Below the pieces are notes generated by a model. The model searched no databases. It had not been told where the DNA came from and saw only the letters and a list, made by a program, of their open reading frames with translations. A stretch of DNA of 64,000 bases from a virus (lineage: Duplodnaviria > Heunggongvirae > Uroviricota > Caudoviricetes): IMG/VR virus record IMGVR_UViG_3300025602_000002, positions 102,718 to 166,717 of that record; one strand, written 5' to 3'. Below, piece after piece: positions 1-64,000 of the stretch; within the stretch, counting starts at the first letter, position 1; the number at the start of each line of letters is the position of its first letter. The translations under genes were made by a program, and so were the position numbers.

Positions 1-236
1 TCAGTTATACAGCATCTTCGCAGATAATCGAGTGCTCCTCCTATCTGACTGCACGTTATGGGCCAATTATTCCCACTTTCACTTTACTATGCGGCTTTAA
101 AGCAGTTTAGCTAGTTTATAGTGTTGCCTACAGGTTCACGGCCTCTGGAGATACCAGATATTTATTGGGGCTTGGCTCCTGTAGTACAGATCGCGTATCC
201 TCCGACACCTTAGTCATGGGATAGGTCTTTTCAAAG

Positions 237-321
237 TGACCAGAGAGGGGGTCGAACCCTCATGGGCATAAAGCCCGCGAAATTTTAAGTCTCGTGCGTA
301 TACCAACTCCGCCACCTGGCC
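237..321 (-). tRNA. tRNA-Leu(TAA)
   Basis: Minus-strand cloverleaf with a 7-bp acceptor stem (two G-U pairs), GAGGG/TTCGACC/CCCTC T-arm, anticodon loop CTTAAAA and a long variable arm GGGC-TTTAT-GCCC. Confidence 0.7.
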
Positions 322-602
322 GTTACTTAGTTTTATATTGTCGTTTAGTTTTTCTAAATCGTTTCCAATTTCTATCACGAATAAATGAGCCATTTTCCCA
401 ACCGCCATGGTATGGGCATCTGTCGCAATTAATATTTCTGCGGCTGAGCTCTTTTCTTTTATAGAGTATTTTGTATAGCCTATTAATAGTAGTCCATACA
501 AACTCTTCGTACATTTTGTGTTTCACTTTAACTTCTCCTATTTAAGGGTGTTAAAGTGCGATATATTCCTTTTTCATTTTAAATTTCTTTCGTTAATTAA
601 TA

Positions 603-1643
603 TTATGCCATTTTTCTAAATGGCTCCATTATAGGTACATTGTCTGCTAAAAACCATTCTAAAGTACCTACCGTATCTGCCCCTATTAAGAATCCGTGAT
701 TCTTTAAATTTATAGCAAATAGAGTAGCTAATGGTTTTGTTATTTTAAGAATTTCCTCTACCTCTCTAAGATCCCCGCATGGGTAATAATGTTCAGTACT
801 GCGTCCCTCTTTAAAAAAGGCATGCCCATGAATCATAAAATTAATTTTAGGAAGCTTTTTATATAATTCTAATTGAACCGGTGTATCTACAGAGGGTTTA
901 TTATCCCCAACATAGCCGTCATTAGTTACGTATACCATGTCTCCAGCTTCTAACTCAAGTTTACTAACGTTACGAGGGGAAACTAAACAACCGCTTTCAC
1001 TTCTTACAGATGGAAATGTAGACATACATCTAGTGCTACAGTTGCCAAAGTATCTATCGGAAGTTCCTTCCATTATATTTTTTGCATTTTCTCTTACTAA
1101 ATGCATAAATTCTTCAATTTCAGTATGTTTTGGTGTAGAAACTCTTTTTTGCTGACTATTCCAGTTATAAAATGTATGAATAGTATTAGCTAATGCTGAA
1201 GTATTACAAGTAGTTATCCAAATATTTCCTAAAGCGTCAATAAGACTAAAAGTTTTAAAATTAGGAGTATTTTCAATTGCAATTACTGCATTTGCCCGCA
1301 TTTTAAAAATTCGTTGAACAGCCTCAAAATATTTATGGTGGCCTGTTAGAGCTTTTTCTATTAACCTCTCTGTGCTTTCCGCCCTACGAACCACTTTAGA
1401 AACAATTAAGCAAGAACCTACTTTTTTTATTGGATACTGCTTAGTTACTGCATTAGAAATATTAGGCATCCAAATTGTAAGCCCGTCAACCTTTTCAGGT
1501 AAATCTTTGACATCTCCACCATTATAAACTGTAGGAACCTCAAAAAAGCGTGCTAATTTAATTATAATACTTGATTCTTTTTTTAAAGTTTTATCTCCAA
1601 AAATTGGTTCTTGCCAGTTGCCTCCTACTATTGTAGTTTTCAT
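603..1643 (-). CDS. Hypothetical protein, 346 aa
   Basis: Long ORF in the supplied track, TAA stop. No confident family assignment from sequence. Confidence 0.5.
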   Translation of the reverse strand: MKTTIVGGNWQEPIFGDKTLKKESSIIIKLARFFEVPTVYNGGDVKDLPEKVDGLTIWMPNISNAVTKQYPIKKVGSCLIVSKVVRRAESTERLIEKALTGHHKYFEAVQRIFKMRANAVIAIENTPNFKTFSLIDALGNIWITTCNTSALANTIHTFYNWNSQQKRVSTPKHTEIEEFMHLVRENAKNIMEGTSDRYFGNCSTRCMSTFPSVRSESGCLVSPRNVSKLELEAGDMVYVTNDGYVGDNKPSVDTPVQLELYKKLPKINFMIHGHAFFKEGRSTEHYYPCGDLREVEEILKITKPLATLFAINLKNHGFLIGADTVGTLEWFLADNVPIMEPFRKMA

Positions 1644-1666
1644 TTGTTTTCCTTTTCTTAAATTTG

Positions 1667-1741
1667 TGACCCCTGACGGATTTGAACCGCCGACACCCTG
1701 GATGTAAACCAGGTGCTCTGCCCAGACTGAGCTAAGGAGCC
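1667..1741 (-). tRNA. tRNA-Val(TAC)
   Basis: Acceptor GGCTCCT/AGGGGTC, D-arm GCTCAGTCTGGGCAGAGC, anticodon stem CCTGG/CCAGG with loop TTTACAT, T-loop TTCAAAT. Confidence 0.75.
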
Positions 1742-1745
1742 AAAG

Positions 1746-1792
1746 GGCGGGCTTTTCACCCGCTCGTCGAGGTATAGGCCCCGCTACACTTT
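1746..1792 (-). terminator. Possible rho-independent terminator after CDS 1795..2544
   Basis: GC hairpin GCGGG-TGAAAAG-CCCGC on the minus strand followed by CTTTGG. The T-run is weak. Confidence 0.3.
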
Positions 1793-1794
1793 CT

Positions 1795-2544
1795 TTAGAA
1801 TTCGACAGATAGTGCCAATATCTTAGACTCTCCGTCTTCGTATACTAAATAGGCGTTGCCGAATTTATAACCAATACCCCAAAGGGCTTCGTCATCCATT
1901 TCGCCATATAAACCTACCATATTACCCCACTGAAGTGAAGTAGTATACCAAAGAATCTCATCTTCAACGTATTCAAACTGAACTTTTTCAGTCATATTGA
2001 AAAATGAAGCTTCTGTATTAAAATCCCAAATAGGTTCTGCGCCGGGGGCGTTACTATCTGAATATCCTAACTGAAGCGTGTCTATTCCTAAAAGATCATT
2101 AAAGTTTGGAGCAATTCTCCAACAATAATTATCGTTGTTCTGATAGAAAATTCCAAAATCTCTATCTCCTACTAAAACTCCAGTTTGCACGTCGTGCATT
2201 CTAGGAGTAGAATAGAAGTTGCTTTGAGAAGGTCTATGTAAGGCCCAAGCATTTCCATAAGGAAGTGGTTGTAGTCCTACTGTAAACAATCCAAAACGGA
2301 TGTTGGCTTCTTCTACATTGACCAATTGACTCTCAATGTTGAGGCCCAGGTTCCAATTTTCGCCTTGAAGTTGGAATCCCAGATAGCCAAGATCGTTTGT
2401 TAGTGAATCGCTATCGCTAACATTTAAAAAGGTTTCAAAATCCCCACTAATAGTGATATCCTGCGAAACAGTAGTATCAAATGTAGGGAACTGGGCCATT
2501 GTAAATGTAAACAGCGTTACACATAGCAAAAGTATCTTTTTCAT
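1795..2544 (-). CDS. Putative secreted outer-membrane beta-barrel protein
   Basis: N-terminal signal peptide MKKILLLCVTLFTFTMA and an alternating hydrophobic C-terminus ending in a terminal Phe (...ILALSVEF), as in outer-membrane protein signatures. Confidence 0.45.
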   Translation of the reverse strand: MKKILLLCVTLFTFTMAQFPTFDTTVSQDITISGDFETFLNVSDSDSLTNDLGYLGFQLQGENWNLGLNIESQLVNVEEANIRFGLFTVGLQPLPYGNAWALHRPSQSNFYSTPRMHDVQTGVLVGDRDFGIFYQNNDNYCWRIAPNFNDLLGIDTLQLGYSDSNAPGAEPIWDFNTEASFFNMTEKVQFEYVEDEILWYTTSLQWGNMVGLYGEMDDEALWGIGYKFGNAYLVYEDGESKILALSVEF

Positions 2545-2588
2545 ATTTCTCCTTGTTTATTATTCTATTATCGTGACACATGTCACTG

Positions 2589-2672
2589 TACCTTCGGAGA
2601 GACTTGAACTCTCAAGATCTTTCAACCAACGGTGTCTAAGACCGCCGTGTATACCATTTCCACCACGAAGGC
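2589..2672 (-). tRNA. tRNA-Leu(TAG), class II
   Basis: Anticodon stem GCGGT/ACCGT with loop CTTAGAC, long variable arm, T-arm GAGAG/TTCAAGT/CTCTC. The 1-72 pair is G-T. Confidence 0.55.
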
Positions 2673-2676
2673 ATTG

Positions 2677-2752
2677 TGGCCGGGACAGGGCTCGAACCTG
2701 TAGCTGACAGGGATTTAGAGTCCCCCGCTCTATCCAATTGAGCTACCCAGCC
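2677..2752 (-). tRNA. Amber suppressor tRNA (anticodon CTA); amino-acid identity undetermined
   Basis: GGCTGGG TA GCTC AATTGGATA GAGC G GGGGA-CTCTAAA-TCCCT GTCAGCT ACAGG-TTCGAGC-CCTGT CCCGGCC A. Positions 34-36 of the 7-nt loop are CTA, with U33 and A37 present. The acceptor stem pairs with one G-U. Confidence 0.7.
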
Positions 2753-2757
2753 ACTAT

Positions 2758-3054
2758 TTATAAGGTTCTTAAGCTTTTAAATAATTTATTATTATTTTCA
2801 ACTGCAATAGCAGTTAGTTGCCCGTCTAAATCAGGCTCATAAAAAGAGGAATGACTAACATCCCGGGATGAAAGTTTGTATTGCCATTTTTCGAGCTCCT
2901 GTTCATCCCGAACTGCAAGATAAATGAGATAATCGTTATTCCATTCCTGTGTGTTGCCATTAAGTAAAATTTCTGCAACTGCATGCCCTCCTTGGACTGC
3001 TGCGTAAACTGGATCTAAATCCTTTCTACATAATATAAATAAAAAAGGGGACAT
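2758..3054 (-). CDS. Possible Pth2-like peptidyl-tRNA hydrolase
   Basis: 98 aa. The motif AAVQGGHAVAE resembles the Pth2 catalytic motif. The call is from memory only and is weak. Confidence 0.25.
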   Translation of the reverse strand: MSPFLFILCRKDLDPVYAAVQGGHAVAEILLNGNTQEWNNDYLIYLAVRDEQELEKWQYKLSSRDVSHSSFYEPDLDGQLTAIAVENNNKLFKSLRTL

Positions 3055-3056
3055 GA

Positions 3057-3335
3057 TTATGACCCCTCCTGAATTCTTTCGACGTATTCTTCTTTATATA
3101 ATGTTATTCTAGTTTCATTTGGGGGATTTTTGGTATGTCTCTCGATCTGCTCACGAGTGCGACCTCTAAGCTCACAGCGCGCAATATGCCTATGTCTAAA
3201 CTCTGTAGACTTTGTCTCAATATTACACTGTAATTGCCAATCTGATCCATTTCCTTTTCTTTCCTTTTTGAGATCTCTGATCCCCTTTCCTAAACTTTTT
3301 TGTTCTTCTTTAATTTCTAAAATTGTTTTGTTCAT
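3057..3335 (-). CDS. Hypothetical basic protein
   Basis: ORF of 92 aa, rich in Lys/Arg/Glu. Confidence 0.35.
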   Translation of the reverse strand: MNKTILEIKEEQKSLGKGIRDLKKERKGNGSDWQLQCNIETKSTEFRHRHIARCELRGRTREQIERHTKNPPNETRITLYKEEYVERIQEGS

Positions 3336-3517
3336 GTCTTCTCCTTGAAGTTTGTTACTTAGTTACTTGTATTTTTATGTAATCTAAGTTTCAAGGAGGA
3401 CCTCGCAAACAAATCTAGCTAAATTGCATTATGTAATTCTTCTTCATTTTTAAATATAACTATTAGTTTTGGTTAAATCAATTGTTTTCTTTATCTTTCG
3501 CCACCGCCTTAATATGT

Positions 3518-3590
3518 GGTCCAGGATGGAGTTGAACCATCAACCTCCCGGTTATCAGCCGGGTGCTCTAACCAATTGAGCTACCGGACC
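3518..3590 (-). tRNA. tRNA-Ile(GAT)
   Basis: Acceptor GGTCCGG/CCTGGACC, anticodon stem CCCGG/CCGGG with loop CTGATAA, T-loop TTCAACT. Confidence 0.75.
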
Positions 3591-3596
3591 AGTTTA

Positions 3597-3971
3597 TTAA
3601 GATGCATTTAATAATAAGTGTTGAACGTATCCAGCCTCTATAAAGTGATAAAGCGCTGCAAAAGCTGGTACTAAAAAAGCCACCCCTACAATATGTAAGA
3701 TTATTATGTATTTAGCTATTAAGATTATTGCTATTGCGGCAATAACTTTTAAACTAGCTGAAGTCAAACTTAACTGTTGACTATACTGTACCCCTGCGGT
3801 TTTATATGCGCTAATTGAGAGTAACCCTAACCCTGCAAATATAAAATTGCATACTATTATTTCCACAGAGGTAGTTAAGAGCCCTATTGCAAGAAAAATG
3901 CAATACCATAGAATCATAACGCTAAATCCGTTTTTTATTTGTATATTCCCTAATTGTATAAATGAGAACAT
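3597..3971 (-). CDS. Hypothetical membrane protein
   Basis: Several hydrophobic helices; directly downstream of tRNA-Ile. Confidence 0.4.
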   Translation of the reverse strand: MFSFIQLGNIQIKNGFSVMILWYCIFLAIGLLTTSVEIIVCNFIFAGLGLLSISAYKTAGVQYSQQLSLTSASLKVIAAIAIILIAKYIIILHIVGVAFLVPAFAALYHFIEAGYVQHLLLNAS

Positions 3972-3983
3972 ATTTTTCCTTTC

Positions 3984-4352
3984 TTATTTTTTATATTTTA
4001 TCCATTCCGCAAGCCATATATCTGCTCGAGAATGTATTTTTGGCCAAATAAGTCCCCTAACTTGCACAGGGATTATTTTGAGCTTGTTGAGACGTGTTTT
4101 AAACTGCGCTTTTTTGAAGGCCTCCGCAGCTTCTTTCGTAGGCAATAAATGCCAACCTGAAGTATATACCGTAGCATGACTTCCATCCTTTATTGGTTTC
4201 TGATCAGACTTTAGCCATTTATTAGGCTCTAAGTGTCTAGATCGGTTTGTTCCATGGAATAGTGTGCGTACTCCGCCCTTATACTCTTCCACAATTCTAT
4301 AATATATTGTCGTCGTTTTCAGTTGTCGAATATTAGGGCGATTGTCTTTCAT
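3984..4352 (-). CDS. Hypothetical protein
   Basis: ORF of 122 aa, TAA stop. Confidence 0.4.
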   Translation of the reverse strand: MKDNRPNIRQLKTTTIYYRIVEEYKGGVRTLFHGTNRSRHLEPNKWLKSDQKPIKDGSHATVYTSGWHLLPTKEAAEAFKKAQFKTRLNKLKIIPVQVRGLIWPKIHSRADIWLAEWIKYKK

Positions 4353-4720
4353 TAATTATTTTTGATTGTTATCGTTATTTTTGTATCTTTGGGAATTAGT
4401 TCCTTTCCTGGGCACCATCTCGGACTTGGTATATCTCCAAAAGTAGTAAAGCAGTTTTCGCCTCCAATTTTTGGAAAAGTTGTTACCTTACAGCAATACT
4501 GCATGTACTGTATTCCCTGCCCATTTGCAGTATATTCATGAGTATCTACCAAGTATTTACAACCGTTACAATACTGATCGTAGTTATCTATTTCCCAAAT
4601 GGTAGCTAAGTCATATCCTTTACTTTCACAGGTAGGGCAAGGAATTGGCCACGGTACTAAACCTTTAGCGTCATATTTACCCTTACCCTCGCACGTTTTA
4701 CAAACTATTTTTACTTTCAT
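4352..4720 (-). CDS. Cys-rich, probably zinc-binding, protein
   Basis: CxxC pairs: CKTCEGKG, CPTCESKG, CNGCKY. Confidence 0.4.
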   Translation of the reverse strand: MKVKIVCKTCEGKGKYDAKGLVPWPIPCPTCESKGYDLATIWEIDNYDQYCNGCKYLVDTHEYTANGQGIQYMQYCCKVTTFPKIGGENCFTTFGDIPSPRWCPGKELIPKDTKITITIKNN

Positions 4721-5271
4721 TAGCAGTTACCTATAAATCCACGATCCTCTTGTAAAGAATCATAAATATCGGGAATTAACCCCTTTTTAAATCTTTGTTC
4801 TTTCCGATGAGCTAATACTACATTTACGGCTGCTGCTAAATTAGTACAGTGGGCCGTGGGTAGTACCACAAATCGATGACAATGTTGTAATGTTTTCCAA
4901 TCCAGCCCACCATCTTCTGGGCCGAATACATACACTGCGTTTTCAGGATGTTCAAAATCAAATAACATTTCAGATCCAGGCCTTAATTCTATTGCTACCG
5001 GAACTGTGTCTTCGCTAAAATTTTTCAATGTATGTTTTAACGTATCAACTCTATGCATAGATACTTCTTTGTATCCCTTCATACGTTCTTCCCTTGGAAG
5101 TCTATATTTTTCTGTCCATTCATCTGGATGCTGCACTCTATGTCCAGTCCAATAAACTTGCTCTGCTCCCCAACATGACGCTGCCCTAACTGTAGCTCCA
5201 ACGTTAACTGCAAACTTTGGGTTTGTCAGCATTATTGCAGGAGATATACCTTTAATTCTTTTAGGCTTCAT
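4720..5271 (-). CDS. SpoU/TrmH-family (SPOUT) RNA 2'-O-methyltransferase-like
   Basis: Motifs AVYVFGPEDGGL and FVVLPT...NLAAAVNVVLA match the SPOUT motifs II and III. Confidence 0.45.
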   Translation of the reverse strand: MKPKRIKGISPAIMLTNPKFAVNVGATVRAASCWGAEQVYWTGHRVQHPDEWTEKYRLPREERMKGYKEVSMHRVDTLKHTLKNFSEDTVPVAIELRPGSEMLFDFEHPENAVYVFGPEDGGLDWKTLQHCHRFVVLPTAHCTNLAAAVNVVLAHRKEQRFKKGLIPDIYDSLQEDRGFIGNC

Positions 5272-5631
5272 TTATAGCTCCTTAAACTCTTCCACAAATT
5301 TTGCCCAGGTTCCTGCATGGTCTAATCTAATGGATATTACATTATCATTATATCCGCATTGTATATAAGTACTAGATATGGAATGTAGTGTATAAGCCAC
5401 TGCCATACAAGGGCCCGTGATATCCATATTAGCATACGGAGTCCCATGTAATATGCTAATTATGTCAGGATCTATTATTTGGGCATACTTATTAACATCG
5501 CATGAGTCGCGGAGTCCTGCCTGTACTATAGCTCCTCGTATTAGTGTTAGGGCTTCTATCTGCCAAGTTTTTTCTGAATAGGTAGGGACTACTGGGTTAG
5601 TATAATCTTTATATGTTTTAATTTGTATCAT
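5272..5631 (-). CDS. Hypothetical protein
   Basis: ORF of 119 aa. Confidence 0.35.
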   Translation of the reverse strand: MIQIKTYKDYTNPVVPTYSEKTWQIEALTLIRGAIVQAGLRDSCDVNKYAQIIDPDIISILHGTPYANMDITGPCMAVAYTLHSISSTYIQCGYNDNVISIRLDHAGTWAKFVEEFKEL

Positions 5632-5639
5632 TTTATTTT

Positions 5640-6330
5640 TTGGTTAAGTTATCAGTTATAAACTAAATCGCCGAATAGAAGGGATCTTGGGGCTCTATTC
5701 GACGACTCTTCTCCAGTATTGCTACTGGGTAAAGGTGTTTCAAGTTGTTCAGGTCGCTCACCGAGGATCTCATGAATGTTTGGCGTTAGTTCGATCGGTG
5801 ATCAACCCGATAGCGTAGGCCCTCTCAACAGATCGCTGTGTGCGATACATCCTCTGTTCCAATCGTACATCCTCTGTGCCCTCAAGGCAACTTGAAAGTT
5901 TAATTAATGTATATAAATAGTGTGCTGTTACGCCAAAGACAACTAGGAGGCACTCCTAGCTACAGCCCCCAATGCCTTTTCCCTGGAGGTAGATTTTATC
6001 CAACTGCTACGTCATGTTTAGAGCATGAGTTATCACTCTTTAAAAGATGGCTGCTTCTAAGCCTACTTCCTACTTATAATTTGGTCGCGAGTGTAGTTTA
6101 TTACACTACATTCCCTCTCTAACAAAGAGGTTCCTAGACTTAGACGAACTCGCGTTAATTGGTGGGGAAGTACAGGATCTTGCACCTGCGCTGATATGCA
6201 TCAGCATATATCCGGATAACTTCCCCTCTAGCAGTTAGGATAGGACTTAAACCTATATATGTTACTAATCGCCAGTGACTGTTCACGCCACCCGTTTTTC
6301 ACATGTCTTAGTCTATTTGGACGACCTAAC
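5640..6330. other. GC-rich structured noncoding region upstream of a tRNA cluster
   Basis: No ORF of 60 aa or more on the gene strand. GC content is visibly above the AT-rich coding regions. Stable hairpins such as CTAGGAG-GCA-CTCCTAG are present. Confidence 0.4.
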
Positions 6331-6333
6331 TAT

Positions 6334-6420
6334 TGGTTGCGGTGACAGGACTTTAACCTGTGTCCTCCCCCCTGCCTGGGGGGCGAGCTATTCTCTGCTC
6401 TACACCGCGCCTATTAGGTT
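6334..6420 (-). tRNA. Degenerate initiator-like tRNA element (pseudo-tRNA?)
   Basis: C1-A72 mismatch and a GCAACCA 3' end like the adjacent tRNA-fMet, with good D- and T-arms. The anticodon arm is CCCCC-CAGGCAG-GGGGG with A at position 33, so it is not a canonical decoding tRNA. Confidence 0.35.
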
Positions 6421-6467
6421 TATTGTACCTTATTAACTAATAGGATTATTGCCTTCCGACAATGAAT

Positions 6468-6545
6468 TGGTTGCGGGGGAGGGATTCGAACCCCCGACCT
6501 CAAGGTTATGAGCCTCGCAAGCTACCAGACTGCTATCACCCCGCG
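6468..6545 (-). tRNA. tRNA-fMet (initiator, CAT)
   Basis: Close match to the bacterial initiator: CGCGGGG...GGCTCATAACC...GGTTCGAATCC...CCCCGCAACCA, with the C1-A72 mismatch and an encoded CCA. Confidence 0.75.
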
Positions 6546-6614
6546 TTTGATTTTTAAATTGGTAGCTCTCAACCTCAGCTCATGAGGCCACGGTTTTGTG
6601 CACTGAGAGCCTTG

Positions 6615-6686
6615 TAGCGGGAGCGGGGATCGAACCCGCGTTGAAAGAGTTATGAGTCCTTTCCGGAAGCCAACATCCTTCCCGCG
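6615..6686 (-). tRNA. Atypical tRNA-like element with a CAT anticodon motif
   Basis: Perfect T-arm GCGGG-TTCGATC-CCCGC and a 6-of-7 acceptor stem, but the anticodon arm has a 9-nt loop ACTCATAAC. It may be a degenerate Met/Ile2-type tRNA. Confidence 0.3.
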
Positions 6687-6916
6687 TCTATTTCTTTTCC
6701 GGAGCATTTTCCAATGGACAACCTTTTAAAAGACCTCTATTTTTAAAGTCCGCCTTTTCTCCAAATTGTAACGTCCATTTATCCGGTTCTGACAGTTTGC
6801 TGATTAGAGGGCATCCAGTCCATTTAGGGCATTGGGAACAACTTCCCACCCTTATCATTTTTTGCATAACTGCTCCTTTATTTTGTATACTGGTTATATA
6901 CTTAAGTATAGTGGTT

Positions 6917-7300
6917 TTAATTCTCAAAATCAAATAAGAATTCTACATTATCTACTTCAATTAATTCTTTTAGTCTATTACAAATGATTTTTTCCCAGAT
7001 ACCGTACTTATTAGCCAACCCGCTTCCTAGTTTTGATATGAGGAATATGTTATCATGTTTGACTTGTATCATAGCTGTTAACATATCAAATTCGTTTTCA
7101 AAAACTGTTTTGTATTCTTCCGGATGGTAGTATGAGCTATCTTTATAATTAGGATACTTTTTTGTAATAAACCCAAGGACATTAGGGAGGTCTCTAAGCT
7201 CTGAAGCACCTTTTTTACCTTTTCGTAATAAATTATCTCCAAACACAAAAATGTGTGTGGGATTTTCTATTAGATATTCTTCTGTAATTATTCTTTCCAT
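6917..7300 (-). CDS. Hypothetical protein
   Basis: ORF of 127 aa immediately downstream of the NAD cluster. Confidence 0.4.
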   Translation of the reverse strand: MERIITEEYLIENPTHIFVFGDNLLRKGKKGASELRDLPNVLGFITKKYPNYKDSSYYHPEEYKTVFENEFDMLTAMIQVKHDNIFLISKLGSGLANKYGIWEKIICNRLKELIEVDNVEFLFDFEN

Positions 7301-7303
7301 AAT

Positions 7304-7840
7304 TTATTCTTTATATAGTTGATGTCCTATAATATAGCCAAAGATACTTCCGTCGAGTAATCTTCCAGCCAACTCATACTCAGCTTTACAAATGTGTTCT
7401 CTAACTTTACCGCTACTTGCGTGAGTATACTCTGAAATCTTTCCTAAATCAATCGACTCTATAGCTGCGCATTTTTTAATTTCATCAATATCCTGCCACT
7501 TATGAACTTCTAACCCAGTATCATCATCGCCTACATAAATTACAATATTCACATTATAATACATAATCTGTATATGATTAATTAAACTCATCATATACGT
7601 ATGGTTATAATGTAATATAAAGTTATTTGGGAAAGCTTTAGCACACATTGCTACTTTGTCGTTGTAATCGCTTTGAAGAGGTTGTTCTATTTTAAAGGGA
7701 TTAAATGACGGGCAAATAAGTAATAAATCTGAACTAGGGTATTCGGAGTTATATATTTTATTATTTAAGTATTCAACAGCTGCCATATGTCCCAAGTGAG
7801 GAGGATCAAATGACCCCCCGTATATGTGAATTGTTCTCAT
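7304..7840 (-). CDS. Nicotinamide/nicotinate mononucleotide adenylyltransferase
   Basis: N-terminal motif IYGGSFDPPHLGHM, the (H/T)xGH motif of this family. Confidence 0.75.
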   Translation of the reverse strand: MRTIHIYGGSFDPPHLGHMAAVEYLNNKIYNSEYPSSDLLLICPSFNPFKIEQPLQSDYNDKVAMCAKAFPNNFILHYNHTYMMSLINHIQIMYYNVNIVIYVGDDDTGLEVHKWQDIDEIKKCAAIESIDLGKISEYTHASSGKVREHICKAEYELAGRLLDGSIFGYIIGHQLYKE

Positions 7841-8433
7841 TATTTCATCCTTATATATTCGTAATTTGGAGATTCCATAAAAGATAATCCTGCTGCAAAT
7901 GACAGAAGTCTGCTTGAGATTTCTACTTTTTTTGCTTTTTCAGAGGCTATGAAACTAAGTAAATTATAACCATTAATTAAGATTATTTGGTCTATATCTT
8001 CAAAGTCTCCTAACGACTGTTGCTCTGGTAAGTAACTTCCTAAAGCTCCCATTACTAAATGAGTTGCTTCATCTGACATTCCTGCGGTATTGATGGCTGC
8101 AGGAAATACTCTACAAGCCCCGTCTACTTCATATCCAGTTTCCTCCAACAATTCTCTACGCATAGCGTCTTCTGGAGTTTCTCCCTCTTCTATCATACCT
8201 GCTGGAAATGACCAAATGTAGTTATCTAACGCAGGTCTCCACTCCTTAATTAGTAAGAATCTTCCAGAGCGGTCATGAAATACTCCCGCTACAGACTTTT
8301 GGTTTCCAATTCTTCTAACTATTTCCCAATCAGTAGTTTCTCCAGCTTCATTTTCTAGATTTAATGTTTCAGCTATTACATGTTGGGGCTCTATTAAAGC
8401 GTCTGATACAAATTTAATCTTAATTTTTGGCAT
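7840..8433 (-). CDS. Nudix hydrolase, possibly ADP-ribose pyrophosphatase
   Basis: Nudix box GMIEEGETPEDAMRRELLEETG. Confidence 0.75.
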   Translation of the reverse strand: MPKIKIKFVSDALIEPQHVIAETLNLENEAGETTDWEIVRRIGNQKSVAGVFHDRSGRFLLIKEWRPALDNYIWSFPAGMIEEGETPEDAMRRELLEETGYEVDGACRVFPAAINTAGMSDEATHLVMGALGSYLPEQQSLGDFEDIDQIILINGYNLLSFIASEKAKKVEISSRLLSFAAGLSFMESPNYEYIRMK

Positions 8434-9224
8434 TAGGCTATGTCCCTTAAAAAGCTTGGAATATTATCGCGTTTATGACGGCTATTGTTTATCATACTTT
8501 CGATATTATTCATAACTTCTACAGAAACCGGAGATGGTACATTTTCACAGTCCATAGTACTCCACCAAATCAAATAAGAATCTAGTTCTTGGTATGTAAA
8601 TCCAAATTCTTGTTCATCAGTTTGTCCTTCCCATAATCCCGCAGAAGCTACCGCATTTGCATATTCGTTAGGTAGCTCTAATTCTCTAGCTATTTCTCTA
8701 ACTTCAAATTTGTAAAACTCTAACAATGGTTCAAAATCTACTCCACCGTCTCCATATTTAGTAAAGTACCCTATTTCGTATTCAGACTTGTTAGTTGTTC
8801 CTATTACGAGGTTATTGGTACTATTTGCTAGCAGGTACAGTGCAGACATGCGGGCCCGGGCTTTCATATTCCCTTTTGTGAGGGTAGTTATTGCCTCTGT
8901 TTGGATATAAGTCATACCCTCTATCATGGCGTCTACAGAAGTGGTAATATCTATACAATTAAGGTTTAATTGGAGATGTTTTGCAAGAGCTAGTATATTA
9001 TCAGCTCCATGAAATAAATTAGATATTGAGGGAATAACTGTTTCATGGTAAGGCAGCCACACCGCCATAACCTTCTCTGGCCCTAAAGCTCTTTGAGCTA
9101 AAGCCGCAATTACTGCGGAGTCTACTCCTCCAGATAATCCTATGACTACCCCATCAGCACCTGCATCTTCTACTGTTCTTTTTATAAAATCTTGTAAGTC
9201 AATTATGTCTTGTCTAAGTTTCAT
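8433..9224 (-). CDS. nadE: NH3-dependent NAD+ synthetase
   Basis: PP-loop motif GLSGGVDSAV; length typical for NadE. Confidence 0.8.
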   Translation of the reverse strand: MKLRQDIIDLQDFIKRTVEDAGADGVVIGLSGGVDSAVIAALAQRALGPEKVMAVWLPYHETVIPSISNLFHGADNILALAKHLQLNLNCIDITTSVDAMIEGMTYIQTEAITTLTKGNMKARARMSALYLLANSTNNLVIGTTNKSEYEIGYFTKYGDGGVDFEPLLEFYKFEVREIARELELPNEYANAVASAGLWEGQTDEQEFGFTYQELDSYLIWWSTMDCENVPSPVSVEVMNNIESMINNSRHKRDNIPSFLRDIA

Positions 9225-9241
9225 CTGTTTTCCTTTTTAAA

Positions 9242-9640
9242 TTAAGCAAAGCAGTTGTTTAATATGGTAACCGCCCTGTGTATGTTGTTATCTATGTAAG
9301 CTATTCCTCCTGCAGCATTTACTAACTCTACAGTAGCTTTTAAACTTTTGAGCTGTCCTTTATCAAATCCATCAGGCCTAACGTGCAATATAGTTCGTTT
9401 GCCGTGGGTGTGTGCGCTATTTACAACTTCTGCTATGGAAAATACTCCTTGCATTTCTTTAGAAATAAGATAAAAATGTACATTACATTTATTGTCTTTT
9501 TCATCCATTTCTATTGCTTGGCACGCCTCTGTCCAGTCTTCCACATCTGGATTAAAGTAGTCTATAGTTAGTTGAGGAATTATTTGATTCCTCCAGGTTG
9601 TATGTGCGCAAGTGCCTCCTAAAAATACTCTGTTTATCAC
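9242..9640 (-). CDS. Hypothetical protein, possibly nucleoside 2-deoxyribosyltransferase-like fold
   Basis: 132 aa with an N-terminal MINRVFLGGT Rossmann-like start. Weak. Confidence 0.3.
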   Translation of the reverse strand: MINRVFLGGTCAHTTWRNQIIPQLTIDYFNPDVEDWTEACQAIEMDEKDNKCNVHFYLISKEMQGVFSIAEVVNSAHTHGKRTILHVRPDGFDKGQLKSLKATVELVNAAGGIAYIDNNIHRAVTILNNCFA

Positions 9641-9816
9641 TGTTCCTTTCCTTTTTTACTGTTTAAATCATCTTGGATATTGTTATAAGTTTTTAACAAT
9701 TTAGCTTTTTCTTTGGCTCGTTTTTGATCATCTCCAATAGCCCATAATTTTAGAAACCCAGTCCATGTGACTTGTGGTTTTTCTTTCTTTTCTTTCATTT
9801 ATCCTCTTTGTTATTA

Positions 9817-9905
9817 GTGGCTAGGACAGGACTCGAACCTGCATACGCACCATGCGTCCACTATATAGTATATCTACTGAAGTGTTACTGAGTCGAACAG
9901 CCTAC
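9817..9905 (-). tRNA. tRNA-like 3' half or degenerate tRNA
   Basis: Canonical T-arm GCAGG-TTCGAGT-CCTGT and an acceptor 3' strand CCTAGCC-A, but no complementary 5' acceptor strand could be found. An internal hairpin ACGCA-TGG-TGCGT is present. Confidence 0.25.
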
Positions 9906-9950
9906 TACGCGAAGATGTTTCCCAATTACATCACCTAACCATTTTTTTTG

Positions 9951-10023
9951 TGGGCCCTGCTGGACTCGAACCAGCATCCTACACATTATGAGTGTGTTGC
10001 TCAGCCAATTGAGCTAAAGGCCC
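9951..10023 (-). tRNA. tRNA-Met(CAT), elongator or Ile2-type
   Basis: Acceptor GGGCCTT/AGGGCCC, anticodon stem ACACA/TGTGT with loop CTCATAA, T-loop TTCGAGT. Confidence 0.75.
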
Positions 10024-10116
10024 TGGAGGAGAGGACAGGGATCGAACCTGCAGACCCCCTTGCGGGGGCGCACCGGTTTTCAAGACCGGCAGAATACCAT
10101 TCTCTTACACCTCTCC
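10024..10116 (-). tRNA. tRNA-Ser(TGA), class II
   Basis: Acceptor GGAGAGG/CCTCTCC, anticodon stem CCGGT/ACCGG with loop CTTGAAA, long variable arm GCGCCCCCGCAAGGGGGTC, encoded CCA. Confidence 0.7.
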
Positions 10117-10210
10117 GTAAAGAGCGACGCGATACTTTTTTCTGCAGTTATTATATTGCGCGCTCCCATCTCCTTCTGCTCTTACACGCAAGCGATGGCA
10201 GATGAGTCTG

Positions 10211-10282
10211 TGGCGAAAGATGGAATCGAACCACCGTCGCGTGGATCTTCAATCCACCGCTCTACCCCTGAGCTACCCCGCC
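10211..10282 (-). tRNA. tRNA-Phe(GAA)
   Basis: Anticodon stem GTGGA/TCCAC with loop TTGAAGA, T-loop TTCGATT. The acceptor stem has three G-U pairs. The 5' end overlaps the stop of CDS 10273..10776. Confidence 0.55.
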
Positions 10283-10776
10283 GGAGTATTTAATAATTTA
10301 ATTGCTTGTTCTACATGCTCATCTTGTAGACCTAAATCTGTTTTTGTTTGTACTAGTCGATCCATTAAATGCTCCATGTCTGAGTCATCGTCCAAAATTA
10401 TGAAGGAATCGGCTCTTTCGTGGTAATGTTCTTTAGAGAACTCAGGATCTGCGTCGTATTCGGCATTATGCTCATCAAGCCATTGTTGAATTTCTATGCC
10501 TCTTCTTTTATGTAGTCTTGGGGTACTCTTCCCTATTACGAAGGGTAAATTGAATCCCAAGGCAGCAAATAGATGTCTAAACATAAATGAATCACCATGA
10601 AGTCTCCAAGTTGAGGATACTACTATTTGTGCTCCAGTTGCGTCAATTATTTGCTTTAAGCGTTCTACTAGCGTTATGTCTGGAAGCCATACATTTCCTA
10701 ACTTTTCTTCATGTCGTTTATGTACCGACTCACGATTATTGAGTACGCCGTCGATATCTAAAAATATTACTTTCAA
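10273..10776 (-). CDS. HAD-superfamily phosphatase
   Basis: Motif I (V)IFLDIDGVLN. A TTG start is likely. The TAG stop lies within the 5' end of tRNA-Phe. Confidence 0.5.
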   Translation of the reverse strand: MKVIFLDIDGVLNNRESVHKRHEEKLGNVWLPDITLVERLKQIIDATGAQIVVSSTWRLHGDSFMFRHLFAALGFNLPFVIGKSTPRLHKRRGIEIQQWLDEHNAEYDADPEFSKEHYHERADSFIILDDDSDMEHLMDRLVQTKTDLGLQDEHVEQAIKLLNTPAG

Positions 10777-11133
10777 TTATTCAATTCCTTCTTCTTTTTT
10801 CCATTTCTGGTAACGTTCAACTCTTTCCAAATATATCTCATACTCGGCTCGAGTTCCGCCTTTGCACCCTCCGTGACCGTCTGATCTGATCTGCCAACCA
10901 ACAAAGGCATAATGATCCTTGCATTTAGCTTCATATTTCGCTAATTCGTCTTCTTCAATAGGAAAAAAGTCATAAATTTCTGTTAAACGTTTAAAGGTGT
11001 AGTTGTCATGAGCGTTTGCTCTTGTGCCGTCTGAATATTTTATAGGTTTATAGCTTCTATAGCAATTGTTTGATTCGTCTAATTCCCATATATAGGAATC
11101 GTCTGGCCTGACTATATATTTTGGATTTTTCAT
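10777..11133 (-). CDS. Hypothetical protein
   Basis: ORF of 118 aa, same frame as and adjacent to the HAD phosphatase. Confidence 0.4.
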   Translation of the reverse strand: MKNPKYIVRPDDSYIWELDESNNCYRSYKPIKYSDGTRANAHDNYTFKRLTEIYDFFPIEEDELAKYEAKCKDHYAFVGWQIRSDGHGGCKGGTRAEYEIYLERVERYQKWKKEEGIE

Positions 11134-11153
11134 TTTTTAGTTCCTAAGTTAAT

Positions 11154-11242
11154 TGGGGTGTCGGACGGGATTTGAACCCGCATGAGGAGCAACTCCAACT
11201 CGGGTCACAGCCGAGTGCATTACCAAATCTGCCACCGACAAC
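11154..11242 (-). tRNA. tRNA-His(GTG) with an encoded G-1 and a long variable arm
   Basis: Anticodon stem CTCGG/CCGAG with loop CTGTGAC. The extra 5' G pairs with discriminator C73, which is the His identity element. CCA is encoded. The 17-nt variable arm and a U1-C72 mismatch are unusual. Confidence 0.5.
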
Positions 11243-11243
11243 G

Positions 11244-11327
11244 GGCTGATGGTAGGATTCGAACCTACGTGGACTTTCGTCACCTGATTACAAATCAGGA
11301 CCTTTCGACCGCTCAGGTAACACCAGC
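11244..11327 (-). tRNA. tRNA with anticodon TGT (Thr-like) and class-II-like long variable arm
   Basis: Acceptor GCTGGTG/CATCAGC, anticodon stem CCTGA/TCAGG with loop TTTGTAA, T-arm GTAGG-TTCGAAT-CCTAC. The architecture is atypical. Confidence 0.45.
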
Positions 11328-11337
11328 TCTATTTAAA

Positions 11338-11362
11338 AGTGGGGACGCTTGGCCCCCACGTA
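11338..11362 (-). terminator. Rho-independent terminator downstream of the NAMPT gene
   Basis: Hairpin GTGGGG-ACGCTTG-GCCCCCAC followed on the minus strand by TTTTAAATAG. Confidence 0.5.
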
Positions 11363-11363
11363 T

Positions 11364-12509
11364 TTAAACCTTTAATATTTGTTTACATAACGCAATCTCG
11401 TCTGGATCGCCTGTATGTTTTCCCGGGGAATCTGACAACTTAATAGCTGGTTCCCATACATCATTTAATTTAACAGCGTTAATTTTGATTACCATATTCA
11501 ATGGTGTAACGTCTGTATCATTAGTGAAGTTGGTACCAATTCCGTAAGCCGTTTTAATGTGCTTATTCACTTCTTTTTCGATGTGTACCGCTTTTTCGAG
11601 ATTTAAACTGTCTGAAAAGATTATTAATTTACTTTTCGGATCAATGTTTAAATGCTCATAGTGGTTAATAATTTTGTTAGCAAACACAAGCGGGTCCCCA
11701 CTGTCTTGCCTCACACCGTCAAATAGTTTAGAATACTTCATGGCAAATTCTTTAAGAAAAACGTCTGTAGTAAAGGTATCTGGTAAAGCTGTTCCCAGAC
11801 TTCCTTGAAACACTTCTACCCATTTCTCTAATACCATAGTAGTTGCCATCTTGTAACCGTATAGGCGTGATAAGACCATATATACTTCGTGAGCTTGTGT
11901 ACCTGTTGGGGTTAAATTATATTTTTTGGCAAAATGAACATTAGAGGTTCCTACCAATCCATGCTTTAAAATATTAAGAGTTTTATCATGTACGTCATAA
12001 GAGTGCCTTCGTCTAGTTCCGAAGTCGGCTACGCTTAAATGATTATCGTGTATAATTCTCAATTTTTCTATATTCTGTTTTTCTAACTCATACAGCGGGC
12101 TTAATTCCCCATTAGACATCTCTGAAATAATAGCCATAATAGGTACTTCCCACAGTATAGTCCTATACCAGGGACCTCTAATACATATCTCAAATTGATG
12201 TTGTTTACCGGGTTCATAAATTACTTCTACTTCAGAAGAGTCATACGCATACCCTTTTAAAAAGTCCCTATACACGGGAGTGAAATAATAACATTTCTTT
12301 TTTAAAAAAGTTGCTTCTGAATCAGTTAACCGTAGTGATCCCATTGCGTTAATATTGCTTATCAATTTTGTAGCAAACGAGTCACTAAACTCAACTGGAG
12401 TTCTCAATATCCACTTGTATTCTACTTCCAGGTTTGGAAATTGCTGACAAACAAACATTTGTTGTGTAAATTTATATATGTCGTTATCTAAAATTGAATT
12501 AATTAACAT
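11364..12509 (-). CDS. nadV: Nicotinamide phosphoribosyltransferase (NAMPT/NadV-like)
   Basis: 381 aa, consistent with NadV homologs (call from family-level resemblance, no specific motif cited). Part of the NAD salvage cluster. Confidence 0.8.
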   Translation of the reverse strand: MLINSILDNDIYKFTQQMFVCQQFPNLEVEYKWILRTPVEFSDSFATKLISNINAMGSLRLTDSEATFLKKKCYYFTPVYRDFLKGYAYDSSEVEVIYEPGKQHQFEICIRGPWYRTILWEVPIMAIISEMSNGELSPLYELEKQNIEKLRIIHDNHLSVADFGTRRRHSYDVHDKTLNILKHGLVGTSNVHFAKKYNLTPTGTQAHEVYMVLSRLYGYKMATTMVLEKWVEVFQGSLGTALPDTFTTDVFLKEFAMKYSKLFDGVRQDSGDPLVFANKIINHYEHLNIDPKSKLIIFSDSLNLEKAVHIEKEVNKHIKTAYGIGTNFTNDTDVTPLNMVIKINAVKLNDVWEPAIKLSDSPGKHTGDPDEIALCKQILKV

Positions 12510-12802
12510 TATTTGGTATCCTTTCCAGAGTGTATTGTACGTAATACGGTTAGGCTGGAAGAACCGTCAACCACCTCTATTATACAACGCTCGATAGCAT
12601 AGTCTTTCAATAAAAAGTGTCTTTCTGCTATCTTTCTCCAACCGTAGTTATCGTATCCTTGAACGTCTATTTTAGTGGGACTAACTTTAGTTATTGCCCA
12701 CCTACGTTGTGTCCAGTATGACGGAATGTGGTCTTCGCCAGTACTAGCTCGTACCGTTATAACGTCATCTACTTTTAATTTAAACATCTGTTTCCTCTCC
12801 AT
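12509..12802 (-). CDS. Hypothetical protein
   Basis: ORF of 97 aa; its stop overlaps the nadV start (ATGA overlap). Confidence 0.4.
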   Translation of the reverse strand: MERKQMFKLKVDDVITVRASTGEDHIPSYWTQRRWAITKVSPTKIDVQGYDNYGWRKIAERHFLLKDYAIERCIIEVVDGSSSLTVLRTIHSGKDTK

Positions 12803-12940
12803 TAAGTTTATCGAGTTTTCTACAAATTTGTAATAGAAGTATATCTGTAAGGGTTAGTCTGCCATTTCCAAATTTGGTTTCCAAAATAAGTTGTAAATCC
12901 TCATCTATGGTAGCTTCTAAAGGTAGTATAACCTCACTCA

Positions 12941-13276
12941 TTAATAAACCTTCTCGAGTATTTCCCAACGTGCCTCGGGAATATTAATTACTTGAACTAT
13001 TTCGCCATTGACAAAAAAAGTTAGTTTGTTGTCACCTATTGACACACGATCCGCTAAGTATTCTTTGTCATATTTAATATTATAAGCTTTGTCATAAACT
13101 GTAAGAGTATAGGTAGTTCTAGAATCATTTCCATAACCTAATTCTGTTTTCGTACCATTCGCATCTATAACACCAGAATTAAAAAGCTTTGGTATTGCCA
13201 CTGAGCCTATAATCCCTGCAATTACTAGAACAATAATTAGTTCTATTATTGTAAATCCTTTTTTACTTCCATTCAT
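12941..13276 (-). CDS. Type IV pilin-like (prepilin N-terminus) protein
   Basis: N-terminus MNGSKKGFTIIELIIVLVIAGIIGSVAIP matches the class III signal (G|FTLIE). Confidence 0.4.
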   Translation of the reverse strand: MNGSKKGFTIIELIIVLVIAGIIGSVAIPKLFNSGVIDANGTKTELGYGNDSRTTYTLTVYDKAYNIKYDKEYLADRVSIGDNKLTFFVNGEIVQVINIPEARWEILEKVY

Positions 13277-13724
13277 TTTCTTTTAGTTCCTTTCTTACTT
13301 TCATTAATGCTTTTCCTAAAAGGTTTGTACCTTTACCATTTTTTCCGATGCCCCATATTGCGTCGTTCCATTCAGCCGCGTCTTCTATTAATTCTGCATC
13401 TTGTGTACATAGTAAAATCTTTTTGTAAAGATCTATTTTGAATTTTTCTCTTAAGCACATAACCATAATGTCATATTTTACTTCTTCCCAATCTGGGCGA
13501 AGATTTACTTTATTACCCGCACGTTTAGATTTGCCAGGGGTTTTTAACTGTGCTATTTCTTTACGTATTGTGTTATTAAATGTTTTATGTGCTTGAAACG
13601 CATGCTCTACTGTTGGATATTCAATACCTTCTATAGTAATAGGGGAATGTGCAAAATTAGAAAAATATTGATCATAGCCTGATGGCTTCTTTGCGGAGAA
13701 AATTATTTGGTTTGTGTTTTTCAT
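13263..13724 (-). CDS. NADAR-domain (YbiA-like) protein
   Basis: Motif FSNFAHSPITIEGIEYPTVEHAFQAHKT resembles the NADAR/DUF1768 core. Confidence 0.45.
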   Translation of the reverse strand: MKNTNQIIFSAKKPSGYDQYFSNFAHSPITIEGIEYPTVEHAFQAHKTFNNTIRKEIAQLKTPGKSKRAGNKVNLRPDWEEVKYDIMVMCLREKFKIDLYKKILLCTQDAELIEDAAEWNDAIWGIGKNGKGTNLLGKALMKVRKELKENEWK

Positions 13725-13754
13725 TTGTTAGTTTGATTTTTATTATTTAAAAGT

Positions 13755-13838
13755 GTGGGCAGAGAAGGATTCGAACCTCCGAACCCCGTAGGGACCAGAT
13801 CTACAATCTGGCGCTTTTGACCGCTCGGCCAGCTGCCC
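13755..13838 (-). tRNA. tRNA-Tyr(GTA), class II
   Basis: Anticodon stem CCAGA/TCTGG with loop TTGTAGA, variable stem CCC/GGG, T-loop TTCGAAT, acceptor GGGCAGC/TCTGCCC. Confidence 0.65.
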
Positions 13839-13845
13839 AACTTAA

Positions 13846-14553
13846 TTATCGTTCTCTTCCATGGTAGTCGTTCGGATATAAATCTTCTGATAAGTCTGAT
13901 TGCCAGTACTCATGCGTATTTACATCCATGATAGTAAGTTTTCCTTCCCAACCTGATCCGGTGTCTAACATCCATAGATTGGAAATATTTAAAGGTTTAT
14001 CCGTTCCAAACATTCCTGTAGTTGTATGCCCAACGAATACCTCTTTATAATCTTTAAATTCACGCTTTTGAGTTACGTAAATTTTTGCCACTTCAATGAT
14101 GTGACGATTCCAATACAAATTATACGGATCCTGATCCCGGATAGGGACCTTTTGATCGAATCCTCCGTGTACGTAGATTTTGTTCTCATCATCGATGTGG
14201 TAAAATACTGTTTTGTTACGTAGATAATGTAGGTGCTTAGTTCTCCATTCTAGTGGGGCTGACACGTAGCTGGCAATTGTAGCCATACCACCTTGTCTAG
14301 TCCACAATGAGGGAGTTTGTCCATATTCTAACCACCCAAGTAGCCATACGTCGTGATTACCTATAACCTATATTAAATTCTTAATCTTTAAAAGTTCTTC
14401 GAAACACTTTGCCGTATCTGGCCACCCGTCATTTATATCGCCAAGAAAGACTAATGTATCCTCCTCATAATTGAAGTTAGAACGTTCGAAACATTGGAGC
14501 ATGCCCTGGTAATTACCATGTACGTCTCCCAGTACAAATATTTTATTTTTCAT
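13846..14553 (-). CDS. Calcineurin-like Ser/Thr phosphatase (PPP family) interrupted by one in-frame TAG at 14368-14370
   Basis: Track ORFs 14368..14553 and 13846..14307 share a frame. The translation reads ...GDVHGN...GDINDGW...KIKNLI-TAG-VIGNHDVWLLGWLEYG...HGGF. The PPP phosphoesterase motifs continue straight across the stop. Confidence 0.6.
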
Positions 14554-14789
14554 CCTTCATCCTTTGTAATGTGGTTTATACAGGCAGCTATTCTACTATC
14601 CTGGTAAAATGGATCCATTGCTGTAGCTCTAATCTCTTCTGCTACTTCCGGATAAAGTATATAAAGTGCATTAAAAATACATTGCCCACGTCTCCAGAGG
14701 GGGTTGTTTAGTCCCATTTTATTTGTTGTTTGAAAGAGGGTTTTCATTTCCTCTTGAGTTAATTTATTCATTACCAACGTCTCCCGCAC
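14550..14789 (-). CDS. Hypothetical protein
   Basis: 79 aa; its TGA stop overlaps the ATG of the phosphatase (ATGA overlap). Confidence 0.4.
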   Translation of the reverse strand: MRETLVMNKLTQEEMKTLFQTTNKMGLNNPLWRRGQCIFNALYILYPEVAEEIRATAMDPFYQDSRIAACINHITKDEG

Positions 14790-15019
14790 TCACACTCCCA
14801 GCGTCCTTTATAAACTTTGGTTGCTAATAGTCCGCAACTATGGCATGTCATTTTTGGGGCTATACGGGTATTTATTCCGAATAGTACTCCTTTTAAAAAG
14901 GTGTCAATTACTTGGAAAAGCCCGGTAGTAATTTTATCTTTAGTTTCTTGTTTCATAATTATTTCTCTTTTTTTTCTGTAGCACGAGTGGGCGTCGAACC
15001 CACCTTCCCAGGTTTCCAA
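14771..15019 (-). CDS. Small zinc-ribbon protein
   Basis: CHSCG...CECGRRW. Confidence 0.35.
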   Translation of the reverse strand: METWEGGFDAHSCYRKKREIIMKQETKDKITTGLFQVIDTFLKGVLFGINTRIAPKMTCHSCGLLATKVYKGRWECECGRRW

Positions 15020-15051
15020 AACCCAAGAGCCTCGCCCCCGGTCACCGCACT
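14979..15051 (-). tRNA. tRNA-like element, possibly Pro(TGG)
   Basis: T-arm GTGGG-TTCGACG-CCCAC. The acceptor stem AGTGCGG/TCGTGCT needs three G-U pairs. The anticodon region TGGGT-TTTGGAA-ACCTG is poorly paired. Confidence 0.3.
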
Positions 15052-15063
15052 AAACCTATTTAG

Positions 15064-15300
15064 CTACCTAACTTTCCTAGCTACCGCTATTATTTCATGT
15101 ACAAATACATCTCCCAATTCATAGCTGCCATAAGTATAGGGAGACTTAACTCCGCAAAACCATCTAGCGCCTTCTTTGTTATCATCTATTTGCCATTTTT
15201 TTAAAACTTTCCATTCCCAAGACTGATCTAAAGTTCTCCATATTTCATATGGGTTGTCAAGAGGTCTGGTCTTTCCACATAAATTCTTCTGTCTTGTCAT
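15064..15300 (-). CDS. Hypothetical protein
   Basis: Track ORF trimmed to the internal Met (MTRQKN...) because the upstream part overlaps tRNA-Glu. TAG stop. Confidence 0.35.
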   Translation of the reverse strand: MTRQKNLCGKTRPLDNPYEIWRTLDQSWEWKVLKKWQIDDNKEGARWFCGVKSPYTYGSYELGDVFVHEIIAVARKVR

Positions 15301-15326
15301 TTTATTTTTCTGGTTTGTTACCTTCG

Positions 15327-15398
15327 TAGCGCATAGGAGAATCGAACTCCTGTACCCAGACTGAAAACCTGGTGTCCTAGCCATTAGACGAATGCGCC
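15327..15398 (-). tRNA. tRNA-Glu(TTC)
   Basis: Acceptor GGCGCAT/ATGCGCT, anticodon stem CCAGG/TCTGG with loop TTTTCAG, T-arm AGGAG-TTCGATT-CTCCT. Confidence 0.55.
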
Positions 15399-15410
15399 GT
15401 TATTAATGAG

Positions 15411-15484
15411 TGGAGAAGAGGGGATTTGAACCCCTGACCCTCTGCGTGCAAAGCAGTTGCTCTCCCAGACTGAGCTACAACCCC
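15411..15484 (-). tRNA. tRNA-Ala(TGC)
   Basis: GCTTTGCACGCAG anticodon arm and canonical D-arm as in bacterial tRNA-Ala. The G3-U70 identity pair is present. There are T-T mismatches at positions 5-68 and 6-67. Confidence 0.6.
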
Positions 15485-15490
15485 ATTAAT

Positions 15491-15727
15491 TTATTCTGTT
15501 TGTTCTGTTGCTTGTTTTTCTTCTTCTGCCATGACTACTTCTGATTCGGCCCATGAAAGTATTAAAAGATACCACACGATTCCACAAATGGCATAACAAG
15601 CTAGTCCATATGTTTTTGCCCATCCGGCTTTCTTTGTATACTTTGGCATTAGCGACATTACTAGGAACATAGTTCCAAGCCCAAATATAATTCCCACTGG
15701 TATGAGAAGTACTATAATTCCCATCAT
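15491..15727 (-). CDS. Small membrane protein
   Basis: Two transmembrane helices. Confidence 0.4.
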   Translation of the reverse strand: MMGIIVLLIPVGIIFGLGTMFLVMSLMPKYTKKAGWAKTYGLACYAICGIVWYLLILSWAESEVVMAEEEKQATEQTE

Positions 15728-15752
15728 AACGTTGTCCTTTCTTTTTATTTCG

Positions 15753-15825
15753 CAGAGCGCACGGGGATCGAACCCGCAGTCTCCGGCGTGACAGGCCGGC
15801 GTGTTACCATTAACACTTCCACCCT
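15753..15825 (-). tRNA. tRNA-Asp(GTC)-like
   Basis: Anticodon stem CCGGC/GCCGG with loop CTGTCAC, T-arm GCGGG-TTCGATC-CCCGT and discriminator G as in tRNA-Asp. The 5' strand GGGTGGA does not pair with the 3' strand GCGCTCT, so it may be a pseudogene or I may have misplaced an end. Confidence 0.4.
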
Positions 15826-15834
15826 ATAAATTAG

Positions 15835-15906
15835 AGCCTAGGGAAGGAGTTGAACCTCCATTTCTCTTAGCGGACTAAGAGCGTCTTACCATTAGACGAC
15901 CACGGC
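15835..15906 (-). tRNA. tRNA-like element with an 18-nt anticodon arm (possible 8-nt anticodon loop)
   Basis: D-arm CGTC-TAATGGTAA-GACG and T-arm GGAGG-TTCAACT-CCTTC. The anticodon arm CTCTT-AGTCCGCT-AAGAG is one nt longer than canonical. The acceptor stem has two central mismatches. Confidence 0.35.
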
Positions 15907-15908
15907 GT

Positions 15909-15981
15909 TGGTTGGGGGTGTGGGATTTGAACCCACATTCGCCTGCCTCTGCAGACGTCCTTTACGTTGGATGAGCCCCCA
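15909..15981 (-). tRNA. tRNA-like element with encoded CCA and a tetraloop in place of the anticodon loop
   Basis: Perfect T-arm GTGGG-TTCAAAT-CCCAC and an ACCCCCA-A-CCA 3' end. The central arm is TCTGC-AGAG-GCAGG with only a 4-nt loop. Confidence 0.3.
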
Positions 15982-16018
15982 TTAATTTTTTCTCTCTATG
16001 TCAAAAAACTAGAATCTT

Positions 16019-16258
16019 CTATAGAAGGTTCTTTTGTTTTAAAATACGATTTACATGTAGTTTTGTAATTACAGGCTGTTTATTTTGACTAGCCATATGT
16101 AACGCAATTTTAACCTCTTTACCTTTGTGCCCTGGTTTGCTTGTTGCAAATTTTACAATTCGTCTTGCTATGTTCATTTCCCGTGTTTCACGCCCCAGGT
16201 ATCGTTGGCATTTTATTTTGTCTCTACCCTGTTTGTTAGAGTTTGATTTTTGTGACAT
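16019..16258 (-). CDS. Small basic protein
   Basis: 79 aa, rich in Lys/Arg. Confidence 0.35.
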   Translation of the reverse strand: MSQKSNSNKQGRDKIKCQRYLGRETREMNIARRIVKFATSKPGHKGKEVKIALHMASQNKQPVITKLHVNRILKQKNLL

Positions 16259-16267
16259 TAGCTTTCC

Positions 16268-16663
16268 TTATTTTTTAAATCTTTTTTCCAATTGTTTATA
16301 AAGCTCAAAATCGTCTTTTTCTTTCTTATTCTTCCGTCTTGTCGCGTTTCGCTTTCTAGTTATTTCAGATTTTTTTGCTCTATCTTTTAATACATTCGTT
16401 CTAATAGTAAATTCCTCATCCGTCTCTTTTCGACTCACGCTAACCTCTAATTCGTCGAGCTCTATCCTATCGTCCCACGAGTTGAACTGGCTACAAACTG
16501 CGGTAAACCTCACATCTGGGTTGTCTACCCCTGTCTGTTGTCTAGAAAGAGCTATGATGTGCCTTAGTACCTCTTGTACGTCTTCAAGTTTTCCTTCTAG
16601 ATCATCATAATCATACGGGTGTGCTATTATTATTTTAACTGTTTTCTTTTCATAACTTGCCAT
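16268..16663 (-). CDS. Hypothetical protein
   Basis: 131 aa with a basic C-terminal tail. Confidence 0.4.
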   Translation of the reverse strand: MASYEKKTVKIIIAHPYDYDDLEGKLEDVQEVLRHIIALSRQQTGVDNPDVRFTAVCSQFNSWDDRIELDELEVSVSRKETDEEFTIRTNVLKDRAKKSEITRKRNATRRKNKKEKDDFELYKQLEKRFKK

Positions 16664-16685
16664 TGTTTTTTATTGGTTTTATTTG

Positions 16686-16756
16686 AGCAACTAGAGAGAA
16701 TCGAACTCTCATCGTCTGAGTGGAAGTCAGAAGTCTTACCGTTGGACCATAGCCGC
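16686..16756 (-). tRNA. tRNA-Gly(TCC)
   Basis: Acceptor GCGGCTA/TAGTTGC, anticodon stem TCTGA/TCAGA with loop CTTCCAC, T-arm GAGAG-TTCGATT-CTCTC. Confidence 0.65.
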
Positions 16757-17083
16757 TTTAATTGGTAAAGCTGTGACAATTTCATTAGTTTTCTTATCAT
16801 ATACTACTTTGTATCTAATGCTATTTTGCTCAATAATCATAACTAACCTGTGTCCTACTTTTTCTAGAACGCTTACTCCTTGGTCGTTATACTCGTTCCT
16901 AATTCTATTCAATAATTCTTTTCTTAGCTTTTTGGTCAACGTAATATCATAACGCTCTTCAAATCTTTTTACAGCGTGTTGTCGTTGATTGTGTTTATAA
17001 CTCATGTTGCCCTTTCTATTTATTTGAGCAGCTAGACGGATTTGAACCGACATTCCAACCATGGCAAGGTTGTGTCCTACCAT
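16757..17083 (-). CDS. Hypothetical protein
   Basis: Track ORF 16736..17083 trimmed because its end overlaps tRNA-Gly. Confidence 0.35.
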
Positions 17084-17097
17084 TAGACGATAGCCGC
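17027..17097 (-). tRNA. tRNA-Gly(GCC)
   Basis: Acceptor GCGGCTA/TAGCTGC, anticodon stem CAACC/GGTTG with loop TTGCCAT, T-loop TTCAAAT. Confidence 0.65.
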
Positions 17098-17098
17098 A

Positions 17099-17776
17099 TT
17101 ACCAAGAAACTTTTCTTATTTTTAATAGAAAATCATTTACTAATTTTGAGTTAGCTTCTTTTTTTGTAGACTTATTAAACGCGTCTTCTAGTTTTTCTTC
17201 CCAAGAGCTACAAGTTTTTATAACCTCTGGTATAGTAGATTCGCCTTCCTTATATTTTCTGCAAAGAATGCCTACTTCTGTATCAGCTATTCTGGCTGTA
17301 AAATCGCCAGTTTGTAATAGTTCGTATCCATTATATAACATTCTTAACCAGGCCGCTGATGATTTTCTTTTTCTAATGGTATCTAATTCTACATTTCCAT
17401 TACTAAGGGCTTCATCATTTTCTAAAAGCTTTTTGCGTTGCGATTGAGCATAACCCCTGTACGAGTGGAAAACTAATTTAGAACTCCAAACGTCTGGAAA
17501 TAGACTTCTTAACTCTTCACACCAGTTCTCGTTTTCTGTAGTAAATGTCGCTTTAAAAGTTTCCAGAATTGTAGGATTACTTCTTAATGCGAAATGTAGA
17601 AATCTAGCTAATTCCCAGGTATCTGCTGGATCCTTTGGATCGCTGGGCTGGTGCTCTGGTAAAGCTAAAATATTTGAAGTAGTCTCAATAAATACAGTTT
17701 TATAATCGAAATCACTTATAGGAGTATCTAACCCATGCAATCTACTTCCTACTAACGCTCTCATTAATAATCTCAT
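17099..17776 (-). CDS. Pol-beta-superfamily nucleotidyltransferase
   Basis: GS-x-D-x-D motif GSRLHGLDTPISDFDY near the N-terminus. Confidence 0.45.
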   Translation of the reverse strand: MRLLMRALVGSRLHGLDTPISDFDYKTVFIETTSNILALPEHQPSDPKDPADTWELARFLHFALRSNPTILETFKATFTTENENWCEELRSLFPDVWSSKLVFHSYRGYAQSQRKKLLENDEALSNGNVELDTIRKRKSSAAWLRMLYNGYELLQTGDFTARIADTEVGILCRKYKEGESTIPEVIKTCSSWEEKLEDAFNKSTKKEANSKLVNDFLLKIRKVSW

Positions 17777-17804
17777 TTATAATTCCCTATTGTTAATAAT
17801 TGTT

Positions 17805-17836
17805 AAAAAAAAGACCCAGCGAGTGATCGCCGGGCC
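17805..17836 (-). terminator. Rho-independent terminator
   Basis: Hairpin CCCGGCGA-TCAC-TCGCTGGG followed on the minus strand by an 8-T run. Confidence 0.5.
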
Positions 17837-17901
17837 TAATTTCAAAGATATAAAGCGGTTAAGCTTTATAATGTCTTTTATTGACGATCTACATAGAAGC
17901 G

Positions 17902-18288
17902 CTAGCCTTCGCTAACTGTGAACTCCTGTGGAGTGAATTTCCCTTTTACAGGTATGGCGATGGTTAAAACACCACGAACTAGCGAACTAGTTAATTTTCC
18001 ATAATTAAAATGTTCACCGTTCTGTAATGGAAATTCGTTATAGAAACCTTTACAGAAAGTTCCTTTACCAATCTCTTTATCCGGTCCAGCTGTCACTAAC
18101 AGGCGGTCATGAGTTGAAGGCGAATTGCCGAACGCAGTTCCAGCCTTAGCTATTCTAATTTTAATGTTAGAAGCCTGATAACCTGGTACTAATAGCTCAA
18201 CCATTACGTTTGGCTCGTTCCAGTACAGTACGAAGTCTACTGCATCATATTTTTTATCGTCACTTAATTTTGAGTATAAATTGCTCAT
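17902..18288 (-). CDS. Hypothetical protein
   Basis: 128 aa, TAG stop. Confidence 0.4.
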   Translation of the reverse strand: MSNLYSKLSDDKKYDAVDFVLYWNEPNVMVELLVPGYQASNIKIRIAKAGTAFGNSPSTHDRLLVTAGPDKEIGKGTFCKGFYNEFPLQNGEHFNYGKLTSSLVRGVLTIAIPVKGKFTPQEFTVSEG

Positions 18289-18300
18289 TTGTTGTCTTGA

Positions 18301-19992
18301 TTATTTCATTTTTAGTTGATACATCCGATTCATTTCATAGAACCGAACAATATTGCCCTCGTGGGCCAGTGTCATCGACGACTTGATGGCAGAGTCTTTG
18401 TAGACCTGCACATCACTTGAAGCCTTAGCGCGAAACATTTCTAAAGCGCCATCTTCATGTATACTTATAGTTAATCCGTTAGGTAGGCAGATAAAATTCA
18501 ACATATTATCTGCGTCCTTCAAGATTCTTATATCATATTTTTTGAAATTTTCATCGAATACGATAATAAATTTATCATACTTGCTGCCTGATTGTCCTAT
18601 TATCATACAAACCCTGTCTCGGCATTTTGCATCAATTATCTTGTACTTATCTAGTTCAGGAATTGCTACAATTGCACATTTGTTGGGTGCGTATGGTAAA
18701 TATAAATGAGTTTTACCTAAAATACTAGAACATAATACTCCATCTAACATTTCTGTAGAATTATTGAATATTTCCCAAGTATTTAAAATATAAAACGTAG
18801 GCTTTGAGCCGGTATCTAATACATCTATTTCAAAAAATCTATCCTTGTTTACGCCATATAGCCTATTTTCGTATATCATAGTTTTTTCAACCTTAATATT
18901 TGTACTATGATAAGGAGATTGGCTATCTTCCAATGATCTGTATACTAAAGATTCATCCTTAGTTTTCACAAGAAACGTCTTTTGAGACATACTGTGTGAA
19001 AAAACCTTGGAGGTGGTATCTTTAATATAACTATTATTGTTATATATGACAACATCTTTTTTGGTATATATTATATACTGTCTACCAAAATAAGTGCAGT
19101 CAATTATGTCGCCAGGATAATCGTTTAATTGTTGTATTGTAAAATATTTGCTTCCGGTGTGTGTTGTTATTATAGGAGTTATTGGAAGTATAATGTACTG
19201 CCCTTTCATGTCTGGAGGAGTACTTCTATAACCATTTTCAAATACTTCTTTAAACCAATCATAATAACTCTTAGGTATATTTGTAAAGTCCCTTACTGCG
19301 CCCGGAACACGCGTTTCAGGGTTAAAGATTGATACGTTTGCTCTCATACGTTCTTCTAATGTAGCTCGTTTAAAGTGAGAATTCTTTCCCTTATATGGGT
19401 GAATTCCTATAAACAGTTGACAAGCTATTACAGCGAAGGAAAACCAATCTGAAATTTCTGTGAATTCTGTAGCATGCCAATCTCTAATAGAGGGCATAAT
19501 TACTGTAGCTGGATAATTAGGAGTTTGCCATGAGTTTACATCTATACAATAAGCAGTAGTATGCTTTCTAGTTTCTATTAAATAATTTAATTCGTTACCA
19601 TCGACCATTATTATGTCATGATCGTGCACATGACTAATTGTATCCTTAATATTTGTAACTAATTTAGTAACGGTATCGTTATTTAAATTGTTTCTATTAA
19701 GATACGCAGATGTAAACATTCTTGGTAATGGAATAGACTGAGGTACAGTCTGCATCATAAATCCTATTAACGTGTTTTTTGTAGTGTAAATTAAATTCTC
19801 AGGTTTTATAATGGTATTCTTAGTAAGAACTGACAGTTCCCTAATTTTTTCTTCAGGTATCATAGTTTTTGGGTCATGAAATATTTTATAAGCTCTTCCA
19901 CCTTTTACATATACTTTACCCTCTCCACCTTGAGCTACAAAATTAGAGTCTAATAATGATACTTGCCCCTTTCCTTGTACTAAAACCTTCAT
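18301..19992 (-). CDS. Ser/Thr protein kinase-like protein
   Basis: Glycine-rich loop with an invariant Lys (AQGGEGKVYVKGGRAYKIF) and a catalytic-loop-like segment HDIIMVDGNELN. Confidence 0.5.
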   Translation of the reverse strand: MKVLVQGKGQVSLLDSNFVAQGGEGKVYVKGGRAYKIFHDPKTMIPEEKIRELSVLTKNTIIKPENLIYTTKNTLIGFMMQTVPQSIPLPRMFTSAYLNRNNLNNDTVTKLVTNIKDTISHVHDHDIIMVDGNELNYLIETRKHTTAYCIDVNSWQTPNYPATVIMPSIRDWHATEFTEISDWFSFAVIACQLFIGIHPYKGKNSHFKRATLEERMRANVSIFNPETRVPGAVRDFTNIPKSYYDWFKEVFENGYRSTPPDMKGQYIILPITPIITTHTGSKYFTIQQLNDYPGDIIDCTYFGRQYIIYTKKDVVIYNNNSYIKDTTSKVFSHSMSQKTFLVKTKDESLVYRSLEDSQSPYHSTNIKVEKTMIYENRLYGVNKDRFFEIDVLDTGSKPTFYILNTWEIFNNSTEMLDGVLCSSILGKTHLYLPYAPNKCAIVAIPELDKYKIIDAKCRDRVCMIIGQSGSKYDKFIIVFDENFKKYDIRILKDADNMLNFICLPNGLTISIHEDGALEMFRAKASSDVQVYKDSAIKSSMTLAHEGNIVRFYEMNRMYQLKMK

Positions 19993-20768
19993 AATATTAT
20001 TCCAGCAATTCCAATATCGTCTGCGTTAGTAATATAATTTCTATTCCAGGTTTTCTTAAGAAACCTTAGTTTTCTTACAGCGAATGCTCCTGCGGCACTT
20101 GGGAAATGAGTGATGATATCATCAATCACTACTCTCTCTCCAGTATCCCTATCTATTACTTGGTCTATACCATCAGTAGTTAAAATTACCGAAGCTATCG
20201 GGTAATCAGGCTGAAATATAAAGGGCATTCCAGTTTCTAATGCTACATTGGTAGGATCCTCGTCACCATCATTCATGTGAACAACTGTTTGTCCTTTGTC
20301 CTTTAAACACTCTTTGTATTCTTCCTGATCTTTTCGAGTAATGTTATACGCAGGATAGTATGGAGTATTATGAGGTGATTGAATATCTATATGAAGCGGT
20401 CCTTCTTTTGAATCTAAGAAACAATGTCCATCTCCGGCCATAAGAATATAAAAGCTTTGTTTTTCTTTATTATAGATAGCTACCAACACAGTTGACAGCA
20501 GCATACGGCGGTCCAGGCCTTGGACATCAGTATAACCTTTACATAATTGAAGTTGCCACTCTAATTTTTGACGAGTCAGCTCTCCAAATTCTCTAATGGC
20601 TTGTTCTACACTATGGGCTATTAATCTAGCTCCAAAATCTGTGTGAGGAGCGCTTGAACACCCATCACATACAATAATATAAGCTATCTCATCTGTTTCC
20701 CCATGAAGTGTATAATCTTCACAAACCCGATGAGTGGCCCCTTGAATAAAATGTGAATCTATGTTCAT
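19989..20768 (-). CDS. PP2C-family Ser/Thr phosphatase-like protein
   Basis: GATHRVCEDY...IVCDGCSS...DDIGIAGIIL resemble PP2C motifs. The TGA stop overlaps the kinase ATG. Confidence 0.45.
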   Translation of the reverse strand: MNIDSHFIQGATHRVCEDYTLHGETDEIAYIIVCDGCSSAPHTDFGARLIAHSVEQAIREFGELTRQKLEWQLQLCKGYTDVQGLDRRMLLSTVLVAIYNKEKQSFYILMAGDGHCFLDSKEGPLHIDIQSPHNTPYYPAYNITRKDQEEYKECLKDKGQTVVHMNDGDEDPTNVALETGMPFIFQPDYPIASVILTTDGIDQVIDRDTGERVVIDDIITHFPSAAGAFAVRKLRFLKKTWNRNYITNADDIGIAGIIL

Positions 20769-20797
20769 AGTTTTCCTTTTAATAAGAACGAACGTAA

Positions 20798-20865
20798 CAG
20801 CGCGGATTGGATTCGAACCAATGTCTAGGGTATCCCCTAACTCTACCCTGCTGAGATACCGCCCC
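20798..20865 (-). tRNA. Short tRNA-like element (about 68 nt) with a tetraloop central arm
   Basis: T-arm ATTGG-TTCGAAT-CCAAT and a 6-of-7 acceptor stem. The central arm is TAGGG-GATA-CCCTA. Confidence 0.25.
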
Positions 20866-20896
20866 GTTACGCCGTTTCTTACGTACGTTTTGTAAG

Positions 20897-21661
20897 TTAG
20901 AATTTCATACTAGCTTGAGCAGAAGGTCCGCCAGTGCCAAGTGAATGGCTCTGTGAACTAATGCTTTGGCTAATGAAATTCCCTAATTTTGCAAGAGTTT
21001 TAGCATTTGCATTGCCCGCATCAATATATTGCGTGAGGTCTGCATCATCTTTAAACTCTTTTAATAGTTGTGAAACCCTAGAGCCCCAACCATGGTTGCC
21101 GTCTGTGCCTATCCCGATTAATACGGAAATTAAAGATTCAATTGATTCTTCGGCACGTTTAATGGAGTGTATTCTGTCCTTTACATTAGTGGCTGTCATA
21201 GTCGAAGAATTATCATCTCCGTCTGTAATAACATACACGGCAGCATTTACACTGTATTCCTGGTCCGCTAGGGATTTACCATACTGTTCAATTGATCCGA
21301 TCATATCATAAGTGGCATCAAACAGGTTAGTAGCTGCGTCAGGTACTAATTTCCCTGAATACTCACTTAAATCTATATCGTTTACAGGCTTAAATCCATG
21401 GATTTCCAAAATATCAGTCTGACTATTAAACAGTGTTACCCTAACAAGTAGATTTTCAGAACGTGCAGACATTTTACATGCCCCCACTATTTCTTCAATC
21501 ATCTTTTGTAACATAGTTTCATAACCGCCCACTGATCCGGTAATGTCAACGACTATACCTACTAAGGTATATTCGGAGGCTTCTAGTTCATCTAAGCCTA
21601 TTGCTGAAAACTTAAAATTTCCAGCTCCTAATAAGTCCACACTTTGCATGGTATCTACCAT
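20897..21661 (-). CDS. von Willebrand factor A (vWA) domain protein
   Basis: MIDAS motif DITGSVGG in the N-terminal region. Confidence 0.55.
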   Translation of the reverse strand: MVDTMQSVDLLGAGNFKFSAIGLDELEASEYTLVGIVVDITGSVGGYETMLQKMIEEIVGACKMSARSENLLVRVTLFNSQTDILEIHGFKPVNDIDLSEYSGKLVPDAATNLFDATYDMIGSIEQYGKSLADQEYSVNAAVYVITDGDDNSSTMTATNVKDRIHSIKRAEESIESLISVLIGIGTDGNHGWGSRVSQLLKEFKDDADLTQYIDAGNANAKTLAKLGNFISQSISSQSHSLGTGGPSAQASMKF

Positions 21662-21691
21662 TGATAATCTCCTTTATCTTTGTGTGTTTGT

Positions 21692-22555
21692 TTATTTCAA
21701 AAAGTCTTCAGCTTTACAGATCTGCATACCGCGTGAAACCATTTCCGTTACAAAGTCGGTACCCAATTTCTCAAACCCAGTAACATTTGAAGAAGTGTCT
21801 TCAAGCAGTACTAGTTTTTTGATATTCTCTTCTCCGAAGTTGTCTGCAATATCTTTAACTGTATTAGCTACACAGTGTGATAGAGCCTGACCTGAAAGGG
21901 CAATTATGTCTGCGTCTTTTAAAAGTTTTAAAAGAGTGACGTTTAACTGCGTAGTAGGATCTTCATCGTCAGGTACATCAGCAATAACGCCAGAGTAATG
22001 TTCTGTCCAAGGGTTGTGTCCTTTTGTAACATAGTTTATTCTGCGTTTTCTGCTTTCTTCCCAGGCTTCAAGTTCTGCGTTTACAACATCTACTACATTG
22101 TGGCCCCATGTGCCCACTTTACAATGTGGTGGCCATATACACAGAAGGTATCTGTCGTTGTCTTGGAGAGCTTGCAGGTAAGCTCTGGCTCTTGGAATTC
22201 GATCTGGGCTAGTCGGTGTCCAAACTGATCCGTTTAAGTCGTCTAGACTTATAAGTGTAAACGGGCCCGGATGTTCTCCAGCACTATTCATCCAAAATAA
22301 TGGATGCGAAATATCCAACAATTGGTGGGTATCTAGCGTCACGTGGATCCCAGTAATTTTACCTCTTAAGCGGTTAAGCACCATAGCTAACCTCTCAGAG
22401 TCCTCATAAGCCCCCGGTACCGGTAATTCTGGTTCTGGAAGTCGTAATCCTATATCCGCCAAATTTATGCCGGCTTTTTGAAGTAAGACTAAATCATTGT
22501 TTCGATCCATAAAAGAGTTTTGTGGATCAATTATTAAGAAGTGCAATTTTTGCAT
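21692..22555 (-). CDS. Isochorismatase-family hydrolase, possibly a nicotinamidase
   Basis: N-terminal LIIDPQNSF and a catalytic-Cys context ALSHCVANTV. Confidence 0.45.
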   Translation of the reverse strand: MQKLHFLIIDPQNSFMDRNNDLVLLQKAGINLADIGLRLPEPELPVPGAYEDSERLAMVLNRLRGKITGIHVTLDTHQLLDISHPLFWMNSAGEHPGPFTLISLDDLNGSVWTPTSPDRIPRARAYLQALQDNDRYLLCIWPPHCKVGTWGHNVVDVVNAELEAWEESRKRRINYVTKGHNPWTEHYSGVIADVPDDEDPTTQLNVTLLKLLKDADIIALSGQALSHCVANTVKDIADNFGEENIKKLVLLEDTSSNVTGFEKLGTDFVTEMVSRGMQICKAEDFLK

Positions 22556-22609
22556 TTTGTTTTTTTTCCTTTTCTAACTTGTATGTTATTATTTCGTCAG
22601 TTTATTAAT

Positions 22610-23524
22610 TTAGAAGTTTCCGTAGTTTACTTGGAAACATTGTAGACCTAAGTCTTTACGCCATAGACCAACTACTTGGTCTCTATCATCAAACACGCAA
22701 AATACGTTGTATTTATCTTTAACGTGTTCATCATAAAGTTTGCGTTTAAGAATTGAATCTCTTATATTATGCTCAAACAATGGTCTCATGAACATCTTCC
22801 AATGAGGAAACGGAAGGTTTGCTTTCAAAAACTGTCTAGTTTCTGAAAGGTATTTTTCCGATCTTCCAGATAAAAAGATTATTTGGTATCCCTGTTTGTC
22901 CATAACGTGAAGAATTTCCCCCAAAATCGCATTGTAAGTATCGTTCTCACAAGTAGAGGCGTCATAAGGGTTACGGCCTTTAAGGAATGCCATCGTGCCG
23001 TCTAAGTCACAAATGATTGCCTTAGGTAAGCCGTCTACCAACTCAACCGTGCCTGGAGGCTCAGGATAGTCGTGAGGCTCATCTTTCTTTAGAAACCTAC
23101 TGTACATATCATAAATAACTTTAGAGCCTACATGGGCCGATCCTGTACGTAATGCGTCTCGATCAATGGCATCAAATACATCTGTAGGGAATTCTCTAAC
23201 CACAACTAATACGTCGTGCTTAACTTCCCGTAAAATGTTATAGTCCGCCACTATTTTTCTAATATGCTCCTCATTTGAGCTGTGTAAGTTTGTATCATCT
23301 ACGAATACTGATCTTCCGGCATCTAAGTATCTAAAGATTAAAGAGTCTCTAATTGCTTTAATTATTTTCTCATTTCCTTTAGAGTATACTCCACCATCAA
23401 CCATGCTTCGTAGACTATCCCTATTTACACGTTTGTATGTATCTGGCATTTTATCCATCATATCTACGGCATACGAAGTCTTACCGCTTGCGGGTAACCC
23501 CCGTAGTATTATTACTTGTCTCAT
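22610..23524 (-). CDS. pseT: Polynucleotide 5'-kinase / 3'-phosphatase (T4 Pnk-like)
   Basis: Walker A GLPASGKTSYA and a C-terminal HAD motif IICDLDGTM. Confidence 0.8.
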   Translation of the reverse strand: MRQVIILRGLPASGKTSYAVDMMDKMPDTYKRVNRDSLRSMVDGGVYSKGNEKIIKAIRDSLIFRYLDAGRSVFVDDTNLHSSNEEHIRKIVADYNILREVKHDVLVVVREFPTDVFDAIDRDALRTGSAHVGSKVIYDMYSRFLKKDEPHDYPEPPGTVELVDGLPKAIICDLDGTMAFLKGRNPYDASTCENDTYNAILGEILHVMDKQGYQIIFLSGRSEKYLSETRQFLKANLPFPHWKMFMRPLFEHNIRDSILKRKLYDEHVKDKYNVFCVFDDRDQVVGLWRKDLGLQCFQVNYGNF

Positions 23525-23548
23525 TTTGTATTTCCTTTTATTTATGGC

Positions 23549-23932
23549 TTAGTCTCTATCCCATAACTTTATAGAACTCTCCGCCGTACTCTGGGCGTGT
23601 TTGTACTCAACGTCAGAGTATTGGTATAAAGATGCTTTCCACATATCTTTATTTCGTGCAAATTGTTCAAGATGCTCGGGAGCTATCACTTCTGTTATTG
23701 ACAAACAGTTTCCAGCTGATTCACCTAACTGTGAACTATGTACGCGAGTATTTACATACAAAGTGTCAGAGTCAAAGTCTAACCAGTCGAAAGAGCGCCC
23801 CTCACCCTTTGGAATGAATTTAGTATTTTTGAGTTGGCATATCTCTAACACTGAAGGCTCATATAACCCAGGAAGCACCATTAATACTATATCGCCATCT
23901 TTCAGTGTTTTTAAAAGCTGGTTACTTTTCAT
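23549..23932 (-). CDS. Hypothetical protein
   Basis: 127 aa, between Pnk and the RNA ligase. Confidence 0.4.
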   Translation of the reverse strand: MKSNQLLKTLKDGDIVLMVLPGLYEPSVLEICQLKNTKFIPKGEGRSFDWLDFDSDTLYVNTRVHSSQLGESAGNCLSITEVIAPEHLEQFARNKDMWKASLYQYSDVEYKHAQSTAESSIKLWDRD

Positions 23933-24997
23933 TTATTCTCCAAACTTAATTAAGAAGTCAGGGTTAATTACTTTAAAACTAAAGCTACCATCTCTCGCTC
24001 TAATCACAATTCCCTCTCTTGGGATATCAGGATTTAGAAGGCTTGGGCCTTTAGAAAGCTCTACTAATTCGTCTACTGTATGGTTTAACACCATCTTTGG
24101 ATTAAGGACAGGTACAGTATTAAATATTCTATCTAACCCTCGTACGCGAACTTCCCCCTCAGTTGTGTAGTCCCCAAATATAAGATTTAGAAAGCTCTCA
24201 ATACTTCCAAAGCCACCATCTTGTATAGTAAAAGCGTTAAACATTTTTACTTCTGTAGCAGACAATTTGTATTTATTTTTCTGAATCCCTGGCCCCAGTA
24301 ATTCTCCTTGGAAAATTACATTTATACCAAGTTTAGACATTTTCTCTTCTGCGTCAATATCTCTAGCGACTTTCCAGAAAGAATTTTTGTCATTCTCTAT
24401 TAGGTCAAGCTTCCGACTGCATACTCCGAAAGGTGTTGCTTTTCGGTAGTTAGGTGCATAATAAAAGGTAGATGACGATCCATCTAATTTCTCTGTTATG
24501 TAGCACTCTGTTCCTGCCCATTCTTTTATTTCATCTACAAGATTCTGTACACGTTCTTCATCCGTCTTAGGAATCCAGGAAGGTCTGTGGCCTTTAATCT
24601 GGCCACTTAAGCATGCTGGAATGGGTGCTTCATATTTTACTACTTTCAAAAGTTCACTTACGTCTGTTCCCACTTCGGGGCCATCGGCGAGCTCTTCGAA
24701 AGTATCTAATGGCATGGCTAGCCCTTGACTAATTTGCTTACGCAATTTTATAGTTCGTAAGCGATAACCTCTTGTGCCGTCATCTATTGTTTTGACACCG
24801 TTTTTCTTTAAGAATTCAAACGGCTCTATTTCTGGCAACAAAGAGTCCACTTCAAAGTAGACGCATTTATCACCTATTTGAAATTCCCCCTTCTTAACTA
24901 CTAGATGCCAGCCTTTTACAGTTGCTTTTTCAATTACATCTGCTCCAGAGATAGGCTCTAAATTAGCTATGAGTTGGATTGTTGCTAAATGTCTCAT
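23933..24997 (-). CDS. ATP-dependent RNA ligase
   Basis: Nucleotidyltransferase motif I ITEKLDGSS (KxDG); 354 aa; sits next to the Pnk gene. Confidence 0.65.
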   Translation of the reverse strand: MRHLATIQLIANLEPISGADVIEKATVKGWHLVVKKGEFQIGDKCVYFEVDSLLPEIEPFEFLKKNGVKTIDDGTRGYRLRTIKLRKQISQGLAMPLDTFEELADGPEVGTDVSELLKVVKYEAPIPACLSGQIKGHRPSWIPKTDEERVQNLVDEIKEWAGTECYITEKLDGSSSTFYYAPNYRKATPFGVCSRKLDLIENDKNSFWKVARDIDAEEKMSKLGINVIFQGELLGPGIQKNKYKLSATEVKMFNAFTIQDGGFGSIESFLNLIFGDYTTEGEVRVRGLDRIFNTVPVLNPKMVLNHTVDELVELSKGPSLLNPDIPREGIVIRARDGSFSFKVINPDFLIKFGE

Positions 24998-24998
24998 T

Positions 24999-25520
24999 TT
25001 ATAATTTCCATTCTTGTTTTAAAAAGTTTATTCTGGCTGTTATACTTTTATAATATTGCCAACCTGCTGGAGACTCCCAGCGATTGCCCGCCCTGTAGGA
25101 TCTTACAGTTTTGGACCAGCTACCATTATGTCTCTCATTCTTCCAATAGGTTAGTTCAGTTATTGCTTCTCTACAACTAAGTATGTGACTATCTATGAGC
25201 CATTGGGCCACTACATTCCTATTAAAGGGTGTGTCCTCTATCTCATCTCTATGTCTACTCATATATGTGTTGATATTGATATGGTGAGCTCCTGCGGAAG
25301 GGTCTTGCAAATTTACAAGGTATTTACCTCCTGCAGATTCTTGCCACTCAATAGCAGCTAATGTCCACCCTAAATCAAAGGGCACCCCATATTCATAGGA
25401 TGCCCGTATTGATTCTTGTTGATGGCTTGTTAAAGCTTTCCATTCCTCAGGTAAGGCTCCAACGCATAAACATATATTTGTGAGTAGTATTAGTAAATAT
25501 CTAATCGAGCCAACTTGCAA
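24999..25520 (-). CDS. Hypothetical secreted protein, possibly lytic transglycosylase-like
   Basis: Signal-peptide-like N-terminus. The EWQESAGG motif weakly resembles an SLT domain. Confidence 0.25.
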   Translation of the reverse strand: MQVGSIRYLLILLTNICLCVGALPEEWKALTSHQQESIRASYEYGVPFDLGWTLAAIEWQESAGGKYLVNLQDPSAGAHHININTYMSRHRDEIEDTPFNRNVVAQWLIDSHILSCREAITELTYWKNERHNGSWSKTVRSYRAGNRWESPAGWQYYKSITARINFLKQEWKL

Positions 25521-25701
25521 TTGCAGCTATACCGCCTACAGCTAAAAATAATAAGACGAAGCCAAGCCACAGCGGGGCAGTTATCCACCACCAACTCCAT
25601 GTAATGACTCCAACTAACTTTAGGACAAGTAATACTATAAATAGTATGAATCCGGGATTTTTCATTTTTTCTCCGTTTGTTTTGGTTTTAAATATTTCCA
25701 A
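25501..25701 (-). CDS. Small membrane protein
   Basis: Two transmembrane helices, TAG stop. Confidence 0.35.
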   Translation of the reverse strand: MEIFKTKTNGEKMKNPGFILFIVLLVLKLVGVITWSWWWITAPLWLGFVLLFLAVGGIAAIASWLD

Positions 25702-26735
25702 ATTAAGGGCTTTATGTTTTTCCCTTGTAACATTGTAAATACTAAAGAAATTATTTGTTTATTTCCAATATTTATGACTTTTTCTGCTACTGCTTTGGAA
25801 GTTCGTTTTTTCATATCAATTGATTCTGGGAAACTAGTTATAAGGTGCATGTATTGTTTACAAGCAGTGTTTGCTAATATCACATAATTCTCTCTAAAGT
25901 TATCTATAGAGGTATGAAGCCATTTATAGTATTCATCTGGTACAATATCAATTAACTCTTGTATATCTAATTCTGGATCTGATAAGTATTTCCATACCGT
26001 TTTATCATTGCAAAGCTGCAATATACGGTGATGTCTTACATACCAGTCAAATTTTACTTTAACTCTGAACCCGTTATCATATGCTAACACAAATCCTTCT
26101 TTGTTTTCTTGATTTGGTACATTATATAACTCACTTACATCGCAATCATGTTCATATAGCTCTGTTCTTGGTATACAAGTAGTAACAGCGTGCAACCCTA
26201 TCTCTCTGCCAGTAAACGTATCGCGTACTGCCAATAGCCTTAGGTCGCTCTCTGGGTAGGTGATACAGGTCATCCCCCCTTTCTTAAGAGTAGGTGTTAA
26301 GAACTCATAGCAGTATGTGAAGTCCTCCCTTATAGTAAGGTCAGGGTATTTTTCTTCTAAGACTACATTGGCCTCTGTAATATATTCATTATCAAAAGAG
26401 CCTCTTGTAGATTTAATTAAATGCCCCCTCCACATAACCATTATAAATAGACATCCGTCTAGTTTATTAAAAATGCTGTAGTGGTCATCTGGGAGCTCGA
26501 TACCTAGTCCTTCTAATTCTGTATAGTTGAAAAATTTTCTAAAAGGGTTGGCTACTACAGTTCCATATTCATCTAGTATAAGACCCCTACATCTAGTAGT
26601 GGTATCGTTCCAATTTCGAGCATACTGTGTGGCATGGGTATAATTATATATCCAAAGTGGAAACTCTGGATGTTTTCTTCGCTTTACCCACCCTTCCTTT
26701 ATTTGGGTTTCTAAAACTGTTAGGACTGTATTCAT
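25662..26735 (-). CDS. Second RNA ligase (Rnl2-like family)
   Basis: KxDG motif FNKLDGCLFIM; 357 aa. Confidence 0.5.
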   Translation of the reverse strand: MNTVLTVLETQIKEGWVKRRKHPEFPLWIYNYTHATQYARNWNDTTTRCRGLILDEYGTVVANPFRKFFNYTELEGLGIELPDDHYSIFNKLDGCLFIMVMWRGHLIKSTRGSFDNEYITEANVVLEEKYPDLTIREDFTYCYEFLTPTLKKGGMTCITYPESDLRLLAVRDTFTGREIGLHAVTTCIPRTELYEHDCDVSELYNVPNQENKEGFVLAYDNGFRVKVKFDWYVRHHRILQLCNDKTVWKYLSDPELDIQELIDIVPDEYYKWLHTSIDNFRENYVILANTACKQYMHLITSFPESIDMKKRTSKAVAEKVINIGNKQIISLVFTMLQGKNIKPLIWKYLKPKQTEKK

Positions 26736-26738
26736 TAT

Positions 26739-27755
26739 TTACCTTTTTGTTTTAAAGCCTATATTATGAGAAGAAATTGCTACTTCAGACGTAGCTACCT
26801 CTTGCCTTAGTTTATTAATTCTGTCTATTGATACTTTATAATCTGTATCTAACATTATGACGCTTACTATGAGTTCTTTAATATGTGCGAAAGACCAGTT
26901 ATTAGTATCTTTTACCCAAGTATTTAATTCTTTACCCTTTAAACTACTCTTTAATTGTAAATATTTTTTACGAGTAATTTCATCTGGGTAATCCTGGTGC
27001 ATAACCCTGTCAAACCTCGAAGGTCTATTTTTTAAAGATGTAGGAAGCCGTTCTGGATAAGCAGTTGTAGCTAAAAATACAACATTATTTATTACTCCTA
27101 TTCCATCTAGTAAATCCAGAATCTTTGCTTCAGCTACTGGATCCATTATAATTCTGTCAATGTCTTCAATTATAACAAGTATGGGCCTATTCCCCTCAAT
27201 ATCTCTTATTCTAGTAATACCTTCTGATACTACAAAAGAGCTATCAAATACTAAATATCCTTTTTGAATACAATTTGACATTACTATTTTCATTGTACTA
27301 TTTTTTCCTGAGCCGTCTCCACCATAAATTAGAATTCCTCTTTTATGGCTTTCTCCCCAAGCTTTATAAGCTGATCCAAGTTTCCAAAATTTTCCTAATT
27401 CTAATAATATTTCTTCAGCTATTGAATTACTAAATAAAATTAGGTCCGAGGCTTCTAGCTCAATATTTAAGAACTCTACGGCGGCTCCTCTAGATTCTAA
27501 TACTTCATAATACCCTGCTGGTAAAATTTTTACAAAAGCTGAAGCTGGTAAAAAAGTTCCTTGTTCATTGGTTAAATATCCAGAGGTTACGTTTTCAAGA
27601 TTTAGGTTTTTATCTTCGGGGAGTAGGGCGCTATTCTGGCTATCTTCGGATAAAAAAGTTTCAGGTTCACTATTATTATATAATTCTGAACTTGTAATCT
27701 CTTTTTTCCTAAATTTATCAATTTGTTTTTTATCTACTTCTATTTTGCTAGTCAT
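26739..27755 (-). CDS. AAA-type ATPase
   Basis: Walker A ILIYGGDGSGKNST and a Walker-B-like hhhhDD segment ILVIIEDID. Confidence 0.5.
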   Translation of the reverse strand: MTSKIEVDKKQIDKFRKKEITSSELYNNSEPETFLSEDSQNSALLPEDKNLNLENVTSGYLTNEQGTFLPASAFVKILPAGYYEVLESRGAAVEFLNIELEASDLILFSNSIAEEILLELGKFWKLGSAYKAWGESHKRGILIYGGDGSGKNSTMKIVMSNCIQKGYLVFDSSFVVSEGITRIRDIEGNRPILVIIEDIDRIIMDPVAEAKILDLLDGIGVINNVVFLATTAYPERLPTSLKNRPSRFDRVMHQDYPDEITRKKYLQLKSSLKGKELNTWVKDTNNWSFAHIKELIVSVIMLDTDYKVSIDRINKLRQEVATSEVAISSHNIGFKTKR

Positions 27756-27765
27756 AAATCTCCAT

Positions 27766-27800
27766 AAAGAAAAACGGGGCCGAAACCCCGTTTATATATT
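27766..27800. terminator. Bidirectional rho-independent terminator
   Basis: Hairpin ACGGGG-CCGAAA-CCCCGT flanked by an A-run and a T-run. It lies immediately 3' of CDS 27799..28650 on the minus strand. Confidence 0.65.
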
Positions 27801-28650
27801 AATATCTAGTTGTACACGCTGGACAACATATCCAGGTAGACTTTTTTCGTCTAAGTCCACATTTTTGGCAATAACGTTTCTCTAAATCATTTACCGTAAT
27901 AGGTTTTAATGACATAGGTAATAATTTATAGGTTACTACATGAGAGGGAGTATGCTCAAATTTTTGATAGCTTCTTCCGAACTTTTGTTCTGAATGACTA
28001 CCTTGTTTAATTCTACCCGTCTCTTTCATAGGCGCGCTTGCAAAGCATGCGGTTGTAAGTACTTCGCCACTATCTTCTATCATACCCATAGCCATTTGAG
28101 GCTCTGCTGGATTTGAGCATCTTGTGCCCCTAGCGCTATACATACTTGGCGCTGACATGCCGCTAATTCCCGTGAATTCGCCAGCAAGGTCGGTCCACCA
28201 AGTATTATCGTTGGTTAGTATATCACCTTCCCATGTAAACGGTCTTGGGTAGACATTAGGATTAGTGTATGGGCTACAGTATTTATGCTCGATAGGAAAT
28301 GACTCTCGATAAAACTCTATCTCTAGTAATCCGTTCTCGGCTATAGCTTTGTCTATTTCCTCAGTATCTTCTACGTTATATGTTGAAAATTCAAACTTTC
28401 GATCTACTTCGATATGTCGTTCCAGAAAATAATGCTGTCCAGGGTCAAGCACAAGCCCGCCATTGGAAATATATTTTCCATTAAGTTTTATCCTCAATTT
28501 ACAGGAAGAAGTTTCTAAGTTAGTAAGTTCGATTTCAAATTCGTCTTTATCATTTAAGTAATAAGTTGCTTCTATGCCATTCCAGACATCTAATTGGCTA
28601 TATACTTTTAAACGATTCTTTTGAATTGTAAGGTTGGTTTTTATATTCAT
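27799..28650 (-). CDS. Hypothetical protein with a C-terminal zinc ribbon
   Basis: 283 aa; C-terminal CQKCG...CCPACTTRY. Confidence 0.45.
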   Translation of the reverse strand: MNIKTNLTIQKNRLKVYSQLDVWNGIEATYYLNDKDEFEIELTNLETSSCKLRIKLNGKYISNGGLVLDPGQHYFLERHIEVDRKFEFSTYNVEDTEEIDKAIAENGLLEIEFYRESFPIEHKYCSPYTNPNVYPRPFTWEGDILTNDNTWWTDLAGEFTGISGMSAPSMYSARGTRCSNPAEPQMAMGMIEDSGEVLTTACFASAPMKETGRIKQGSHSEQKFGRSYQKFEHTPSHVVTYKLLPMSLKPITVNDLEKRYCQKCGLRRKKSTWICCPACTTRY

Positions 28651-28786
28651 TATTGTTACCTTGTGTTTACGTCAAATTTGTGTGGAATTGCCACACTCAA
28701 ATGCCACATATTTAATATGACACTCTGATACAATTATCAGGTCTCTTAAATATAACTATTATTTTTAATATAACCAACTATTATAT

Positions 28787-29068
28787 TTATAGCGTAAGCA
28801 TGTCTCCATGCCCACTATCTAGTTTGATACTAGTGCACCCTGCGTTGGGCATACCAAAATCGTCTAGTGGTTCAAATCCGTCGTATTCTCCGCAAATATA
28901 TCCGGTGTAATATAATATATCATCATCGTCATACATTTCGAATTTTCTGCCGAATTCTGTAATTTCTTCTTCGGAATATACAGCCCCTCCTGGGCCTAAT
29001 GTTCCTAATTCATCTTTTAAACTTTCAAGATGGCTTTCGGTTATAATCCAAGCATAAGCTCTACTCAT
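28787..29068 (-). CDS. Hypothetical acidic protein
   Basis: ORF of 93 aa. Confidence 0.35.
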   Translation of the reverse strand: MSRAYAWIITESHLESLKDELGTLGPGGAVYSEEEITEFGRKFEMYDDDDILYYTGYICGEYDGFEPLDDFGMPNAGCTSIKLDSGHGDMLTL

Positions 29069-29081
29069 AGTAGTTTATTGG

Positions 29082-29438
29082 TTAATTAAATAAATATCTC
29101 GGTATTATTATTAAGATAGCTGTAATTACCCAAAGAATCCCAGTACCCATAAATCCGGCTAACATACTTATTAACGCAGTTCCAAAAGTTATTATTATTA
29201 GTTCTTTAGAAGTGCAAAAATTTTCAGTAAATTTTAACATCTCTGTTGACTTGGTATTTATATCTATAGCAGAAGAATCGTCCGTCGTCGCTAACTTTAC
29301 TATATGTATAATAACTAATGTTATTAACGCTATAGTAGTTAAAGTTATGAAAAAGAATATTAGTCCCTCTATGTGAAGTAAGAACATTATTGCAGGTATT
29401 AGTAGTAATAATGTCTTCTTATATTTCATATTAATCAT
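29082..29438 (-). CDS. Membrane protein
   Basis: Three or four transmembrane helices. Confidence 0.4.
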   Translation of the reverse strand: MINMKYKKTLLLLIPAIMFLLHIEGLIFFFITLTTIALITLVIIHIVKLATTDDSSAIDINTKSTEMLKFTENFCTSKELIIITFGTALISMLAGFMGTGILWVITAILIIIPRYLFN

Positions 29439-29784
29439 CTTCTGTTTCCTTTTGTTTTTGTTTTTGTACTAGTTTACATACAGCTTCGTATTTTTTAGGC
29501 TCTTCTTTAGCCTCACTATAGTTACTATAAACTCTTTCCATTTCTTCTTTTATTTCTTGTGCAGTTTGAATGTTGTTGAGAATTTTAATAGGGCCGTCAT
29601 GCTCAATTCGAATTGAACCGATACAAGGTTCACCCCAACCTTCATCCATATGTTCTTGATCTAGTTCAGCTAATTTTTCACTTTCCATTAATTGTGGATA
29701 AGCACTTCCATCCCCACCGTTTTGTACACTGTACCATATTTTAGTTATCATTATTGTTTTTTTTTGATTTAGTTTAGTTGACAT
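29431..29784 (-). CDS. Hypothetical protein
   Basis: ORF of 117 aa. Confidence 0.35.
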   Translation of the reverse strand: MSTKLNQKKTIMITKIWYSVQNGGDGSAYPQLMESEKLAELDQEHMDEGWGEPCIGSIRIEHDGPIKILNNIQTAQEIKEEMERVYSNYSEAKEEPKKYEAVCKLVQKQKQKETEDD

Positions 29785-30073
29785 GCTCTCTAGTATTTAG
29801 AATAGCTTTTACATGTTTAACGAAGGCTTCCCAATCATCACTTAACTTCTTTAAAGCCTTAGCTTCTTCATCTGTTACATTTTTATAACTCGATGTAACA
29901 ACTCCATCCTTGTCTTCATACCATAGAACTTCGCATCTGAATTCGCAACAGTAAAACATACAAGTTTTTCGTAGCTTATTTCGAATCGATTTATAGTAAG
30001 ATAGTAGGCGTTTAGTATTCAATTTGTGCAGCTGTTTATCAGTCAGTATATTAATTTCGTCTTGTAATTCCAT
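29774..30073 (-). CDS. Hypothetical protein
   Basis: ORF of 99 aa. Confidence 0.35.
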   Translation of the reverse strand: MELQDEINILTDKQLHKLNTKRLLSYYKSIRNKLRKTCMFYCCEFRCEVLWYEDKDGVVTSSYKNVTDEEAKALKKLSDDWEAFVKHVKAILNTREHVN

Positions 30074-30092
30074 AGGTTTCCTTTTTTGATTG

Positions 30093-30165
30093 CTGTAACG
30101 ACGAGACTCGAACTCGCAACCACTGCATTAACAGTGCAGCGCTCCACCAATTGAGCTACGTTACA
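30093..30165 (-). tRNA. tRNA-Asn(GTT)
   Basis: Perfect acceptor TGTAACG/CGTTACA, D-arm GCTC-AATTGGTG-GAGC, anticodon stem CTGCA/TGCAG with loop CTGTTAA, T-arm GCGAG-TTCGAGT-CTCGT. Confidence 0.75.
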
Positions 30166-30176
30166 GATTTAATTTA

Positions 30177-30428
30177 TTAGGTCATTTTTGGATAATCAAT
30201 GGAAGAGGCGTGATACTTACCAGCTAAAACATCCAGTTTTTCCATTTCAAAGCTTACTTTTAATACTTGATGAACTGGATAATAACTCATAATTCCATTT
30301 TCAACGTTACGCCATCCTTCTGTTATTATTCTATGTGCATGCTCTCGAGCCACTGCTGAATCACTTACTTCATACTTGAATACTCTTCCGTCTTGCATAT
30401 ACACATTTATTGTAATTGACTTTTTCAT
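30177..30428 (-). CDS. Hypothetical protein
   Basis: ORF of 83 aa, downstream of tRNA-Asn. Confidence 0.35.
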   Translation of the reverse strand: MKKSITINVYMQDGRVFKYEVSDSAVAREHAHRIITEGWRNVENGIMSYYPVHQVLKVSFEMEKLDVLAGKYHASSIDYPKMT

Positions 30429-30657
30429 TTTATCTTTTATTGGTTGATTTTGCTAAATAAGCCTCTTCATCTTCTTTCCAGTTTCCTGTAAGCTCTGGAT
30501 AAATTTCAAAAAACATTCCTGAATTTAATAGTTTATCATAACCTTCTCGAAGATTATCCATTAACTCTTCATATCTTTTGGCAACAGCGTCATCTACTGT
30601 ATGCTCATGATTATAAACAATTATTTTTTTTCATTTGGTTCCTTTTTAATGGGGGCG

Positions 30658-30728
30658 TGAAGGCGGTAGGAATCGAACCTACGTCGGCGGCTTAAAGGGC
30701 CGCTGCTAAACCACTCAGCTACGCCTCC
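30658..30728 (-). tRNA. tRNA-Lys(TTT)-like
   Basis: Acceptor GGAGGCG/CGCCTTC, anticodon stem GCGGC/GCCGC with loop CCTTTAA (C at position 33), T-arm GTAGG-TTCGATT-CCTAC. Confidence 0.45.
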
Positions 30729-30814
30729 ACAGTTTTTATATTATGAGTGTTAATATTAATAGTAGTGCTACAAAATGTAGGAACTGGTCAAAACCTATAG
30801 TATTAAACATAAAC

Positions 30815-31129
30815 CTAATTTTGTTTAAAGCAAATGCTTTTTTTTACTATTCTACTAGTAACAGCGTCTATCCATAAATGTGACATAAATAATAAAGACC
30901 AGCATAGCGCTGCATTTCCTAATGAAATAGTTATTATTGTGCCAAGAGAGGGCGCTAGCATTATAAACGCCGTCAATACAGTGGCATATACTACACAATG
31001 TAAAATTAGAATGCCCCAGTGTTCATGTTTTTTTGAAGCCATTTCCTGTGTTTGAAACAAGAAATCTGCTACCCAATGAACTAGCAATACAACTAGTATT
31101 ATGTGAACTGTAAATGTTGTAGTTAACAT
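30815..31129 (-). CDS. Membrane protein
   Basis: Four predicted transmembrane helices. Confidence 0.4.
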   Translation of the reverse strand: MLTTTFTVHIILVVLLVHWVADFLFQTQEMASKKHEHWGILILHCVVYATVLTAFIMLAPSLGTIITISLGNAALCWSLLFMSHLWIDAVTSRIVKKSICFKQN

Positions 31130-31410
31130 TAGCAGCCTTTATAGTGGGAATCGTAACGTTCTATAAACGCGGCTAACCACCCTGCTAATAAAAGGCAGCC
31201 CGCTATCGTAATAGGAGTACTAGGTAGTATAATTCCTCCAGCTATTACAAATACTCCTGTCAAGAAGTTCAGTAGTAATCTTAATGCTCCGAAAAATTTA
31301 AAATTCATTTTGTGTTCCTTATTATTTTTATTAATTAAAATACTTATCGTAAGTATTGAGGGATGAGTCGGATTCGAACCGACACAGTCCAGGGTTGCAG
31401 CCTGTCGCAT
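31129..31410 (-). CDS. Small membrane protein
   Basis: Two transmembrane helices. The N-terminal part of the ORF overlaps tRNA-Cys and the true start is probably internal. Confidence 0.3.
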   Translation of the reverse strand: MRQAATLDCVGSNPTHPSILTISILINKNNKEHKMNFKFFGALRLLLNFLTGVFVIAGGIILPSTPITIAGCLLLAGWLAAFIERYDSHYKGC

Positions 31411-31433
31411 TAACCAATTTTGCTTACCATCCC
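31359..31433 (-). tRNA. tRNA-Cys(GCA)
   Basis: Acceptor GGGATGG/TCATCCC, anticodon loop CTGCAAC, T-arm GTCGG-TTCGAAT-CCGAC. Confidence 0.5.
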
Positions 31434-31450
31434 TAATTTTTTATCTAAAA

Positions 31451-31484
31451 AGAAAGAGGGCGGATATTGCACCGCTCTCTTTCT
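31451..31484 (-). terminator. Rho-independent terminator after hflC
   Basis: 12-bp stem AGAAAGAGGGCGG/CCGCTCTCTTTCT with one mismatch and loop ATATTGCA, followed on the minus strand by a T-run. Confidence 0.6.
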
Positions 31485-31510
31485 AATCTTTTAAATGTGG
31501 CTTCTAGTAT

Positions 31511-32470
31511 CTATTCAAACAATACTTTTAAGACACCATTTCTGCTGGTCATCATTATGTTGGTCGACGGTGTTACCGCTTTCTCCAACGTTTCCAACGA
31601 TTTCACAAAATTATAAAAGTCTGGATCTGCGCCATAAGCTTCTGCGTAGATCTTGGTAGCTGTTGCATCAGCTGTACCTTTAATCATCTCAGACTCATTA
31701 TAAGCCTCAGACATTAGATTTTTTATTTTGTTATTTCGTCTTCCAGCTAATTCCTGTCTCTCTTTCTGCCCCTGGGCGCGATATTTCTGAGCAATTCGTG
31801 ACTGCTCTGAAACCATTCTATCCTGTATCTTTTTCTTGACTACATTGGTAAAATTTACCCGTTTCAGCTGAACGTCTATAATTTCGATTCCTAATTTACG
31901 TTCGGCTAGTTTTGATTGAGCCATTGCCAGGATTTTAGCCACAATTTCGTCTCGGATTCCTGGTTGCATGAAGCTGGACTCGGTGCCCTGATCTTCAGTA
32001 TTTGTATCTGAGGTTTCCTGCGAACGTAACACCATCTCCCGATTACTAGACCGTACAATTTGAGACATTACATGCTCAGCAATTATGTCACGTGAGCTAC
32101 CATCTATTACATCATCAATTCGAGATTGTGCCTGGTTTTCACGACCACCTACAGCTTTATGATATTCCTGAGGATCACTAATTCTCCATCTGGCAAATAC
32201 ATCAATAAAGACATATTTATTATCTTTTGTAGGTAATTCTTCGGCATCCCCATCCCATTCCAGAATACGTTTGTCATAAACATGCTTATTCTGAATGTAA
32301 GGAATCTTCAGGTGAACCCCTGCGTCAGTAATCGCTTCGCCGCGAATTTTACCAAACTGAGTAATCACCACTTGTTCTTTTTCATCGATAACGTATAAAC
32401 CGCTAAAGAATCCAAAAAGCAGGAACATAAAGAGGAATATGAAAGCCCCTTTTTTAACTGTCAATTCCAT
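31511..32470 (-). CDS. hflC: HflC-like SPFH/band-7 protein
   Basis: N-terminal transmembrane helix followed by an SPFH domain; paired with the upstream HflK-like gene. Confidence 0.65.
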   Translation of the reverse strand: MELTVKKGAFIFLFMFLLFGFFSGLYVIDEKEQVVITQFGKIRGEAITDAGVHLKIPYIQNKHVYDKRILEWDGDAEELPTKDNKYVFIDVFARWRISDPQEYHKAVGGRENQAQSRIDDVIDGSSRDIIAEHVMSQIVRSSNREMVLRSQETSDTNTEDQGTESSFMQPGIRDEIVAKILAMAQSKLAERKLGIEIIDVQLKRVNFTNVVKKKIQDRMVSEQSRIAQKYRAQGQKERQELAGRRNNKIKNLMSEAYNESEMIKGTADATATKIYAEAYGADPDFYNFVKSLETLEKAVTPSTNIMMTSRNGVLKVLFE

Positions 32471-32472
32471 AA

Positions 32473-33396
32473 CTAGTTGCCTCCCAAATTAAAGTGTGGT
32501 AGTGCTGAAATGTTTTCATCAATAAACCAAACGTTTTCTGCTGTCGGTAGAATTTTCTGCATTGTTTCAAAATATAAACGGTCCTTAGTTACCTTAGGAT
32601 TTACTTTATACTCATTATATACTGCAGTAAACCAAGCTGTGTTACCTTTAGCTTCGTTAACTCTTTCGATAGCATAACCATTTGCTTCCTCAACCAGTCT
32701 TGCCGCTTCACCTTCAGTTTCTGTTACCTGCTTGGTGTAGTCTTCCCTGGCCTCATTAATAGTAGTCTCCTGCGTTTGCTCAGCAGAATTTACTTCTTTA
32801 AAGGCAGCCTGAACTAGCGGAGGTGGATCAACAGTTTTCAACTGAACCAACTCTACGATAATGCCGCATTCATATAATGTTAGCATATCCTGCAGGTGAG
32901 TCTTGGCCGTATTGGCTATAGCTACACGATCTTTTTGTAATACTTCATAGAAGGAGCGATCCCCTACCATTAAACGCATTACACTTTCCGAACCGTCTCG
33001 CAAGAGCTCTTCAGGGTTTCTAGTGGCAAACAAATACTGATAAGGATCATTAATCTTATATTGTACAACCCATTGTAGGTACACAATATTTAAATCCCCT
33101 GTCAGCATTTCTGATTCTTCGACGAATCCGCTTTTGTTGTAGTTGGTATTTTTACCAGCAGATACAGTTCTAAATCCAAATTCGGCTTTATATTCATACT
33201 CAGTTCTCACTTTGTATGCTTCATCAATCCCGAACGGAATCTTAAATTGTAGTCCTCCAACAGCGGTAGTACTATTGTACTTCCCCAAACGGAGCACGAC
33301 TGCTTGTTCATTAGCGTCTAGCGTGTATGCAGCTGAGAATGTACCCCAGAGCACTACAACGACTATAGCTATTAAAATGCCTAGCGCTTTGTTCAT
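32473..33396 (-). CDS. hflK: HflK-like SPFH/band-7 protein
   Basis: N-terminal transmembrane helix plus SPFH domain, with a coiled-coil C-terminus. Confidence 0.65.
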   Translation of the reverse strand: MNKALGILIAIVVVVLWGTFSAAYTLDANEQAVVLRLGKYNSTTAVGGLQFKIPFGIDEAYKVRTEYEYKAEFGFRTVSAGKNTNYNKSGFVEESEMLTGDLNIVYLQWVVQYKINDPYQYLFATRNPEELLRDGSESVMRLMVGDRSFYEVLQKDRVAIANTAKTHLQDMLTLYECGIIVELVQLKTVDPPPLVQAAFKEVNSAEQTQETTINEAREDYTKQVTETEGEAARLVEEANGYAIERVNEAKGNTAWFTAVYNEYKVNPKVTKDRLYFETMQKILPTAENVWFIDENISALPHFNLGGN

Positions 33397-33399
33397 GCG

Positions 33400-33591
33400 T
33401 TATCCTTTTTCTTTTGTTATGGCGTCTTTGAGGCTAGCGATTTGTTCTTTCAGGCGGTTGCCTAATTGTAAATCCCCTAGTTCTCTTGTTAATTTATTTA
33501 CTTTACGAACCTCTTTTGGTACTAAAGCATAATATAACATTATGACTATCAGTAGTCCAATAATCCCTCGTAAAAATAGTAATCCGAACAT
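33400..33591 (-). CDS. Small membrane protein
   Basis: 63 aa with one transmembrane helix; in an operon with hflKC. Confidence 0.35.
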   Translation of the reverse strand: MFGLLFLRGIIGLLIVIMLYYALVPKEVRKVNKLTRELGDLQLGNRLKEQIASLKDAITKEKG

Positions 33592-33599
33592 GTATGTTA

Positions 33600-34127
33600 C
33601 TACTCCTTATCTAAATATCCCGGAAGGTTATAAGTCTTTATTAATTTTAGAAACGCTTCCAAATTACCCATAGCGTCATCGATAGAGCTATGTGTATGAG
33701 GAGTATCTCTCAGGTGTTTGAAGTTTTCAAAAGGAGTTTGAACCAACCCTTTAAAAAGACTTCCTAGGTTTGCACTTGAGTGCCCAAAGGGATTTATCCC
33801 TAAGTACTTATGACAGTAATAATTTATGAACTGCCAATCATGCCCATTGTTATCAGATATAAACATCGGCCTTCCTTTTGAAGTTTCTTTTACAAACTCT
33901 GCTAAAGTTTTTATAGCTTCTTCAGGATCTCCGTATCCAAGAGTTTCTTCCCTAGTTACCCCTATCTTTTCTAAAGCTTCAGGTTTCCATAGGTTAGTAA
34001 TAGGCCTTAGGCGCTCGTGGACGGACTCGTCCTTCGCTTCCGTGACCCTTATTGCTGCAAACTCTACCATAGAGAATATTCCAGGGCATTCCCCGTCAGA
34101 CTCTATGTCTATCATGAAATAACTCAT
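33600..34127 (-). CDS. DEDD-family 3'-5' exonuclease
   Basis: Exo I motif MIDIESDG and Exo III motif HSSIDDAMG. Confidence 0.6.
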   Translation of the reverse strand: MSYFMIDIESDGECPGIFSMVEFAAIRVTEAKDESVHERLRPITNLWKPEALEKIGVTREETLGYGDPEEAIKTLAEFVKETSKGRPMFISDNNGHDWQFINYYCHKYLGINPFGHSSANLGSLFKGLVQTPFENFKHLRDTPHTHSSIDDAMGNLEAFLKLIKTYNLPGYLDKE

Positions 34128-34133
34128 ACTACA

Positions 34134-36913
34134 CTACTCCTTGTATTTTAACGTGTCTACTTCGTCTGGAATCCACCAATCGTAGTAATATTCATTATCA
34201 AACTGAACGTGATTGACCCACAAGTTGTACTCGCGTGCAGCCATCTCCGAACTGTTTTCCATTTTATGATGAACTAGGTCTCTAGATATCCATATACTGG
34301 CAAATAAACAGAATACTGCTATTAACTCCCAATATATAGCTTCTGTTTTCCATCTTGGTAATCCAATTGCTTGAAAATACCACGGTACTAAAAAACATAT
34401 AACTAGAAATCCTACTATCCATGATAACATCTTAACCTCCTTCCATTTTTCTTAATTCTTTAAAGCTTCGCCTTTAATTATTTGTTCTATAATCATTCCA
34501 GAATATTCTTCATCCTGATTTACAACCCAATAATTAGGTGCTGCTTCTCTTCCTGTTTTCTCTCTATATTTTTGTATTTTTATTATTATTGCCTGCAGAA
34601 CTAAGCGTTCATCAGGCTCTAGACCTTTGTCAATATCTTCAGTTTTCAGTATTAGGAATAAGTTGTCTTTTATGTTTACTGTACTCATCGGTCTAGATGG
34701 TTAGTTGTTTTATGCTTCTGCCTCTATTCCTGAGCTGGCAGTTGCTCGTTCGATACTAATTGTATCTATTGCTTCTCCGTCGTCTAAAGCTATAGCAGCC
34801 CTTACTAACGACTCAAGTTCGTACATGGTTACCGGTAAACAGGCTCCCAATCGATCTTCTTGATTTTTATGATGCACTACTTTTAATAAGTTTTGCATTA
34901 ACTTCATGTTATCTCCTTTTTCTTATACCTTATTTATTGTTATATTTTTGGCGTTCGCTGTTAGCTAATGCCGAGTATCTACTGGCATAATCCATTGAAA
35001 GTTTTTCAGATACGAAACTAGCCATATTTAAATGTTGAGAAAAGGAAACCATCTCTTCTCCAGGAGTAAACCAGAAAACTCTAACTTCTAAGATACCGTC
35101 TGCATTTTTTCTAAGAGAAAGCTCTACTCTATCTGCCTTTGTAAGTTTAAGAATTTGTTGAAGAGGCTTTATGTCGTTCATAATTTTACATCTCTCAGGT
35201 TTTGTCGTAAGATATCTCCTAAAACTACAACATAGTAAATAGTAGTATCCTCAAATAATATTTTAGTGTTTATCCACTTGCGAGTTACATAACTAGAGGC
35301 ATCTTCTTTATAAGTAGCATAAGATACCCCCATGTAGAACATCACCTCATCGAACTCTACCGGGATAGTGCCGGGTTCTAACTTCATAAGGACTTCTCCA
35401 CATTTAGGGAGAAATTCTACCTTATATTCTAAGATTTCACCTTTTACTATTTTTCTTAATATTTCAGCATTAGTATAGATCATTAGGGTTTTGTTCATTC
35501 GTTTTACAAAAGTCATTGGGGTGCTCATTCGGAACGGATCCCTCCCATTTTGAAAAAGTCTACATTACTTAACCCGGTAAATTTGAAAGAATCTCTGTCT
35601 TTTTTCGAGTATTTATCGCAGACATAATGTTCCATTTCATCAACAAACTGGTTAAAATCCATTTTGTTGAAATAGTTTATAGTATCAATAGCTTCTTTTA
35701 ATTCGTGAAAGTTATGTTTTATTTTTCTTATTGCACACCCGCCTTTAGTTGTGCGAACTATTTCAGTATTCATGAGTTCTCCCCTTTTGCTTATTATATG
35801 GTTCTTTCAAGTAAAAAAAATCACCTAATTCTGAACATTTTCCTTTTTCTGATTCGGTATAGCAGCATGTCCTATGATATTTATGTTTTTGATATTTCGT
35901 ATGACACACACATTCACAGCTTTCCCATTTTTCTTTTGGTTCTGGTATCTTATCCACCAACCATACCACGAAAGGAGTTTCCCAATAAAAATTACCAGAT
36001 TCTCCGGCTTCATATTGAGCTCTTACATTTTCCTCTCTCAAATACTGTTCCATTAGTTTTGTTAATTTCATTCTTTCTCCTTCGGCTTAATAGACTCAGC
36101 AAGCCTCTTGCCTAGATCTGTAGCGCATCTAACTATGTCGTTAGCCATAATATCTAAATACTGTTGAGTATAATTCTCAGGAATATTAAAACAGAATGAT
36201 TCGTCCTCTTCGTTAACAAAGGATATTGTACCTTCATATCTATCATGTCGTTTATGTTCTTTCTTTTCCCAACCATATCCTTGTTTAAACCTGATACTTA
36301 TATTATCAAGTTTCCAATTATTTTCCATTATTTCTCCTTATTTAGGGTTTAATAGCAACATACAAATCTAAGGCTTTATATATTATTTCGCCTTCTTGTA
36401 AATTCGCCCTCACCTTTTCTTCAATATTGCCCCACTCCATAAGATTTTTATAATTGTATCTTTTGTCATGAAAGAAATTAATACTTTTTAGCAAATCTTT
36501 TTCAATCTGTGTTAAATCATTTTTCATTTAGTCTCCTCCAGTTTCTCTGGTATACTGTTCATATAGGCAATCTAATTCACCTGCTGAAAACTCACAATCT
36601 AACTGAGTTGTCGGTCCATAATGACTTAGATGCCCTTCTTCTATTAACCATTCTATGAAGTCTTCCATTGTTGTTAGGTCCCCTTGATAAAATATGTTTC
36701 TTTGTGCCAATATGGGCTTTCTTTTACAACACTTCGATTTTTTTGTTTCTTAAAACATTTTTCACATACCCTGTGCTTTTTTGTAGCCATTCCAAAAGTC
36801 CAATAGATCCAGCTATGCCAGCAAAACCACTTTTTTCGTTGCTTAGTATGTAAAATTAGGTCGAGCTCTTCTCTAGTTAGTCTGTAACTTGTTGGGGTGA
36901 AATCAATTACCAT
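34134..36913 (-). other. Run of 11 small minus-strand ORFs (60-124 aa) of unknown function
   Basis: Track ORFs 34134..34430, 34452..34688, 34710..34907, 34930..35181, 35178..35528, 35525..35773, 35763..36071 (Cys/His-rich), 36068..36328, 36342..36527, 36528..36710 and 36674..36913. They are tightly packed, several with ATGA or TAAATG junctions. Confidence 0.4.
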
Positions 36914-37049
36914 ACTATGCTCCTTTATAATAGTTTTTCATCTGTTTATCCATTTTCTGTAGGGTCGTGTATAATTATTGAGTTTCCTTCACTCTTTGTT
37001 TCAACTACCATTCCTACACTTAATTCTAATTTCATTTCTTTTTCACTCC

Positions 37050-37769
37050 TTAATTATTTTCTATTAAATATACATGTTTTTCAATGTAATCTTTACCCCT
37101 AGCTGAGGCAAACACTGGGATATTCATATCTGGGTGGTTATTGTCTATACAGTACCCTTGTCGTCTTAAACTAGAGAAGTCATCAAAATTAATTCCTATC
37201 TTTTTGGATAGAAGATGTTTTATATTCTCAACACTTCTCATGTGAAGTTCTTTCTGAGAGAAATGCTCTCTTCCTACCATCTGGACAGCGTTGCGTATAG
37301 CATCTTGTTGTCTCCAGATATAATAGTTTGTCACTTCATCTTTTGCCAAATTAAAAGCTCTAGCATCAAACTGCACTTTTTCGCCAGTTATTGAATAAAA
37401 GTTAGTGCTTACGATAGCTGCTGTAATTGATACTATTTTCTGTATGGAATTATTGAACCACGACTGTGTGTTATGAGTTTTATAATCCGTTAATAAAAAA
37501 CTGATCTCATCAGATTGACCATAGCAAAACTTTGTTGACTGCATATCTTCCATAGAAGCCCTAGCAGTTTCCATCATATTTGCAGAGAATCCGGTAGACC
37601 ATCCTCTTCCATATAATTTTCTTGTAAGAGTGTGAAACGCTCTACCGTCTACTCTTATTATTACTGGCATTCTTTTGTGAAGCTTGTATTTATAGGTAGC
37701 TTCATAATCTTTCATACGATCACCTAGTGGGGTTCCGTCTCCCATATTATTTAGTCTCCTCTTTTTCAT
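37050..37769 (-). CDS. tRNA-His guanylyltransferase (Thg1)-like protein
   Basis: Thg1 signature motifs IIRVDGRAFH, YGQSDEISF and WRQQDAIRNA. Confidence 0.8.
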   Translation of the reverse strand: MKKRRLNNMGDGTPLGDRMKDYEATYKYKLHKRMPVIIRVDGRAFHTLTRKLYGRGWSTGFSANMMETARASMEDMQSTKFCYGQSDEISFLLTDYKTHNTQSWFNNSIQKIVSITAAIVSTNFYSITGEKVQFDARAFNLAKDEVTNYYIWRQQDAIRNAVQMVGREHFSQKELHMRSVENIKHLLSKKIGINFDDFSSLRRQGYCIDNNHPDMNIPVFASARGKDYIEKHVYLIENN

Positions 37770-37956
37770 CTACGAACTTTACTTGAAAGTTTTTTCCTTC
37801 TACTTGTTTAGTGTGTTCATCACATACATAAAGGAAGCCTATTAAGTGGTTATCTTTATTACGATGCCCCACCATGTGGATGTCCTTTCTAGTTGAAGAG
37901 CATATACAACAACATAGAATATAATCTTTTCCGCTGTTGTTTCCTACTTTACTCAT
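37747..37956 (-). CDS. Small Cys-rich protein
   Basis: 69 aa; CCCICSS...C. Confidence 0.3.
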   Translation of the reverse strand: MSKVGNNSGKDYILCCCICSSTRKDIHMVGHRNKDNHLIGFLYVCDEHTKQVEGKNFQVKFVDEKEETK

Positions 37957-37997
37957 TGTTTTTCATTGTTGTTTTCCTTTTTAGTTAAAAATAGAAA

Positions 37998-38024
37998 GAG
38001 GCGCACAGAATTATCTGGCGCCCC
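37998..38024 (-). terminator. Rho-independent terminator
   Basis: Hairpin GGCGC-ACAGAATTATCTG-GCGCC followed on the minus strand by a T-rich tract. Confidence 0.45.
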
Positions 38025-38032
38025 TAATTATT

Positions 38033-38656
38033 CTATAGTAATCCTTGTCTTTCTGCGATTGCTATAAGTGTTTCATTTGGTACTTTACGATTTCCTATAC
38101 TCAATCCTGTGTCTTCAAAGACTATTACGTCGCCGTCAAGGAATATTAATGGAGTTGTTTTAACATCTAACACTCTGGAACAGAAGCCAGCTCTAAACAA
38201 ATGACCTCCCTCTAATCCCGATTGTAATAACACATCCATGGCGTTTATACCGCGGTAATAACGTGGACCCGACACCTCACATACCGTTGTAACAGTTTCT
38301 ATATATTCGTCCATGTATCCATGCCAACTACGCCATTCTTTATCCGCATGAATACGTGCGAAATCGCCTTCTCTGAAAGCTACTCCATGAGGAGCTTCTG
38401 CTTTTATTCCATTTTGATTAAATAATCCCTGTAGTCCTGAATCAAGTTGTACTCCATATATAGTAATATTTTGGTCCTGGGGATTAATTGCTGAATCCAT
38501 AATTATTCCCAAGTCACCATTAGCTCCTACTGAGTGGTATTCCTGGTATTTATCGAGACCAAGTTTTCTCGCCATTTCTTCATAGCCACTATATTGTTGC
38601 CCAACGTGGGTTATAGACACTAAAGTATTTTTAGGGATTATATTATAGTCAATCAT
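38033..38656 (-). CDS. Paralog family A member 1
   Basis: Shares the C-terminal ...ERQGLL motif and internal similarity with 38657..39064 and 39094..39732. Confidence 0.45.
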   Translation of the reverse strand: MIDYNIIPKNTLVSITHVGQQYSGYEEMARKLGLDKYQEYHSVGANGDLGIIMDSAINPQDQNITIYGVQLDSGLQGLFNQNGIKAEAPHGVAFREGDFARIHADKEWRSWHGYMDEYIETVTTVCEVSGPRYYRGINAMDVLLQSGLEGGHLFRAGFCSRVLDVKTTPLIFLDGDVIVFEDTGLSIGNRKVPNETLIAIAERQGLL

Positions 38657-39064
38657 TTACAGTAAGCCTTGTCGTTCTAGTACAATTTTAATAGTATCAT
38701 TATCGATACATTGGCATCCTACCTGGATATCATCCTCACTAAAGACTACTTCATGTTCACCTATATACAAGGTTTCCTCTTCTATTTCTTCTGGCTCCAC
38801 TCTCATAAGAACGAAGAAAGGATATGAATTACCGTCTGATAACTCTATTCCTGTGTTAGAGTTTTTGCCTAGATTTGTTATTTTAAGGATATGCTCCTCT
38901 TCAACAGCCTCGGTCATCTCATGGATCCAGCTGTCTCCCCAACCCATTTCACCATCTTCAGCTGTTCTAACAACTTTAATAGATTCTCCTACTTCGAAGT
39001 CAGTGGCCTCGCTTAAAGTCATGTAGGCCATACTTAGTTTTGCGCTTGTTTCGCTATTGTTCAT
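38657..39064 (-). CDS. Paralog family A member 2
   Basis: RTAEDGEMGWGDSW and a C-terminal LERQGLL. Confidence 0.45.
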   Translation of the reverse strand: MNNSETSAKLSMAYMTLSEATDFEVGESIKVVRTAEDGEMGWGDSWIHEMTEAVEEEHILKITNLGKNSNTGIELSDGNSYPFFVLMRVEPEEIEEETLYIGEHEVVFSEDDIQVGCQCIDNDTIKIVLERQGLL

Positions 39065-39093
39065 TGTTTGTTTCCTTTATTTTAAAAGATTTA

Positions 39094-39732
39094 TTAGTTT
39101 CTGGCAATGATGCCTTGTTTTTTGGCAACAGTTAATAATTGATCGTTGGATATAGTTAGGTTTCCAACCCTTACATACTCTTTGTGGAAGTGCATAATAG
39201 ATCCATCAAAGACTAGGGCTACGTCTTCCACAAACTCTAAAACAAACCAAGGTACCCAGTACGGGTTATCTCCCTCTAGGTCTTCAATTTCATAACTATT
39301 GTGATCTTTATTAGTAATTCTATATAAATCGCCAACATCACAATCGTCTAATTCTTCAGGCCACTCCTCTGCCCATCCATATTCATCTTCTTCTGCAGTT
39401 CTGACTAATTTTACTAAATTGCCTGTTTTCAGCTCACACTTTGCGTGGTATTCCTCAAAAATTCCATATAATGAGTTAGTGTTTGTATCTGGTTCTAGTA
39501 CAAACCATGGATACCATCTAGTTCCGGCTGGTGTATCTAACATAATTCCCTGTCTAGGGTCTACAGCTGTTACTGTATAAATATGGTCCACTGTACTGTT
39601 CATGTCCGTTGTCCAAACACAGCCGTACCCCATTTCGCCAGTTTTAGCCGTTCTAATGACTCTTACTTTATCCCTGACTCTAATATTGCAGTTTTCAGTA
39701 AATCGTCTATATAATTCTCGTTCGTTAGTCAT
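39094..39732 (-). CDS. Paralog family A member 3 (internally duplicated)
   Basis: Two copies of the RTA(K/E)xGEMGYG / YGWAEEW module and a C-terminal KKQGII motif. Confidence 0.45.
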   Translation of the reverse strand: MTNERELYRRFTENCNIRVRDKVRVIRTAKTGEMGYGCVWTTDMNSTVDHIYTVTAVDPRQGIMLDTPAGTRWYPWFVLEPDTNTNSLYGIFEEYHAKCELKTGNLVKLVRTAEEDEYGWAEEWPEELDDCDVGDLYRITNKDHNSYEIEDLEGDNPYWVPWFVLEFVEDVALVFDGSIMHFHKEYVRVGNLTISNDQLLTVAKKQGIIARN

Positions 39733-39894
39733 TTGACTTTTCCTTATTTTTATTGTTTATAATAAATGTTGTTTATGTTTGATGTCATATATACTTATGG
39801 CTGTGTTTCGCGCTTCGGCGGTGGAAGATCCATAGGTAATACACATTTTTGGTTAGAGACGGTTCCTCGGTTCCTAGACCCAGACTCCGTCAGG

Positions 39895-39934
39895 TTGATA
39901 GCTTGATAGCTTGATAGCTTGATAGCTTGATAGC
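39895..39934. repeat. Tandem repeat (TTGATAGC) x5
   Basis: Five perfect 8-bp units directly abutting the stop of CDS 39935..40897. Confidence 0.8.
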
Positions 39935-40897
39935 TTAGTCAGAAAATAGTTTAGATTCGCCATAGTTGTTATACGTATTATCTATACTGTCATTATGGTC
40001 ATAGTAGTCATCAGCTGGCATTCCAACTGTTTTAATAAAAGCTTCAGATAGCTCAGCATGTGTAGGTATTTTAGGGTTTACTTCTAATGACCATAAGGGA
40101 TATGACCACTTTACTAAACTTTCATCTGCAAATATACTACGTTTGTCGGTAATGTCGAGATTAGGTTTTAACCATACACGAGCATTATGTATATCTACGC
40201 GATCTACAATAGCAAATCTACCAATTGCTTCATCCATATTAGGAATCCAACAAGCTTTAGCTCCCAAATATTCATCTGGCACTTTAGTAACTATCTTTAC
40301 TGAGTCACCAGCGTGTATATAAGACTCTAATAATATTGAGTAAGCTTCTTTTATAGAAAGGTCTTGAAGTACGGCGCCAAATACGCTATCTTCCTCTTTA
40401 CGTACGTCTTCTGCAATTACTTCAGAAATTAACTTAGGAACTAATAAAGAAGTATAATTATTACTACTGCAGACGCTGGTAGTTTCTTCTAATTCTATCT
40501 TCTTTAAGCACCATATAGGGAAATAGCATTTAACTGCTGCTAATATTGTTTCAGTTGTATGTGTAAATATGCCTCTTTCGGAATACCAAATTGGATCTTC
40601 GCATAAAGTTACGCCATTCACGTAGGAACGTCTGTGCCCGAAAGGAGCGTTTGATAGTGTTTCAGGCGAGTCTATTATATGTATACCTTCAACTATAAAT
40701 CTATGCCCTATTGTTACATCCATTTCTGGTATCCAGTCCGTTGACCAGCCTAGCTTTTTACTAATGTCGCTAGTGTCTGAGGGGCTGTTGATTGTGTATG
40801 GATTTAGGACTTCTACTATATCTCCTGGCTTTAGATACGAACTTTGTAAAGTTTCATAAGCCTTTCTTAATATGATATTTTTGGGGGTGTTATTCAT
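39935..40897 (-). CDS. Paralog family A' member (YPLWSL motif)
   Basis: 320 aa; shares the YPLWSL and IGH(R/V)FIV motifs with 40979..41575. Confidence 0.45.
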   Translation of the reverse strand: MNNTPKNIILRKAYETLQSSYLKPGDIVEVLNPYTINSPSDTSDISKKLGWSTDWIPEMDVTIGHRFIVEGIHIIDSPETLSNAPFGHRRSYVNGVTLCEDPIWYSERGIFTHTTETILAAVKCYFPIWCLKKIELEETTSVCSSNNYTSLLVPKLISEVIAEDVRKEEDSVFGAVLQDLSIKEAYSILLESYIHAGDSVKIVTKVPDEYLGAKACWIPNMDEAIGRFAIVDRVDIHNARVWLKPNLDITDKRSIFADESLVKWSYPLWSLEVNPKIPTHAELSEAFIKTVGMPADDYYDHNDSIDNTYNNYGESKLFSD

Positions 40898-40978
40898 ATT
40901 TGTGTTTCCTTTAATATGTTAAGTTAGTGTGTTGAATTAATATTGTTTATTATTCTGAAAGTATAATTTACTATATGT

Positions 40979-41575
40979 TTAAGTAAAGAGAGAAGGGGTT
41001 ACCTCATATCCTTGTGATGGCTTGTTTAATGGTCCATCTTCTGGATAAGTGCAAGATACATCAGCTGGCTTTGGAGGAGCCAAGGTGCCATCTTTGTCAA
41101 CAACAAAATTTAAGTCTATATATTCAATTGATTGTCTCATTTGTATGCTTACATTTATAGAATCTATTTGTTCTATCATATTTTTATCTAATGTTGTACT
41201 TAGATTTCTACGAATTTCATTACTTACAGCTTTGAGTACATCTGGGTTTTTTGGATACATTGGATGTGGAGGTACTATCTTTTGTAGACTCCATAGCGGG
41301 TATAGATAGTTACTAGCGTAGTCAATTGCTTCGTACTCCTCAGTATCTACGGTATCTTTTAATATAATACTATATTTTGGATGCATCTTAAGAGATATAC
41401 CGCTATATTCTAATTTGTTTACGATAAATACATGACCTATTGCTGGGTGCATATAGTATTCCCAGGAATATGGGTTCCCTGCAAAGTGGCGTGATGTTCG
41501 GTGAGTAACTAGTACTACATCACCGGTTTTTAAATAGGAGTTATATAATGAAGTATATTCGGACGTGTGTGTCAT
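40979..41575 (-). CDS. Paralog family A' member
   Basis: Track ORF 40979..41806 trimmed to the internal Met (MTHTSEY...) because the N-terminal 77 residues are a low-complexity read-through of the iteron region. Confidence 0.4.
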   Translation of the reverse strand: MTHTSEYTSLYNSYLKTGDVVLVTHRTSRHFAGNPYSWEYYMHPAIGHVFIVNKLEYSGISLKMHPKYSIILKDTVDTEEYEAIDYASNYLYPLWSLQKIVPPHPMYPKNPDVLKAVSNEIRRNLSTTLDKNMIEQIDSINVSIQMRQSIEYIDLNFVVDKDGTLAPPKPADVSCTYPEDGPLNKPSQGYEVTPSLFT

Positions 41576-41654
41576 TTTAGTGAGTTCCTGGTTAATTTTG
41601 ATTGTAATTTTTGTAATAATTTGTGTGTTTTGGGACAATTTATTGGTAAAAAGA

Positions 41655-41975
41655 GCGCAAAAGTGGTCAAAAGGTGGTTGAAAGTGGTAAGCAATTGGTC
41701 GAAAGTGGTAACGAAAGTGCTCAAAGTGGTAAAGAAAAGTGTAGTTTTGGTAAGACCTATATGTTGTGTAATGGGTATATAGCTTGTGTACGATATAGTT
41801 CTGCACAACATATGGGTAACCTATATAGCTGCTTGCTCTATCTAAAATAGAAATACACTGGCTTTTTTTGATGGTTTTTTTACCACTTTTGATGTTTTGC
41901 TTACCAGTTTGGGGCGTTCGCTTACCACTTTAGGGGGGTTGGCTTACCAGTTTGGGGGTTTTGCTTACCAGTGCC
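41655..41975. repeat. Iteron-like dyad: about 6 direct copies of AAAGTGGTAA (41655-41755), then 5 inverted copies TTACCA(C/G)TTT (41875-41975), around a 120-bp spacer
   Basis: Read directly from the sequence. The opposite orientation of the two arrays suggests a protein-binding origin or regulatory region. Confidence 0.6.
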
Positions 41976-41999
41976 ATTTTGGTCGAAATTGGGTGTAAG

Positions 42000-42660
42000 T
42001 ATAGGTAAATAATAAAGATAAGAGAAAAGTATAAAAAATCCAAACTACACTTTTGAATCCATTACTACACCATTACTACACATAGTAAAAAAATATATGT
42101 ATATATAATAACAATAACTTATTTGGTCTAAACTACGATTACTACGATTACTACGCTTTCTGGAAGGAGAGACACGTCAGCAAATATTTATAAATTGTCG
42201 ATCTCTTTTTTTTCTGATTAAGGACCCTCTAGTTTTGGCCTAAAAGTGTAGTAATGTAGTTTAGTATTGATAAGTGTATGTAAATAAAGAATATATCCAA
42301 ACTACACTTTTGAAAATAGGTGTAGTAACGTGTAGTAATGAAATTGGTAATTGCTATAAATGCTTAAAAATACTGATGTTATAGATAAAAAAAAGTGTAG
42401 TTTAGAATTTGGAAATATTTCCTTAATTAGGATACGCTTGTCTTTTTAGTATATAAATGATGGTGTAAGTGATGGTGTAAATGGTGTTCCGTGCAGGCTA
42501 CAAGCCTACTTTTTCCTAAAGTTAATTACAAGCGGTTTGCTAGCAACCAACTTGTGTTCTCCTTAGTACGCATTATTGATATATATGCTAACGGAACATT
42601 CAGGAAGTTTAATGGCCTTTCGAGAAGAAAAAGATAGCACGGCCAATTACGGCCAATTAT
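42000..42660. repeat. Repeat-rich AT-rich intergenic region
   Basis: An 18-bp exact direct repeat CCAAACTACACTTTTGAA at about 42039 and 42296. Inverted copies AAAAGTGTAGT at about 42252 and 42400. Tandem ATTACTACG x3 at about 42128. GATGGTGTAA x2 at about 42458. GGCCAATTA(C/T) x2 at 42641. Confidence 0.55.
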
Positions 42661-42682
42661 TCTTCTTCAGGATGTAGTAGTA

Positions 42683-43504
42683 TTATTTGGTTGTGGTGTC
42701 TGCTTTTGATACTAAATCTTCAGCACAAGGTACATAGACTGACTCATAAGTTACTGAATCTTGTTTGTTAGCTATGTGAGCTAACCCACGCCAGGCTGCT
42801 TCAGGTAAGTTCATACATCCTAGTTTTCTGATGGTACCGTTTTCTCTGTATCTTATGTTGTATCCGAAAAGCCTTTGAGGTTTTGGGTCTTGTAGGTGTT
42901 TGTAGTTGAACCCTGGATAGAAGAATGTGCTCTTACCCGGAATTAGGTGAGTCTCGTTCTCATACTCATCGCTGTAGTTTTTTAAGGAGTGTATTCGAAA
43001 TATTGGCTCTAAATAAGAGTCCAGAGCGCTATCGATTATTACACATAGCTCGTCATTTCCAACATTTCCAGGTATTTGAACAATATCACCTTCACAAGGA
43101 GTTGTAACTTTTGAGGGGTTGTATAGCTTTCTTATAAGATCTTTAGAAAACATAATTGATCGAGCATCTGTAGCAGAATATACTATAAATGCACCTTTCA
43201 ACATTGCAAACACAAAGTCTTTAGAGCTGAACAACACTTTAGGTACTAACTCTCTGGGGTAGTATATATTAAAGGCTGAGTGAGATAATTTAGCTCCTGA
43301 GCTATATAGTAATAGATGAGGAGTGTCTACAGATACGCTGTCTTGTTGCATTACTGTTACAACATTATTATTGATATCAGTACATATTCGTAGATGACCT
43401 ATTAACTCGTCAATGCTTTGCTGACTAGACATAAGATAATAGAGCCTTGACATATAGTCTTCTACTGCTAGATTAGCTATTTGGGGATGGTCTTTGAGAT
43501 TCAT
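42683..43504 (-). CDS. Paralog family B member 1
   Basis: Shares the NLIRKI, PCEGD and RLFGY motifs with the next two genes. Confidence 0.45.
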   Translation of the reverse strand: MNLKDHPQIANLAVEDYMSRLYYLMSSQQSIDELIGHLRICTDINNNVVTVMQQDSVSVDTPHLLLYSSGAKLSHSAFNIYYPRELVPKVLFSSKDFVFAMLKGAFIVYSATDARSIMFSKDLIRKLYNPSKVTTPCEGDIVQIPGNVGNDELCVIIDSALDSYLEPIFRIHSLKNYSDEYENETHLIPGKSTFFYPGFNYKHLQDPKPQRLFGYNIRYRENGTIRKLGCMNLPEAAWRGLAHIANKQDSVTYESVYVPCAEDLVSKADTTTK

Positions 43505-43505
43505 G

Positions 43506-44222
43506 TTATCCTTTCATTGCGTTTTTTAGAAGTAAGTCCCATAATTTGGGGTCAATATCTTGGCAACCTACATTTGATATAGCATTTCTTTCTTTATTGT
43601 AAGTTGTACAATTACTACCAAATAGAAATTTGGGAGTAGGGTCTTGTAAAAACTCACAATCTAATAGGTCTGTGTACTCTATGCCTATTTCATAATCATC
43701 TACTATTCTAGTACATCTCATCATTAGTTTATTACCCGCTATGCAGGCGTCCAAGATCATAACCATCTCACCAGTTTTAGTTCTTACTACGTCACCTTCA
43801 CAGGGTTGGTTGGTGTGGTCGCTTCGTCGTATTTTTCTAATGAGGTTTTTTGTAAATACCCAGATTTCATCTCCGTGTAGTAATAAGTAGGCTTCTCCTA
43901 TGTCGGCAACAATATAATCGTTTGTTCCATCCTTATCATAAATAATGTTAGGTATGAGGTGTTCAGGGTATGTGTAAGTTTTTAGCTTTTTGATGGGCGC
44001 GAGGTCCCCTATATGAGTTGAGTGCCAGGTTCTATAAGGCAGTTGTTGATTCATAGGGAAGCCGGGTTTAGAGAACCACATAAACACAGCACCCTCCTGA
44101 GTTCGCTGTATTGAGATGTCTTTAAGTTTAAAAGTGTTGTATCCGCTCAGAACTTCGTCATATAAATGCAGATAAGCTTGTACTAAGGATAGATGATATT
44201 TGTTAATAATATGTTGTAGCAT
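43506..44222 (-). CDS. Paralog family B member 2
   Basis: KNLIRKI...PCEGDVV...FLFG motifs. Confidence 0.45.
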   Translation of the reverse strand: MLQHIINKYHLSLVQAYLHLYDEVLSGYNTFKLKDISIQRTQEGAVFMWFSKPGFPMNQQLPYRTWHSTHIGDLAPIKKLKTYTYPEHLIPNIIYDKDGTNDYIVADIGEAYLLLHGDEIWVFTKNLIRKIRRSDHTNQPCEGDVVRTKTGEMVMILDACIAGNKLMMRCTRIVDDYEIGIEYTDLLDCEFLQDPTPKFLFGSNCTTYNKERNAISNVGCQDIDPKLWDLLLKNAMKG

Positions 44223-44243
44223 ATTTATTCCTTTTTTAATAGT

Positions 44244-44930
44244 TTAAAAATAATCGTTGTTGGCGGATTCAAGTAACACGTCCCACAAGGATTTAGTGAT
44301 CCTATGACATCCAATTTGAACAATCCGGGACTGAGAACCCTCATTAGTAAATCTGGCGTGATACCCGAACAATCGAGGTGGTCTTTTGGTTTGTAAAAAT
44401 TCACAAGAATTTACAAAGCTCATAGATACCTCACGATCGTAGCCCCGAGTGGTGGCTATAGAATAATTGAAAAGATTATTATTTTCTTGAAGAGTTACAT
44501 AATTTATAGTATGTGGGGTATCTTCAAATAATATAACATCACCTTCGCAGGGTACCAGTACTTTAGTAGGAAGGCCTATCTTACGTATCAAGTTTTTGGA
44601 AATATATATATAATCGGAAAGTTCATGATGATACACTAAAAAATGATTTCTAAAAGCTGCGTAAATTGCTGTACCACTTTTACTTAACACTGTAGGCTTT
44701 AATTCTTCTGGAAACTCATAATGGTGAATCGTTTTGGTAGGAGGTAAGCCTGTATAGCTACGAGAATAAGCTGTGTATTTTCCTGTAGACAACACATACC
44801 CTATCGAAACATCGCCGAATATAGTTCTCTGTATAATAACTGGAGTATGTATGTCCCCCATTCTATGTTGCAGGGACATATATTCTTTAGCAAGTTCATA
44901 TGTTAATTTGTCTGTAATAGTTTTAAGCAT
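44244..44930 (-). CDS. Paralog family B member 3
   Basis: KNLIRKI...PCEGDVI...RLFGY motifs. Confidence 0.45.
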   Translation of the reverse strand: MLKTITDKLTYELAKEYMSLQHRMGDIHTPVIIQRTIFGDVSIGYVLSTGKYTAYSRSYTGLPPTKTIHHYEFPEELKPTVLSKSGTAIYAAFRNHFLVYHHELSDYIYISKNLIRKIGLPTKVLVPCEGDVILFEDTPHTINYVTLQENNNLFNYSIATTRGYDREVSMSFVNSCEFLQTKRPPRLFGYHARFTNEGSQSRIVQIGCHRITKSLWDVLLESANNDYF

Positions 44931-44949
44931 TACTGCTCCTTTTTATTTG

Positions 44950-45135
44950 TTAATTAGTTTCGATAAGATATTTAGCAAAATCAGATAAGCTTACGTCTTT
45001 AGGTAATTGTTTCATGTATTTAGAGATAATAACTTTTAGTTCTAGTTCTTTGTTTGATTTTGTAGAACGTAAGGCTTTATTAATTTTGAACACAACCTCT
45101 TTATCGAAGAGATTGTTTAAATCGAATTTAGTCAA
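44950..45135 (-). CDS. Hypothetical small protein
   Basis: 61 aa; first gene downstream of a promoter-like repeat. Confidence 0.3.
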   Translation of the reverse strand: MTKFDLNNLFDKEVVFKINKALRSTKSNKELELKVIISKYMKQLPKDVSLSDFAKYLIETN

Positions 45136-45214
45136 TGATGGGTCTCCTGTGTATTCCAGTATTCTTATACCGGTATTTATTAAATAATGTTATAGGGTTA
45201 AATATTGTCATAGG

Positions 45215-45246
45215 TCTTATACCTACAAATTTAAGGTAAAAAAAAG
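45215..45246 (-). promoter_or_regulatory. Promoter-like conserved repeat, copy 1 (variant)
   Basis: TCTTATACC...TTTAAGGTAAAAAAAAG. On the minus strand this reads TTTTTTTACCTTAAA...GGTATAAGA, upstream of CDS 44950..45135. Confidence 0.4.
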
Positions 45247-45820
45247 AATACGCTTGTAAGATGGCACAGAGTGCACGGGCGTAAGGCCAATTTTTCAGGT
45301 GGCTTTCCTGGTATTCTTTTTATGGAAGATGAGAGTGGCTGAGGGGTAAACTCTTCTTCCGAGGGATGCAACTCCCTTTGCGAGACTTATTAATCCCCGC
45401 ACCACCTACGTTAAGTAGGAAGCCCTATCTTAAATTCTTTTCCAAATTGAAGGCTCTAGCCTTGCAACTCCTTCGGATAGACACCCAACGTTTTTATTAC
45501 GTCTTTGGCCCAGTTTTATGAAGTTTGTACTTTTCCTGAGAATACAGTTAGTACGGTATATCTTTAAAGGGATCATTTCAATTCCCCTCGTTTCCACGCA
45601 GACTTACGTCGTCGTAATACACCAATCACAGCTCCAGGTATGGAGCCAGGTCTTTCCACTTACATTAACTCTACAATTTCACGACTATCTTAGCTGCCGC
45701 CAAGCTTAACCGCTTCCTTATAAATACTGCTGCAACCCTTGCGAGGCGCAGAGCTCGACGTTATACAGGCCGATATTAGTGATCTTTTATTATAAGCAGC
45801 CAGGAATCTAATTGCTTTCA
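45240..45820. other. Structured GC-richer noncoding region at the strand switch
   Basis: No ORF of 60 aa or more on either strand except a short spurious one. Hairpins such as GAGGGA-TGCAAC-TCCCTT are present. It lies next to the tRNA-like element at 45824-45894. Confidence 0.35.
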
Positions 45821-45823
45821 TTA

Positions 45824-45894
45824 TAAATGACGAGAATCGAACTCGTGATCTACGGATTAATATTCCGTTGCTCTACCAACTGAGCTACATTATG
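45824..45894 (-). tRNA. tRNA-like element with an ATATTAA anticodon loop (positions 34-36 = ATT)
   Basis: Canonical D-arm GCTC-AGTTGGTA-GAGC and T-arm ACGAG-TTCGATT-CTCGT, with anticodon stem ACGGA/TCCGT. The acceptor strands pair poorly. Probably a pseudogene or unusual tRNA. Confidence 0.3.
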
Positions 45895-46428
45895 GTTTTT
45901 CTGTGATTGGGAGGACGCGTTCCCGGTTGTGGTTACGTAGTTTTCAGCCACATAATGCCACTCGCCCTCGTAAGTCATTAGCCATGACAGCCTCCGATCC
46001 TTCATCATAGTAGTTGTCTCTTCTTGACTTAGAAGCCAATGAAGGCCTCAATATCTTGATCCCGACAAACTATATAATTGATAACCCGCTTGACAGACAG
46101 GATATCTTGCGATTACTATACAGACATTTCTGCCTACCCCTCAGGGGATACGTATCTCGACCTTCACGCCTCGCAGTTAGCCTGGAGTGTTGGACTATTT
46201 TTTACAAGATAAATAGAAGTTCGCAGTGTATAAATGTTTGCACTCCCGAAGGAGAACAACGCAATGCCAGGTATAATTTCACAGACCCGACTGCTTTTAG
46301 TCCCATTGCTGGGGTTATCTTTAACTGGATGTCATACCACCCAGGTGCTAATTAAGGCTAAGCCTTGATTGCGAAATTCTTATACCAGAAAATATTGTTT
46401 TTTAAAAGACATTGGGTTATATTCAAGT

Positions 46429-47928
46429 ATGGAAAGAAATTATGAAGTATTTAGAGCTAGGGTAGTTTCAGTAGAGAGTCCTGATGTAAACGCCCTAGAT
46501 AAAAAAGACATATATATTCAGGCAATAGATGAGACAGATCCTGAGAAGACGTATTTGGCGTTACCTCCGATATTTATACCAACTTCTGCATTTGGGTCGG
46601 GAGTAGTATCAGTGCCTCCTGAAAATCAGGAGTGTTTGGTGGCCTTGGACAAATGAAATAATGTTGCACAGATTCTTACTTATATCCCCTCAGGACTATC
46701 TTCGGCCTTCGGCGGTTTATCTGCAGAAGCTGTACCAGAGGGGGGAGTGTTATTAAAAATAGGTGGAAAGAACAAAACTAACTTCCTAATGGCTCCAGAT
46801 GGATTCTTTAGTTGGTTTTCTAACGCCTTCGCTGAAATAACTTTGGATGGAGCTTATAAGAAACTAAATATTACAACTAAACGATATGAAAGACGAAGCG
46901 CAACTAATTTTGTTAGAGACTCATATCATCCTAAGAAATCTGCAGGAATAGATAAAGGAGCTACATCACATTTAGAAGTATATTCAAAGTTTGATGATAC
47001 TACTGGGTATCTTGACCATATCTCAGAAAACACTGAGACTCACCGCAGTATTCCTTTCAAGCACCAATTCACAGATCAAACTATTATAAAGTCTGGATAC
47101 ATACCTCATGTTAAGAATTTAAAAGGCACGCCTTATTCCCATTTGTATCAATTAGAGACTAGACAAGCTACTGGAGGTTCTAAACAGAAGAATACCTATA
47201 CTAAGTTACATCTAGGGTATCAAGGGGCTACAGATCTATTTGATATAGGAGAAGAACACCCGGCAGGTTCTTTATTTCATTGGGTATTTAAACGAGCAGT
47301 AACAAATAATAATAGCTCAATGATAAATAGATTTGGGAAATTAGAGTCCGGGAGTTTAGCGGGAGAGTTATATAGACATCAAATATATGATGGAACTTTT
47401 GATGCTACAGCCTGGAAAGCTGGGCAAGGTTACGATTATACTTTTATCAACACCGGAATTAAACAGCAATATGTAAGTAGTTTTGGCAAGTTAAACACGG
47501 GTAGAATATGAGGAAGACACATCCATCAGCTAGAAACCACAACTAATGGTAAAATGTATACTAAAGAGTTTGGCGGTACAGATATATTAAAGACAACAGT
47601 GCAGTCCGGGGATGTTGCAACTCCAGAGTTGAAATTGACAAAGACGTTAAATAATGAGGCATACACTGTTAAACTGAATCTAGGAGATACTACTCTTACT
47701 ATAACTTTGGATAGCAGCGGAATAACTCTTGACGTGCCTGAAGGTAAAAATGTGTATCTCGGAGGCTCAGAGGGTCAGACGTTAGTTACTAAAGAGTTTG
47801 TTACAGAATTATACGCGGGACATACACATGGTACAGGAGTGGGACCTTCGTCACCTCCAATAATTCAGCCAAGTATTTATGATCCTTTGGATGAGAATAT
47901 TTATACTGTGAAGACTTTATCAGAATAA
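46429..47928 (+). CDS. Structural (baseplate/tail-spike-like?) protein with in-frame TGA codons at 46654-46656 and 47509-47511
   Basis: Track ORFs 46369..46656, 46747..47511 and 47554..47928 are in one frame with no TAA or TAG. Coding-like composition continues through both TGA codons. The frame ends at TAA 47926. An ATG at 46429 follows a weak RBS. Confidence 0.55.
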
Positions 47929-48477
47929 TGTTAAGTGAAACTAATTTAAAGACTGAGCTAATCGCGGAGTTTTATAAGTATTATTATTTAGAAGGCGATA
48001 ACCGAATAGCTTATACAGTTGATGAAAAAAGCATCAGGTTAGGGGAGATTATTAGTGAATATATGAGCGAGGCTGTAGTAGGAGTTACTGGAATCACTAC
48101 AAACTTTTCTAATGTAGAAATAACTATACCCGAATGACCAGAGGTTGATGTATCTTTAACTTTTATATCTAACCCATTGGCGGAGATTTCAGGGTCTAGA
48201 GGTATATCTGATGAAGATTTACTAGCGGAAGCTACTACATTAGTACCTACAGCAGTAGGATTTATAACTTATACTCCTGTAGGACCAATAATACCCTTTA
48301 TAACACCCACATGAGGTAGCAGCAATGCAGAGTTAATAGCCCAAACTGTGGAGATCTTTTGTGAAGACTTGGCAACTAGTATCCATAACTATGTAAAACA
48401 AATAAAGTTTCAAATGACAGGAACGTCGGCAAGTGGTGTAGTACTTACAGTAGTATGGACTATAACGTAGATAATAC
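47928..48477 (+). CDS. Hypothetical structural protein with in-frame TGA at 48135-48137 and 48313-48315
   Basis: The frame of track ORF 47928..48137 stays open for 58 more codons, then TGA, then 54 codons, then TAG at 48475. Confidence 0.5.
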
Positions 48478-48550
48478 TTGACTAAAAACCTAAGCTTAGT
48501 TATATTGAAATGTTAGAAGAAACAAAGTTAGTGATTAATTGGAGATAATA

Positions 48551-50728
48551 ATGGACAACTTATTTATAAAGAACTCTTTTACTAAAACAGCGTCATACTC
48601 AGTGGATATGGACGCAACGAAGTGGGTTAGAAATGTAATTACGTATTTTTACGAACAATATCCGTTCGCTCAAAATCAGCCTGCAGTGGTTCAGTGGAAG
48701 AAAAAAGATAGTACAAAGGGATATGCGGTAGGGGTATTAAAGATATCCGGGGCATCCATACCAGTAGTAATCAAAGATTGGAAATTATCTCCTTTAGACA
48801 TAGTTATGGCAGGTGGAAGAACTTTACCACTTAATACTGAGGTGTTAAGAACTATGTTAACTTCGCCAGGAGCATTTGTAGGAGTAGCGTCGTCTCCTCC
48901 TAAATCAGGACTGGACATGTTCTCACAATTACAGTATTCTCCTGATGGGAGTATAAACAATTCAGCTAGCGAGTCTAGTTCACAAGAACGACCTGCTAAA
49001 ATAGCTTCATTTATTGACAAAATTGAGCATATAGACAAAAAAGCCGTTGTTGAAATACTAAATACTGTTAAAAACAACCCAGAAATCCATAATAACTTCA
49101 AAAAGACCGGAAGATTAGACGTTTTAGACAAACTAGCGTCAAAAACAGAGAGTCAAGAAGAAATCGTGGATTCTTTCATTAGGGACCTTGATATAGATAG
49201 ACAGTTAGTTATTAAAGACTCTTTAGGTAATCACACAGTTAAACAAGCTAATTCTAACATAGATTTTGTATGAGAACTCCCTATTAAGGCTTCAGAAGCT
49301 GAAGAATTTGAGATATTAACTGCTTCAAGTTTCCAAGAAAAGACTGCTGAGTCTGTAGATGCTAATTGCTACAAGATTTGGGACACTGATAGACACCTTA
49401 TGGTAACATCGGACAAAGATTATCATGATTTTAGTAGAAATGATGTGAAAACGGCTGAAGCATTTACTTTAGAAGAAGACCAACCACAAGTTGGTGATCT
49501 TGGCGTTTGAAAATTTGGAGAATCAGTCTCTGAACCTTTTGAAGTACTAGGAATGGACAAAGTATCGTCATATTCTTCAAATCTTTATAAACTAGACGGA
49601 GGTCCAGGGTATCTTAGCATCAGTAAGAATAAAGATTGGGTTATTTTAGAGAAATTAGGACAAAAGTCTTCAGAAAATGTAGAAATAGACGGAGATTTTC
49701 CTAAAATAGGAGATTTCGGAGCGTGAGTTATGCCTGATGGCAGTGCCACTAAGCCTTTTGAGATTAGAGAACTATTACAAGACTTAGAAGCTTCTAGCAA
49801 TAAACAAGTACAAGTAGCAGGTTGGGATGGATTGCAGAAGATTGCGTATTACCTGACTGAAATGCCTGTTAAGAGTCTGATGGACTCAGAGAATGGCGGA
49901 AAGTTACTACCTAAAGAAGCAAAGTTTGTTAAATTAGGCAAAGAATTAAGAAAAGTTTCTGAAGTTAGCGAGGATAATCAAGATACCCCATTAAAAGTTA
50001 CAGGATGGGCCGGAAGAGAAAAAGTATCTTATTACATCGACAACACAACTACTTCTGAAGCAAAATATGTAGAAAAAGAATCTAGTTGGTATTTATCTAA
50101 GGACGTGAGCTTCATTAAGCTAGGATCATACTTACAAAATGAAATACCACATACTGTTAAAGTAAATAAACACACAGTTGGAAAAGACTCTGTAGGCCTT
50201 TATTACTTAAAAGGTGCAGAGTTCTCTAAATATGCAGAAAACAGCCATGAATTACGTGATTTAAGCCTCTCAGAGGCAGAATGATCATTAATTCATTGTG
50301 GAGCAACCAAGACTGATATAAATAAGGCGGCAATGTTGCTGAAAGGCACTGAAATGCTAATTGCTTGTCCAATTGAAGCTCCTATACCTCCAAAAGTGTT
50401 TATTGATAAAATAGCAGAAACTTATGAAGATAGTACTAATGACATAGAGATGTTAAAAGTAGACTTAGTAAAAGAGGCTGCGGTTTTATCTGATAAAAGC
50501 ACTGTAGATGCTGTATTGTCTCTTGGAGCTATCAACAAACAGAATATTATAGAATACATAGCTCTATTACCTCAATATGAGATGATTATGAGTGAATTAG
50601 CCAAAATGCTGCTTATGACTAGGTTAGGTATGAGGCATCTTCCGGAGGAAGCCGTAAAGAACGCCATGGATTCAGTAACTAAAATAGTACTGTTGCTTAT
50701 GGGCGTTAACAAACTGTACTCTAATTAG
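48551..50728 (+). CDS. Large structural protein (about 725 aa) with in-frame TGA at 49271, 49508, 49724 and 50282
   Basis: Track ORFs 48539..49273, 49730..50284 and 50333..50728 share one frame. The 456-nt segment between the first two is open except for TGA. The ATG at 48551 follows a GGAG RBS. The gene ends at TAG 50726. Confidence 0.55.
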
Positions 50729-50736
50729 GAGATACT

Positions 50737-51153
50737 ATGAGATCTTTAGGGGATATGGCGCGACAGATGACTTCATTGCAGAAATTAGTGGTTAGCCAGA
50801 ATGATCAAGAAGGCGTAGACGAGGTTGTATATGAAAAGGCGTACGAGTCTACTGCAGGGGCAGATTCTATAGGGCGAAGTATTTATAACGAAGAAGATGG
50901 ATCAGTAATGATATTATCTTTGCCAGAAGGAACAGAGTTTCCACCACATACTCACGAAAATCCAATAGTAGAGTATGGAATCATATTAAAGGGGAGTATA
51001 AGAATTACACAAGAAGGAGTAGATGACGTAATCTATTCTTATCAAGACTGCGTAATTCTTAAAGATGAGGTTATGCATTCTGGAGTAGCTTTAGAAGATA
51101 CGAAGATAATCGCAATAACAATCCCACAAGAGTTAGGATACCCTGGAGCTTAG
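50737..51153 (+). CDS. Cupin-like small protein
   Basis: The ATG is preceded by AGGAG. The HTHENPIVEYGIILKGSIRI beta-strand motif resembles a cupin fold. Confidence 0.4.
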   Translation: MRSLGDMARQMTSLQKLVVSQNDQEGVDEVVYEKAYESTAGADSIGRSIYNEEDGSVMILSLPEGTEFPPHTHENPIVEYGIILKGSIRITQEGVDDVIYSYQDCVILKDEVMHSGVALEDTKIIAITIPQELGYPGA

Positions 51154-51182
51154 TCTCCACATTATAAAATAGGAATATTAGA

Positions 51183-51650
51183 ATGACTGATAAAAAAGGA
51201 CCAATGAGCTGAGAAGAGTTTTTCGTTAAAATCGGAGACAAAGTGGATGAGCATGAAAAGACGTTAGTGACTTTTACTAACGGTAAGTTTAAATCATTAG
51301 AAGATAATGTAGATACTTTAAAAGAGACAGTTGGGGGCATTAAGAATGATATGTCTGAGATTAAAAGAAGACTTCTAGATCCTGAAACCGGCGTAATTCA
51401 CAAAATGAATGAAGCTACGGTATATGTAGGCAAATTACAGAAAGAAGAAACGTTAGACCAGATCAAATTAGTCAAAAAAGCTAATACGAACGTTTCACGG
51501 TTATTCTGGCTAGTTATGACATTTGTTATAGGCTCTTTCTTATCTCAGGTCATACCAGACACTTGGTATCCATATTCAGATAAATATACACCAAAAATAG
51601 AAAATGTTCAGCCTGAACCAGTGATAATACCTGATACTATCGCTAATTAA
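51183..51650 (+). CDS. Hypothetical protein with in-frame TGA at codon 10 (51210-51212) and a C-terminal transmembrane helix
   Basis: ATG 51183 has an AGGAA RBS. It reads MTDKKGPMS-TGA-EEFFVKIGDKVDEHEK... and continues into track ORF 51243..51650. Confidence 0.45.
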
Positions 51651-51772
51651 TATTTGTATAATACCTAGAATCTAACTATATTAAAGAAAGGGGGTAATTC
51701 CAATGATAATACACTGGGGTCTCTCTATAAAAGACAATTTGAAGAATAAAGTATTAAATCAGTATAAAAATA

Positions 51773-52105
51773 ATGCACAATTCGCCTCTCTCGATTACAA
51801 AAGCAGCTGCAATACAGTTAGAAACTAAGAAAATTAGCTTAAATCACCCAAAATCCCACATATTAAACATAAAGTTGGCGCCAAATTACGAAACTGAGAT
51901 GGCACACTTCGATTTTACATATAAAGACATAAAAGATATTAAAAATATAGTGTATGATGATGACTATGCACACACCATGGATTCGGAAACTGCTATGTAT
52001 CTTCTTGGCAGTACATTAGATTATAAGGATAATAGACTTATATTCGATCATATGGAGCTAGATGGCTTAAATAACTTTAATAATATTGATAATAATAGCA
52101 ATTAA
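51773..52105 (+). CDS. Hypothetical protein
   Basis: 110 aa, TAA stop; last gene of the plus-strand block. Confidence 0.4.
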   Translation: MHNSPLSITKAAAIQLETKKISLNHPKSHILNIKLAPNYETEMAHFDFTYKDIKDIKNIVYDDDYAHTMDSETAMYLLGSTLDYKDNRLIFDHMELDGLNNFNNIDNNSN

Positions 52106-52106
52106 T

Positions 52107-52130
52107 AGCTTTTTAAGGTAAAAAGAAGAG
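52107..52130. promoter_or_regulatory. Partial copy of the conserved repeat (TTTTTAAGGTAAAAAGAAG)
   Basis: Matches the 3' half of the repeat only; it sits at the junction of the plus and minus blocks. Confidence 0.25.
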
Positions 52131-52176
52131 CTTTCACTCTCCTTTTGTGCAACTGACGTGTTACACAACGTAATTA

Positions 52177-52383
52177 CTAATCGATAGCAGATTCTTCCAA
52201 GGATGGAAGGTCTGTATTGCGATTATCATAGGCTCGTAATCCAAATGCCCCAGCTGCAACACTTAGGACTACTAATCCAGTGTTTTTCACTGCGGGTTTT
52301 GAGGCAACGGCTTTAATACCATTAACTGCTTTACGAAAATAACCTACTTCTGGGGTCTCAACGACCTTAAGTTCATCAGACAT
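52177..52383 (-). CDS. Small hypothetical protein
   Basis: 68 aa with one hydrophobic helix. Confidence 0.3.
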   Translation of the reverse strand: MSDELKVVETPEVGYFRKAVNGIKAVASKPAVKNTGLVVLSVAAGAFGLRAYDNRNTDLPSLEESAID

Positions 52384-52672
52384 GTTATGTCTCCTTTTAC
52401 GTTATTTAGTTGTTTAATTAACGCCAGACATGGATTTTTCTCATTGTATCCTCTGGCGCATCATTCTTATACCCTATTTGGGGCCAAAATAGCCCATTTT
52501 TGACTAATATGAGCATCATACACTTAATTATTAACGTTTTAAACTCGATCTTGCGGATTAAGGTTCCATATCATGCCCCCTATCCAAATGCACAGAATAA
52601 AACTAAATTGAAGGGTTTAAAATTTTTCCTATATGAGATTTTTTATTTTAAAATTTTTTAATTTATTTTTTT

Positions 52673-53104
52673 TTATTTTAAAACTTTTTCCCCAGATTTC
52701 AACATTTTTTCCCGGTGCTTATGGCAGGCCCATACTTCTTTTAAGTCACTTCTCTTAAGAGTCACGGTATTTATAATATCCCAACCATAGCCCTGAATAG
52801 CTACTTCAAGCCTAATCCGTAAGATTTTAGGCCCATAGGTTCCATGTAGGCGCATACGGGTTAAAATTCCTTCGGGAGATAATGTATAGGTATCCGTGCC
52901 CCCAGGCCATGCTAAACCTATCTTAATTCTCCCAAAAGGTGAATATTTCAATTTATCAAGCACTTGTTTTAAAACTGAGTATTTATATATATGACAACCA
53001 ACCCTTAATCCTTCATGATGCGGTACAATATTCCTATTAATAACCTCATGATCGAGCGCTCCTATGCGTTCCTTGACTTTCCAAGGCCATTTATCATTCA
53101 TCAC
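52673..53104 (-). CDS. Paralog family C member 1
   Basis: Shares VGC...SVL..L...PFG...R.R....GP.KI(L/V)RIR...W...........FKR..LK..W with three adjacent genes and with 58228..58653. Confidence 0.45.
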   Translation of the reverse strand: MMNDKWPWKVKERIGALDHEVINRNIVPHHEGLRVGCHIYKYSVLKQVLDKLKYSPFGRIKIGLAWPGGTDTYTLSPEGILTRMRLHGTYGPKILRIRLEVAIQGYGWDIINTVTLKRSDLKEVWACHKHREKMLKSGEKVLK

Positions 53105-53502
53105 AACTTCTCCATAATAGCTACTATACTCCGGTTATAAGCCCACATGTCCTTTAAAACTTTCCTTTTAAAATAGACGGTGTTTACAGGCCACCAAGAA
53201 CCTTGCCAGCTGATCCCTTCAACAGCGACCCTTACAATTTTAGGCCCAAACCGAACATTTAATCGAGCGTTATATAGAACATTTTCGGAAAAATCATAAA
53301 GTTTTAAATCAACAACATCTTCTATAGCAAGCCTAAATTCCCCAAACGGTAAATATCTCATTGAGGAAACTATTTTATCCAAAATACTTATGCCGAAACA
53401 TAGGCAACCTACCTTTACAACCTCAGTATCTACGATAATACCTCTAGTAACCTGCATACTCTTTAACTGTTCATCTGCAGTCCATTTATATTCTTGCATC
53501 AT
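53101..53502 (-). CDS. Paralog family C member 2
   Basis: Same motif set; 4-nt overlap with its neighbours. Confidence 0.45.
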   Translation of the reverse strand: MMQEYKWTADEQLKSMQVTRGIIVDTEVVKVGCLCFGISILDKIVSSMRYLPFGEFRLAIEDVVDLKLYDFSENVLYNARLNVRFGPKIVRVAVEGISWQGSWWPVNTVYFKRKVLKDMWAYNRSIVAIMEKL

Positions 53503-54002
53503 AAAATTGTCTCCTTATCTTTTTGTAAATCCTCTTTGATATTATTAGCGGTTAACGTATCAGCTTTTAGCTGAAGCTTTGCAGCTTCCCGCTCTCTAAC
53601 CAATAACTCTCTCCATAACTCTCTAAGATCTGATTTTTTAAATACAAGATCCTGCAAAACTATGTCGTAGTTTATACCCCAGCCAGTAGTAACAATAATT
53701 TTTCTTATTCTTACCTTCCTAAGACCCCAACTCATTTTTAGAAGTGTGGCACTAACTCCAGGACTCGGGGTTTCACGGGTGCTAAGCCCAAAAATGCCAC
53801 CACGATCGCGTATATACAAATCACCTCGGCCAAATGGCCACATAACTTTTCTTAGGGCGAGTTCTAATACAGACTTGTGAAAATTATTACAGCCTATATT
53901 TACAAGCATACCGTGTTTTTCAGACTCCCATAACCTTATACCTAGCTTATGGGGTAGGCGGCTATTATAGTATTCTGCGTGTCTCATATTAACGCCTTCC
54001 AT
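53499..54002 (-). CDS. Paralog family C member 3
   Basis: Same motif set. Confidence 0.45.
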   Translation of the reverse strand: MEGVNMRHAEYYNSRLPHKLGIRLWESEKHGMLVNIGCNNFHKSVLELALRKVMWPFGRGDLYIRDRGGIFGLSTRETPSPGVSATLLKMSWGLRKVRIRKIIVTTGWGINYDIVLQDLVFKKSDLRELWRELLVREREAAKLQLKADTLTANNIKEDLQKDKETIL

Positions 54003-54370
54003 GCTTTTTTTAGGTCTGATTTATAGAATACAAGATCTTCTATCACAGAAGCTTCTGAAAATCCCCAACCTTGATAAATCTTTTGTATTCTTAGTTTTCT
54101 AGGACTATAACTAACCTTTAAATATGCACGATGTGGAGCTGTGTTAACGCCTTCTACGTAAAAAATATCCGTATGGACTATTTCTATAGAGAACTTACCA
54201 AATAGCCCTTTAGAACGATGTATTATCTTTTCCAATAACTCTACCCCATACCTTTCACATCCTACTTTTAAATAAGATCCGCCACCCGCGTCGGTAAACC
54301 GCATAGAGTATACACTATAGTGAGCACACACGCTTCGACGGGCTTTCTTGTGCGGACGGGTCTCAAACAT
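53984..54370 (-). CDS. Paralog family C member 4
   Basis: Same motif set. Confidence 0.45.
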   Translation of the reverse strand: MFETRPHKKARRSVCAHYSVYSMRFTDAGGGSYLKVGCERYGVELLEKIIHRSKGLFGKFSIEIVHTDIFYVEGVNTAPHRAYLKVSYSPRKLRIQKIYQGWGFSEASVIEDLVFYKSDLKKAWKALI

Positions 54371-54435
54371 AACTTCTTACTCCTCGGCTGATATGCGACA
54401 TCTTGTTGCCTCCAATAATTTGAGTTTTCTTTTAA

Positions 54436-54906
54436 TTAGTAAATATTATTAGTAGATAAAACTTGTTTTATTTCTATACATTTTTGCATTTTTCCTATTA
54501 ACATAAGAGCCTTACCCATCTCTGTGAGTAGTTCTTCATATATCATATTAGTATGAAATCTAAATAACTGTCCACCAAGTCCTTCAAATTCTAGACTTTT
54601 CCAGGTTGATCCGCTACCTTCGAAAGGAAATGGGTCCCTTGTTACGGGCCCTAATCCTAATGCAGTCCCAATTGACCTAATAGAATCAATATTTACGGTC
54701 ATATAAGAGTCCTTGTTACCGTTCGTATTGGCCGGTATTGCGTCATAATGGGCCCAGTATCGCTGTTGTTGGGCAAAGGTCATGTTACACCCCTCCCAAT
54801 CTTCTATACCCAAGTTTTTATCGAGGTCCCACTGCTCTTGGGAACTTAGTTCAAAATAATTTTTAGGTCTTTTGAAGGACTCTTTGTACATTTGAAATTC
54901 AGTCAT
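54436..54906 (-). CDS. Hypothetical protein
   Basis: ORF of 156 aa. Confidence 0.4.
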   Translation of the reverse strand: MTEFQMYKESFKRPKNYFELSSQEQWDLDKNLGIEDWEGCNMTFAQQQRYWAHYDAIPANTNGNKDSYMTVNIDSIRSIGTALGLGPVTRDPFPFEGSGSTWKSLEFEGLGGQLFRFHTNMIYEELLTEMGKALMLIGKMQKCIEIKQVLSTNNIY

Positions 54907-55172
54907 TATAAGTCTCCTATATATGTGTTGCCATCAGGCAAATCTTCTAGTAATTTTGGAAATCTTCCCATTTTATATAAATAGGAGTCATCTTCATCTG
55001 TAACTTCGTCAACGGTAATATCTTTTACTTTAAAATTGAAGCCTTCTGCTACTTTCATTAAATATAACCTAGAATCACCATCGCCAAGGGTATGTCCCTC
55101 GTCATGAAGCTCTCCATTAATATAGATACCTTCCCAATTCCCACTACCAGAGGTTAATATTAGTACTTGCAT
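54906..55172 (-). CDS. Hypothetical protein
   Basis: ORF of 88 aa. Confidence 0.35.
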   Translation of the reverse strand: MQVLILTSGSGNWEGIYINGELHDEGHTLGDGDSRLYLMKVAEGFNFKVKDITVDEVTDEDDSYLYKMGRFPKLLEDLPDGNTYIGDL

Positions 55173-55577
55173 TTATTTCCTAAGCCCTTTAAGTTCATCT
55201 ATAATTCCTACAAACTCGCGCCCTTCTGCAAAGTTAGCTTCACCGGCAGCCAACCCTCTTAAAACTTCATCTTTAGTTGCAAGTCTGAAAAGGCCGCTAC
55301 TGTTTAAGTGTTCTGCAAATTTAGCTCTAGGATGAACTGCAGCAACCATACCATCAGACATGGATATTAAACAGTAATCGCCTCGGCCACTAATGGCCAC
55401 GTCGTCGTCATCTTCTTTACGATTTTTTATTGCAAGGTAGTCTACATGCCAGCCTATTTTGTATAACATACTAGTAATACTTCTGTTATCGTCAAGAGTT
55501 ACTCTATCTGTATGCACAATATACAGCCCACCAGTAATATCGGCAGTCTCCCATATTGTTTTTATATATTGTCTCAT
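55173..55577 (-). CDS. Hypothetical protein
   Basis: ORF of 134 aa. Confidence 0.4.
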   Translation of the reverse strand: MRQYIKTIWETADITGGLYIVHTDRVTLDDNRSITSMLYKIGWHVDYLAIKNRKEDDDDVAISGRGDYCLISMSDGMVAAVHPRAKFAEHLNSSGLFRLATKDEVLRGLAAGEANFAEGREFVGIIDELKGLRK

Positions 55578-55612
55578 TATTTTTCTCCCATAATCATTTA
55601 TATTTTAAAAGC

Positions 55613-55891
55613 CTACGGGACCTGTGTTATAGTAACAGTGCCGAAAAACTCTACGAAAGTTGTATGATCCCATACGTTTGTTATTAACCCATTTGTATAT
55701 ACTGTGCCGCCAAGTTCTTCCCCATAACTATAGTGTATACACATACCCAAAAGCTCCTTATTGCTGGTGTTGGCACAGCGAACCACTACCACTATATCAC
55801 TGTGTATTCCGAGGTAGTACCTACCCTGGATAAATATCTTCTCTCTAGGGGTCGGCAGAACTGTATCTACCGTAGTAACTATTGTTGACAT
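55613..55891 (-). CDS. Hypothetical protein
   Basis: ORF of 92 aa. Confidence 0.35.
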   Translation of the reverse strand: MSTIVTTVDTVLPTPREKIFIQGRYYLGIHSDIVVVVRCANTSNKELLGMCIHYSYGEELGGTVYTNGLITNVWDHTTFVEFFGTVTITQVP

Positions 55892-56067
55892 TTTTCTTTC
55901 TCCTTATCTTTTAACACCCACTTTAGTATACCTATTTCGGACTCTAAGCCCAGCTGTATAAGTGCTAGTGGTGCATTTGCAAATACGGTAGCCGCTGGAT
56001 ACCCCAACCTTTCATCCCCTTTAAGCTCTTTTAACTTATCCTGGATCTCTTTTTTTGTTTTCATAGT

Positions 56068-56406
56068 CTACTCCTTGATCAATAATGGTAATTTCAACAA
56101 TTCCGCCAAACACCAATCAGAGCGTTCATAGTTATGCCCCTCAGCCTGGATAGCCCAAGCATGTACTTGAGTTCTACCGTGAGTGAACTTATACACACTG
56201 TCGTAATCAGGGAACCTGTCAAAGAGCCAATCATTAACTGCGTGTCTATCGTTCCCAACTAACGTATGGAACAAGAGGTGTTCACTTATATAATTACAAA
56301 TTCCCCAAGTATTTCCAAGAGAATGCTTAGGTTTTAATCTAAACACCTTTTCTGCATCAAGAAGCATGTCCCTAATAACTATCAATAATCTTTGCGATGG
56401 TTCCAT
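56068..56406 (-). CDS. Hypothetical protein
   Basis: ORF of 112 aa. Confidence 0.4.
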   Translation of the reverse strand: MEPSQRLLIVIRDMLLDAEKVFRLKPKHSLGNTWGICNYISEHLLFHTLVGNDRHAVNDWLFDRFPDYDSVYKFTHGRTQVHAWAIQAEGHNYERSDWCLAELLKLPLLIKE

Positions 56407-56408
56407 AA

Positions 56409-56603
56409 TTAATCCTCCTCACAACAAGGTTCATGAGGAAGTATACAATCTGTAACTCTATTGTACGAGCTTGTTATAGGTATCCCTCCAGCCCTAATAC
56501 AGGCGTCTATAGCTTGTTGCTTGACGACCCAAATCCTATCAGCCTCTTTACAACCAATAAATACAAATATACTCATTAGAAGTAATATCTTTATTTTTTT
56601 CAT
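56409..56603 (-). CDS. Small lipoprotein
   Basis: Signal peptide with a lipobox: MKKIKILLLMSIFVFIGC. Confidence 0.45.
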   Translation of the reverse strand: MKKIKILLLMSIFVFIGCKEADRIWVVKQQAIDACIRAGGIPITSSYNRVTDCILPHEPCCEED

Positions 56604-56626
56604 TACTATTCCTTTATTTAAGTCTT

Positions 56627-56929
56627 TTAATATCCACCTAGTTTTTTACCCGTTTTGTGCGACTCTACGGCAATCTCATCTTCTATAAGTATGAGGCTAT
56701 CGTCTAGCGCAGATCTTGCTGCAGCTATTATATCATTCAACAGCTCTGCAGAACTCTTTCGATTATATGAATGAACTACCTTCCCATCTGTGTCGTAAAA
56801 CACTACCCTATATGTATCATCCTTTATTTTCCAAGATGCAGCTTCAAGTTTGGTATATTGTTCTTTTAATTTTTCTAGTTTTGTCATTGTTTTTCCAATT
56901 CTATAACTAATTCGTTTAAAGATCCCCAA
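56627..56929 (-). CDS. Hypothetical protein
   Basis: ORF of 100 aa. Confidence 0.35.
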   Translation of the reverse strand: MGIFKRISYRIGKTMTKLEKLKEQYTKLEAASWKIKDDTYRVVFYDTDGKVVHSYNRKSSAELLNDIIAAARSALDDSLILIEDEIAVESHKTGKKLGGY

Positions 56930-57486
56930 ATATTCATTAACATTCGGTTCATTTCTGTGTCTACTTCTATAGTTTTCTCATTAACAACATTACACGTAGA
57001 ACTCAAACGATCAGAAATTATAGGATATTCTTTTATATACATATTAAAACGGCGTTTACTATGAGACCCACTAAATACCATGTTAGCAAATCGATCACAT
57101 AATTTTACATATAAAGACATTTTACTAATTATGTCTGTCTGCTCTAAAGCTACATATACTGATTCTTTTCTTTTAGCTCTATTGTATCCTGGAGAATCTG
57201 ATACGTTTCTTACTATTTGCGCTGCAGTTTCGCCAAACTCTTTTAATAACTGTTCATAAGTTATCTCAGAGTCCTCAATAACATCATGTAATATACAACC
57301 TAGCATTATATACCTTCGGAGATCGCTAGCAGTTTGCGTATACGCCGGTATAAAATTAGATTCAGCAACTATAACCACCTGTTTTAAATGAAATTTATAA
57401 GGGTATATGTCATAGCTTTGCCCACGATGAGCAGCTTCCGCAACCATCCAGGCGCGCTCATATATAGGAATTTCTTTCGGATACAT
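56884..57486 (-). CDS. HD-domain phosphohydrolase
   Basis: An H...HD motif (LGCILHDVIEDS), consistent with the HD metal-binding residues. Confidence 0.5.
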   Translation of the reverse strand: MYPKEIPIYERAWMVAEAAHRGQSYDIYPYKFHLKQVVIVAESNFIPAYTQTASDLRRYIMLGCILHDVIEDSEITYEQLLKEFGETAAQIVRNVSDSPGYNRAKRKESVYVALEQTDIISKMSLYVKLCDRFANMVFSGSHSKRRFNMYIKEYPIISDRLSSTCNVVNEKTIEVDTEMNRMLMNIWGSLNELVIELEKQ

Positions 57487-57515
57487 TTTATTTTTCTCCT
57501 AATTGTTATCGAACA

Positions 57516-57764
57516 TTATAGATCTTCTACTTCTTCTACTTTTACAGTTACCCTAATCACTAACCTTTTACAGTTCTTATCAACAGGGTTTAACCTGGTA
57601 TGCCTATAACCACGTTTTATTTGGTCCTTTGCGGTATTGAAAATACCACCGGCATGCTCTCTTAGTGTTAAATTTCCATAATCATACACCATTTCTTGTA
57701 ATCCCAACTCTACGGGGGCGGAAAGTGTCCTACTTTTTATAGTGTCTTTACTCATGACACCCAC
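57516..57764 (-). CDS. Hypothetical protein
   Basis: ORF of 82 aa. Confidence 0.35.
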   Translation of the reverse strand: MGVMSKDTIKSRTLSAPVELGLQEMVYDYGNLTLREHAGGIFNTAKDQIKRGYRHTRLNPVDKNCKRLVIRVTVKVEEVEDL

Positions 57765-58005
57765 TCTCTACTTCAAAATAACCTATTTCGCCAAAGGGCT
57801 GCTCTCCCATTTCAGGGGTCCACGTTCCCAAATGCCCTATGCAAGGTTCGTCTAACGGCTCGTTTAAAGACGGGTGTGAATCGTCGTCAAAACATTCACG
57901 ACAAAACCCGGCAATTATTTGGTCTTCACCACGACAAACATGCCCACTAAAACAAGTAGCGTCTTCTTTAAGGCAGGTTATACATTTTGCGGTTGCTAAT
58001 GACAT
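57748..58005 (-). CDS. Cys-rich small protein
   Basis: CITC...C...C..C pattern. Confidence 0.35.
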   Translation of the reverse strand: MSLATAKCITCLKEDATCFSGHVCRGEDQIIAGFCRECFDDDSHPSLNEPLDEPCIGHLGTWTPEMGEQPFGEIGYFEVESGCHE

Positions 58006-58227
58006 TTTTCTTCCTTTTTGCTATTCATCATAATTATTCGTTAACTTCAACTGGGTGGATACTAACAGGTCCATCATCGATAACTTCTTGCTTAGTCATA
58101 CCTACCATCCCCCAAGGGATGTCATAAGAATAGACACTCATTACCCACCAGTCTCAAGCCTTAATAGTCATATTTATTTTTCGGCTATCCTCTAGCGTGT
58201 TTACCAATTTCACCACTTCTCCACATT

Positions 58228-58653
58228 TTATAGAGGCCAAGTACTCTCGTGAGTTTCTATAGCTTTTTTCATTTCTTTAAAAACTTTTCTTTTAAAATGA
58301 AAGTTTTCTTGAGTAACCCAACTAGGGTATGTGTGCCATTGGCACTTAGTTTGTAATAATATGTATACATTTACAAACCCATAACGAACTTTAAGCCTAG
58401 TTTCTCTTTCAGGTATAGACACATATCGTTTTTTATAGAAGTAATGCCCATTGCAGTCTCTCTTTATGAATACATTAAACCACCCAAAAGGGTATCTTCT
58501 TAGTTTGCTAATAACCTTCATTAGCACAGATTTATTAAATCTTCTACAACCTATGGCTACTCCGTCAGCATAAAGATTAATTCGACGTGAGTCTTCCATT
58601 AATCCCCGATCTACAGCTTCCCATTTATCTGATATCAAGTATACAAAATTCAT
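58228..58653 (-). CDS. Paralog family C member 5 (dispersed copy)
   Basis: IGCRRFNKSVLMKVISKLRRYPFG...FKRKVFKEMKK matches the family at 52673-54370. Confidence 0.45.
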   Translation of the reverse strand: MNFVYLISDKWEAVDRGLMEDSRRINLYADGVAIGCRRFNKSVLMKVISKLRRYPFGWFNVFIKRDCNGHYFYKKRYVSIPERETRLKVRYGFVNVYILLQTKCQWHTYPSWVTQENFHFKRKVFKEMKKAIETHESTWPL

Positions 58654-58654
58654 A

Positions 58655-59197
58655 TTATTTTCCCTCTATTATTTGCTCACTTACATTACTTTTTACCCGT
58701 CTTCGGCGAGCACTAATCTCCGCAGGAGTCAGTCTCTTACGGTTAGGGTTTTTCCATTCCGGATTCGGCGCGCTATTACAGCTTAAAAACTGTATAATAT
58801 CTAACCACTCGTTTGGGTGAAAGCCGGCTTTGTCGTCCAGATATATGTCAAAATAAGGCTTGTTTTCATAATAGCCAAAGTCCTCGTATGAACGTACTTC
58901 TGGATTTTCGTTTATATAATCAAACTTAATATGGTGCCCTTCCAATATCTTTAGGTATTCTAGTATTTGATCAGGATAAGAAGAAGTATATAATATTAAT
59001 CTAGTATCGTCACGTAAAGTAAGCATCTGCAAACAGGTACATGCGAATTTATTAACAAAATTCAACTCTAACTTATCTAAATCATAATTAGGATGGCAAA
59101 TCACTCCATGAATATCAATCATCCAGTAACTTTCATACCAATGATATAGCATTTGCTTCTCATGTTGTCGGGCAAGTACATCAATTATTTTACCCAT
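58655..59197 (-). CDS. Hypothetical protein, possibly HAD-like
   Basis: 180 aa; N-terminal MIDIHGVICH with an acidic motif. Weak. Confidence 0.35.
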   Translation of the reverse strand: MGKIIDVLARQHEKQMLYHWYESYWMIDIHGVICHPNYDLDKLELNFVNKFACTCLQMLTLRDDTRLILYTSSYPDQILEYLKILEGHHIKFDYINENPEVRSYEDFGYYENKPYFDIYLDDKAGFHPNEWLDIIQFLSCNSAPNPEWKNPNRKRLTPAEISARRRRVKSNVSEQIIEGK

Positions 59198-59336
59198 CAG
59201 CTATACTCCTCAAAGCCTGCTTCTCAAGCTCTCTGGAGATGTTTCCGATCGTTTCTGCATCTTGTGTATTCATCGATCATTCCTTTTTTTTAATTTAAAA
59301 AGAACGGCATTATACCGTTCTCTTTGTAGTTATTAA

Positions 59337-59771
59337 TCAGTTTTTTTCATCCTGAGCAGCTTCAAAGATAAGCACTATATCGTCACTTACTAAAAGAGAT
59401 ACTATATCATAGTAAGGATTATATCCCCCTATGAATACATTATCTTTATAATAAATCCAAGCGCCTCTATCAGCATCCCAGTGAATCGTATCAAACTCGA
59501 AGAGATCCACTGTGTCATTTAAACGATCACGTACTATTAATATATGCTCTCCCTCAAAATAATGCCCATCTTCCAAGTCTACGAATATTGTAGCATATGA
59601 AGATTGGGTTTCAACGACGGTTGGATCGAAGGAAGTATAACTAACTGTATAGCTATAAAACGGACCAACTGTTACGCTTTGAGGGTGTATTCTATCTTTA
59701 GCCTGTACTTGGCAACCTATTCCAATGATTATTATTAAATCAAATAGGGCAACCTTTATTAAGTTTTTCAT
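59337..59771 (-). CDS. Secreted protein or lipoprotein
   Basis: Signal peptide MKNLIKVALFDLIIIIGIGCQVQA. Confidence 0.4.
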   Translation of the reverse strand: MKNLIKVALFDLIIIIGIGCQVQAKDRIHPQSVTVGPFYSYTVSYTSFDPTVVETQSSYATIFVDLEDGHYFEGEHILIVRDRLNDTVDLFEFDTIHWDADRGAWIYYKDNVFIGGYNPYYDIVSLLVSDDIVLIFEAAQDEKN

Positions 59772-59809
59772 AATAGTTTCCTTTCATAATTTATGATTGA
59801 CTTGTATCT

Positions 59810-59843
59810 ATACTTCTTATACCCTTTTTAAGGTAAAAAAAAG
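59810..59843 (-). promoter_or_regulatory. Promoter-like conserved repeat, copy 3
   Basis: CTATACTTCTTATACCCTTTTTAAGGTAAAAAAAAG, 40 bp upstream of the minus-strand CDS 59337..59771. Confidence 0.45.
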
Positions 59844-60118
59844 AGTATATATTTAAGTTAAAAAAGCAGCTATATCCGTTAGGATACAATCATATACGCT
59901 ACTTTTTTTATAAGACCTTCTACAGCTTCGACCTTCTGTTTTCAGCTTGTGCGTTTTGTTAGGAGGAACGCTTCCTTTTTCAAAATTTAATTATTTTACG
60001 CAAGCTCCTATTTCTTTGAAGAAGGACTTGTATGGCGAGATAATAATCCAATAATTTTAGTTTTTCAAGATTGCTAATTGCCATGATATACCTTTCGTTA
60101 TTTTAGTTATTGTTTGCT

Positions 60119-60152
60119 CTATTATTCTTATACCCTTTTTAAGGTAAAAAAA
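60119..60152 (-). promoter_or_regulatory. Promoter-like conserved repeat, copy 4
   Basis: TTCTTATACCCTTTTTAAGGTAAAAAAATAC. No ORF of 60 aa or more lies immediately downstream on the minus strand, so a small gene or ncRNA may be present. Confidence 0.4.
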
Positions 60153-60410
60153 TACACCTCCCCCGGAGGGGAGGGTACAACTCTTTCTTTTATCTCAGGA
60201 ACAGGAATTAACCTTGCCCCTGGACTGGAAATACAAATGACCTCTACAGCCTTTGTACTTACCGTTTTTGATATCTTGTTTCTGGTTCTTATTCTGTAGC
60301 TGGCGTAAAAAGCTTCTACGGCGAGCAACAGCTTCTGGGGATAAGACGTCAAACGCCTCATTATTTTGAGCAGCCATAATCTTCCTTTCATTTTTAGTTT
60401 ATGTTTAACT

Positions 60411-60445
60411 CTAGTATTCTTATACCCATTTTAAGATAAAAAAAG
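60411..60445 (-). promoter_or_regulatory. Promoter-like conserved repeat, copy 5
   Basis: TTCTTATACCCATTTTAAGATAAAAAAAG, upstream of the minus-strand ORFs 60195..60377 and 60128..60391. Confidence 0.4.
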
Positions 60446-60524
60446 AACTAGCGGGTTGTTACACTAGCTCTTTTTTATAGTTTCTCACTTTATGCTACTG
60501 CATAAGCGGTTCCGCAGTAGAAAA

Positions 60525-60776
60525 TTAAAGATTGTGCACTTCAAATTGATAATGACCTGGAATCGGTTTGACTCCTATAGTCACATCAATAGCGAAATCT
60601 CGAGCATCTTGCCATCGATCATTTTCTGTTATACCCTCATAATTCCATACAACTACGTATACTCTCCAGGCTGCCTTATGAGCGCATATATCCTGTCCCA
60701 CATTAGGGACGTGATTGGTGGAAAAGGTTAGATTCGTTTTCGAAGAATCGTCAAAAGCTATTCGCATCCTAACCAT
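60525..60776 (-). CDS. Hypothetical protein
   Basis: ORF of 83 aa. Confidence 0.3.
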   Translation of the reverse strand: MVRMRIAFDDSSKTNLTFSTNHVPNVGQDICAHKAAWRVYVVVWNYEGITENDRWQDARDFAIDVTIGVKPIPGHYQFEVHNL

Positions 60777-60788
60777 AATTTTATCTCC

Positions 60789-60974
60789 TTACCATAGGTT
60801 ATCTTTGCTTCGAAACCATTTACAACTGCTAATACAATTAACAGATTGTAAACAGCGTTTTAAACTGCAGTTATACCAGTAGCATTTTTTACACGGCTTT
60901 TCAAAATAGCCAGCGTATAAAACACTACCAGCAACTACACAACATCCAATGACTAGAGCAATAACTCCTGTCAT
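60789..60974 (-). CDS. Small membrane protein
   Basis: 61 aa with one transmembrane helix. Confidence 0.3.
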   Translation of the reverse strand: MTGVIALVIGCCVVAGSVLYAGYFEKPCKKCYWYNCSLKRCLQSVNCISSCKWFRSKDNLW

Positions 60975-61073
60975 TTTTTACGACTCCTATTGGAGTTCCA
61001 GGCATAAACCCATTTCCATCCGTGATAGCCAATGAAGACTATCCACACAATGATTACAATAGTTACTAGCATC

Positions 61074-61331
61074 CTACTTTCTCCACCAGATACTAAATGC
61101 GCGTTCCCAATCTTCGAGAACATCAGCTGTATCCTTTCCATGTACAACCCAAACTCCAATACCAGCTATCACTAGTAATACTACGATAGCTCCTATTAGT
61201 CCGAAAATGAGCCATAACACAGAGAAGGCTATCTTAAGTACAAAGATTACAAAGTAACCAATGAGCAAGAGTACCAACCCTATGACTATTCTGGCCATAA
61301 ACGGCGCTTCATATAATGATTTAAAATCCAT
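61074..61331 (-). CDS. Membrane protein
   Basis: Two long transmembrane helices. Confidence 0.35.
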   Translation of the reverse strand: MDFKSLYEAPFMARIVIGLVLLLIGYFVIFVLKIAFSVLWLIFGLIGAIVVLLVIAGIGVWVVHGKDTADVLEDWERAFSIWWRK

Positions 61332-61352
61332 TATTTTCCTTTTTGTTATTTA

Positions 61353-61835
61353 TTAAAATTTATCTCTATCCTCTACGCGGTCAGCACACTTACAATCCTC
61401 AATACAATGCTCATCAGCTTCATAAGGTACTTCCATATCCAAATCGGGCAGTAGTTTCTTAGTGGCGGCCTCAGGATTAGTTAAATACAGAGTCAAATTT
61501 TCTATAAAGTCAGTCAAGTCTGAAAATACTAAAAGTTGACAACCTACATGTACGATAACTCCATTATTTACTCTTTCTATCCTAATATCGTGAATTTGGT
61601 ACCCTTCTTTACCAACACCCCAATAGCTATGCGACCCTCCAATTTCTTCCCTATCTAATATTAAGAAATTATATTTGGGAGGAAACTTAGCGCTATAGAA
61701 ATAGCCGTTGTCGTCTAACCAAAGTACCACCTCGTTTGCAACATTATTAATGGTGTCTAGTAGCAGCGGACCCGTAAAGGTATGCATGATATACCCATTT
61801 TTTGCGTGACTAATAATTATTTTATTTTTGTCCAT
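61353..61835 (-). CDS. Hypothetical protein
   Basis: ORF of 160 aa. Confidence 0.4.
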   Translation of the reverse strand: MDKNKIIISHAKNGYIMHTFTGPLLLDTINNVANEVVLWLDDNGYFYSAKFPPKYNFLILDREEIGGSHSYWGVGKEGYQIHDIRIERVNNGVIVHVGCQLLVFSDLTDFIENLTLYLTNPEAATKKLLPDLDMEVPYEADEHCIEDCKCADRVEDRDKF

Positions 61836-62011
61836 TAGCCTTCCTCATTTACAAATGTTGCAAAATTTTGATCGCACGGAGGCAGACCTTCGGCCTCACA
61901 CCAATTTTCAAAGTCATTATAAAATGCTAAAAGCTCCTCAAAATCGAAGCACGATAACACATCTTTTATTATCTCTGTATCCATATTCTCTCTATTTCTC
62001 CATTTCTTATA

Positions 62012-62515
62012 TTATTTGTTAAACCACACTACATGGCTAAAATCTGTTCTCACATTATCAGGTACATCACTAGGGTAAATGTGTATATCCGAAGCCCGGG
62101 TCGAAGTAGCATACACGCCATCTCCATCAGAATCAAGAAATCCCCCACATTCACAATTTCCAATAAAATCGTCTAAAGAAAAAAGATCTCCAAACGTAGG
62201 CACATAATCTTCGTCTTGAAATACGCTCAAGTATTGCTTTTCAGCTTCTGATACCGGGTATTTAATTGCAAGTATTCGACCCTCTAACCATAGGTTCTTT
62301 GGAGTCGGAGGTAGCACTGAATGATATACAAGAGTATCTACTTCGTCGGTGATGTAGACAACTTCAACGGATATCAATTGACTATTTACGGGCTCTTTAT
62401 AACTGCTAAGCCCTTGGTTGAGCACTCCAGTAAAAATTGCTACCATAATGGATACGACAAATACTATAGCTATGGCATATCTCTTTTTAGTGAATTGTGA
62501 TTTTGTGTGTAACAT
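62012..62515 (-). CDS. Membrane-anchored protein
   Basis: N-terminal transmembrane helix; 167 aa. Confidence 0.4.
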   Translation of the reverse strand: MLHTKSQFTKKRYAIAIVFVVSIMVAIFTGVLNQGLSSYKEPVNSQLISVEVVYITDEVDTLVYHSVLPPTPKNLWLEGRILAIKYPVSEAEKQYLSVFQDEDYVPTFGDLFSLDDFIGNCECGGFLDSDGDGVYATSTRASDIHIYPSDVPDNVRTDFSHVVWFNK

Positions 62516-62533
62516 TATTTTCCTTTTCTTTTA

Positions 62534-62920
62534 TTAATTGTAAAATTTTTGTACTAATTCATCAAGCTCACTACGAGCTAAACTAAATGTAAGAATCACA
62601 TCCTTACAAGGTTTATAGCTATTAGTGCTATTTTTCTTTAATTTCATAGTTTGTGTTAATTGAATTACAATGCTTCCATCCCTTAGATACTGTGCCTGAA
62701 GATTTCCGGAGACTATAGTATCACCAAAACCTCTAGACATTAGCCAGAATCTCAAATCAGGATTAAAGTGCACAGGAACAATGTGAATATGGTCAGGATT
62801 ACCTGTTAAAATCTTTAACACTACTTCTTTAAAAGCTCTAGTGCTTATATCAATGTATGGACGCGTGTCCATCCTTAAGAATTGCCCATTATCTATCCAA
62901 GCGACCCAGCGAGCTATCAT
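62534..62920 (-). CDS. Hypothetical protein
   Basis: ORF of 128 aa. Confidence 0.4.
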   Translation of the reverse strand: MIARWVAWIDNGQFLRMDTRPYIDISTRAFKEVVLKILTGNPDHIHIVPVHFNPDLRFWLMSRGFGDTIVSGNLQAQYLRDGSIVIQLTQTMKLKKNSTNSYKPCKDVILTFSLARSELDELVQKFYN

Positions 62921-62955
62921 ATGCTTCCTTTCATTTAATTAGTTTGGTATTGAAA

Positions 62956-63300
62956 TTACTTGCTCAGCAAAAATTCCATTAGTTGTTTATACTTCTTTTG
63001 TATATTAGTGTCTTTATCAACGGCAAAACGTATGTTATGATGAACACAAGTAACAGCCGTATTTGCTAAATTGGCAAGCGCCTGCATAGCATATATAACG
63101 TCTATAATTCCCCCAGAATAACTCTTACTTATTTGAACAGGTATCACTGTAGAAGCAGTGTATATTTCTTTATTAAGTATTATATCACGTTGAATTAAGG
63201 CTTTTTTAATGGCCAGTTTATTAGCTTCAATTTCTTTAGCTCTTGTCTCTAATTTACGTTCGTACCAGTATTCCAATTCCCACATCGGCTTCCATGACAT
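62956..63300 (-). CDS. Hypothetical protein
   Basis: 114 aa; downstream of a promoter-like repeat. Confidence 0.4.
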   Translation of the reverse strand: MSWKPMWELEYWYERKLETRAKEIEANKLAIKKALIQRDIILNKEIYTASTVIPVQISKSYSGGIIDVIYAMQALANLANTAVTCVHHNIRFAVDKDTNIQKKYKQLMEFLLSK

Positions 63301-63342
63301 ACTACTGACTCCTTTCTATTATTTATAAATATTGATTGTCTT

Positions 63343-63378
63343 CTATACTTCTTATACCCTTTTTAAGGTAAAAAAAGG
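63343..63378 (-). promoter_or_regulatory. Promoter-like conserved repeat, copy 6
   Basis: CTTCTATACTTCTTATACCCTTTTTAAGGTAAAAAAAGGAG, 40 bp upstream of CDS 62956..63300. It shares the extended CTATACTTCTTATACCC with copy 3. Confidence 0.45.
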
Positions 63379-63380
63379 AG

Positions 63381-63965
63381 CTACCCTTTTTCCGAACAAA
63401 ACTTAGTTTCATAAGCTAGTATCGCTCTCATTATTAACCATTCATAATATCCACATTTATCTTCACCAGAGGACTGTGTGCCGTCTGGAAGACTTTTTTG
63501 TTTAGCTCCTAACGCTAATGGGGACGAATTATTAGAATTACCTTTCATAATAATAACTACACTTTTCGGGAATAACTCTTCAAGCTTACTACGTAAGCGG
63601 GGGGATATGTCTCCCCTAGAGTATTTATTCTCACCAACTATTATATACTTCGGCTGTAGGTTATAGTTATTATACCATCCAGGAACGTGGTGTTCCATAG
63701 GGGTATCAACTAAATGTTCCGGCCGAACTATGTTTTTTCTGGGAGTTTCATACTGCAGTATTCCGTGACGTATTACCTCTTCAGGATCAAATAAAAAGAC
63801 TATCGGACGTAAAAGGTCTGCCTGTTTCTCAAACTTATATGACTTGAGATAATTCCATGCAGCATTAACTACGACACTTGCGAACTTAGTAGTTCGTGAT
63901 AGCCATATATTGGTCCAACAATCGGTGCCCTTAAAGCCAACCTTTTCATCTTCTTTAGTAATCAT
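63381..63965 (-). CDS. Hypothetical protein
   Basis: ORF of 194 aa running toward the window edge. Confidence 0.4.
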   Translation of the reverse strand: MITKEDEKVGFKGTDCWTNIWLSRTTKFASVVVNAAWNYLKSYKFEKQADLLRPIVFLFDPEEVIRHGILQYETPRKNIVRPEHLVDTPMEHHVPGWYNNYNLQPKYIIVGENKYSRGDISPRLRSKLEELFPKSVVIIMKGNSNNSSPLALGAKQKSLPDGTQSSGEDKCGYYEWLIMRAILAYETKFCSEKG

Positions 63966-64000
63966 AAGATTTCTAAATTGTCCGAAAAGTGTACAAGCTA

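Follow-up and report, generated by a model that had tools for sequence, protein, structure and literature searches.

The stretch of phage DNA analysed here (64,000 nucleotides in full, hereafter the window) encodes a tRNA with the anticodon CUA that is probably a functional amber suppressor, co-transcribed with the gene of a small protein of the Pth2 (peptidyl-tRNA hydrolase 2) fold and forming with it a conserved two-part unit of many huge phages. Comparative sequence evidence supports a working suppressor, as the CUA anticodon is kept among relatives, the stems covary and the tRNA is coupled to the Pth2-fold gene. Phage suppressor tRNAs, recoding by strand or by block, and code-4 phages with a Sup-CTA tRNA are already known. 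The mismatch between the suppressor and the recoded codon of this phage (UGA) would mean either that two stop codons are sense in one infection or that the suppressor has a job beyond decoding the recoded genes. The tight and widespread coupling to a Pth2-fold gene suggests that code switching has a protein component; we found no description of Pth2 paired with a suppressor tRNA in the searchable literature.

The host of the CUA tRNA is a huge marine phage, 100% identical across many metagenomes, with a genome of at least 211 kb, of which 91 kb were covered. Homologous loci in jumbo phages of IMG/VR and in Lak phages mark it as a phage, as do the array of tRNAs, the RNA repair genes of T4 type and an RNA polymerase of phage type; comparison of 25 kb of the window with GenBank phages gave trivial tRNA matches only, and exact 40-mers from the sequence edges had no match in metagenome or genome collections. 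The tRNA lies in a standard-code "translation toolkit" region (Table 1), with 23 tRNA genes inside the region and window and 29 across the 91 kb; the latter set includes the CUA tRNA and tRNAs for every one of the 20 amino acids. A Thg1-like enzyme is encoded alongside the tRNA repair genes (PNKP and two RNA ligases), the phage encodes its own tmRNA, and a gene for an RVT_1 reverse transcriptase is found outside the window, about 20 kb from the CUA tRNA.

Table 1. Features of the window discussed in the text.
Feature	Position	Strand	Basis or context	Remarks
Translation toolkit region	236..31433	minus	ARAGORN, gene annotation	standard code; holds the CUA tRNA
tRNA-Leu(UAG)	2588-2672	minus	ARAGORN, Rfam	
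tRNA, anticodon CUA (amber suppressor type)	2677..2752	minus	ARAGORN, Rfam RF00005	76 nt
Pth2-fold (peptidyl-tRNA hydrolase 2-like) gene	2758..3054	minus	AlphaFold2, Foldseek	98 aa
SpoU methyltransferase	4720-5271	minus	toolkit region	
Metallophosphatase (Ser/Thr phosphatase family)	13846..14556	minus	translation, homologues	
In-frame TAG of the metallophosphatase	14368..14370	minus	translation, alignment A1	context AUA UAG GUU
PNKP	22610-23548	minus	toolkit region	
RNA ligase	23933-25018	minus	toolkit region	
RNA ligase	25662-26738	minus	toolkit region	
Block of ORFs with in-frame TGA	46234..51650	plus	stop maps, coding-potential scans	
TGA-recoded ORF	46234-47928	plus		TGA at 46366, 46654, 47509
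TGA-recoded ORF	47928-48470	plus		TGA at 48135, 48312
TGA-recoded ORF	48551-50728	plus		TGA at 49271, 49508, 49724, 50282
ORF in recoded block	50737-51153	plus		no TGA
TGA-recoded ORF	51168-51650	plus		TGA at 51210

ARAGORN calls the tRNA at 2676-2752 of the minus strand with the anticodon cta at position 35, and the Rfam model RF00005 matches it over its full length (model positions 1-71) with 58.9 bits and an E-value of 3.6e-10 for the whole window, some 30 bits above the gathering score of 29. Its sequence reads GGCUGGG UA GCUC AAUUGGAUA GAGC G GGGGA CUCUAAA UCCCU GUCAGCU ACAGG UUCGAGC CCUGU CCCGGCC A, and is identical in the independent assemblies checked (ENA, JGI). The acceptor stem has 7 bp with one U4-G69 pair, G1-C72 and the discriminator A73; a 4-bp D stem, G18G19, a 5-bp anticodon stem, U33, A37, a 7-nt variable loop and the T loop UUCGAGC follow, and the CCA end is not encoded in the gene. 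These are the features of an elongator tRNA (cloverleaf stems, U33, a purine at 37, G18G19, a UUCRA T loop and a score above the gathering score), and neither direct reading nor the RF00005 alignment shows a single defect in stems or conserved nucleotides. The earlier note, which named no strand for this minus-strand gene, had described a well-folded 76-nt tRNA with the loop CTCTAAA, canonical arms and one G-U acceptor pair, in a cluster next to tRNA-Leu(UAG); both programs and direct reading agree with this description, and the tRNA-Leu(UAG) begins 3 nt downstream in the same transcription unit. The concern raised there that the anticodon might be displaced by one nucleotide was settled in favour of CUA, as the 7-nt loop is aligned to RF00005 as C-U-C-U-A-A-A and ARAGORN and Infernal concur on a Sup-CTA tRNA within a phage genome. 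A scan for promoters and terminators around the gene-tRNA unit gave nothing above background, and the exact pattern of the CUA tRNA had zero matches in the IMG/VR collection, from which this phage is accordingly taken to be absent.

ARAGORN labels this tRNA "Pyl" from the anticodon alone. A tRNA-Pyl has a 6-bp anticodon stem, a 3-nt variable loop and a short D loop without G18G19, and is accompanied by pylS and pylBCD. The canonical 5-bp anticodon stem, the 7-nt variable loop, G18G19 and UUCGA exclude this identity here, and no Pyl genes are among the recorded Pfam matches for the genes called in the 91 kb.

The Pth2-fold gene ends with a TAA codon 5 nt ahead of the CUA tRNA; a promoter would not fit into this gap, so gene and tRNA presumably share a transcript. 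According to its AlphaFold2 model (pLDDT 90), the 98-aa partner protein has the Pth2 alpha/beta fold: the best Foldseek matches in the PDB are Pth2 structures (2zv3, 1wn2, 3erj, 1xty, 1q7s), and the top 14 are all Pth2/Bit1 or a related protein of unknown function (E-values from 6e-6 to 1e-3, TM scores of 0.65-0.81). The motif QGGHA is common to the partner protein and the Pth2 of M. jannaschii; it forms part of the family hallmark QGGHA...EPD...TAIA, which is found in the product of this gene (family alignment A2), and the ORF is intact with all the invariant family residues. Pfam, PF01981 included, has no match on record for any of 90 partner homologues, and the partner profile matches 2zv3 weakly (E 0.18), with QGGHA aligned and a 2-residue deletion at the GKGK loop. 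In the Pth2 of S. solfataricus, catalysis relies on a Lys of the GKGK loop and on an Asp of the DAG motif. As the catalytic Lys loop is deleted in the partner family, hydrolase activity of the predicted protein is not assured; the invariant EPD could be the source of the catalytic Asp. The partner genes of many relatives contain in-frame TAG themselves.

The gene and the suppressor tRNA are found together well beyond this phage. Among the IMG/VR loci encoding a partner homologue, 70 of 80 carry a suppressor tRNA within 4 kb, and in 62 of them it is the first downstream tRNA on the same strand (separated by 7 nt to 1.6 kb, in most cases by less than 450 nt); these loci are not phylogenetically independent, many coming from one metagenome, and hold 43 unique tRNA sequences. 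As a control, 38 tRNA-rich loci anchored on SpoU (169 tRNAs) gave one CUA tRNA, located directly behind a partner homologue. Reciprocally, a search starting from the anticodon stem-loop found the partner gene nearby and upstream for 25 of 37 CUA tRNAs, in most cases no more than about 100 nt away, and several of the others are on short contigs. Gene and tRNA stay side by side even where the tRNAs around them have been extensively reshuffled. The pairing is also present in LR756501 and in the isolate Acinetobacter phage vB_AbaM_ME3 (KU935715), a cultured jumbo phage and thus an experimentally tractable relative, where a "tRNA-OTHER, anticodon CTA" lies about 450 nt from the partner homologue ME3_195; there the tRNA precedes the gene instead, separated from it by one small ORF, and the protein is only 29% identical. 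In Lak-A1 a UUA tRNA is found near the partner-family gene instead of a CUA tRNA, and in two loci (L070 and L136) the suppressor of the unit is a UCA tRNA in TAG-rich ORF contexts. Genetic codes of the loci were guessed from coverage, which is unreliable in 8-kb pieces dense in tRNAs, so the apparent mismatch between suppressor and recoding among relatives is a lead only.

Within the family of tRNAs linked to the Pth2-fold gene (49 unique sequences), CUA is kept in 44-46, with two UCA and one UUA; acceptor pairing is 7/7 in 47 and T-stem pairing 5/5 in 48, and every stem varies by compensatory substitutions. Across 33 of the family sequences, the paired cells amount to 92.5%, whereas shuffles give 62% and slid controls 30-45%; in 20 of 21 pairs both sides have changed, and the observed values were attained in 0 of 500 shuffles. 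The tRNA of the window has the family features (CUA, a loop YUCUAAA or CCCUAAA, G1-C72 and mostly A73), together with a stem-loop GGGGA-CUCUAAA-UCCCU and a variable loop GUCAGC that are common to a subfamily (L151, L175, L179); the L117/L193 tRNA has the same acceptor start GGCU, type of stem-loop and A73. Some relatives carry long variable arms.

The bacterial and T4 nonsense suppressors (supE, supF) use a CUA anticodon to read UAG against RF1, and originate as resident sense tRNAs changed by a point mutation. Unlike them, the CUA tRNA has no close sense paralogue and comes from an old CUA lineage: its best identity to the tRNAs of the same phage (global alignment, 91 kb) is 68%, to Phe, and its similarity to any sense isotype among 688 unique phage tRNAs is at most 0.67, so a recent change of anticodon is not its origin. 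Its nearest neighbours in that set are other CUA tRNAs (mean of the top five, 0.76). An origin from a resident sense tRNA was discarded, no near-identical paralogue being present in the 91 kb, and so was an origin from tRNA-Trp by the single change C35U (CCA to CUA), the phage's own tRNA-Trp being a dissimilar molecule of the A1-U72/G73 type. That the identity elements are not diagnostic, as anticipated by eye, agrees with the 688 phage tRNAs, among which no sense isotype was singled out; isotype assignment by BLAST against annotated phage tRNAs was rejected, with mixed matches to Asn, Trp, Arg and Lys. Gln shows one of the lowest similarities, and the body has G1-C72 and A73 in place of the weak 1-72 pair (e.g., U1-A72) and G73 of the Gln type; Gln-like CUA tRNAs of other phages (L052) differ from it in appearance. 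Judged from these comparisons, the CUA tRNA is a member of an old, diversified CUA lineage with a non-Gln body, which questions the assumption that UAG in phages always means Gln. The rules of E. coli for CUA tRNAs with A73 would predict Lys or Gln, and a tally of TAG-to-sense substitutions among related module-bearing loci, too noisy to be relied on, has CAG first and TAT second.

In the phage itself UAG is an ordinary stop codon, ending 25 of 136 minus-strand genes (about 18%), more than TGA does, and three ORFs inside the TGA-recoded block, two of which would gain 56-60 residues under efficient suppression. The in-frame extension after TAG has a median of 5 codons and is no shorter than after TAA or TGA, and thus gives no sign of adaptation to readthrough. 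In the 91 kb of the genome of at least 211 kb there is one convincing in-frame TAG, and TAG is not sense in many genes, as it is in code 15; amber suppression that is both efficient and constitutive would thus seem to come at a cost and to meet little need here. Candidate in-frame TAGs at 34136, 56070 and w-682 were rejected as adjacent same-frame genes with a Met directly after the stop.

The convincing case is the metallophosphatase, where the earlier note had already placed an in-frame TAG, and where a single one is indeed found, between the motifs GDxxDG (GDINDG) and GNHD. The reading frame is broken by this codon only, with no second lesion, and coding potential persists on both sides. 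There are 824 homologues, the closest 67% identical over 98% of the length and with TAT at this position, and among 29 aligned homologues the residue is Tyr in about 20 and F, L, M or P in the rest. This single site suggests that Tyr could be tolerated, or intended, at UAG. The TAG is fixed in every phosphatase copy recovered (about 45-50 contigs), in a phage population that is nearly clonal across recovered copies and independent assemblies; the sole full-length protein call is a code-15 translation, and its DNA still reads TAG.

The recoded codon is a different one. As the earlier note had seen, CUA reads UAG and does not match the UGA of the plus-strand block; in-frame TGA is confined to plus-strand genes, namely the block at 46.2-51.7 kb and, immediately beyond the window, the genes for PhoH and RNA polymerase. 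The ORFs of the block are closed by TAA or TAG, the latter thus serving as a stop there; PHROGs gave no match for their proteins. TGG makes up 0.68% of the codons of the plus strand vs 1.75% of the minus strand, and UGA on the plus strand is probably read as Trp. UGA would be served by a decoder other than the CUA tRNA, and none was found in the 91 kb: a standard ARAGORN scan of these 91 kb of at least 211 kb returned no UCA tRNA, and a search of 82 kb for a hidden one, with introns and a low threshold, only noise. The two options of the earlier note, a second UCA suppressor elsewhere or separate amber readthrough, are not exclusive, since code-4 phages with both Sup-TCA and Sup-CTA are on record.

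In the mechanism that we propose, the CUA tRNA would be matured by host RNase P and CCA addition and then charged by a host synthetase, and would compete with RF1 for UAG, where it would insert its amino acid. Suppression would permit the expression of genes with in-frame TAG, of which the metallophosphatase is the one case in 91 kb, and would tolerably lengthen the genes ending in TAG. The partner protein might, most likely, hydrolyse or recycle peptidyl- or acyl-tRNA arising from side effects of suppression, such as drop-off or the rescue of ribosomes that have run past stops, for which the phage tmRNA is also at hand. A more ambitious version, in which the Pth2-fold protein is a dedicated suppressor cofactor, the two parts form a reassignment unit, and the phage runs UGA and UAG reassignment at once with a non-Gln residue (possibly Tyr) at UAG, is offered tentatively, and we are inclined to doubt it.

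Several other readings were weighed against a functional suppressor. The unit could be left over from a TAG-recoding ancestor, roleless now, the phosphatase being a recent pseudogene made by a TAT-to-TAG transversion. The wide use of TAG as a stop, the single in-frame TAG in 91 kb, the TAT of the closest phosphatase relative and the many unit-bearing relatives that appear TAG-recoded would all fit; decay, however, is hard to reconcile with a tRNA flawless in stems and conserved nucleotides, an intact partner ORF that keeps its invariant residues, and a phosphatase with coding potential on both sides of its only lesion and the TAG fixed in all the contigs recovered, and we regard this history as unlikely. 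The suppressor might instead be directed at termination, reading natural UAG stops of the host (takeover or anti-defence) or of selected phage genes (C-terminal isoforms), while the Pth2-like protein and the tmRNA clear stalled ribosomes. The presence of both of these in the phage, the short extensions after TAG, and the L070 and L136 loci, whose UCA tRNAs meet TAG-rich contexts with a stop apparently not recoded, speak in its favour; yet TAG is not followed by shorter extensions than the other stops are, and the in-frame TAGs within the partner genes of relatives point to sense decoding, which makes this role improbable in our judgement.

A role outside decoding seems very unlikely for this tRNA, whether it be a decoy that draws anticodon nucleases of the host, a primer, or a regulatory RNA that the partner protein binds. 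PNKP, the two RNA ligases and the Thg1-like enzyme do imply a conflict with tRNA-cleaving defences, and the RVT_1 gene would suit a primer, but CUA, U33 and A37 are nearly invariant across very divergent relatives and the acceptor and T arms are fully conserved, both as decoding predicts, and in-frame TAGs occur in these phages. An artefact (an anticodon off by one nucleotide, a tRNA pseudogene or an assembly error) can be practically dismissed, given the agreement of two independent methods on CUA, the margin of 30 bits in Rfam and the identical sequence in the ENA and JGI assemblies.

The functional suppressor proposed here resembles, in part, the Sup-CTA tRNAs of code 15 phages, that is, Lak megaphages, crAss-like and other gut phages (Borges et al., preprint, 10.1101/2021.08.26.457843; PMC13037316). 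There, likewise, the CUA tRNA lies in a standard-code region, is presumably charged by host synthetases and competes with RF1, and Lak phages carry members of the same partner gene family. Code 15 phages use TAG inside many genes, chiefly late ones, with Gln as its meaning; here, by contrast, it is in-frame once in 91 kb and ends 18% of the minus-strand genes, the recoded codon is TGA, and the tRNA body, with G1-C72 and A73, is not of their Gln-like type. Also comparable are the block-coded phages combining codes 11 and 4 described in the Mgcod preprint (10.1101/2022.06.29.495998), in which one strand or block is standard and another has TGA as sense; Sup-CTA also occurs in two of three code-11+4 genomes with Sup-TCA, the same apparent mismatch. 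Those are crAss-like gut phages, in which the Sup-CTA observation was not pursued, whereas the present one is a huge marine phage with no Sup-TCA found in 91 kb, a CUA tRNA tied to a Pth2-fold gene, and an identified in-frame TAG. On the protein side, PTH2 genes of jumbo phages have been read as serving ribosome rescue or recycling (Iyer et al., 2021, PMC7824862), and they too place a Pth fold of archaeo-eukaryotic type alongside tRNA repair genes; suppressor tRNAs are not mentioned in that work. The partner family differs from these PTH2 proteins in its size of about 95 aa, in going undetected by PF01981, in the loss of the GKGK Lys loop, and in standing almost always beside a suppressor tRNA.

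Finally, correct annotation of this genome and its relatives will require gene calling with a code chosen for each strand. In the public gene calls that we retrieved, the phosphatase is broken into pieces, as is the entire plus-strand block.

The CUA tRNA, one of 23 tRNA genes that ARAGORN finds in the window, every one of them on the minus strand, matches the full Rfam tRNA model (gathering score 29). The Rfam alignment of 2677-2752 places its loop nucleotides as C-U-C-U-A-A-A, and the anticodon is therefore CUA, with U33 and A37; ARAGORN gives the same unshifted triplet, so that the one-nucleotide displacement considered in the earlier note did not appear. Direct reading gives a 7-bp acceptor stem with a single U4-G69 pair, a D stem GCUC/GAGC with G18G19 present, an anticodon stem GGGGA/UCCCU, a 7-nt variable loop (GUCAGCU), a T stem ACAGG/CCUGU with loop UUCGAGC, and A73 as discriminator, CCA not being encoded. 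tRNA-Leu(UAG) lies 3 nt downstream. Structure, anticodon and position in the cluster are thus as the earlier note described them throughout (the strand, unstated there, is minus); the observation is confirmed and its interpretation as an amber suppressor is supported.

Features of the window and of the adjoining DNA (a "w" prefix marks a window-based coordinate lying outside the window; L-numbers are retrieved loci)
Feature	Position	Strand	Source or score
tRNA, anticodon CTA	2676-2752	-	ARAGORN
tRNA, RF00005-type match, full model	2677-2752	-	Rfam tRNA model, 58.9 bits, E 3.6e-10 for the window
Partner ORF, TAA stop 5 nt before the CUA tRNA	2758-3054	-	direct reading
tRNA-Ser(UGA)	10024-10116	-	tops Rfam tRNA-Sec gathering threshold, 50.3 vs 47
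tRNA-His(GUG), 88 nt	11154-11241	-	
tRNA-Thr(UGU), 85 nt	11243-11327	-	
Metallophosphatase ORF, complete if TAG read through; motifs GDVHG, GDINDG, GNHD	13846-14556	-	translation
In-frame TAG of the metallophosphatase, context AUA UAG GUU	14368-14370	-	
Unassigned tRNA-like gene, "???", anticodon "cc"	15834-15906	-	ARAGORN; Rfam 38 bits
T4-type PNKP	22610-23548	-	
Rnl2/PHA02142-like RNA ligase	23933-25018	-	
Rnl1-like RNA ligase	25662-26738	-	
Thg1-like 3'-5' polymerase	37050-37769	-	
tRNA, Asn-like body, loop AUAUUAA, anticodon AUU	45822-45893	-	Rfam only, 58.7 bits
Phage tmRNA, tag peptide GRPAVKLAA*	outside window, L046 17093-17464 (about w-5820 to w-5449)		
RNA polymerase beta-like (598 aa), beta-prime-like (1026 aa) and two upstream ORFs	L143 3116-9082 (about w-15,700 to w-9,760)	+	

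The small ORF preceding the CUA tRNA (the partner gene) belongs to a family of 90 database members, none with a Pfam match on record, in which Q21, G22, G23, H24, A25, W38, E73, P74, D75 and T81 are invariant. The AlphaFold2 model of its product (pLDDT 90) matches Pth2 peptidyl-tRNA hydrolases and human Bit1 (E 6e-6 to 1e-3, TM 0.65-0.81), and in the family profile QGGHA lines up with its counterpart in M. jannaschii Pth2, two residues being missing at the GKGK loop. The IMG/VR locus L028, only distantly related (SpoU identity 52%), encodes a 35% identical homologue (14135-14449) with a CUA tRNA 8 nt downstream, a good ribosome-binding site upstream and an in-frame TAG at codon 7. In-frame TAG occurs in at least a dozen partner genes (L028 plus L109, L123-126, L130, L132-135, L138, L142), often near the N-terminus and without an alternative start codon, so that synthesis of the partner protein in those relatives would need amber suppression. 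As a terminal stop, TAG was found in none of the partner-family genes that precede a CUA tRNA.

The gene-tRNA linkage was surveyed by scanning IMG/VR with the protein motif alone, keeping 80 confirmed loci with 4-kb flanks. A suppressor tRNA is present in 70 of them, and in 62 (60 CUA, 2 UCA) it is the first same-strand downstream tRNA, at 7 nt to 1.6 kb and mostly under 450 nt from the partner gene; the tRNAs flanking it vary between loci. As a control, 38 SpoU-anchored loci with 169 tRNAs gave a single CUA tRNA, that of L028, and the partner gene is absent from suppressor-less tRNA-rich loci and from the surroundings of Gln-type CUA tRNAs of other phages. The reverse search, with the anticodon stem-loop as query in metagenome contigs, retrieved 37 CUA tRNAs, of which 25 are preceded at short distance by a partner gene, as a rule at about 100 nt or less; several of those lacking it are on short contigs. 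Among named phages, the family is carried by the GenBank Lak megaphages (Lak-A1 has a UUA tRNA 700 nt upstream), by the 735-kb phage LR756501 (two CUA tRNAs 2 kb downstream) and by Acinetobacter phage ME3, an isolate (about 450 nt upstream is a tRNA annotated as "tRNA-OTHER, anticodon CTA"); in Stenotrophomonas phage RAS14 the sequence forms part of a larger fusion protein and has no tRNA close by.

Recoding was judged from stop-codon maps and a codon-usage coding score over 91 kb assembled outward from the window genes (window coordinates -18,845 to 72,515). Only plus-strand genes contain in-frame TGA flanked on either side by good coding signal: ten in the block at 46.2-51.7 kb and, outside the window, one in PhoH and four joining the RNA polymerase ORFs. 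In PhoH, the TGA falls in the alignment on the aromatic position of the conserved motif IG[YFH]LPG, and TGG makes up 0.68% of plus-strand codons vs 1.75% on the minus strand; UGA is therefore likely read as Trp. ORFs of the recoded block terminate at TAA or TAG, and stops crowd the frames beyond these TAGs; TAG therefore acts as a terminator in the block. A UCA-anticodon tRNA was sought across the 91 kb, permissive settings included, and none was found. The mismatch between anticodon and recoded codon pointed out in the earlier note accordingly holds. The block itself (46234-51650, plus strand) forms a roughly 6-kb opposite-strand island between standard-code minus-strand regions; its proteins include one of 564 aa with a lipoprotein-type signal (LTGC) and one of 725 aa, and its TGA-containing ORFs gave no PHROG family. 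At two other partner-gene loci, L070 (4326-4399) and L136 (4360-4433), the tRNA behind the Pth2-like gene is UCA with a Trp-like body, and the long ORFs of the 8-kb loci contain 20-23 internal TAGs but just 1-2 internal TGAs, a mismatch that would mirror the one in the window. The CUA-bearing loci L088, L091, L095 and L114 have many internal TGAs, a count made unreliable by their higher GC content.

The body of the CUA tRNA has no close sense paralogue in the 91 kb of its genome (best identity 68%), and BLAST against annotated phage tRNAs gave matches of mixed isotype (Asn, Trp, Arg, Lys). Compared with 688 unique tRNAs, it comes closest to other CUA tRNAs (mean identity of the best five, 0.76); sense isotypes reach at most 0.67, with Gln near the bottom (0.59), and Gln-type phage suppressors, e.g., that of L052, differ in having U1-A72 and G73. 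Nor does it resemble the phage's own tRNA-Trp (A1-U72, G73), and no structural hallmark of tRNA-Pyl is present. The 49 unique partner-linked tRNAs (CUA in 44-46, UCA in two, UUA in one) share G1-C72 in 44 and A73 in 42; although the sequences diverge widely, 47 keep every acceptor pair and 48 every T-stem pair. Variable arms of 16-22 nt occur on some bodies that are otherwise identical, suggesting that the arm was lost within the family. In an alignment of 33 sequences, 92.5% of stem cells are paired vs 62% in shuffles, and 20 of 21 pairs are altered on both sides, values that 0 of 500 shuffles reached (slid controls, 30-45%); the lower anticodon-stem score is due only to a gap misplaced by MAFFT. 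The subfamily of the window tRNA retains the stem-loop GGGGA-CUCUAAA-UCCCU and the variable loop GUCAGC, while acceptor stems, T stems and even the discriminator vary. Selection on decoding tRNAs, with the anticodon arm constrained, would be expected to leave such a pattern in the sequences, and a non-decoding role of the CUA tRNA seems very improbable.

The demonstrable use of a working suppressor here would be the TAG of the metallophosphatase. The closest of 824 homologues from a database search (67% identical over 98% of the length) has TAT at this codon; of 29 aligned homologues, about 20 have Tyr in the TAG column and the others F, L, M or P. N-terminal fragments are on record from 43 contigs and C-terminal ones from about 50, and the sole full-length protein has Q at the site; its underlying DNA still reads TAG, so it is the product of a code-15 gene caller (TAG as sense). 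The gene is thus intact apart from a fixed TAG, within a population too uniform for selection testing. That the unit is vestigial and the phosphatase a pseudogene we hold to be unlikely. Other in-frame TAG candidates were rejected as neighbouring genes in a shared frame, which leaves this TAG as the one convincing case in the 91 kb. The 136 minus-strand genes of a simple gene caller stop at TAA (94), TAG (25) or TGA (17), with an in-frame extension past TAG (median 5 codons) no shorter than past other stops; because TAG is also a frequent stop, amber suppression is likely to be incomplete or restricted in time. That the suppressor serves readthrough or is directed at the host appears similarly doubtful. 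We favour, as reasonably probable, a working amber suppressor with a Pth2-fold helper, in a phage whose main recoding is that of UGA, on the opposite strand. Judging by its fold and position and by the phage tmRNA, the helper may recycle peptidyl- or acyl-tRNA from stop readthrough or ribosome drop-off; alternatively, it may act on the suppressor tRNA itself.

In the survey of Borges et al. (10.1101/2021.08.26.457843), suppressor tRNAs match the recoded codon, TAG is read only as Gln and TGA as Trp, and no hydrolase is mentioned. The mismatch has precedent, since two of three code-11+4 genomes (standard code plus TGA as sense) with a Sup-TCA tRNA in the Mgcod preprint (10.1101/2022.06.29.495998) also have Sup-CTA. 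Iyer et al. (PMC7824862) interpret the PTH2 of jumbo phages as a rescue factor and draw no link to suppressors, and no paper pairing "Pth2" with "suppressor tRNA" was found in the searchable literature. Further work would best be directed at the gene-tRNA coupling and the non-Gln lineage.

Window proteins recur, sequence-identical, in 59-85 blocks of a public assembly collection, the contigs reaching the 0.2-1 Mb class. The retrieved DNA around them is 100% identical to the window, and a marine "Candidatus Scalindua" MAG includes one copy. No near relative was found among GenBank phages. SpoU-gene relatives in IMG/VR lie on jumbo-phage contigs of up to 545 kb, and the source is taken to be a huge phage. 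The 91 kb encode 29 tRNAs (all 20 amino acids, including a classical tRNA-Trp(CCA), and CUA), a tmRNA, a SpoU methyltransferase, an NAD salvage set, and PNKP, two RNA ligases and a Thg1-like enzyme, a full tRNA repair kit, which points to conflict with anticodon nucleases of the host. Also present are genes for RNA polymerase beta and beta-prime; with two upstream ORFs they occupy a single reading frame, only TGA codons lying between, and may form one giant recoded polypeptide. Genes for an RVT_1 reverse transcriptase and for GP88 lie beyond them, on the opposite strand and outside the window. Next to a PP2C-type phosphatase gene is one for a 563-aa protein that weakly matches protein kinases (the pair at 18301-20909, minus strand); together with the TAG-interrupted metallophosphatase, these are a possible phage phospho-signalling set.

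Other tRNA genes of the window are also unusual. In the unassigned one, a fully paired 7-bp anticodon stem (CUCUUAG/CUAAGAG) closes the 4-nt loop UCCG; the arm can alternatively be read as a 5-bp stem with an 8-nt loop, and the body is Gly-like, with U73 and two acceptor-stem mismatches. This gene is identical in another assembly (L007) and could be a pseudogene or an unusual decoder. The tRNA with anticodon AUU has a poorly paired acceptor stem and sits exactly at the border of the TGA-recoded block. The anticodon of tRNA-Ser(UGA) is that of Ser, not UCA. tRNA-His(GUG) and tRNA-Thr(UGU) have long variable arms and D arms of the type II kind; such arms are not normal in bacterial His and Thr tRNAs, and L028 has a similar 85-nt Thr(UGU).

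What the first reader, a model, noticed from the sequence alone, without database searches (positions are those of the whole stretch)
5640..6700. About 800-bp GC-rich ORF-free structured region followed by an initiator tRNA and two initiator-like degenerate tRNAs
5640-6470 is the longest non-coding stretch on the gene-dense minus arm. It is visibly GC-richer than its surroundings and contains strong hairpins. Immediately 3' lie a bona fide tRNA-fMet (C1-A72, ...CCCCGCAACCA) and a second element (6334-6420) with the same C1-A72 and GCAACCA ends, good D- and T-arms, but a non-decoding anticodon arm (CCCCC-CAGGCAG-GGGGG, with A at position 33). A third CAT-containing tRNA-like element has a 9-nt loop. 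This could be a large ncRNA (a group I-like intron or another structured RNA), a decayed tRNA array, or tRNA-like decoys.
Basis: seen in the sequence. Interest (0 to 1): 0.5.

Follow-up and report, generated by a model that had tools for sequence, protein, structure and literature searches.

The report
Phage mimic of ribosomal GTPase-centre RNA
The "non-coding kilobase" is not one big RNA: it is a row of worn-down initiator-tRNA copies followed by a 165-nt RNA that copies the ribosome's L11-binding "GTPase centre". I found this apparently unannotated RNA gene in more than 100 other large phages, usually inside their tRNA clusters.

Summary
Window 5632-6690 (minus strand) has no credible ORF, is richer in G+C than its surroundings, and starts with three Met/initiator-like tRNA elements. 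It is a composite, not one large ncRNA or intron.

(1) 6686-6083 is a tight array of seven tRNA-shaped modules. Only one (6545-6468) is a near-canonical initiator-type tRNA-Met. The others are degenerate initiator-derived copies, and five modules end in stem+ACCA.

(2) 6077-5913 is a 165-nt RNA homologous to the 23S rRNA L11/thiostrepton-binding domain (H42-H44). It has a 101-nt insertion just before the H44 loop.

The same architecture occurs in at least 105 non-redundant viral contigs and about 25 cultured large or jumbo phages, always unannotated. It lies on the strand of neighbouring tRNAs, and no protein-coding gene family recurs beside it. Its closing helix and the 1058:1080 pair covary strongly, while the factor-contacting 1067 loop is relaxed. 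No Rfam family covers it, and I found no paper describing it.

(3) 5912-5709 remains unexplained. A 16-bp hairpin (5708-5665) ends the block.

Most likely the RNA acts in trans as an rRNA-domain decoy, for host uL11 or for another protein that recognises this domain. That step is inferred, not shown.

The parts
6614..6686 (-). tRNA-like A: a degenerate tRNA-Met paralogue. It has C1xU72, the loop CUCAUAA inside a 9-nt loop, a canonical T arm, an aberrant D arm and no CCA.
   Evidence: ARAGORN finds it only at 85% threshold. My own tRNA model gives 27.4 bits and the initiator profile gives E = 3.5e-4. Fold.
6560..6611 (-). Minihelix A2: an 8-bp stem GGCUCUCA/UGAGAGCU enclosing a CCUCA-UGAGC-UGAGG hairpin, followed by ACCAAUU.
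   Evidence: Read from the sequence. Stem+NCCA scan. Local fold z = -2.9.
6468..6545 (-). tRNA-Met(CAU) B: initiator-type acceptor (C1xA72) with encoded ACCA. This is the only near-canonical tRNA of the block.
   Evidence: ARAGORN; Rfam tRNA 35.6 bits; own model R1 47.2 bits. It is 80-89% identical to tRNA-Met genes of many phages.
6334..6409 (-). tRNA-like C: initiator-derived (C1xA72, G2-C71, C3-G70, A11:U24, ACCA). The anticodon arm is replaced by CCCCCC-AGGCA-GGGGGG (A33, no CAU) and the D loop lacks GG.
   Evidence: Rfam tRNA 45.3 bits; R1 35.1 bits; initiator profile 21 bits. Its 3' half is 92% identical to the Geminicoccus flavidas initiator tRNA, including the T loop UUAAAGU.
6231..6331 (-). 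tRNA-like D (weak): a 7-bp acceptor AGUUAGG/CCUAACU and a T arm AUAGG-UUUAAGU-CCUAU that is paralogous to C's T arm, around about 50 nt of unassigned insert. No CCA.
   Evidence: Direct-repeat family D3. T-arm hit of 6.6 bits. Strict cloverleaf scan. The fold is not significant, z = -0.9.
6160..6227 (-). tRNA-like E: an 8-bp acceptor GGGGAAGU/ACUUCCCC plus ACCAAUU, a closed hairpin GCUGAU-GCAU-AUCAGC in place of an anticodon arm, and a T arm GCAGG-UGCAAGAU-CCUGU.
   Evidence: Fold z = -3.96. R1 full-length hit of 7.2 bits, which is weak. Stem+ACCA scan.
6083..6154 (-). tRNA-like F: a complete cloverleaf with all 21 stem pairs intact (CGCGAGU/ACUCGCG plus ACCA). Anticodon-type loop UUGUUAG (GUU). 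The D loop (4 nt) and T loop (GUAAUAA) are non-canonical. It abuts the 5' end of the rRNA-mimic RNA.
   Evidence: R1 17.4 bits, E = 0.002 over the whole window with filters off. Fold z = -3.1.
5913..6077 (-). 165-nt RNA mimicking the 23S rRNA GTPase-associated centre (E. coli 1048-1111, H42 top/H43/H44; the L11- and thiostrepton-binding domain).
   Evidence: Rfam LSU_rRNA_bacteria local hit at 6019-6077, 29.2 bits, E = 5e-7, model positions 1089-1152. Family architecture and covariation. The unconstrained MFE recovers the closing helix, H43 and H44.
6070..6077 (-). 5' strand of the closing (H42-like) helix, AUAAGUAG. It pairs with 5920-5913.
   Evidence: All 8 pairs of this helix covary across 44 family members.
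6035..6068 (-). H43 hairpin plus junction: AAG-UA-GGCUUAGAAGCAGCC-AU-CUU-UUAAAGAGU (rRNA positions 1057-1090).
   Evidence: Identical to the rRNA consensus in the H43 loop and the junction. The pair 1058:1080 is UA 43, GC 39, AU 19, CG 3, GU 1 in 105 members. A1057, G1059 and U1060 are invariant although they lie outside the search pattern.
5934..6034 (-). Lineage-variable insertion (101 nt here) between U1090 and G1091. It holds several hairpins, including CUAGGAG-UGC-CUCCUAG.
   Evidence: Insertion length is 27-287 nt (median 144) in 46 members. It has no Rfam match.
5913..5933 (-). H44 loop GCGUAACAGC (rRNA 1091-1100), then ACA, then the 3' strand of the closing helix CUAUUUAU (5920-5913).
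   Evidence: The motif G[CU]GUA[AG][CU]AG[CU] followed by a strand complementary to the 5' flank occurs in 51 of 112 members. Pair counts.
5709..5912 (-). Unassigned about 200 nt (G+C about 0.45-0.5). It holds a 15-nt direct repeat at 5846-5860 and 5866-5880 and a T-arm-like AUCGG-GUUGAUCA-CCGAU.
   Evidence: Repeat family D4; the repeat occurs nowhere else in the window. No local fold signal, no model hit and no coding signal.
5665..5708 (-). 16-bp hairpin GAGUCGUCGAAUAGAG...UUCUAUUCGGCGAUUU followed by AGUUUAU. It may be a terminator or stabiliser, 34 nt before the next ORF.
   Evidence: Stem list. Local fold z = -3.8. The terminator scanner does not call it because the loop is longer than 8 nt.

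Best explanation
The block is a string of small stable-RNA genes co-transcribed on the minus strand with the phage's tRNA arm.

First comes an array of seven tRNA-shaped modules. They descend from two lineages of CCA-encoding initiator tRNAs. One module (B) is probably still a working initiator-type tRNA-Met. The others have lost decoding features but keep an acceptor/T-arm helix, mostly with an encoded ACCA. That would still make them RNase P and 3'-trimming substrates, so they can act as processing handles.

Directly after the last module lies a 165-nt RNA that is a structural copy of the 23S rRNA GTPase-associated centre (H42-H44), the autonomous domain that binds ribosomal protein uL11. 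It belongs to a widespread, unannotated family of phage RNA genes that sit in tRNA clusters.

The most likely mechanism is this. The RNA is cut out of the tRNA precursor, folds like the rRNA domain, and acts in trans as a decoy. It would bind host uL11, or another protein that recognises this rRNA domain, and so change how host ribosomes signal or are attacked during infection.

Shown: homology to the rRNA domain, the conserved and covarying structure, the wide distribution and the tRNA context. Inferred: expression and processing, the binding partner and the benefit to the phage.
For: Homology to the rRNA domain: Rfam LSU local hit of 29.2 bits, E = 5e-7, covering exactly the 58-nt L11-binding domain.

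Family size and distribution:
None is true rRNA.
- About 25 cultured phages, always in unannotated gaps on the gene strand.

Conserved structure:
- With the insertion masked, 95.5% of pair cells are standard pairs, against 75.1% in shuffles and 26-51% when the partners are slid.
- All 8 closing-helix pairs show double changes (163 cells). The covariation score is 0.513 against 0.125.
- The pair 1058:1080 is paired in 105 of 105 members with four Watson-Crick types.
- A1057, G1059 and U1060 are invariant although they were not in the search pattern.
- The 1067 loop, which is universally conserved in ribosomes (my knowledge), is relaxed: A 81, G 22, U 2. This points to selection on the fold and core rather than on the factor-contact surface.

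Context:
- 80 of 112 members have a tRNA within 1.5 kb. In all 80 at least one is on the same strand; only one member also has an opposite-strand tRNA.
- In pf16 and UNO-G1W1 the RNA sits between two tRNAs.
- No neighbouring protein family recurs (at most 8 of 111 loci), as expected for a trans-acting RNA.

tRNA-like array: model scores, folds, enrichment of stem+ACCA (5 in 0.53 kb against 0.16 per kb in the background), initiator ancestry of A, B and C, and the absence of an encoded CCA in the window's other tRNAs.
Against: - There is no expression, processing or binding data, so uL11 as the partner is inference from what the rRNA domain does in ribosomes.
- The insertion sits next to junction nucleotides that matter for the rRNA tertiary fold, and might alter binding.
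- Only 51 of 112 members show the H44 motif with my strict pattern. The rest may differ.
- Family sampling was driven by a pattern, so several core columns are invariant by construction.
- This phage has no close relatives carrying the same array. Conservation of the tRNA-like modules therefore cannot be tested, and they may be plain decay products. Low-scoring tRNA-like hits also occur in other huge-phage loci.
- About 200 nt (5912-5709) remain unexplained.
Confidence: 0.55

Rival explanations
1. The rRNA-domain mimic is a decoy for an enzyme or toxin that attacks or modifies this part of 23S rRNA, not for uL11. Candidates are an ADP-ribosyltransferase, a nuclease or a methyltransferase used in host immunity or competition. 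The RNA would soak it up and protect the ribosomes that translate phage mRNA.
For: - A bacterial Rhs toxin is reported to ADP-ribosylate 23S rRNA in the GTPase-associated centre (title and abstract of PMC8661411, listed).
- This window carries an unusually dense counter-defence set: NADAR, Nudix, NAPRTase, NMN adenylyltransferase and NAD synthase, plus polynucleotide kinase-phosphatase, two RNA ligases, RlaP and an RNA-repair HAD domain.
- The H44 loop GUAAYA and the core are conserved.
Against: - No anti-phage system that targets this rRNA domain was found in my literature searches.
- The family has no recurrent neighbouring gene, and most members lack this window's NAD and repair context.
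- The 1067 loop is variable, so anything that recognises that loop is not the target.
Confidence: 0.22
2. Nothing here is functional. The block would be evolutionary debris: a captured piece of host 23S rRNA plus a graveyard of duplicated initiator tRNAs decaying in a large genome that tolerates junk.
For: - This phage has no relatives sharing the array, and its closest SpoU relative (77% identity) has different neighbours.
- Modules A, D and E score poorly as tRNAs.
- Degenerate tRNA-like hits are also seen in other huge-phage tRNA regions and elsewhere in this window.
- G+C (0.44) lies between that of tRNAs and intergenic DNA.
Against: - For the rRNA mimic this is excluded. There are at least 105 non-redundant copies in unrelated phages, with the insertion at the same site. 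The closing helix covaries and differs from rRNA, and exactly the autonomous domain is retained.
- For the tRNA-likes, every stem of C and F is intact while the loops are heavily altered.
- The three G-C pairs of C's anticodon stem are all flipped to C-G relative to initiator tRNAs without losing pairing.
Confidence: 0.1
3. The mimic is a cis-regulatory leader, like ribosomal-protein leaders or the 23S-methyl motif. It would control the downstream 119-aa ORF and the SpoU-family methyltransferase by binding a protein that normally binds this rRNA domain.
For: - A SpoU_methylase gene lies 640 nt downstream on the same strand.
- From my own knowledge, the thiostrepton-resistance methyltransferases that 2'-O-methylate A1067 in this same hairpin belong to the SpoU family.
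- rRNA mimicry in leaders is an established mechanism.
Against: - None of the 38 loci that encode SpoU homologues in other huge phages holds the element.
- The family has no conserved downstream gene. Its constant neighbours are tRNAs, and it often lies between two tRNAs.
- About 280 nt and a strong hairpin separate it from the next start codon.
- The phage protein is annotated by JGI as TrmL-like.
Confidence: 0.06
4. The whole 5640-6333 stretch is a single large structured RNA: a group I-like intron, a GOLLD/ROOL-like RNA or a divergent tmRNA.
For: - The whole-region fold has z = -3.45 on the minus strand.
- A possible long-range duplex joins the two ends at -16.6 kcal/mol; 5% of background pairs are as good.
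- Related huge phages do carry tmRNAs.
Against: - No Rfam hit to any intron, GOLLD, ROOL, RNase P or tmRNA family, even at E up to 10. The only tmRNA signal is a 17-bit T-arm match at 6622-6674.
- The region resolves into independently closed modules.
- In other phages the rRNA mimic occurs without the rest.
Confidence: 0.03

Closest known systems
23S rRNA GTPase-associated centre (58-nt L11/thiostrepton-binding domain, H43-H44 with the top of H42; E. coli 1051-1108)
   Same: The three-way-junction architecture is the same. The H43 hairpin and the junction sequence (GGCUUAGAAGCAGCC-AUC-UUUAAAGAGU) are near-identical. The H44 loop GCGUAAYAGC, the U1082-A1086 pair, and U1060 and A1088 are conserved.
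   Different: - It is a stand-alone element of about 100-350 nt in phage genomes, not part of a 2.9-kb rRNA.
- It carries a 27-287-nt insertion between U1090 and G1091.
- The closing helix has free sequence.
- The 1067 loop is variable.
- It scores below the Rfam gathering threshold (29.2 against 50 bits).
Ribosomal-protein autoregulatory leaders that mimic rRNA binding sites (for example the L10 leader RF00557, and the L1 and L20 leaders)
   Same: An RNA outside the ribosome reproduces an rRNA protein-binding site. The L10 leader mimics the neighbouring part of the same rRNA region (my knowledge).
   Different: Leaders are cis-acting, lie upstream of the r-protein's own gene and are cellular. 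This RNA has no conserved downstream gene, sits among tRNAs, is viral, and is much closer in sequence to the rRNA. There was no hit to any leader family.
Phage-encoded RNA decoys (pseudo-ToxI antitoxin RNAs, RNA anti-CRISPRs that mimic CRISPR repeats, nuclease-evading phage tRNAs)
   Same: A phage carries a small RNA that imitates a host RNA in order to engage a host protein (my knowledge). It sits in an accessory, counter-defence-rich region.
   Different: The imitated molecule is a ribosomal RNA domain, which to my knowledge has not been described. The target is unknown.
T4 stable RNAs C and D (species 1 and 2) and tRNA pseudogenes in phage tRNA clusters
   Same: These are non-tRNA or degenerate tRNA-like stable RNAs encoded inside a phage tRNA cluster and presumably released by tRNA processing enzymes (my knowledge; not tested here).
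   Different: There is no sequence relationship. T4 did not appear among the hits. The elements here are initiator-tRNA derivatives with an encoded CCA.
tRNA-like processing signals (plant mitochondrial t-elements, mascRNA)
   Same: They are acceptor/T-arm minihelices without decoding capacity that mark RNase P/Z cleavage sites next to another RNA. Module F abuts the 5' end of the rRNA mimic.
   Different: Those are eukaryotic or organellar systems. The resemblance rests on structure alone. The mascRNA model hit was chance-level (15.6 bits).

Membership tests
Bacterial 23S rRNA (Rfam RF02541), GTPase-associated-centre region | H43 hairpin with the 1067 loop, plus the junction sequence | tested here: met
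   The local alignment is identical to the consensus over GGCUUAGAAGCAGCCAUC.UUUAAAGAGU.
Bacterial 23S rRNA (Rfam RF02541), GTPase-associated-centre region | Base-paired H43 lower stem (1057-1059:1079-1081) and closing helix (1048-1055:1104-1111) | tested here: met
   95.5% of cells are paired. All 8 closing pairs and the pair 1058:1080 covary.
Bacterial 23S rRNA (Rfam RF02541), GTPase-associated-centre region | H44 loop GCGUAAUAGC directly following the junction | tested here: not met
   The loop is present (GCGUAACAGC at 5933-5924) but separated from the junction by a 101-nt insertion. The insertion is 27-287 nt across the family.
Bacterial 23S rRNA (Rfam RF02541), GTPase-associated-centre region | Part of a full-length rRNA gene; reaches the Rfam gathering score | tested here: not met
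   The score is 29.2 bits against 50. Only model positions 1089-1152 of 2925 match. The flanks are tRNA-like elements. None of the 118 viral copies continues as rRNA.
tRNA (Rfam RF00005) | Cloverleaf scoring at or above the 29-bit gathering score | tested here: met
   B scores 35.6 bits and C scores 45.3 bits. A, D, E and F get no Rfam tRNA hit at E up to 10. With my own model they score A 27.4, F 17.4, E 7.2 and D 6.6 bits, the last for the T arm only.
tRNA (Rfam RF00005) | 7-nt anticodon loop with U33 and a purine at position 37 | tested here: not met
   Met by B and F. Not met by C (CAGGCAG, A33), E (a 4-nt loop) or A (effectively a 9-nt loop).
Bacterial initiator tRNA | C1xA72 mismatch | tested here: met
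   B and C have C1xA72. A has C1xU72 and F has a paired C1-G72.
Bacterial initiator tRNA | Three consecutive G-C pairs (29-31:39-41) in the anticodon stem | tested here: not met
   B has A29-U41, G30-C40 and G31-C39. C has the reversed orientation, C:G.
Bacterial initiator tRNA | CAU anticodon and A11:U24 | tested here: inconclusive
   B has CAU, but its D stem has an extra nucleotide and a U-U pair. C has A11:U24 but no CAU.
Group I intron, GOLLD, ROOL, RNase P RNA, tmRNA (Rfam families) | Match to the family covariance model | tested here: not met
   There are no hits at the gathering threshold or at E up to 10 on slices. The only tmRNA signal is a 17-bit T-arm match at 6622-6674. ARAGORN finds no tmRNA at its default threshold.
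Ribosomal-protein leader (cis-regulatory rRNA mimic) | Located in the 5' UTR of the gene for the protein it binds | tested here: not met
   No r-protein gene or any other recurrent gene lies downstream. The neighbours are tRNAs.
uL11-binding RNA (functional class) | Binds uL11 with the affinity of the rRNA domain | not testable with these tools
   This needs a binding assay. Only the conservation of the fold-determining nucleotides could be shown.

The most novel reading that the evidence does not exclude
Large phages of many lineages carry, inside their tRNA clusters, a trans-acting RNA gene that imitates the ribosome's GTPase-associated centre. After release by tRNA-processing enzymes it would sequester host uL11, which is needed for RelA activation, and so blunt the stringent response. 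Alternatively it would decoy an immunity factor aimed at this rRNA domain. That would make it the first rRNA-domain decoy in a virus. In this phage it comes with a set of tRNA mimics that lack an anticodon: C and E here, plus 15834-15906, 15912-15981 and 20798-20865. These may likewise be non-decoding decoys or processing handles.
Probability: 0.35. Interest if true: 0.9.

Novelty: new variant of a known kind. Interest (0 to 1): 0.8.

Why it matters
If the RNA is expressed and binds uL11 or another factor specific to the GTPase centre, it would show that phages manipulate the ribosome with a copy of a piece of rRNA, not only with proteins and tRNAs. It would give a direct handle on how jumbo phages deal with stringent-response signalling or with ribosome-targeted immunity.

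It would also add a widespread, easily recognised RNA gene to phage annotation. It is currently blank in about 25 cultured phage genomes and in more than 100 metagenomic ones. It would explain part of the unexplained spacer found in phage tRNA arrays.

The natural series of insertions at one site of a well-studied RNA fold is also a ready-made data set for RNA structural biology.

Tried and rejected
- Coding explanations. Six-frame translation with the stop types marked and Pfam/PHROG scans of the longest open stretches gave nothing.
- Synteny-based comparison.
  - The flanking 119-aa ORF is an ORFan, one cluster that is 100% identical in 48 contigs.
  - SpoU and DUF7831 relatives at 46-77% identity are not syntenic.
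  - Two other contigs of the same phage are 99.98-100% identical, so there is no strain variation to exploit.
- GenBank phages. A search with the whole region found only tRNA-Met matches. The rRNA-like core was missed until it was queried alone.
- Rfam. The whole window and a 1.3-kb slice missed the LSU hit. Only slices of 704 nt or less showed it.
- Pattern scans for the odd loop of module C. The viral scan gave chance hits only. The single metagenome scan was filled by chance hits in GC-rich DNA.
- 'Anticodon-less tRNA' descriptor. It was too permissive, because canonical tRNAs pass once G-U pairs are allowed. I therefore do not claim this class for F.
- Compensatory changes between B and C as proof of selection. 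I rejected this after finding natural initiator tRNAs with C's acceptor and T arm.
- Long-range end-to-end helix of the whole spacer. It is only borderline.
- A second rRNA-like piece, such as the sarcin-ricin loop, inside the insertions. Not supported.
- Promoter motif search in intergenic regions. Nothing was found.
- Linkage to SpoU. Absent in other phages.
- Relatives of the PP2C gene next to the tRNA-like element at 20798. None in IMG/VR.
Full report
CONTEXT. The window is an accessory arm of a large phage. Its G+C is 0.369. ARAGORN tRNAs, all on the minus strand, including a CUA suppressor. The genes are almost all on the minus strand. They include polynucleotide kinase-phosphatase, two RNA ligases, RlaP, an RNA-repair HAD domain, NAPRTase, NAD synthase, NMN adenylyltransferase, Nudix, NADAR, a SpoU methylase and an RNase T-like exonuclease. 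The same DNA occurs in many public assemblies. In NCBI it sits in a MAG labelled Candidatus Scalindua sp., which is probably a binning error.

CHECKING THE OBSERVATION. On the minus strand the block between ORF 6933-6688 and ORF 5631-5272 has no ORF of 60 aa or more. All frames carry all three stop types. The longest open stretches have no Pfam or PHROG match. G+C is 0.43-0.44, against 0.353 for other intergenic DNA. ARAGORN and Rfam confirm tRNA-Met 6468-6545 and the tRNA-shaped 6334-6409. The third element, 6614-6686, needs relaxed thresholds. The minus strand folds better than shuffles (z = -3.45) and the plus strand does not (z = -1.21). In 90-nt windows the signal is confined to a few modules.

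THE 5' HALF IS AN ARRAY OF tRNA-SHAPED MODULES.
- Reading the minus strand, I found further modules that are closed by 7-8-bp helices and packed 2-5 nt apart.
- A covariance model built from 15 canonical tRNAs of this window was run without filters over the whole window. It gave B 47.2, C 35.1, A 27.4, F 17.4 (E = 0.002), E 7.2 and the T arm of D 6.6 bits. It gave nothing in 6082-5640.
- C, E and F fold on their own into closed three- or four-way junctions, with z = -3.1 to -4.0.
- Five modules (A2, B, C, E, F) end in a stem followed by ACCAA(U/A). The background rate of that configuration is 0.16 per kb, against 5 in 0.53 kb here. The window's other tRNAs do not encode CCA.
- A and B are sequence paralogues.
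- The 3' half of C is 92% identical to the initiator tRNA of Geminicoccus flavidas, including the unusual T loop UUAAAGU. D and E share that T-arm type.
- The array therefore derives from two lineages of CCA-encoding initiator tRNAs.
- C keeps the initiator acceptor and D stem. Its anticodon arm is a closed G+C hairpin, and its three initiator G-C pairs are all flipped to C-G. That is hard to reach by neutral decay.
- I cannot test conservation, because no relative carries the array.
- Low-scoring tRNA-like hits also occur in other huge-phage loci and elsewhere in this window. Plain birth-and-death of tRNA genes therefore remains a fair default for A, D and E.

THE KEY RESULT. Rfam on the whole window and on a 1.3-kb slice had shown nothing in the spacer. 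On a 704-nt slice the laxer filters revealed a local match of 6019-6077 (minus strand) to bacterial LSU rRNA: model positions 1089-1152, 29.2 bits, E = 5e-7. That interval is the GTPase-associated centre. By established knowledge it is the autonomously folding 58-nt domain (E. coli 1051-1108) that binds uL11 and thiostrepton.

A blastn search with this piece alone found the same core in unannotated intergenic gaps of many cultured large phages, on the strand of the flanking genes and often between tRNAs. These are:
- GAP32, CBB, Serratia BF, the Erwinia pEa_SNUABM phages and Yersinia fHe-Yen9-03/04;
- Xanthomonas XaC1, XbC2 and XacN1;
- Pseudomonas pf16, Astolliot, Milchi and UNO-G1W1;
- Ralstonia RSP15, Acinetobacter ME3, Aeromonas 4_4572 and Vibrio 2.275.O.

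Short 'phage' records and Paenibacillus phage Pd_22F are real host 23S sequence, and I excluded them. None continues as rRNA.

ARCHITECTURE OF THE FAMILY. Downstream of the invariant junction UUUAAAGAGU the sequences diverge. After 27-287 nt (median 144), 51 of 112 non-redundant members show the H44 loop G[CU]GUA[AG][CU]AG[CU]. It is followed by ACAC and then by a strand complementary to the 8 nt that precede the H43 stem. So the whole rRNA domain is kept: the top of H42, H43, the junction and the H44 loop. A variable insertion lies between U1090 and G1091.

I masked the insertion and aligned 44 members. For the rRNA structure, pair counts gave the following:
- 95.5% standard pairs, against 75.1% in shuffles (0 of 500 reach it) and 26-51% when partners are slid;
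- 163 cells with changes on both sides, against 53 in shuffles;
- covariation score 0.513 against 0.125;
- all eight closing-helix pairs covary.

These closing-helix columns were not part of any search pattern. In 105 members the pair 1058:1080 is UA 43, GC 39, AU 19, CG 3 and GU 1. A1057, G1059 and U1060 are invariant although unselected. The 1067 loop varies: A 81, G 22, U 2 at 1067, and G 70, A 33 at 1068.

In the window the element spans 6077-5913, with a 101-nt insertion. The unconstrained MFE recovers the closing helix, H43 and H44. It starts 5 nt after tRNA-like module F.

CONTEXT OF THE FAMILY. Of 112 members, 80 have a tRNA within 1.5 kb. In all 80 at least one is on the same strand, and only one member also has an opposite-strand tRNA. 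In 64 members a same-strand tRNA lies within 400 nt. All-against-all clustering of neighbouring ORFs found no family present in more than 8 of 111 loci. The SpoU gene next to it here is not linked to it elsewhere. The insertions have no Rfam match. No Rfam family other than LSU rRNA matches, apart from a 13-bit chance-level DUF805b hit. Seven full-text searches found no description of such an RNA. A survey of over ten thousand candidate structured RNAs in viruses does not mention 23S or L11.

INTERPRETATION. Shown: homology to the rRNA domain, a conserved and covarying fold, wide distribution, tRNA-cluster context and the absence of a linked protein gene. Inferred from this:
- The RNA is a stand-alone gene, released from tRNA precursors.
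- Selection acts on the fold and on the core that, in ribosomes, binds the C-terminal domain of uL11, not on the factor-contacting loop.
- The most economical mechanism is a trans-acting decoy for uL11. The plausible consequence would be ribosomes or free pools altered in RelA-dependent signalling.

The main rival is a decoy for an enzyme that targets this rRNA domain. An Rhs toxin that ADP-ribosylates 23S rRNA in this centre is known (PMC8661411), and the window is rich in NAD-salvage and de-ADP-ribosylation genes. I put the identity of the element at about 0.95, uL11 as the partner at about 0.4-0.5, and any specific physiological role lower.

WHAT REMAINS UNEXPLAINED. The stretch 5912-5709 has G+C of about 0.45-0.5. 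It holds a local 15-nt direct repeat 20 nt apart and a T-arm-like hairpin. It has no fold signal, no model hit and no coding signal. The block ends in a 16-bp hairpin at 5708-5665, 34 nt before the next ORF.

VERDICT. The feature that matters is a member of a widespread, apparently undescribed family of phage RNAs that mimic the ribosomal GTPase-associated centre.

Noticed in passing
window 15834-15906, 15912-15981, 20798-20865 (minus strand): Three more tRNA-shaped elements with canonical T arms whose 'anticodon arm' is a closed 5-7-bp hairpin with a 4-nt loop (UCCG, AGAG, GAUA). 15912-15981 also ends in an encoded ACCA. 20798-20865 stands alone between two protein genes. ARAGORN and Rfam miss the last two; my tRNA model gives each 33.5 bits.
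   Followed up: partly
window 9818-9940 (minus strand); L035 2820-2942: tRNA-model hits of 123 nt with about 50 extra nt in the anticodon region. The window copy (37.1 bits) looks like a composite of two decayed tRNAs with two T-arm-like hairpins. The L035 copy (55.5 bits) looks like an intact tRNA with a 52-nt insert in the anticodon loop.
   Followed up: partly
window 2676-2752 (minus strand): A suppressor tRNA with anticodon CUA (reads UAG), which ARAGORN calls 'Pyl'. Whether the phage recodes TAG was not examined. The region studied shows no TAG-only interrupted ORF.
   Followed up: no
window 7304-13724 and 17099-26735: A dense counter-defence and repair set: NMN adenylyltransferase, Nudix, NAD synthase, NAPRTase, NADAR, an RNA-repair HAD domain, RlaP, a protein kinase and PP2C pair, polynucleotide kinase-phosphatase and two RNA ligases.
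   Followed up: partly
window 41812-42682: An 871-nt stretch without a minus-strand ORF of 50 aa or more, G+C 0.33. It is longer than the gap under study and was not examined.
   Followed up: no
window 11154-11241 and 11243-11327 (minus strand): tRNA-His and tRNA-Thr are 85-88 nt long and carry an extra arm in the variable region. That is unusual for these isotypes.
   Followed up: no
whole window; L041, L055: The contig is deposited in NCBI as part of a 'Candidatus Scalindua sp.' MAG (protein MBT6047694.1), but its content is phage. Copies from different samples are 99.98-100% identical over 8-9 kb. It is absent from IMG/VR.
   Followed up: partly
L194 5111-5137 and 5324-5349 (Clostridia MAG, goat omasum): Two copies, 213 nt apart, of an initiator-tRNA 3' half (GGUUAAAGUCC...CCGCAACCA) that ARAGORN does not call as tRNAs. 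They may be integration-site duplicates.
   Followed up: no
GenBank 'phage' records OR845016, OR850018, PQ520109, KM209255, MZ092003 (83976-84013) and others: Many short records labelled as phages, and the end of Paenibacillus phage Pd_22F, contain genuine host 23S rRNA sequence. This is probably contamination or transduced DNA.
   Followed up: partly
L018 445-796; L063 2978-3360: tmRNA genes in huge-phage contigs that also carry the SpoU homologue or B-like initiator tRNAs.
   Followed up: no
GAC-mimic family, rRNA position 1072: C1072 is U in 38 of 105 members. All 44 aligned members that pass the strict H44 motif have C1072. This hints at a tertiary covariation with the H44 pair that C1072 contacts in rRNA.
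   Followed up: no

Follow-up and report, generated by a model that had tools for sequence, protein, structure and literature searches.

Gene content and layout

The window, the whole 64,000-nucleotide stretch analysed here (positions 102,718 to 166,717 of IMG/VR record IMGVR_UViG_3300025602_000002), carries five NAD-related genes and, 9 kb from pncB, a sixth gene encoding a nicotinamidase-like protein (Table 1). All six ORFs lie on the minus strand at exactly the coordinates of the original prediction, which described the first five as contiguous and interleaved with tRNAs. The tRNAs are there, five being interspersed among these genes and a sixth lying just past the NADAR gene, but the genes are not contiguous, as seven other ORFs (including those for the Nuc_deoxyri_tr2-like, HAD_SAK_2 and pilin-like proteins) lie between them. 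The coordinates give 1-nt overlaps at the nadE stop and Nudix start and at the Nudix stop and nadD start, and the Nudix gene, placed between nadE and nadD, is predicted to be translationally coupled. Terminator-like sites in the region are no more numerous than the shuffled expectation, so neither of the two hairpins in Table 1 should be given much weight.

Table 1. Features of the NAD region and of the adjoining cassette, ordered by position.
Feature	Coordinates	Strand	Basis or position
Divergent NadD-like nicotinate-mononucleotide adenylyltransferase	7304..7840	-	PF01467 (CTP_transf_like) 36 bits
Nudix hydrolase, ADP-ribose/ADP-sugar pyrophosphatase type	7840..8433	-	PF00293 60.5 bits
NadE, ammonia-dependent NAD+ synthetase	8433..9224	-	PF02540 228.5 bits; TIGR00552 223.7 bits (cut-off 63.65)
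Nucleoside 2-deoxyribosyltransferase-like (Nuc_deoxyri_tr2) protein	9242..9640	-	PF15891 39.5 bits (cut-off 30)
tRNA-Met, tRNA-Ser(UGA), tRNA-Phe	9950..10282	-	ARAGORN and Rfam; between nadE block and HAD_SAK_2
HAD_SAK_2 phosphatase-fold protein	10273..10776	-	PF18143 92 bits
tRNA-His, tRNA-Thr	11154..11327	-	ARAGORN and Rfam; directly downstream of pncB
Terminator-like hairpin and T-run	11339..11359	-	Directly after pncB; 8-bp stem, 6 G-C pairs, then TTTT
PncB, nicotinate phosphoribosyltransferase	11364..12509	-	NF003704, TIGR01514; NAPRTase_N and NAPRTase domains
NADAR-domain protein, YbiA-like	13263..13724	-	PF08719 105.9 bits (cut-off 35.1)
Terminator-like hairpin	17812..17837	-	Ends unit nicotinamidase-vWA-PP2C-kinase-orf128; 11-bp stem, 7 G-C pairs, then T8
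Eukaryote-like Ser/Thr protein kinase, 563 aa, fourth cassette gene	18301..19992	-	Orthologue profile
PP2C-type protein phosphatase, third cassette gene	19989..20768	-	PP2C_2 49.4 bits (cut-off 24)
TerY/YegL-type vWA protein	20897..21661	-	Immediately downstream of nicotinamidase-like gene
Long nicotinamidase-like isochorismatase-fold hydrolase, 287 aa	21692..22555	-	Family profile and AlphaFold model

Judging from its context, the source is a large uncultured phage, probably a jumbo phage. No structural genes were identified in the window, and one database labels a protein of this phage as coming from a Candidatus Scalindua MAG.

Enzymes of a predicted deamidated route to NAD+

Five of the six family calls in the original prediction hold (NadD-like, Nudix, NadE, NADAR and isochorismatase); the exception is the phosphoribosyltransferase, which had been named NAMPT. 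This protein scores 424 bits against NF003704 (cut-off 379) and 387.5 bits against TIGR01514 (cut-off 269.55) in NCBIfam, contains both NAPRTase_N and NAPRTase domains, and all six of its solved-structure matches are NAPRTases and none NAMPT (best 2im5, 1.3e-90). On these grounds we rejected NAMPT as its identity in favour of PncB. No further ORF of NAMPT size is present within the window.

The NAMPT call had led to a NARP2-type reading, in which nicotinamide is converted to NMN by NAMPT and then to NAD+ by an NMNAT, with or without Nudix, NadE and NADAR being extras. By definition, NARP2 consists of NAMPT and an NMN adenylyltransferase (bioRxiv 10.1101/2024.02.11.579819). NMNAT-family and Nudix genes do adjoin in the window, and phrog_448, annotated "nicotinamide phosphoribosyl transferase", matches PncB weakly and partially (1.6e-11). 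However, the adenylyltransferase is also of the NadD type, and neither the window nor any of the related loci examined has a NadD-Nudix fusion resembling NatV. The general idea of a gene set for NAD+ salvage is thus supported, but its NARP2-type form is refuted at the family level and is extremely improbable. With PncB as the phosphoribosyltransferase, the pathway is the deamidated Preiss-Handler route, and since only that route is encoded, NadE would be its obligatory last step rather than an addition serving both amidated and deamidated routes, as had been proposed.

The NadE protein (263 aa) has no glutaminase domain. The NadD-like protein is very divergent, with only three relatives below 1e-10 among 1.8 billion representatives; its top NCBIfam families are all NadD, every one under its cut-off. 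It carries the NadD-type motif GGSFDPPHLGH as well as SSGKVR, and when it was combined with remote relatives into a profile, this found B. subtilis NadD (1kam) at 3e-50. Given this divergence, a preference for NaMN over NMN is suggested only by motifs and context. The closest solved relatives of the Nudix protein are NUDT5-type ADP-sugar/ADP-ribose pyrophosphatases, with full-length matches to NUDT5 (2.6e-15) and to the Thermus ADPR pyrophosphatase (4e-11). It probably cleaves ADP-ribose to AMP and ribose-5-phosphate, which would clear ADP-ribose and feed carbon back to PRPP and ATP via host enzymes.

The order of steps predicted from these families is PncA-like, PncB, NadD-like, NadE, passing through nicotinic acid. 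The nicotinamidase-like protein would convert nicotinamide to nicotinic acid and NH3; PncB would join nicotinic acid to PRPP (with ATP) to give NaMN; the NadD-like enzyme would adenylylate NaMN to NaAD; and NadE would amidate NaAD to NAD+. A search of the window for a PRPP synthetase found none, and PRPP would have to come from the host.

PncB is encoded by at least 584 viral stretches in IMG/VR, and was present in 13 of 50,697 phage records. We counted neighbours in the 80 closest PncB-centred loci and in 79 viral loci with the long nicotinamidase-like gene. Of the PncB-centred loci, 58 contain NadE, 53 isochorismatase/PncA, 29 Nudix, 23 NadD and 10 HAD_SAK_2. Large phages unrelated to this one also have the set: Sinorhizobium phage Phosso encodes PncB, NadE, NMNAT and Nudix together with an isochorismatase and a Nuc_deoxyri_tr2 protein, in MT835470 the genes run PncA-PncB-NadE-x-NadD-Nudix..HAD_SAK_2, and subsets of the NAD gene set occur in the 735-kb phage LR756501 and in Atu_ph07. 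The clustering is not due to chance, since some 160 independent viral loci have the same gene sets around PncB or around the nicotinamidase-like gene. Among uncultured large phages the NAD+ salvage module is common.

NADAR, HAD_SAK_2 and Nuc_deoxyri_tr2-like proteins are recurrent accessories of these phage PncB clusters. The NADAR assignment, which the original prediction had singled out as a test of itself, holds: the protein is well above the Pfam cut-off (Table 1), scores 104 bits against TIGR02464 (cut-off 73.7) and matches E. coli YbiA (2b3w) at 1.5e-23, with a weak match to the Phage_30_3 family. NADAR recurs near PncB in 6 of 80 loci and near the nicotinamidase-like gene in 9 of 79. 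HAD_SAK_2 in the PncB-centred loci follows the order PncA-PncB-NadE-NadD-Nudix-HAD_SAK_2, and the PF15891 family is found in the Phosso NAD cluster and in 6 of the 80.

The NAD genes sit within a region of tRNA and RNA-repair genes, which suggests an alternative purpose. In this reading the module would provide NAD+ for RNA-end healing and clear its ADP-ribose by-products, and NADAR, Nudix and HAD_SAK_2 would act on ADP-ribose derivatives, whether soluble or linked to RNA. Genes for RlaP, PNKP, SpoU, a Thg1-like protein and two RNA ligases lie on the flanks, HAD_SAK_2 is a family defined from RNA-repair proteins, and NADAR has been connected with RNA processing by Iyer et al. (PMC9503650). RlaP, Thg1 and Rnl also recur near the nicotinamidase cassette in other viral loci. 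However, KptA/Tpt1, Macro and 2H domains were not found among the scanned window ORFs, the RNA ligases of the window belong to ATP-dependent families, and most PncB-centred loci have their NAD genes clustered without RNA-repair genes. We regard this purpose as quite unlikely.

The nicotinamidase-like gene and its cassette

The nicotinamidase-like protein on its own matches nothing in Pfam, NCBIfam or PHROG. We found 3288 homologues, some with PF00857, and the family profile matches only nicotinamidases in the PDB (best yeast Pnc1, 6.3e-9). Its AlphaFold (AF2) model has a pLDDT of 86.9, and the top eight Foldseek matches are all nicotinamidases. The isochorismatase call, the other test named by the original prediction, holds as well. 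Residues D10, K178 and C228, as well as D75, H77 and H144, are invariant across the family; the former align to D8, K122 and C167 of Pnc1 and the latter to its DxH and WPxHC motifs. We take these positions to be the catalytic triad and the metal ligands, respectively. A metal-binding Asp-His-His set distinguishes nicotinamidases within the superfamily.

Absent from the original prediction is the observation that the isochorismatase gene is primarily part of a cassette. It heads a collinear set of genes for a TerY-type vWA protein, a PP2C phosphatase and a Ser/Thr kinase. The vWA protein has 46% identity to its counterparts encoded next after the nicotinamidase-like homologues of a bacterial MAG and of another phage; Pfam VWA is matched by 9 of 24 members of its family, and its AF2 model (pLDDT 91.6) has Foldseek matches to integrin I domains, ITIH1 and C2a. 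The kinase has a weak Pkinase match (E 2.2e-4), and a profile built from 23 orthologues has 71 matches in the PDB, almost all of them to protein kinases of Ser/Thr or dual specificity. Its family shows no variation at the positions of the Gly-loop, the Lys, the catalytic Asp/Asn or the DFG-like Asp.

PP2C is present in 72 of the 79 viral loci with the long gene, the kinase likewise in 72, and vWA, PP2C and kinase together in 69, while PncB or NadE lies within 10 kb in 32 and neither does in 47. This closer tie to the triad than to PncB and NadE means that the nicotinamidase-like gene could have another task, as an effector or partner of a TerY-P-like triad acting on some other amide or ester, its proximity to the NAD genes reflecting a shared accessory island. 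The pairing of the nicotinamidase-like and vWA genes in the bacterial MAG, beside TerD and HIT genes, is in keeping with such a task. Nonetheless, the protein keeps the residues aligned to the Asp-Lys-Cys triad and the metal-binding Asp-His-His set, and its top sequence and fold matches are to nicotinamidases throughout. Moreover, pncB and nadE, although PncB is otherwise rare in phage records, sometimes sit inside the cassette, and they often directly adjoin or interrupt it, as in viral loci L049, L059, L079, L084, L132, L162, L170, L171 and L175. The long nicotinamidase also holds the usual place of PncA adjoining PncB and NadE (e.g. L132, L149, L162, L170), and where it lies beside PncB a short PncA is as a rule not seen alongside. 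A task outside salvage therefore seems unlikely, and a nicotinamidase step in NAD+ salvage is the reading that we prefer. We suspect that the vWA/PP2C/kinase triad, to which this step is genetically tied, may control or partner it. We found no published description of the nicotinamidase-like/vWA/PP2C/kinase cassette, and it is this association that is new here.

Likely role and comparison with known systems

Our main reading, to which we assign a probability of about 0.6, is that the window contains every enzyme of a four-step deamidated pathway leading from nicotinamide to NAD+, and that the module keeps up or rebuilds NAD+ during infection. Its likely role is such maintenance or rebuilding, possibly against NAD+-depleting defences. 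The sequences show the gene families, the active-site residues and the recurrent synteny, while the substrates, the direction of flux, a part in counter-defence and any control by the triad are predicted. With nicotinamide and PRPP as its starting materials, the module would function regardless of the form in which a defence NADase leaves the ADP-ribose half; PRPP-based NARP2 beats an aRES defence where NARP1 fails (bioRxiv 10.64898/2026.01.28.702374).

A general metabolic booster, providing NAD+ for replication or for phage NAD+ consumers, for example in slow-growing or NAD-poor hosts, with no specific link to defence, is possible but less likely. The module is widespread, PRPP-based NARP2 makes NAD+ whether or not a defence fires (bioRxiv 10.1101/2024.02.11.579819), and jumbo phages in which the NAD+ pathway is complete are also rich in NAD+-consuming enzymes and can complement host pathways with their own (PMC11662467). 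However, nicotinamide, the starting substrate, is an NADase product, an ADP-ribose pyrophosphatase and NADAR travel with the module, and the scanned window ORFs included no NAD+-dependent ligase, ART or sirtuin. We favour NAD+ maintenance or rebuilding that may counter defence.

An in silico study had already described clusters of pncB, nadD and nadE in jumbo phages and suggested counter-defence (PMC11662467, Microbiome 2024), and we found no experimental test of them in the literature. In that study, NAD-jumbo phages such as Kuafu_71 likewise have clustered PncB, NadD and NadE on a large genome and a proposed role in autonomous NAD+ synthesis, possibly in counter-defence. Its sections consulted here describe neither a nicotinamidase step within the clusters nor the Nudix, HAD_SAK_2, NADAR and Nuc_deoxyri_tr2 accessories nor the vWA/PP2C/kinase cassette. 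It contains no experiments, and its phages are from the gut, whereas the phage studied here has the link to Candidatus Scalindua noted above.

The TerY-P triad (TerY-type vWA, PP2C and Ser/Thr kinase) is known from bacterial Ter-associated and anti-phage loci. The cassette has the same three-domain set in adjacent genes on one strand, but it is phage-encoded, has the nicotinamidase-like gene in front and is often interleaved with NAD salvage genes; no PADLOC TerY-P model matches it. Like the phage counter-defence proteins AdfN and T4 gp30.3, the NADAR protein stands alone, and it weakly matches Phage_30_3. It differs from them in being YbiA-like, a branch reported to be nearly missing from phages and not to have the anti-DarT role that was tested (PMC11825919).

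NARP1 (Adps and Namat) and NARP3 (PnuC and NadR) share the goal of restoring NAD+ during infection, but their substrates and chemistry differ from those of the route proposed here (bioRxiv 10.1101/2024.02.11.579819; PMC13464706), and Prs-like Adps, Namat, PnuC and NadR were not found among the scanned window ORFs. The bacterial pyridine nucleotide cycle, or Preiss-Handler pathway (PncA, PncB, NadD, NadE), has the same four families in the same logical order; the set in the window differs in being phage-encoded, in its extremely divergent NadD and in a nicotinamidase about 80 residues longer that lies in a kinase/phosphatase/vWA cassette. NARP2 of Vibrio phage KVP40 (NadV NAMPT and NatV NMNAT-Nudix) likewise makes NAD+ from nicotinamide and PRPP, pairs an ADP-ribose-type Nudix with an adenylyltransferase and does not need ADP-ribose as a substrate. 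In contrast, the window route would use four enzymes rather than two, with deamidated intermediates (NA, NaMN, NaAD), PncB in place of NAMPT, a NadD-type adenylyltransferase, a required NadE, and a Nudix encoded by a separate gene upstream of the adenylyltransferase. The two systems are alike in logic, with different chemistry and a higher predicted ATP cost for the route in the window.

The NAD-related genes and their assignments

All six ORFs of the original prediction are found at exactly the coordinates assigned to them, in a region where minus-strand ORFs stand close together or overlap and tRNA genes lie in between; the word contiguous was rather loose for it. Profile searches uphold five of the six family calls. 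The general features are shown in the table below. ARAGORN reports 23 tRNAs in the window, 21 of which are confirmed by Rfam, and the G+C content is ∼37% throughout. No non-tRNA Rfam family, the NAD+ riboswitch included, was found in 1..40000, and promoter-like and terminator-like counts were not above the shuffled expectation. Pfam was scanned with 50 window ORFs; the remaining ORFs of at least 100 aa are confined to 29.4-64 kb.

Features of the window and their assignments
Coordinates	Strand	Feature	Details
603-1643	-	346-aa protein	class II aldolase/adducin domain in C-terminal half only; N-terminal 190 residues outside it
2676-2752	-	CUA-anticodon tRNA	ARAGORN tRNA-Pyl; Rfam tRNA 58.9 bits; would read the amber stop codon
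4720-5271	-	RNA-repair/modification
6917-7300	-	DUF7831 protein	4 nt downstream of NadD-like gene
7304-7840	-	NadD-like (likely)	cytidylyltransferase-like family
7840-8433	-	Nudix hydrolase
8433-9224	-	NadE	263 aa; no glutaminase domain
9242-9640	-	Nuc_deoxyri_tr2-like (PF15891)	nucleoside 2-deoxyribosyltransferase-like; adjoins nadE
10024-10116	-	tRNA-Ser(UGA)	tRNA-Sec model slightly better (50.3 vs 47 bits), probably owing to the long variable arm
10273-10776	-	HAD_SAK_2	phosphatase fold; family named from RNA-repair proteins
11364-12509	-	PncB	NAPRTase_N and NAPRTase domains (Pfam)
12941-13276	-	small pilin-like protein	type IV pilin-like N-terminal methylation motif (PF07963, 28.8 bits); between NADAR and pncB, 14-nt overlap with NADAR
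13263-13724	-	NADAR	YbiA-like
15834-15906	-	tRNA	ARAGORN anticodon loop '???'; Rfam 38.3 bits
17099-17776	-	RNA-repair/modification
18301-19992	-	Ser/Thr kinase	563 aa
19989-20768	-	PP2C phosphatase
20897-21661	-	vWA protein	TerY/YegL type
21692-22555	-	nicotinamidase-like protein	∼80 residues longer than canonical PncA
22610-26735	-	RNA-repair/modification
31511-33396	-	adjoining pair of SPFH/Band-7 domain proteins	99 and 82 bits
37050-37769	-	RNA-repair/modification
about 40000-52000		GC skew changes sign	ORFs turn to plus strand at 46-52 kb

The gene at 11364..12509 had been read as a nicotinamide phosphoribosyltransferase (NAMPT), and this call is rejected by curated models, domains and structure matches alike, all of which identify PncB. 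The protein exceeds the cut-offs of both PncB models (NF003704, 424 bits against 379; TIGR01514, 387.5 against 269.55), and all six of its matches to solved structures are nicotinate phosphoribosyltransferases (best 2im5, 1.3e-90), with no NAMPT among them. The sole signal for a nicotinamide enzyme is a weak partial PHROG match, and the window has no second NAMPT-sized ORF. Phage "NAMPT" calls should therefore be checked against PncB. Since PncB is the phosphoribosyltransferase at the entry, NadE becomes the obligatory last step and not the extra gene that had been suggested; its assignment is secure (TIGR00552, 223.7 bits, cut-off 63.65), so that two of the enzymes expected of a Preiss-Handler route, PncB and NadE, pass curated cut-offs. 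The Nudix call likewise agrees with profile searches, in which NUDT5-type ADP-sugar/ADP-ribose pyrophosphatases are the best solved relatives (2.6e-15, nearly full length). One-base overlaps at both the nadE/Nudix and the Nudix/nadD junctions indicate co-translation, and the fusion of adenylyltransferase and Nudix that relatives might have displayed is seen neither in the window nor in 79 viral loci centred on the nicotinamidase-like gene.

The supposed NMN adenylyltransferase does belong to the adenylyltransferase family, but its NMN type is not supported, as its best families appear to be NadD. All of its best NCBIfam families are NadD, at 49 and 46 bits, below the curated cut-offs, and it carries the NadD-type motif GGSFDPPHLGH and SSGKVR at the C-terminus. 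A profile of this protein with its remote relatives, mostly bacterial NadD, matches Bacillus subtilis NadD at 3e-50, whereas archaeal NMNAT and NadR structures are matched far more weakly (5e-8 to 2e-5). Because ordinary bacterial NadD sequences weigh most in that profile, we regard membership of the NadD family as likely and infer the preference for NaMN. The protein is very divergent: an exhaustive search of 1.84 billion representatives yielded three proteins below 1e-10, and a word-indexed homologue search returned nothing but the protein itself. A DUF7831 homologue adjoins a NadD in the viral locus L026, as it does here.

A nicotinamidase-like protein in a conserved cassette

The original prediction of an isochorismatase-family hydrolase at 21692..22555 allowed that it might prove an unrelated cysteine hydrolase; the evidence points instead to a nicotinamidase-like one. 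The protein itself matches nothing in Pfam, NCBIfam, PHROGs or PADLOC, and some of its 3288 homologues carry PF00857. A 20-sequence family profile searched against the PDB matches nicotinamidases and nothing else, with yeast Pnc1 (6.3e-9) first and three others after it. Residues D10, K178 and C228, invariant in the family, align with Asp8, Lys122 and Cys167 of Pnc1, and the equally invariant D75, H77 and H144 with its DxH and WPxHC motifs; we take the former to be the catalytic triad and the latter the metal ligands. The Asp-His-His metal site of nicotinamidases binds the pyridine nitrogen. In the AlphaFold model (pLDDT 86.9) the top eight Foldseek matches are all nicotinamidases, from Acinetobacter, yeast, Drosophila, Pyrococcus and M. 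tuberculosis. Alignment and model together thus support a predicted isochorismatase fold with an Asp-Lys-Cys triad, and the alignment a putative Asp-His-His metal site, and we predict that the protein hydrolyses nicotinamide to nicotinic acid.

This gene opens a collinear minus-strand cassette of four genes (18301-22555): the long nicotinamidase-like gene, a TerY-type vWA gene directly downstream, a PP2C phosphatase and a Ser/Thr kinase. The vWA protein has no direct match in Pfam, NCBIfam, PHROGs or PADLOC, and a three-sequence profile found nothing in the PDB. A bacterial MAG and another phage each have, directly after their nicotinamidase-like homologue, a gene whose product is 46% identical to it. 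Nine of 24 members of its family match Pfam VWA, and the fold matches of its AlphaFold model (pLDDT 91.6) are integrin I domains, ITIH1 and C2a. An orthologue profile of the last protein of the cassette gives 71 PDB matches, almost all of them protein kinases, and no variation is seen at the canonical catalytic positions.

We surveyed 79 IMG/VR loci with the long nicotinamidase-like gene, counting features within 10 kb (cassette loci L018-L096; also L132, L162, L170, L171 and L175). A vWA gene was present in 75 of the 79, PP2C and kinase genes in 72 each, and all three together in 69, although some loci are near-duplicates and the independent observations are nearer 65. The usual order is that of the window, on the same strand. 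PncB or NadE occurs in 32/79 loci and at least one other NAD-related gene in 45/79; PncB and NadE lie directly ahead of the cassette in L049, L059, L079 and L084, and inside it in L045, L070, L071, L132, L162, L170, L171 and L175. The nicotinamidase-like protein could conceivably act for the kinase triad in a role that has nothing to do with NAD; its conserved putative metal site, its structural matches, which are confined to nicotinamidases, and the frequency with which PncB and NadE adjoin its gene speak against this.

TerY-type vWA, PP2C and Ser/Thr kinase genes are thus found together with conserved synteny, which is the architecture of the TerY-P triad, yet none of the three proteins matches a curated PADLOC TerY-P model. 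In a gammaproteobacterial MAG (L012, GCA_024235135.1, 4312-7597) a pair of long nicotinamidase-like and vWA genes, lacking the PP2C and kinase genes, adjoins TerD and HIT-family genes; the pair is thus not confined to phages. No account of a four-gene phage cassette of isochorismatase and TerY-P came to light in the searched literature, and such absence is no proof of novelty. The tight linkage offers a concrete, testable handle on the role of TerY-P-like triads in phages, and makes it worth asking whether phosphorylation regulates NAD+ salvage in viruses.

Related loci, accessory genes and surroundings

None of 50,697 phage records was matched by 7000..14000 in a megablast search. Many metagenomic contigs, the longest 211,738 bp, encode proteins identical to those of the window, and 12 blocks fall in the 0.2-1 Mb size class; a 'NAD-jumbo phage' is defined as a phage genome >200 kb with at least one complete NAD+ synthesis pathway (PMC11662467). 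ORFs at 40-50 kb match neither Pfam nor PHROGs, so that phage identity lacks confirmation by structural genes from inside the window. Without exception, the larger ORFs of the 38-50 kb interval lack a match in either collection.

Of the 50,697 phage records, 13 encode PncB, and these include Atu_ph07 and Phosso, both cultured jumbo phages, as well as three huge phages that are uncultured. A 7-kb stretch of Phosso contains NadE, PncB, Nudix, NMNAT, a PF00857 isochorismatase and a PF15891 protein, the same six families as the window, and in MT835470 the order is PncA-PncB-NadE-x-NadD-Nudix...HAD_SAK_2. An IMG/VR scan with the single PncB protein found nothing; with an alignment as query, at least 584 viral stretches encode a relative. 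Within 10 kb of PncB in the 80 loci closest to that of the window we counted NadE in 58, isochorismatase/PncA in 53, Nudix in 29, NadD in 23, HAD_SAK_2 in 10, and NADAR and Nuc_deoxyri_tr2-like genes in six each, with PncA-PncB-NadE-NadD-Nudix-HAD_SAK_2 as the recurrent order. Each accessory is therefore a recurrent companion and no chance neighbour.

HAD_SAK_2 ends phage PncA-PncB-NadE-NadD-Nudix clusters at loci L133, L157-L161, L165-L169, L176 and L009, a recurrence that points to a phosphatase step, as yet uncharacterised, in the NAD or ADP-ribose metabolism of phages. The Nuc_deoxyri_tr2-like proteins of the window and Phosso are not alignable pairwise (E 0.19) and have the Pfam family alone in common; a PF15891 protein is also encoded at 12659-13111 of locus L004. 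The NADAR call was confirmed at 105.9 bits against a Pfam threshold of 35.1. The protein is YbiA-like (E. coli YbiA, 1.5e-23; TIGR02464 above cut-off), matches 8bau as the only other solved NADAR (2.9e-7), and matches the common phage family phrog_1017 at 4.8e-40. It differs in this from the AdfN-type phage NADARs, which reverse DarT1 DNA ADP-ribosylation (PMC11825919; PMC11543638); the YbiA-like branch is reported to be nearly absent from phages (PMC11825919).

Genes for RNA repair and modification lie around the NAD genes: RlaP, PNKP (kinase and HAD phosphatase), a PHA02142-type RNA ligase, a T4 Rnl1-like ligase, a Thg1-like tRNA-His guanylyltransferase and a SpoU methylase. Given these neighbours it is possible that the accessory enzymes serve the surrounding RNA-repair/tRNA island, although the 50 Pfam-scanned ORFs showed neither KptA/Tpt1 nor any other RNA-repair enzyme that consumes NAD+. 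Macro, ART, sirtuin and NAD-dependent ligase were likewise absent from these ORFs.

The predicted route, its probable role and known NAD+ reconstitution pathways

As read from the genes, the predicted route is a Preiss-Handler pathway with a nicotinamidase front end. Nicotinamide would be converted to nicotinic acid by the nicotinamidase-like protein, to NaMN by PncB, to NaAD by the NadD-like enzyme and to NAD+ by NadE, and the ammonia freed in the first step would be co-substrate of the last. The Nudix enzyme would be expected to split ADP-ribose into AMP and ribose-5-phosphate. The 50 Pfam-scanned window ORFs showed no PRPP synthetase (Prs), so PRPP must be supplied by the host. This predicted four-step enzymology is well supported at the level of families and active sites.

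The most likely purpose is that NAD+ is maintained or restored during infection. Nicotinamide is the product common to TIR, SIR2, SEFIR and RES NADases, and we infer this role because the route would begin at nicotinamide, because an ADP-ribose pyrophosphatase travels with it and because it is PRPP-based, as NARP2 is. The NAD+ rebuilding of the original prediction is thereby retained, and its NARP2 identity, PncB not being NAMPT, is given up. A plain boosting of NAD+ with no specific counter-defence, as proposed for NAD-jumbo phages (PMC11662467), is a plausible if less likely alternative. The fuller proposal is a fourth NAD+ reconstitution route, a phage Preiss-Handler module whose long nicotinamidase entry is physically or regulatorily coupled to the TerY-type vWA/PP2C/Ser-Thr kinase phospho-switch. 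The phage would sense the state of the cell, for example NAD+ collapse or defence activation, and gate salvage, with HAD_SAK_2, the Nuc_deoxyri_tr2-like protein and the YbiA-like NADAR handling breakdown products of NAD+ other than the canonical ones. We put the probability of this proposal at about one in five.

A pncB-nadD-nadE core in large phages had been reported in silico (PMC11662467). What appears to be new in the window is the predicted complete nicotinamide-to-NAD+ version, its recurrent accessories and the conserved nicotinamidase-vWA-PP2C-kinase cassette. A literature search for "NARP4" and for experiments with phage PncB or phage NadE returned nothing relevant. The deamidated route is widespread in uncultured large phages, as the number of IMG/VR stretches with PncB indicates, and a counter-defence function, if true, would explain nadE in so many big phages.

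NARP1 (Adps and Namat), NARP2 (NAMPT plus NMNAT; bioRxiv 10.1101/2024.02.11.579819) and NARP3 (PnuC plus NadR; PMC13464706) have each been shown experimentally to defeat NAD+-depleting immunity. The window route appears to be none of these. Neither Adps (Prs-like) with Namat nor PnuC with NadR occurs among the 50 Pfam-scanned ORFs, and the NARP2-type pathway originally proposed is not borne out: PncB, the sole phosphoribosyltransferase, takes the place of NAMPT (NadV), and the adenylyltransferase seems nearest to NadD and not of the NMN-specific NadM/NadR type, which usually carries a fused Nudix domain (NatV). The route differs from NARP2 in this composition and shares its PRPP basis, and so would be indifferent to modification of the ADP-ribose half, the property that lets NARP2, but not NARP1, overcome aRES (bioRxiv 10.64898/2026.01.28.702374). 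If it does act in counter-defence, the deamidated route would constitute a fourth, ADP-ribose-independent pathway beside NARP1, NARP2 and NARP3.
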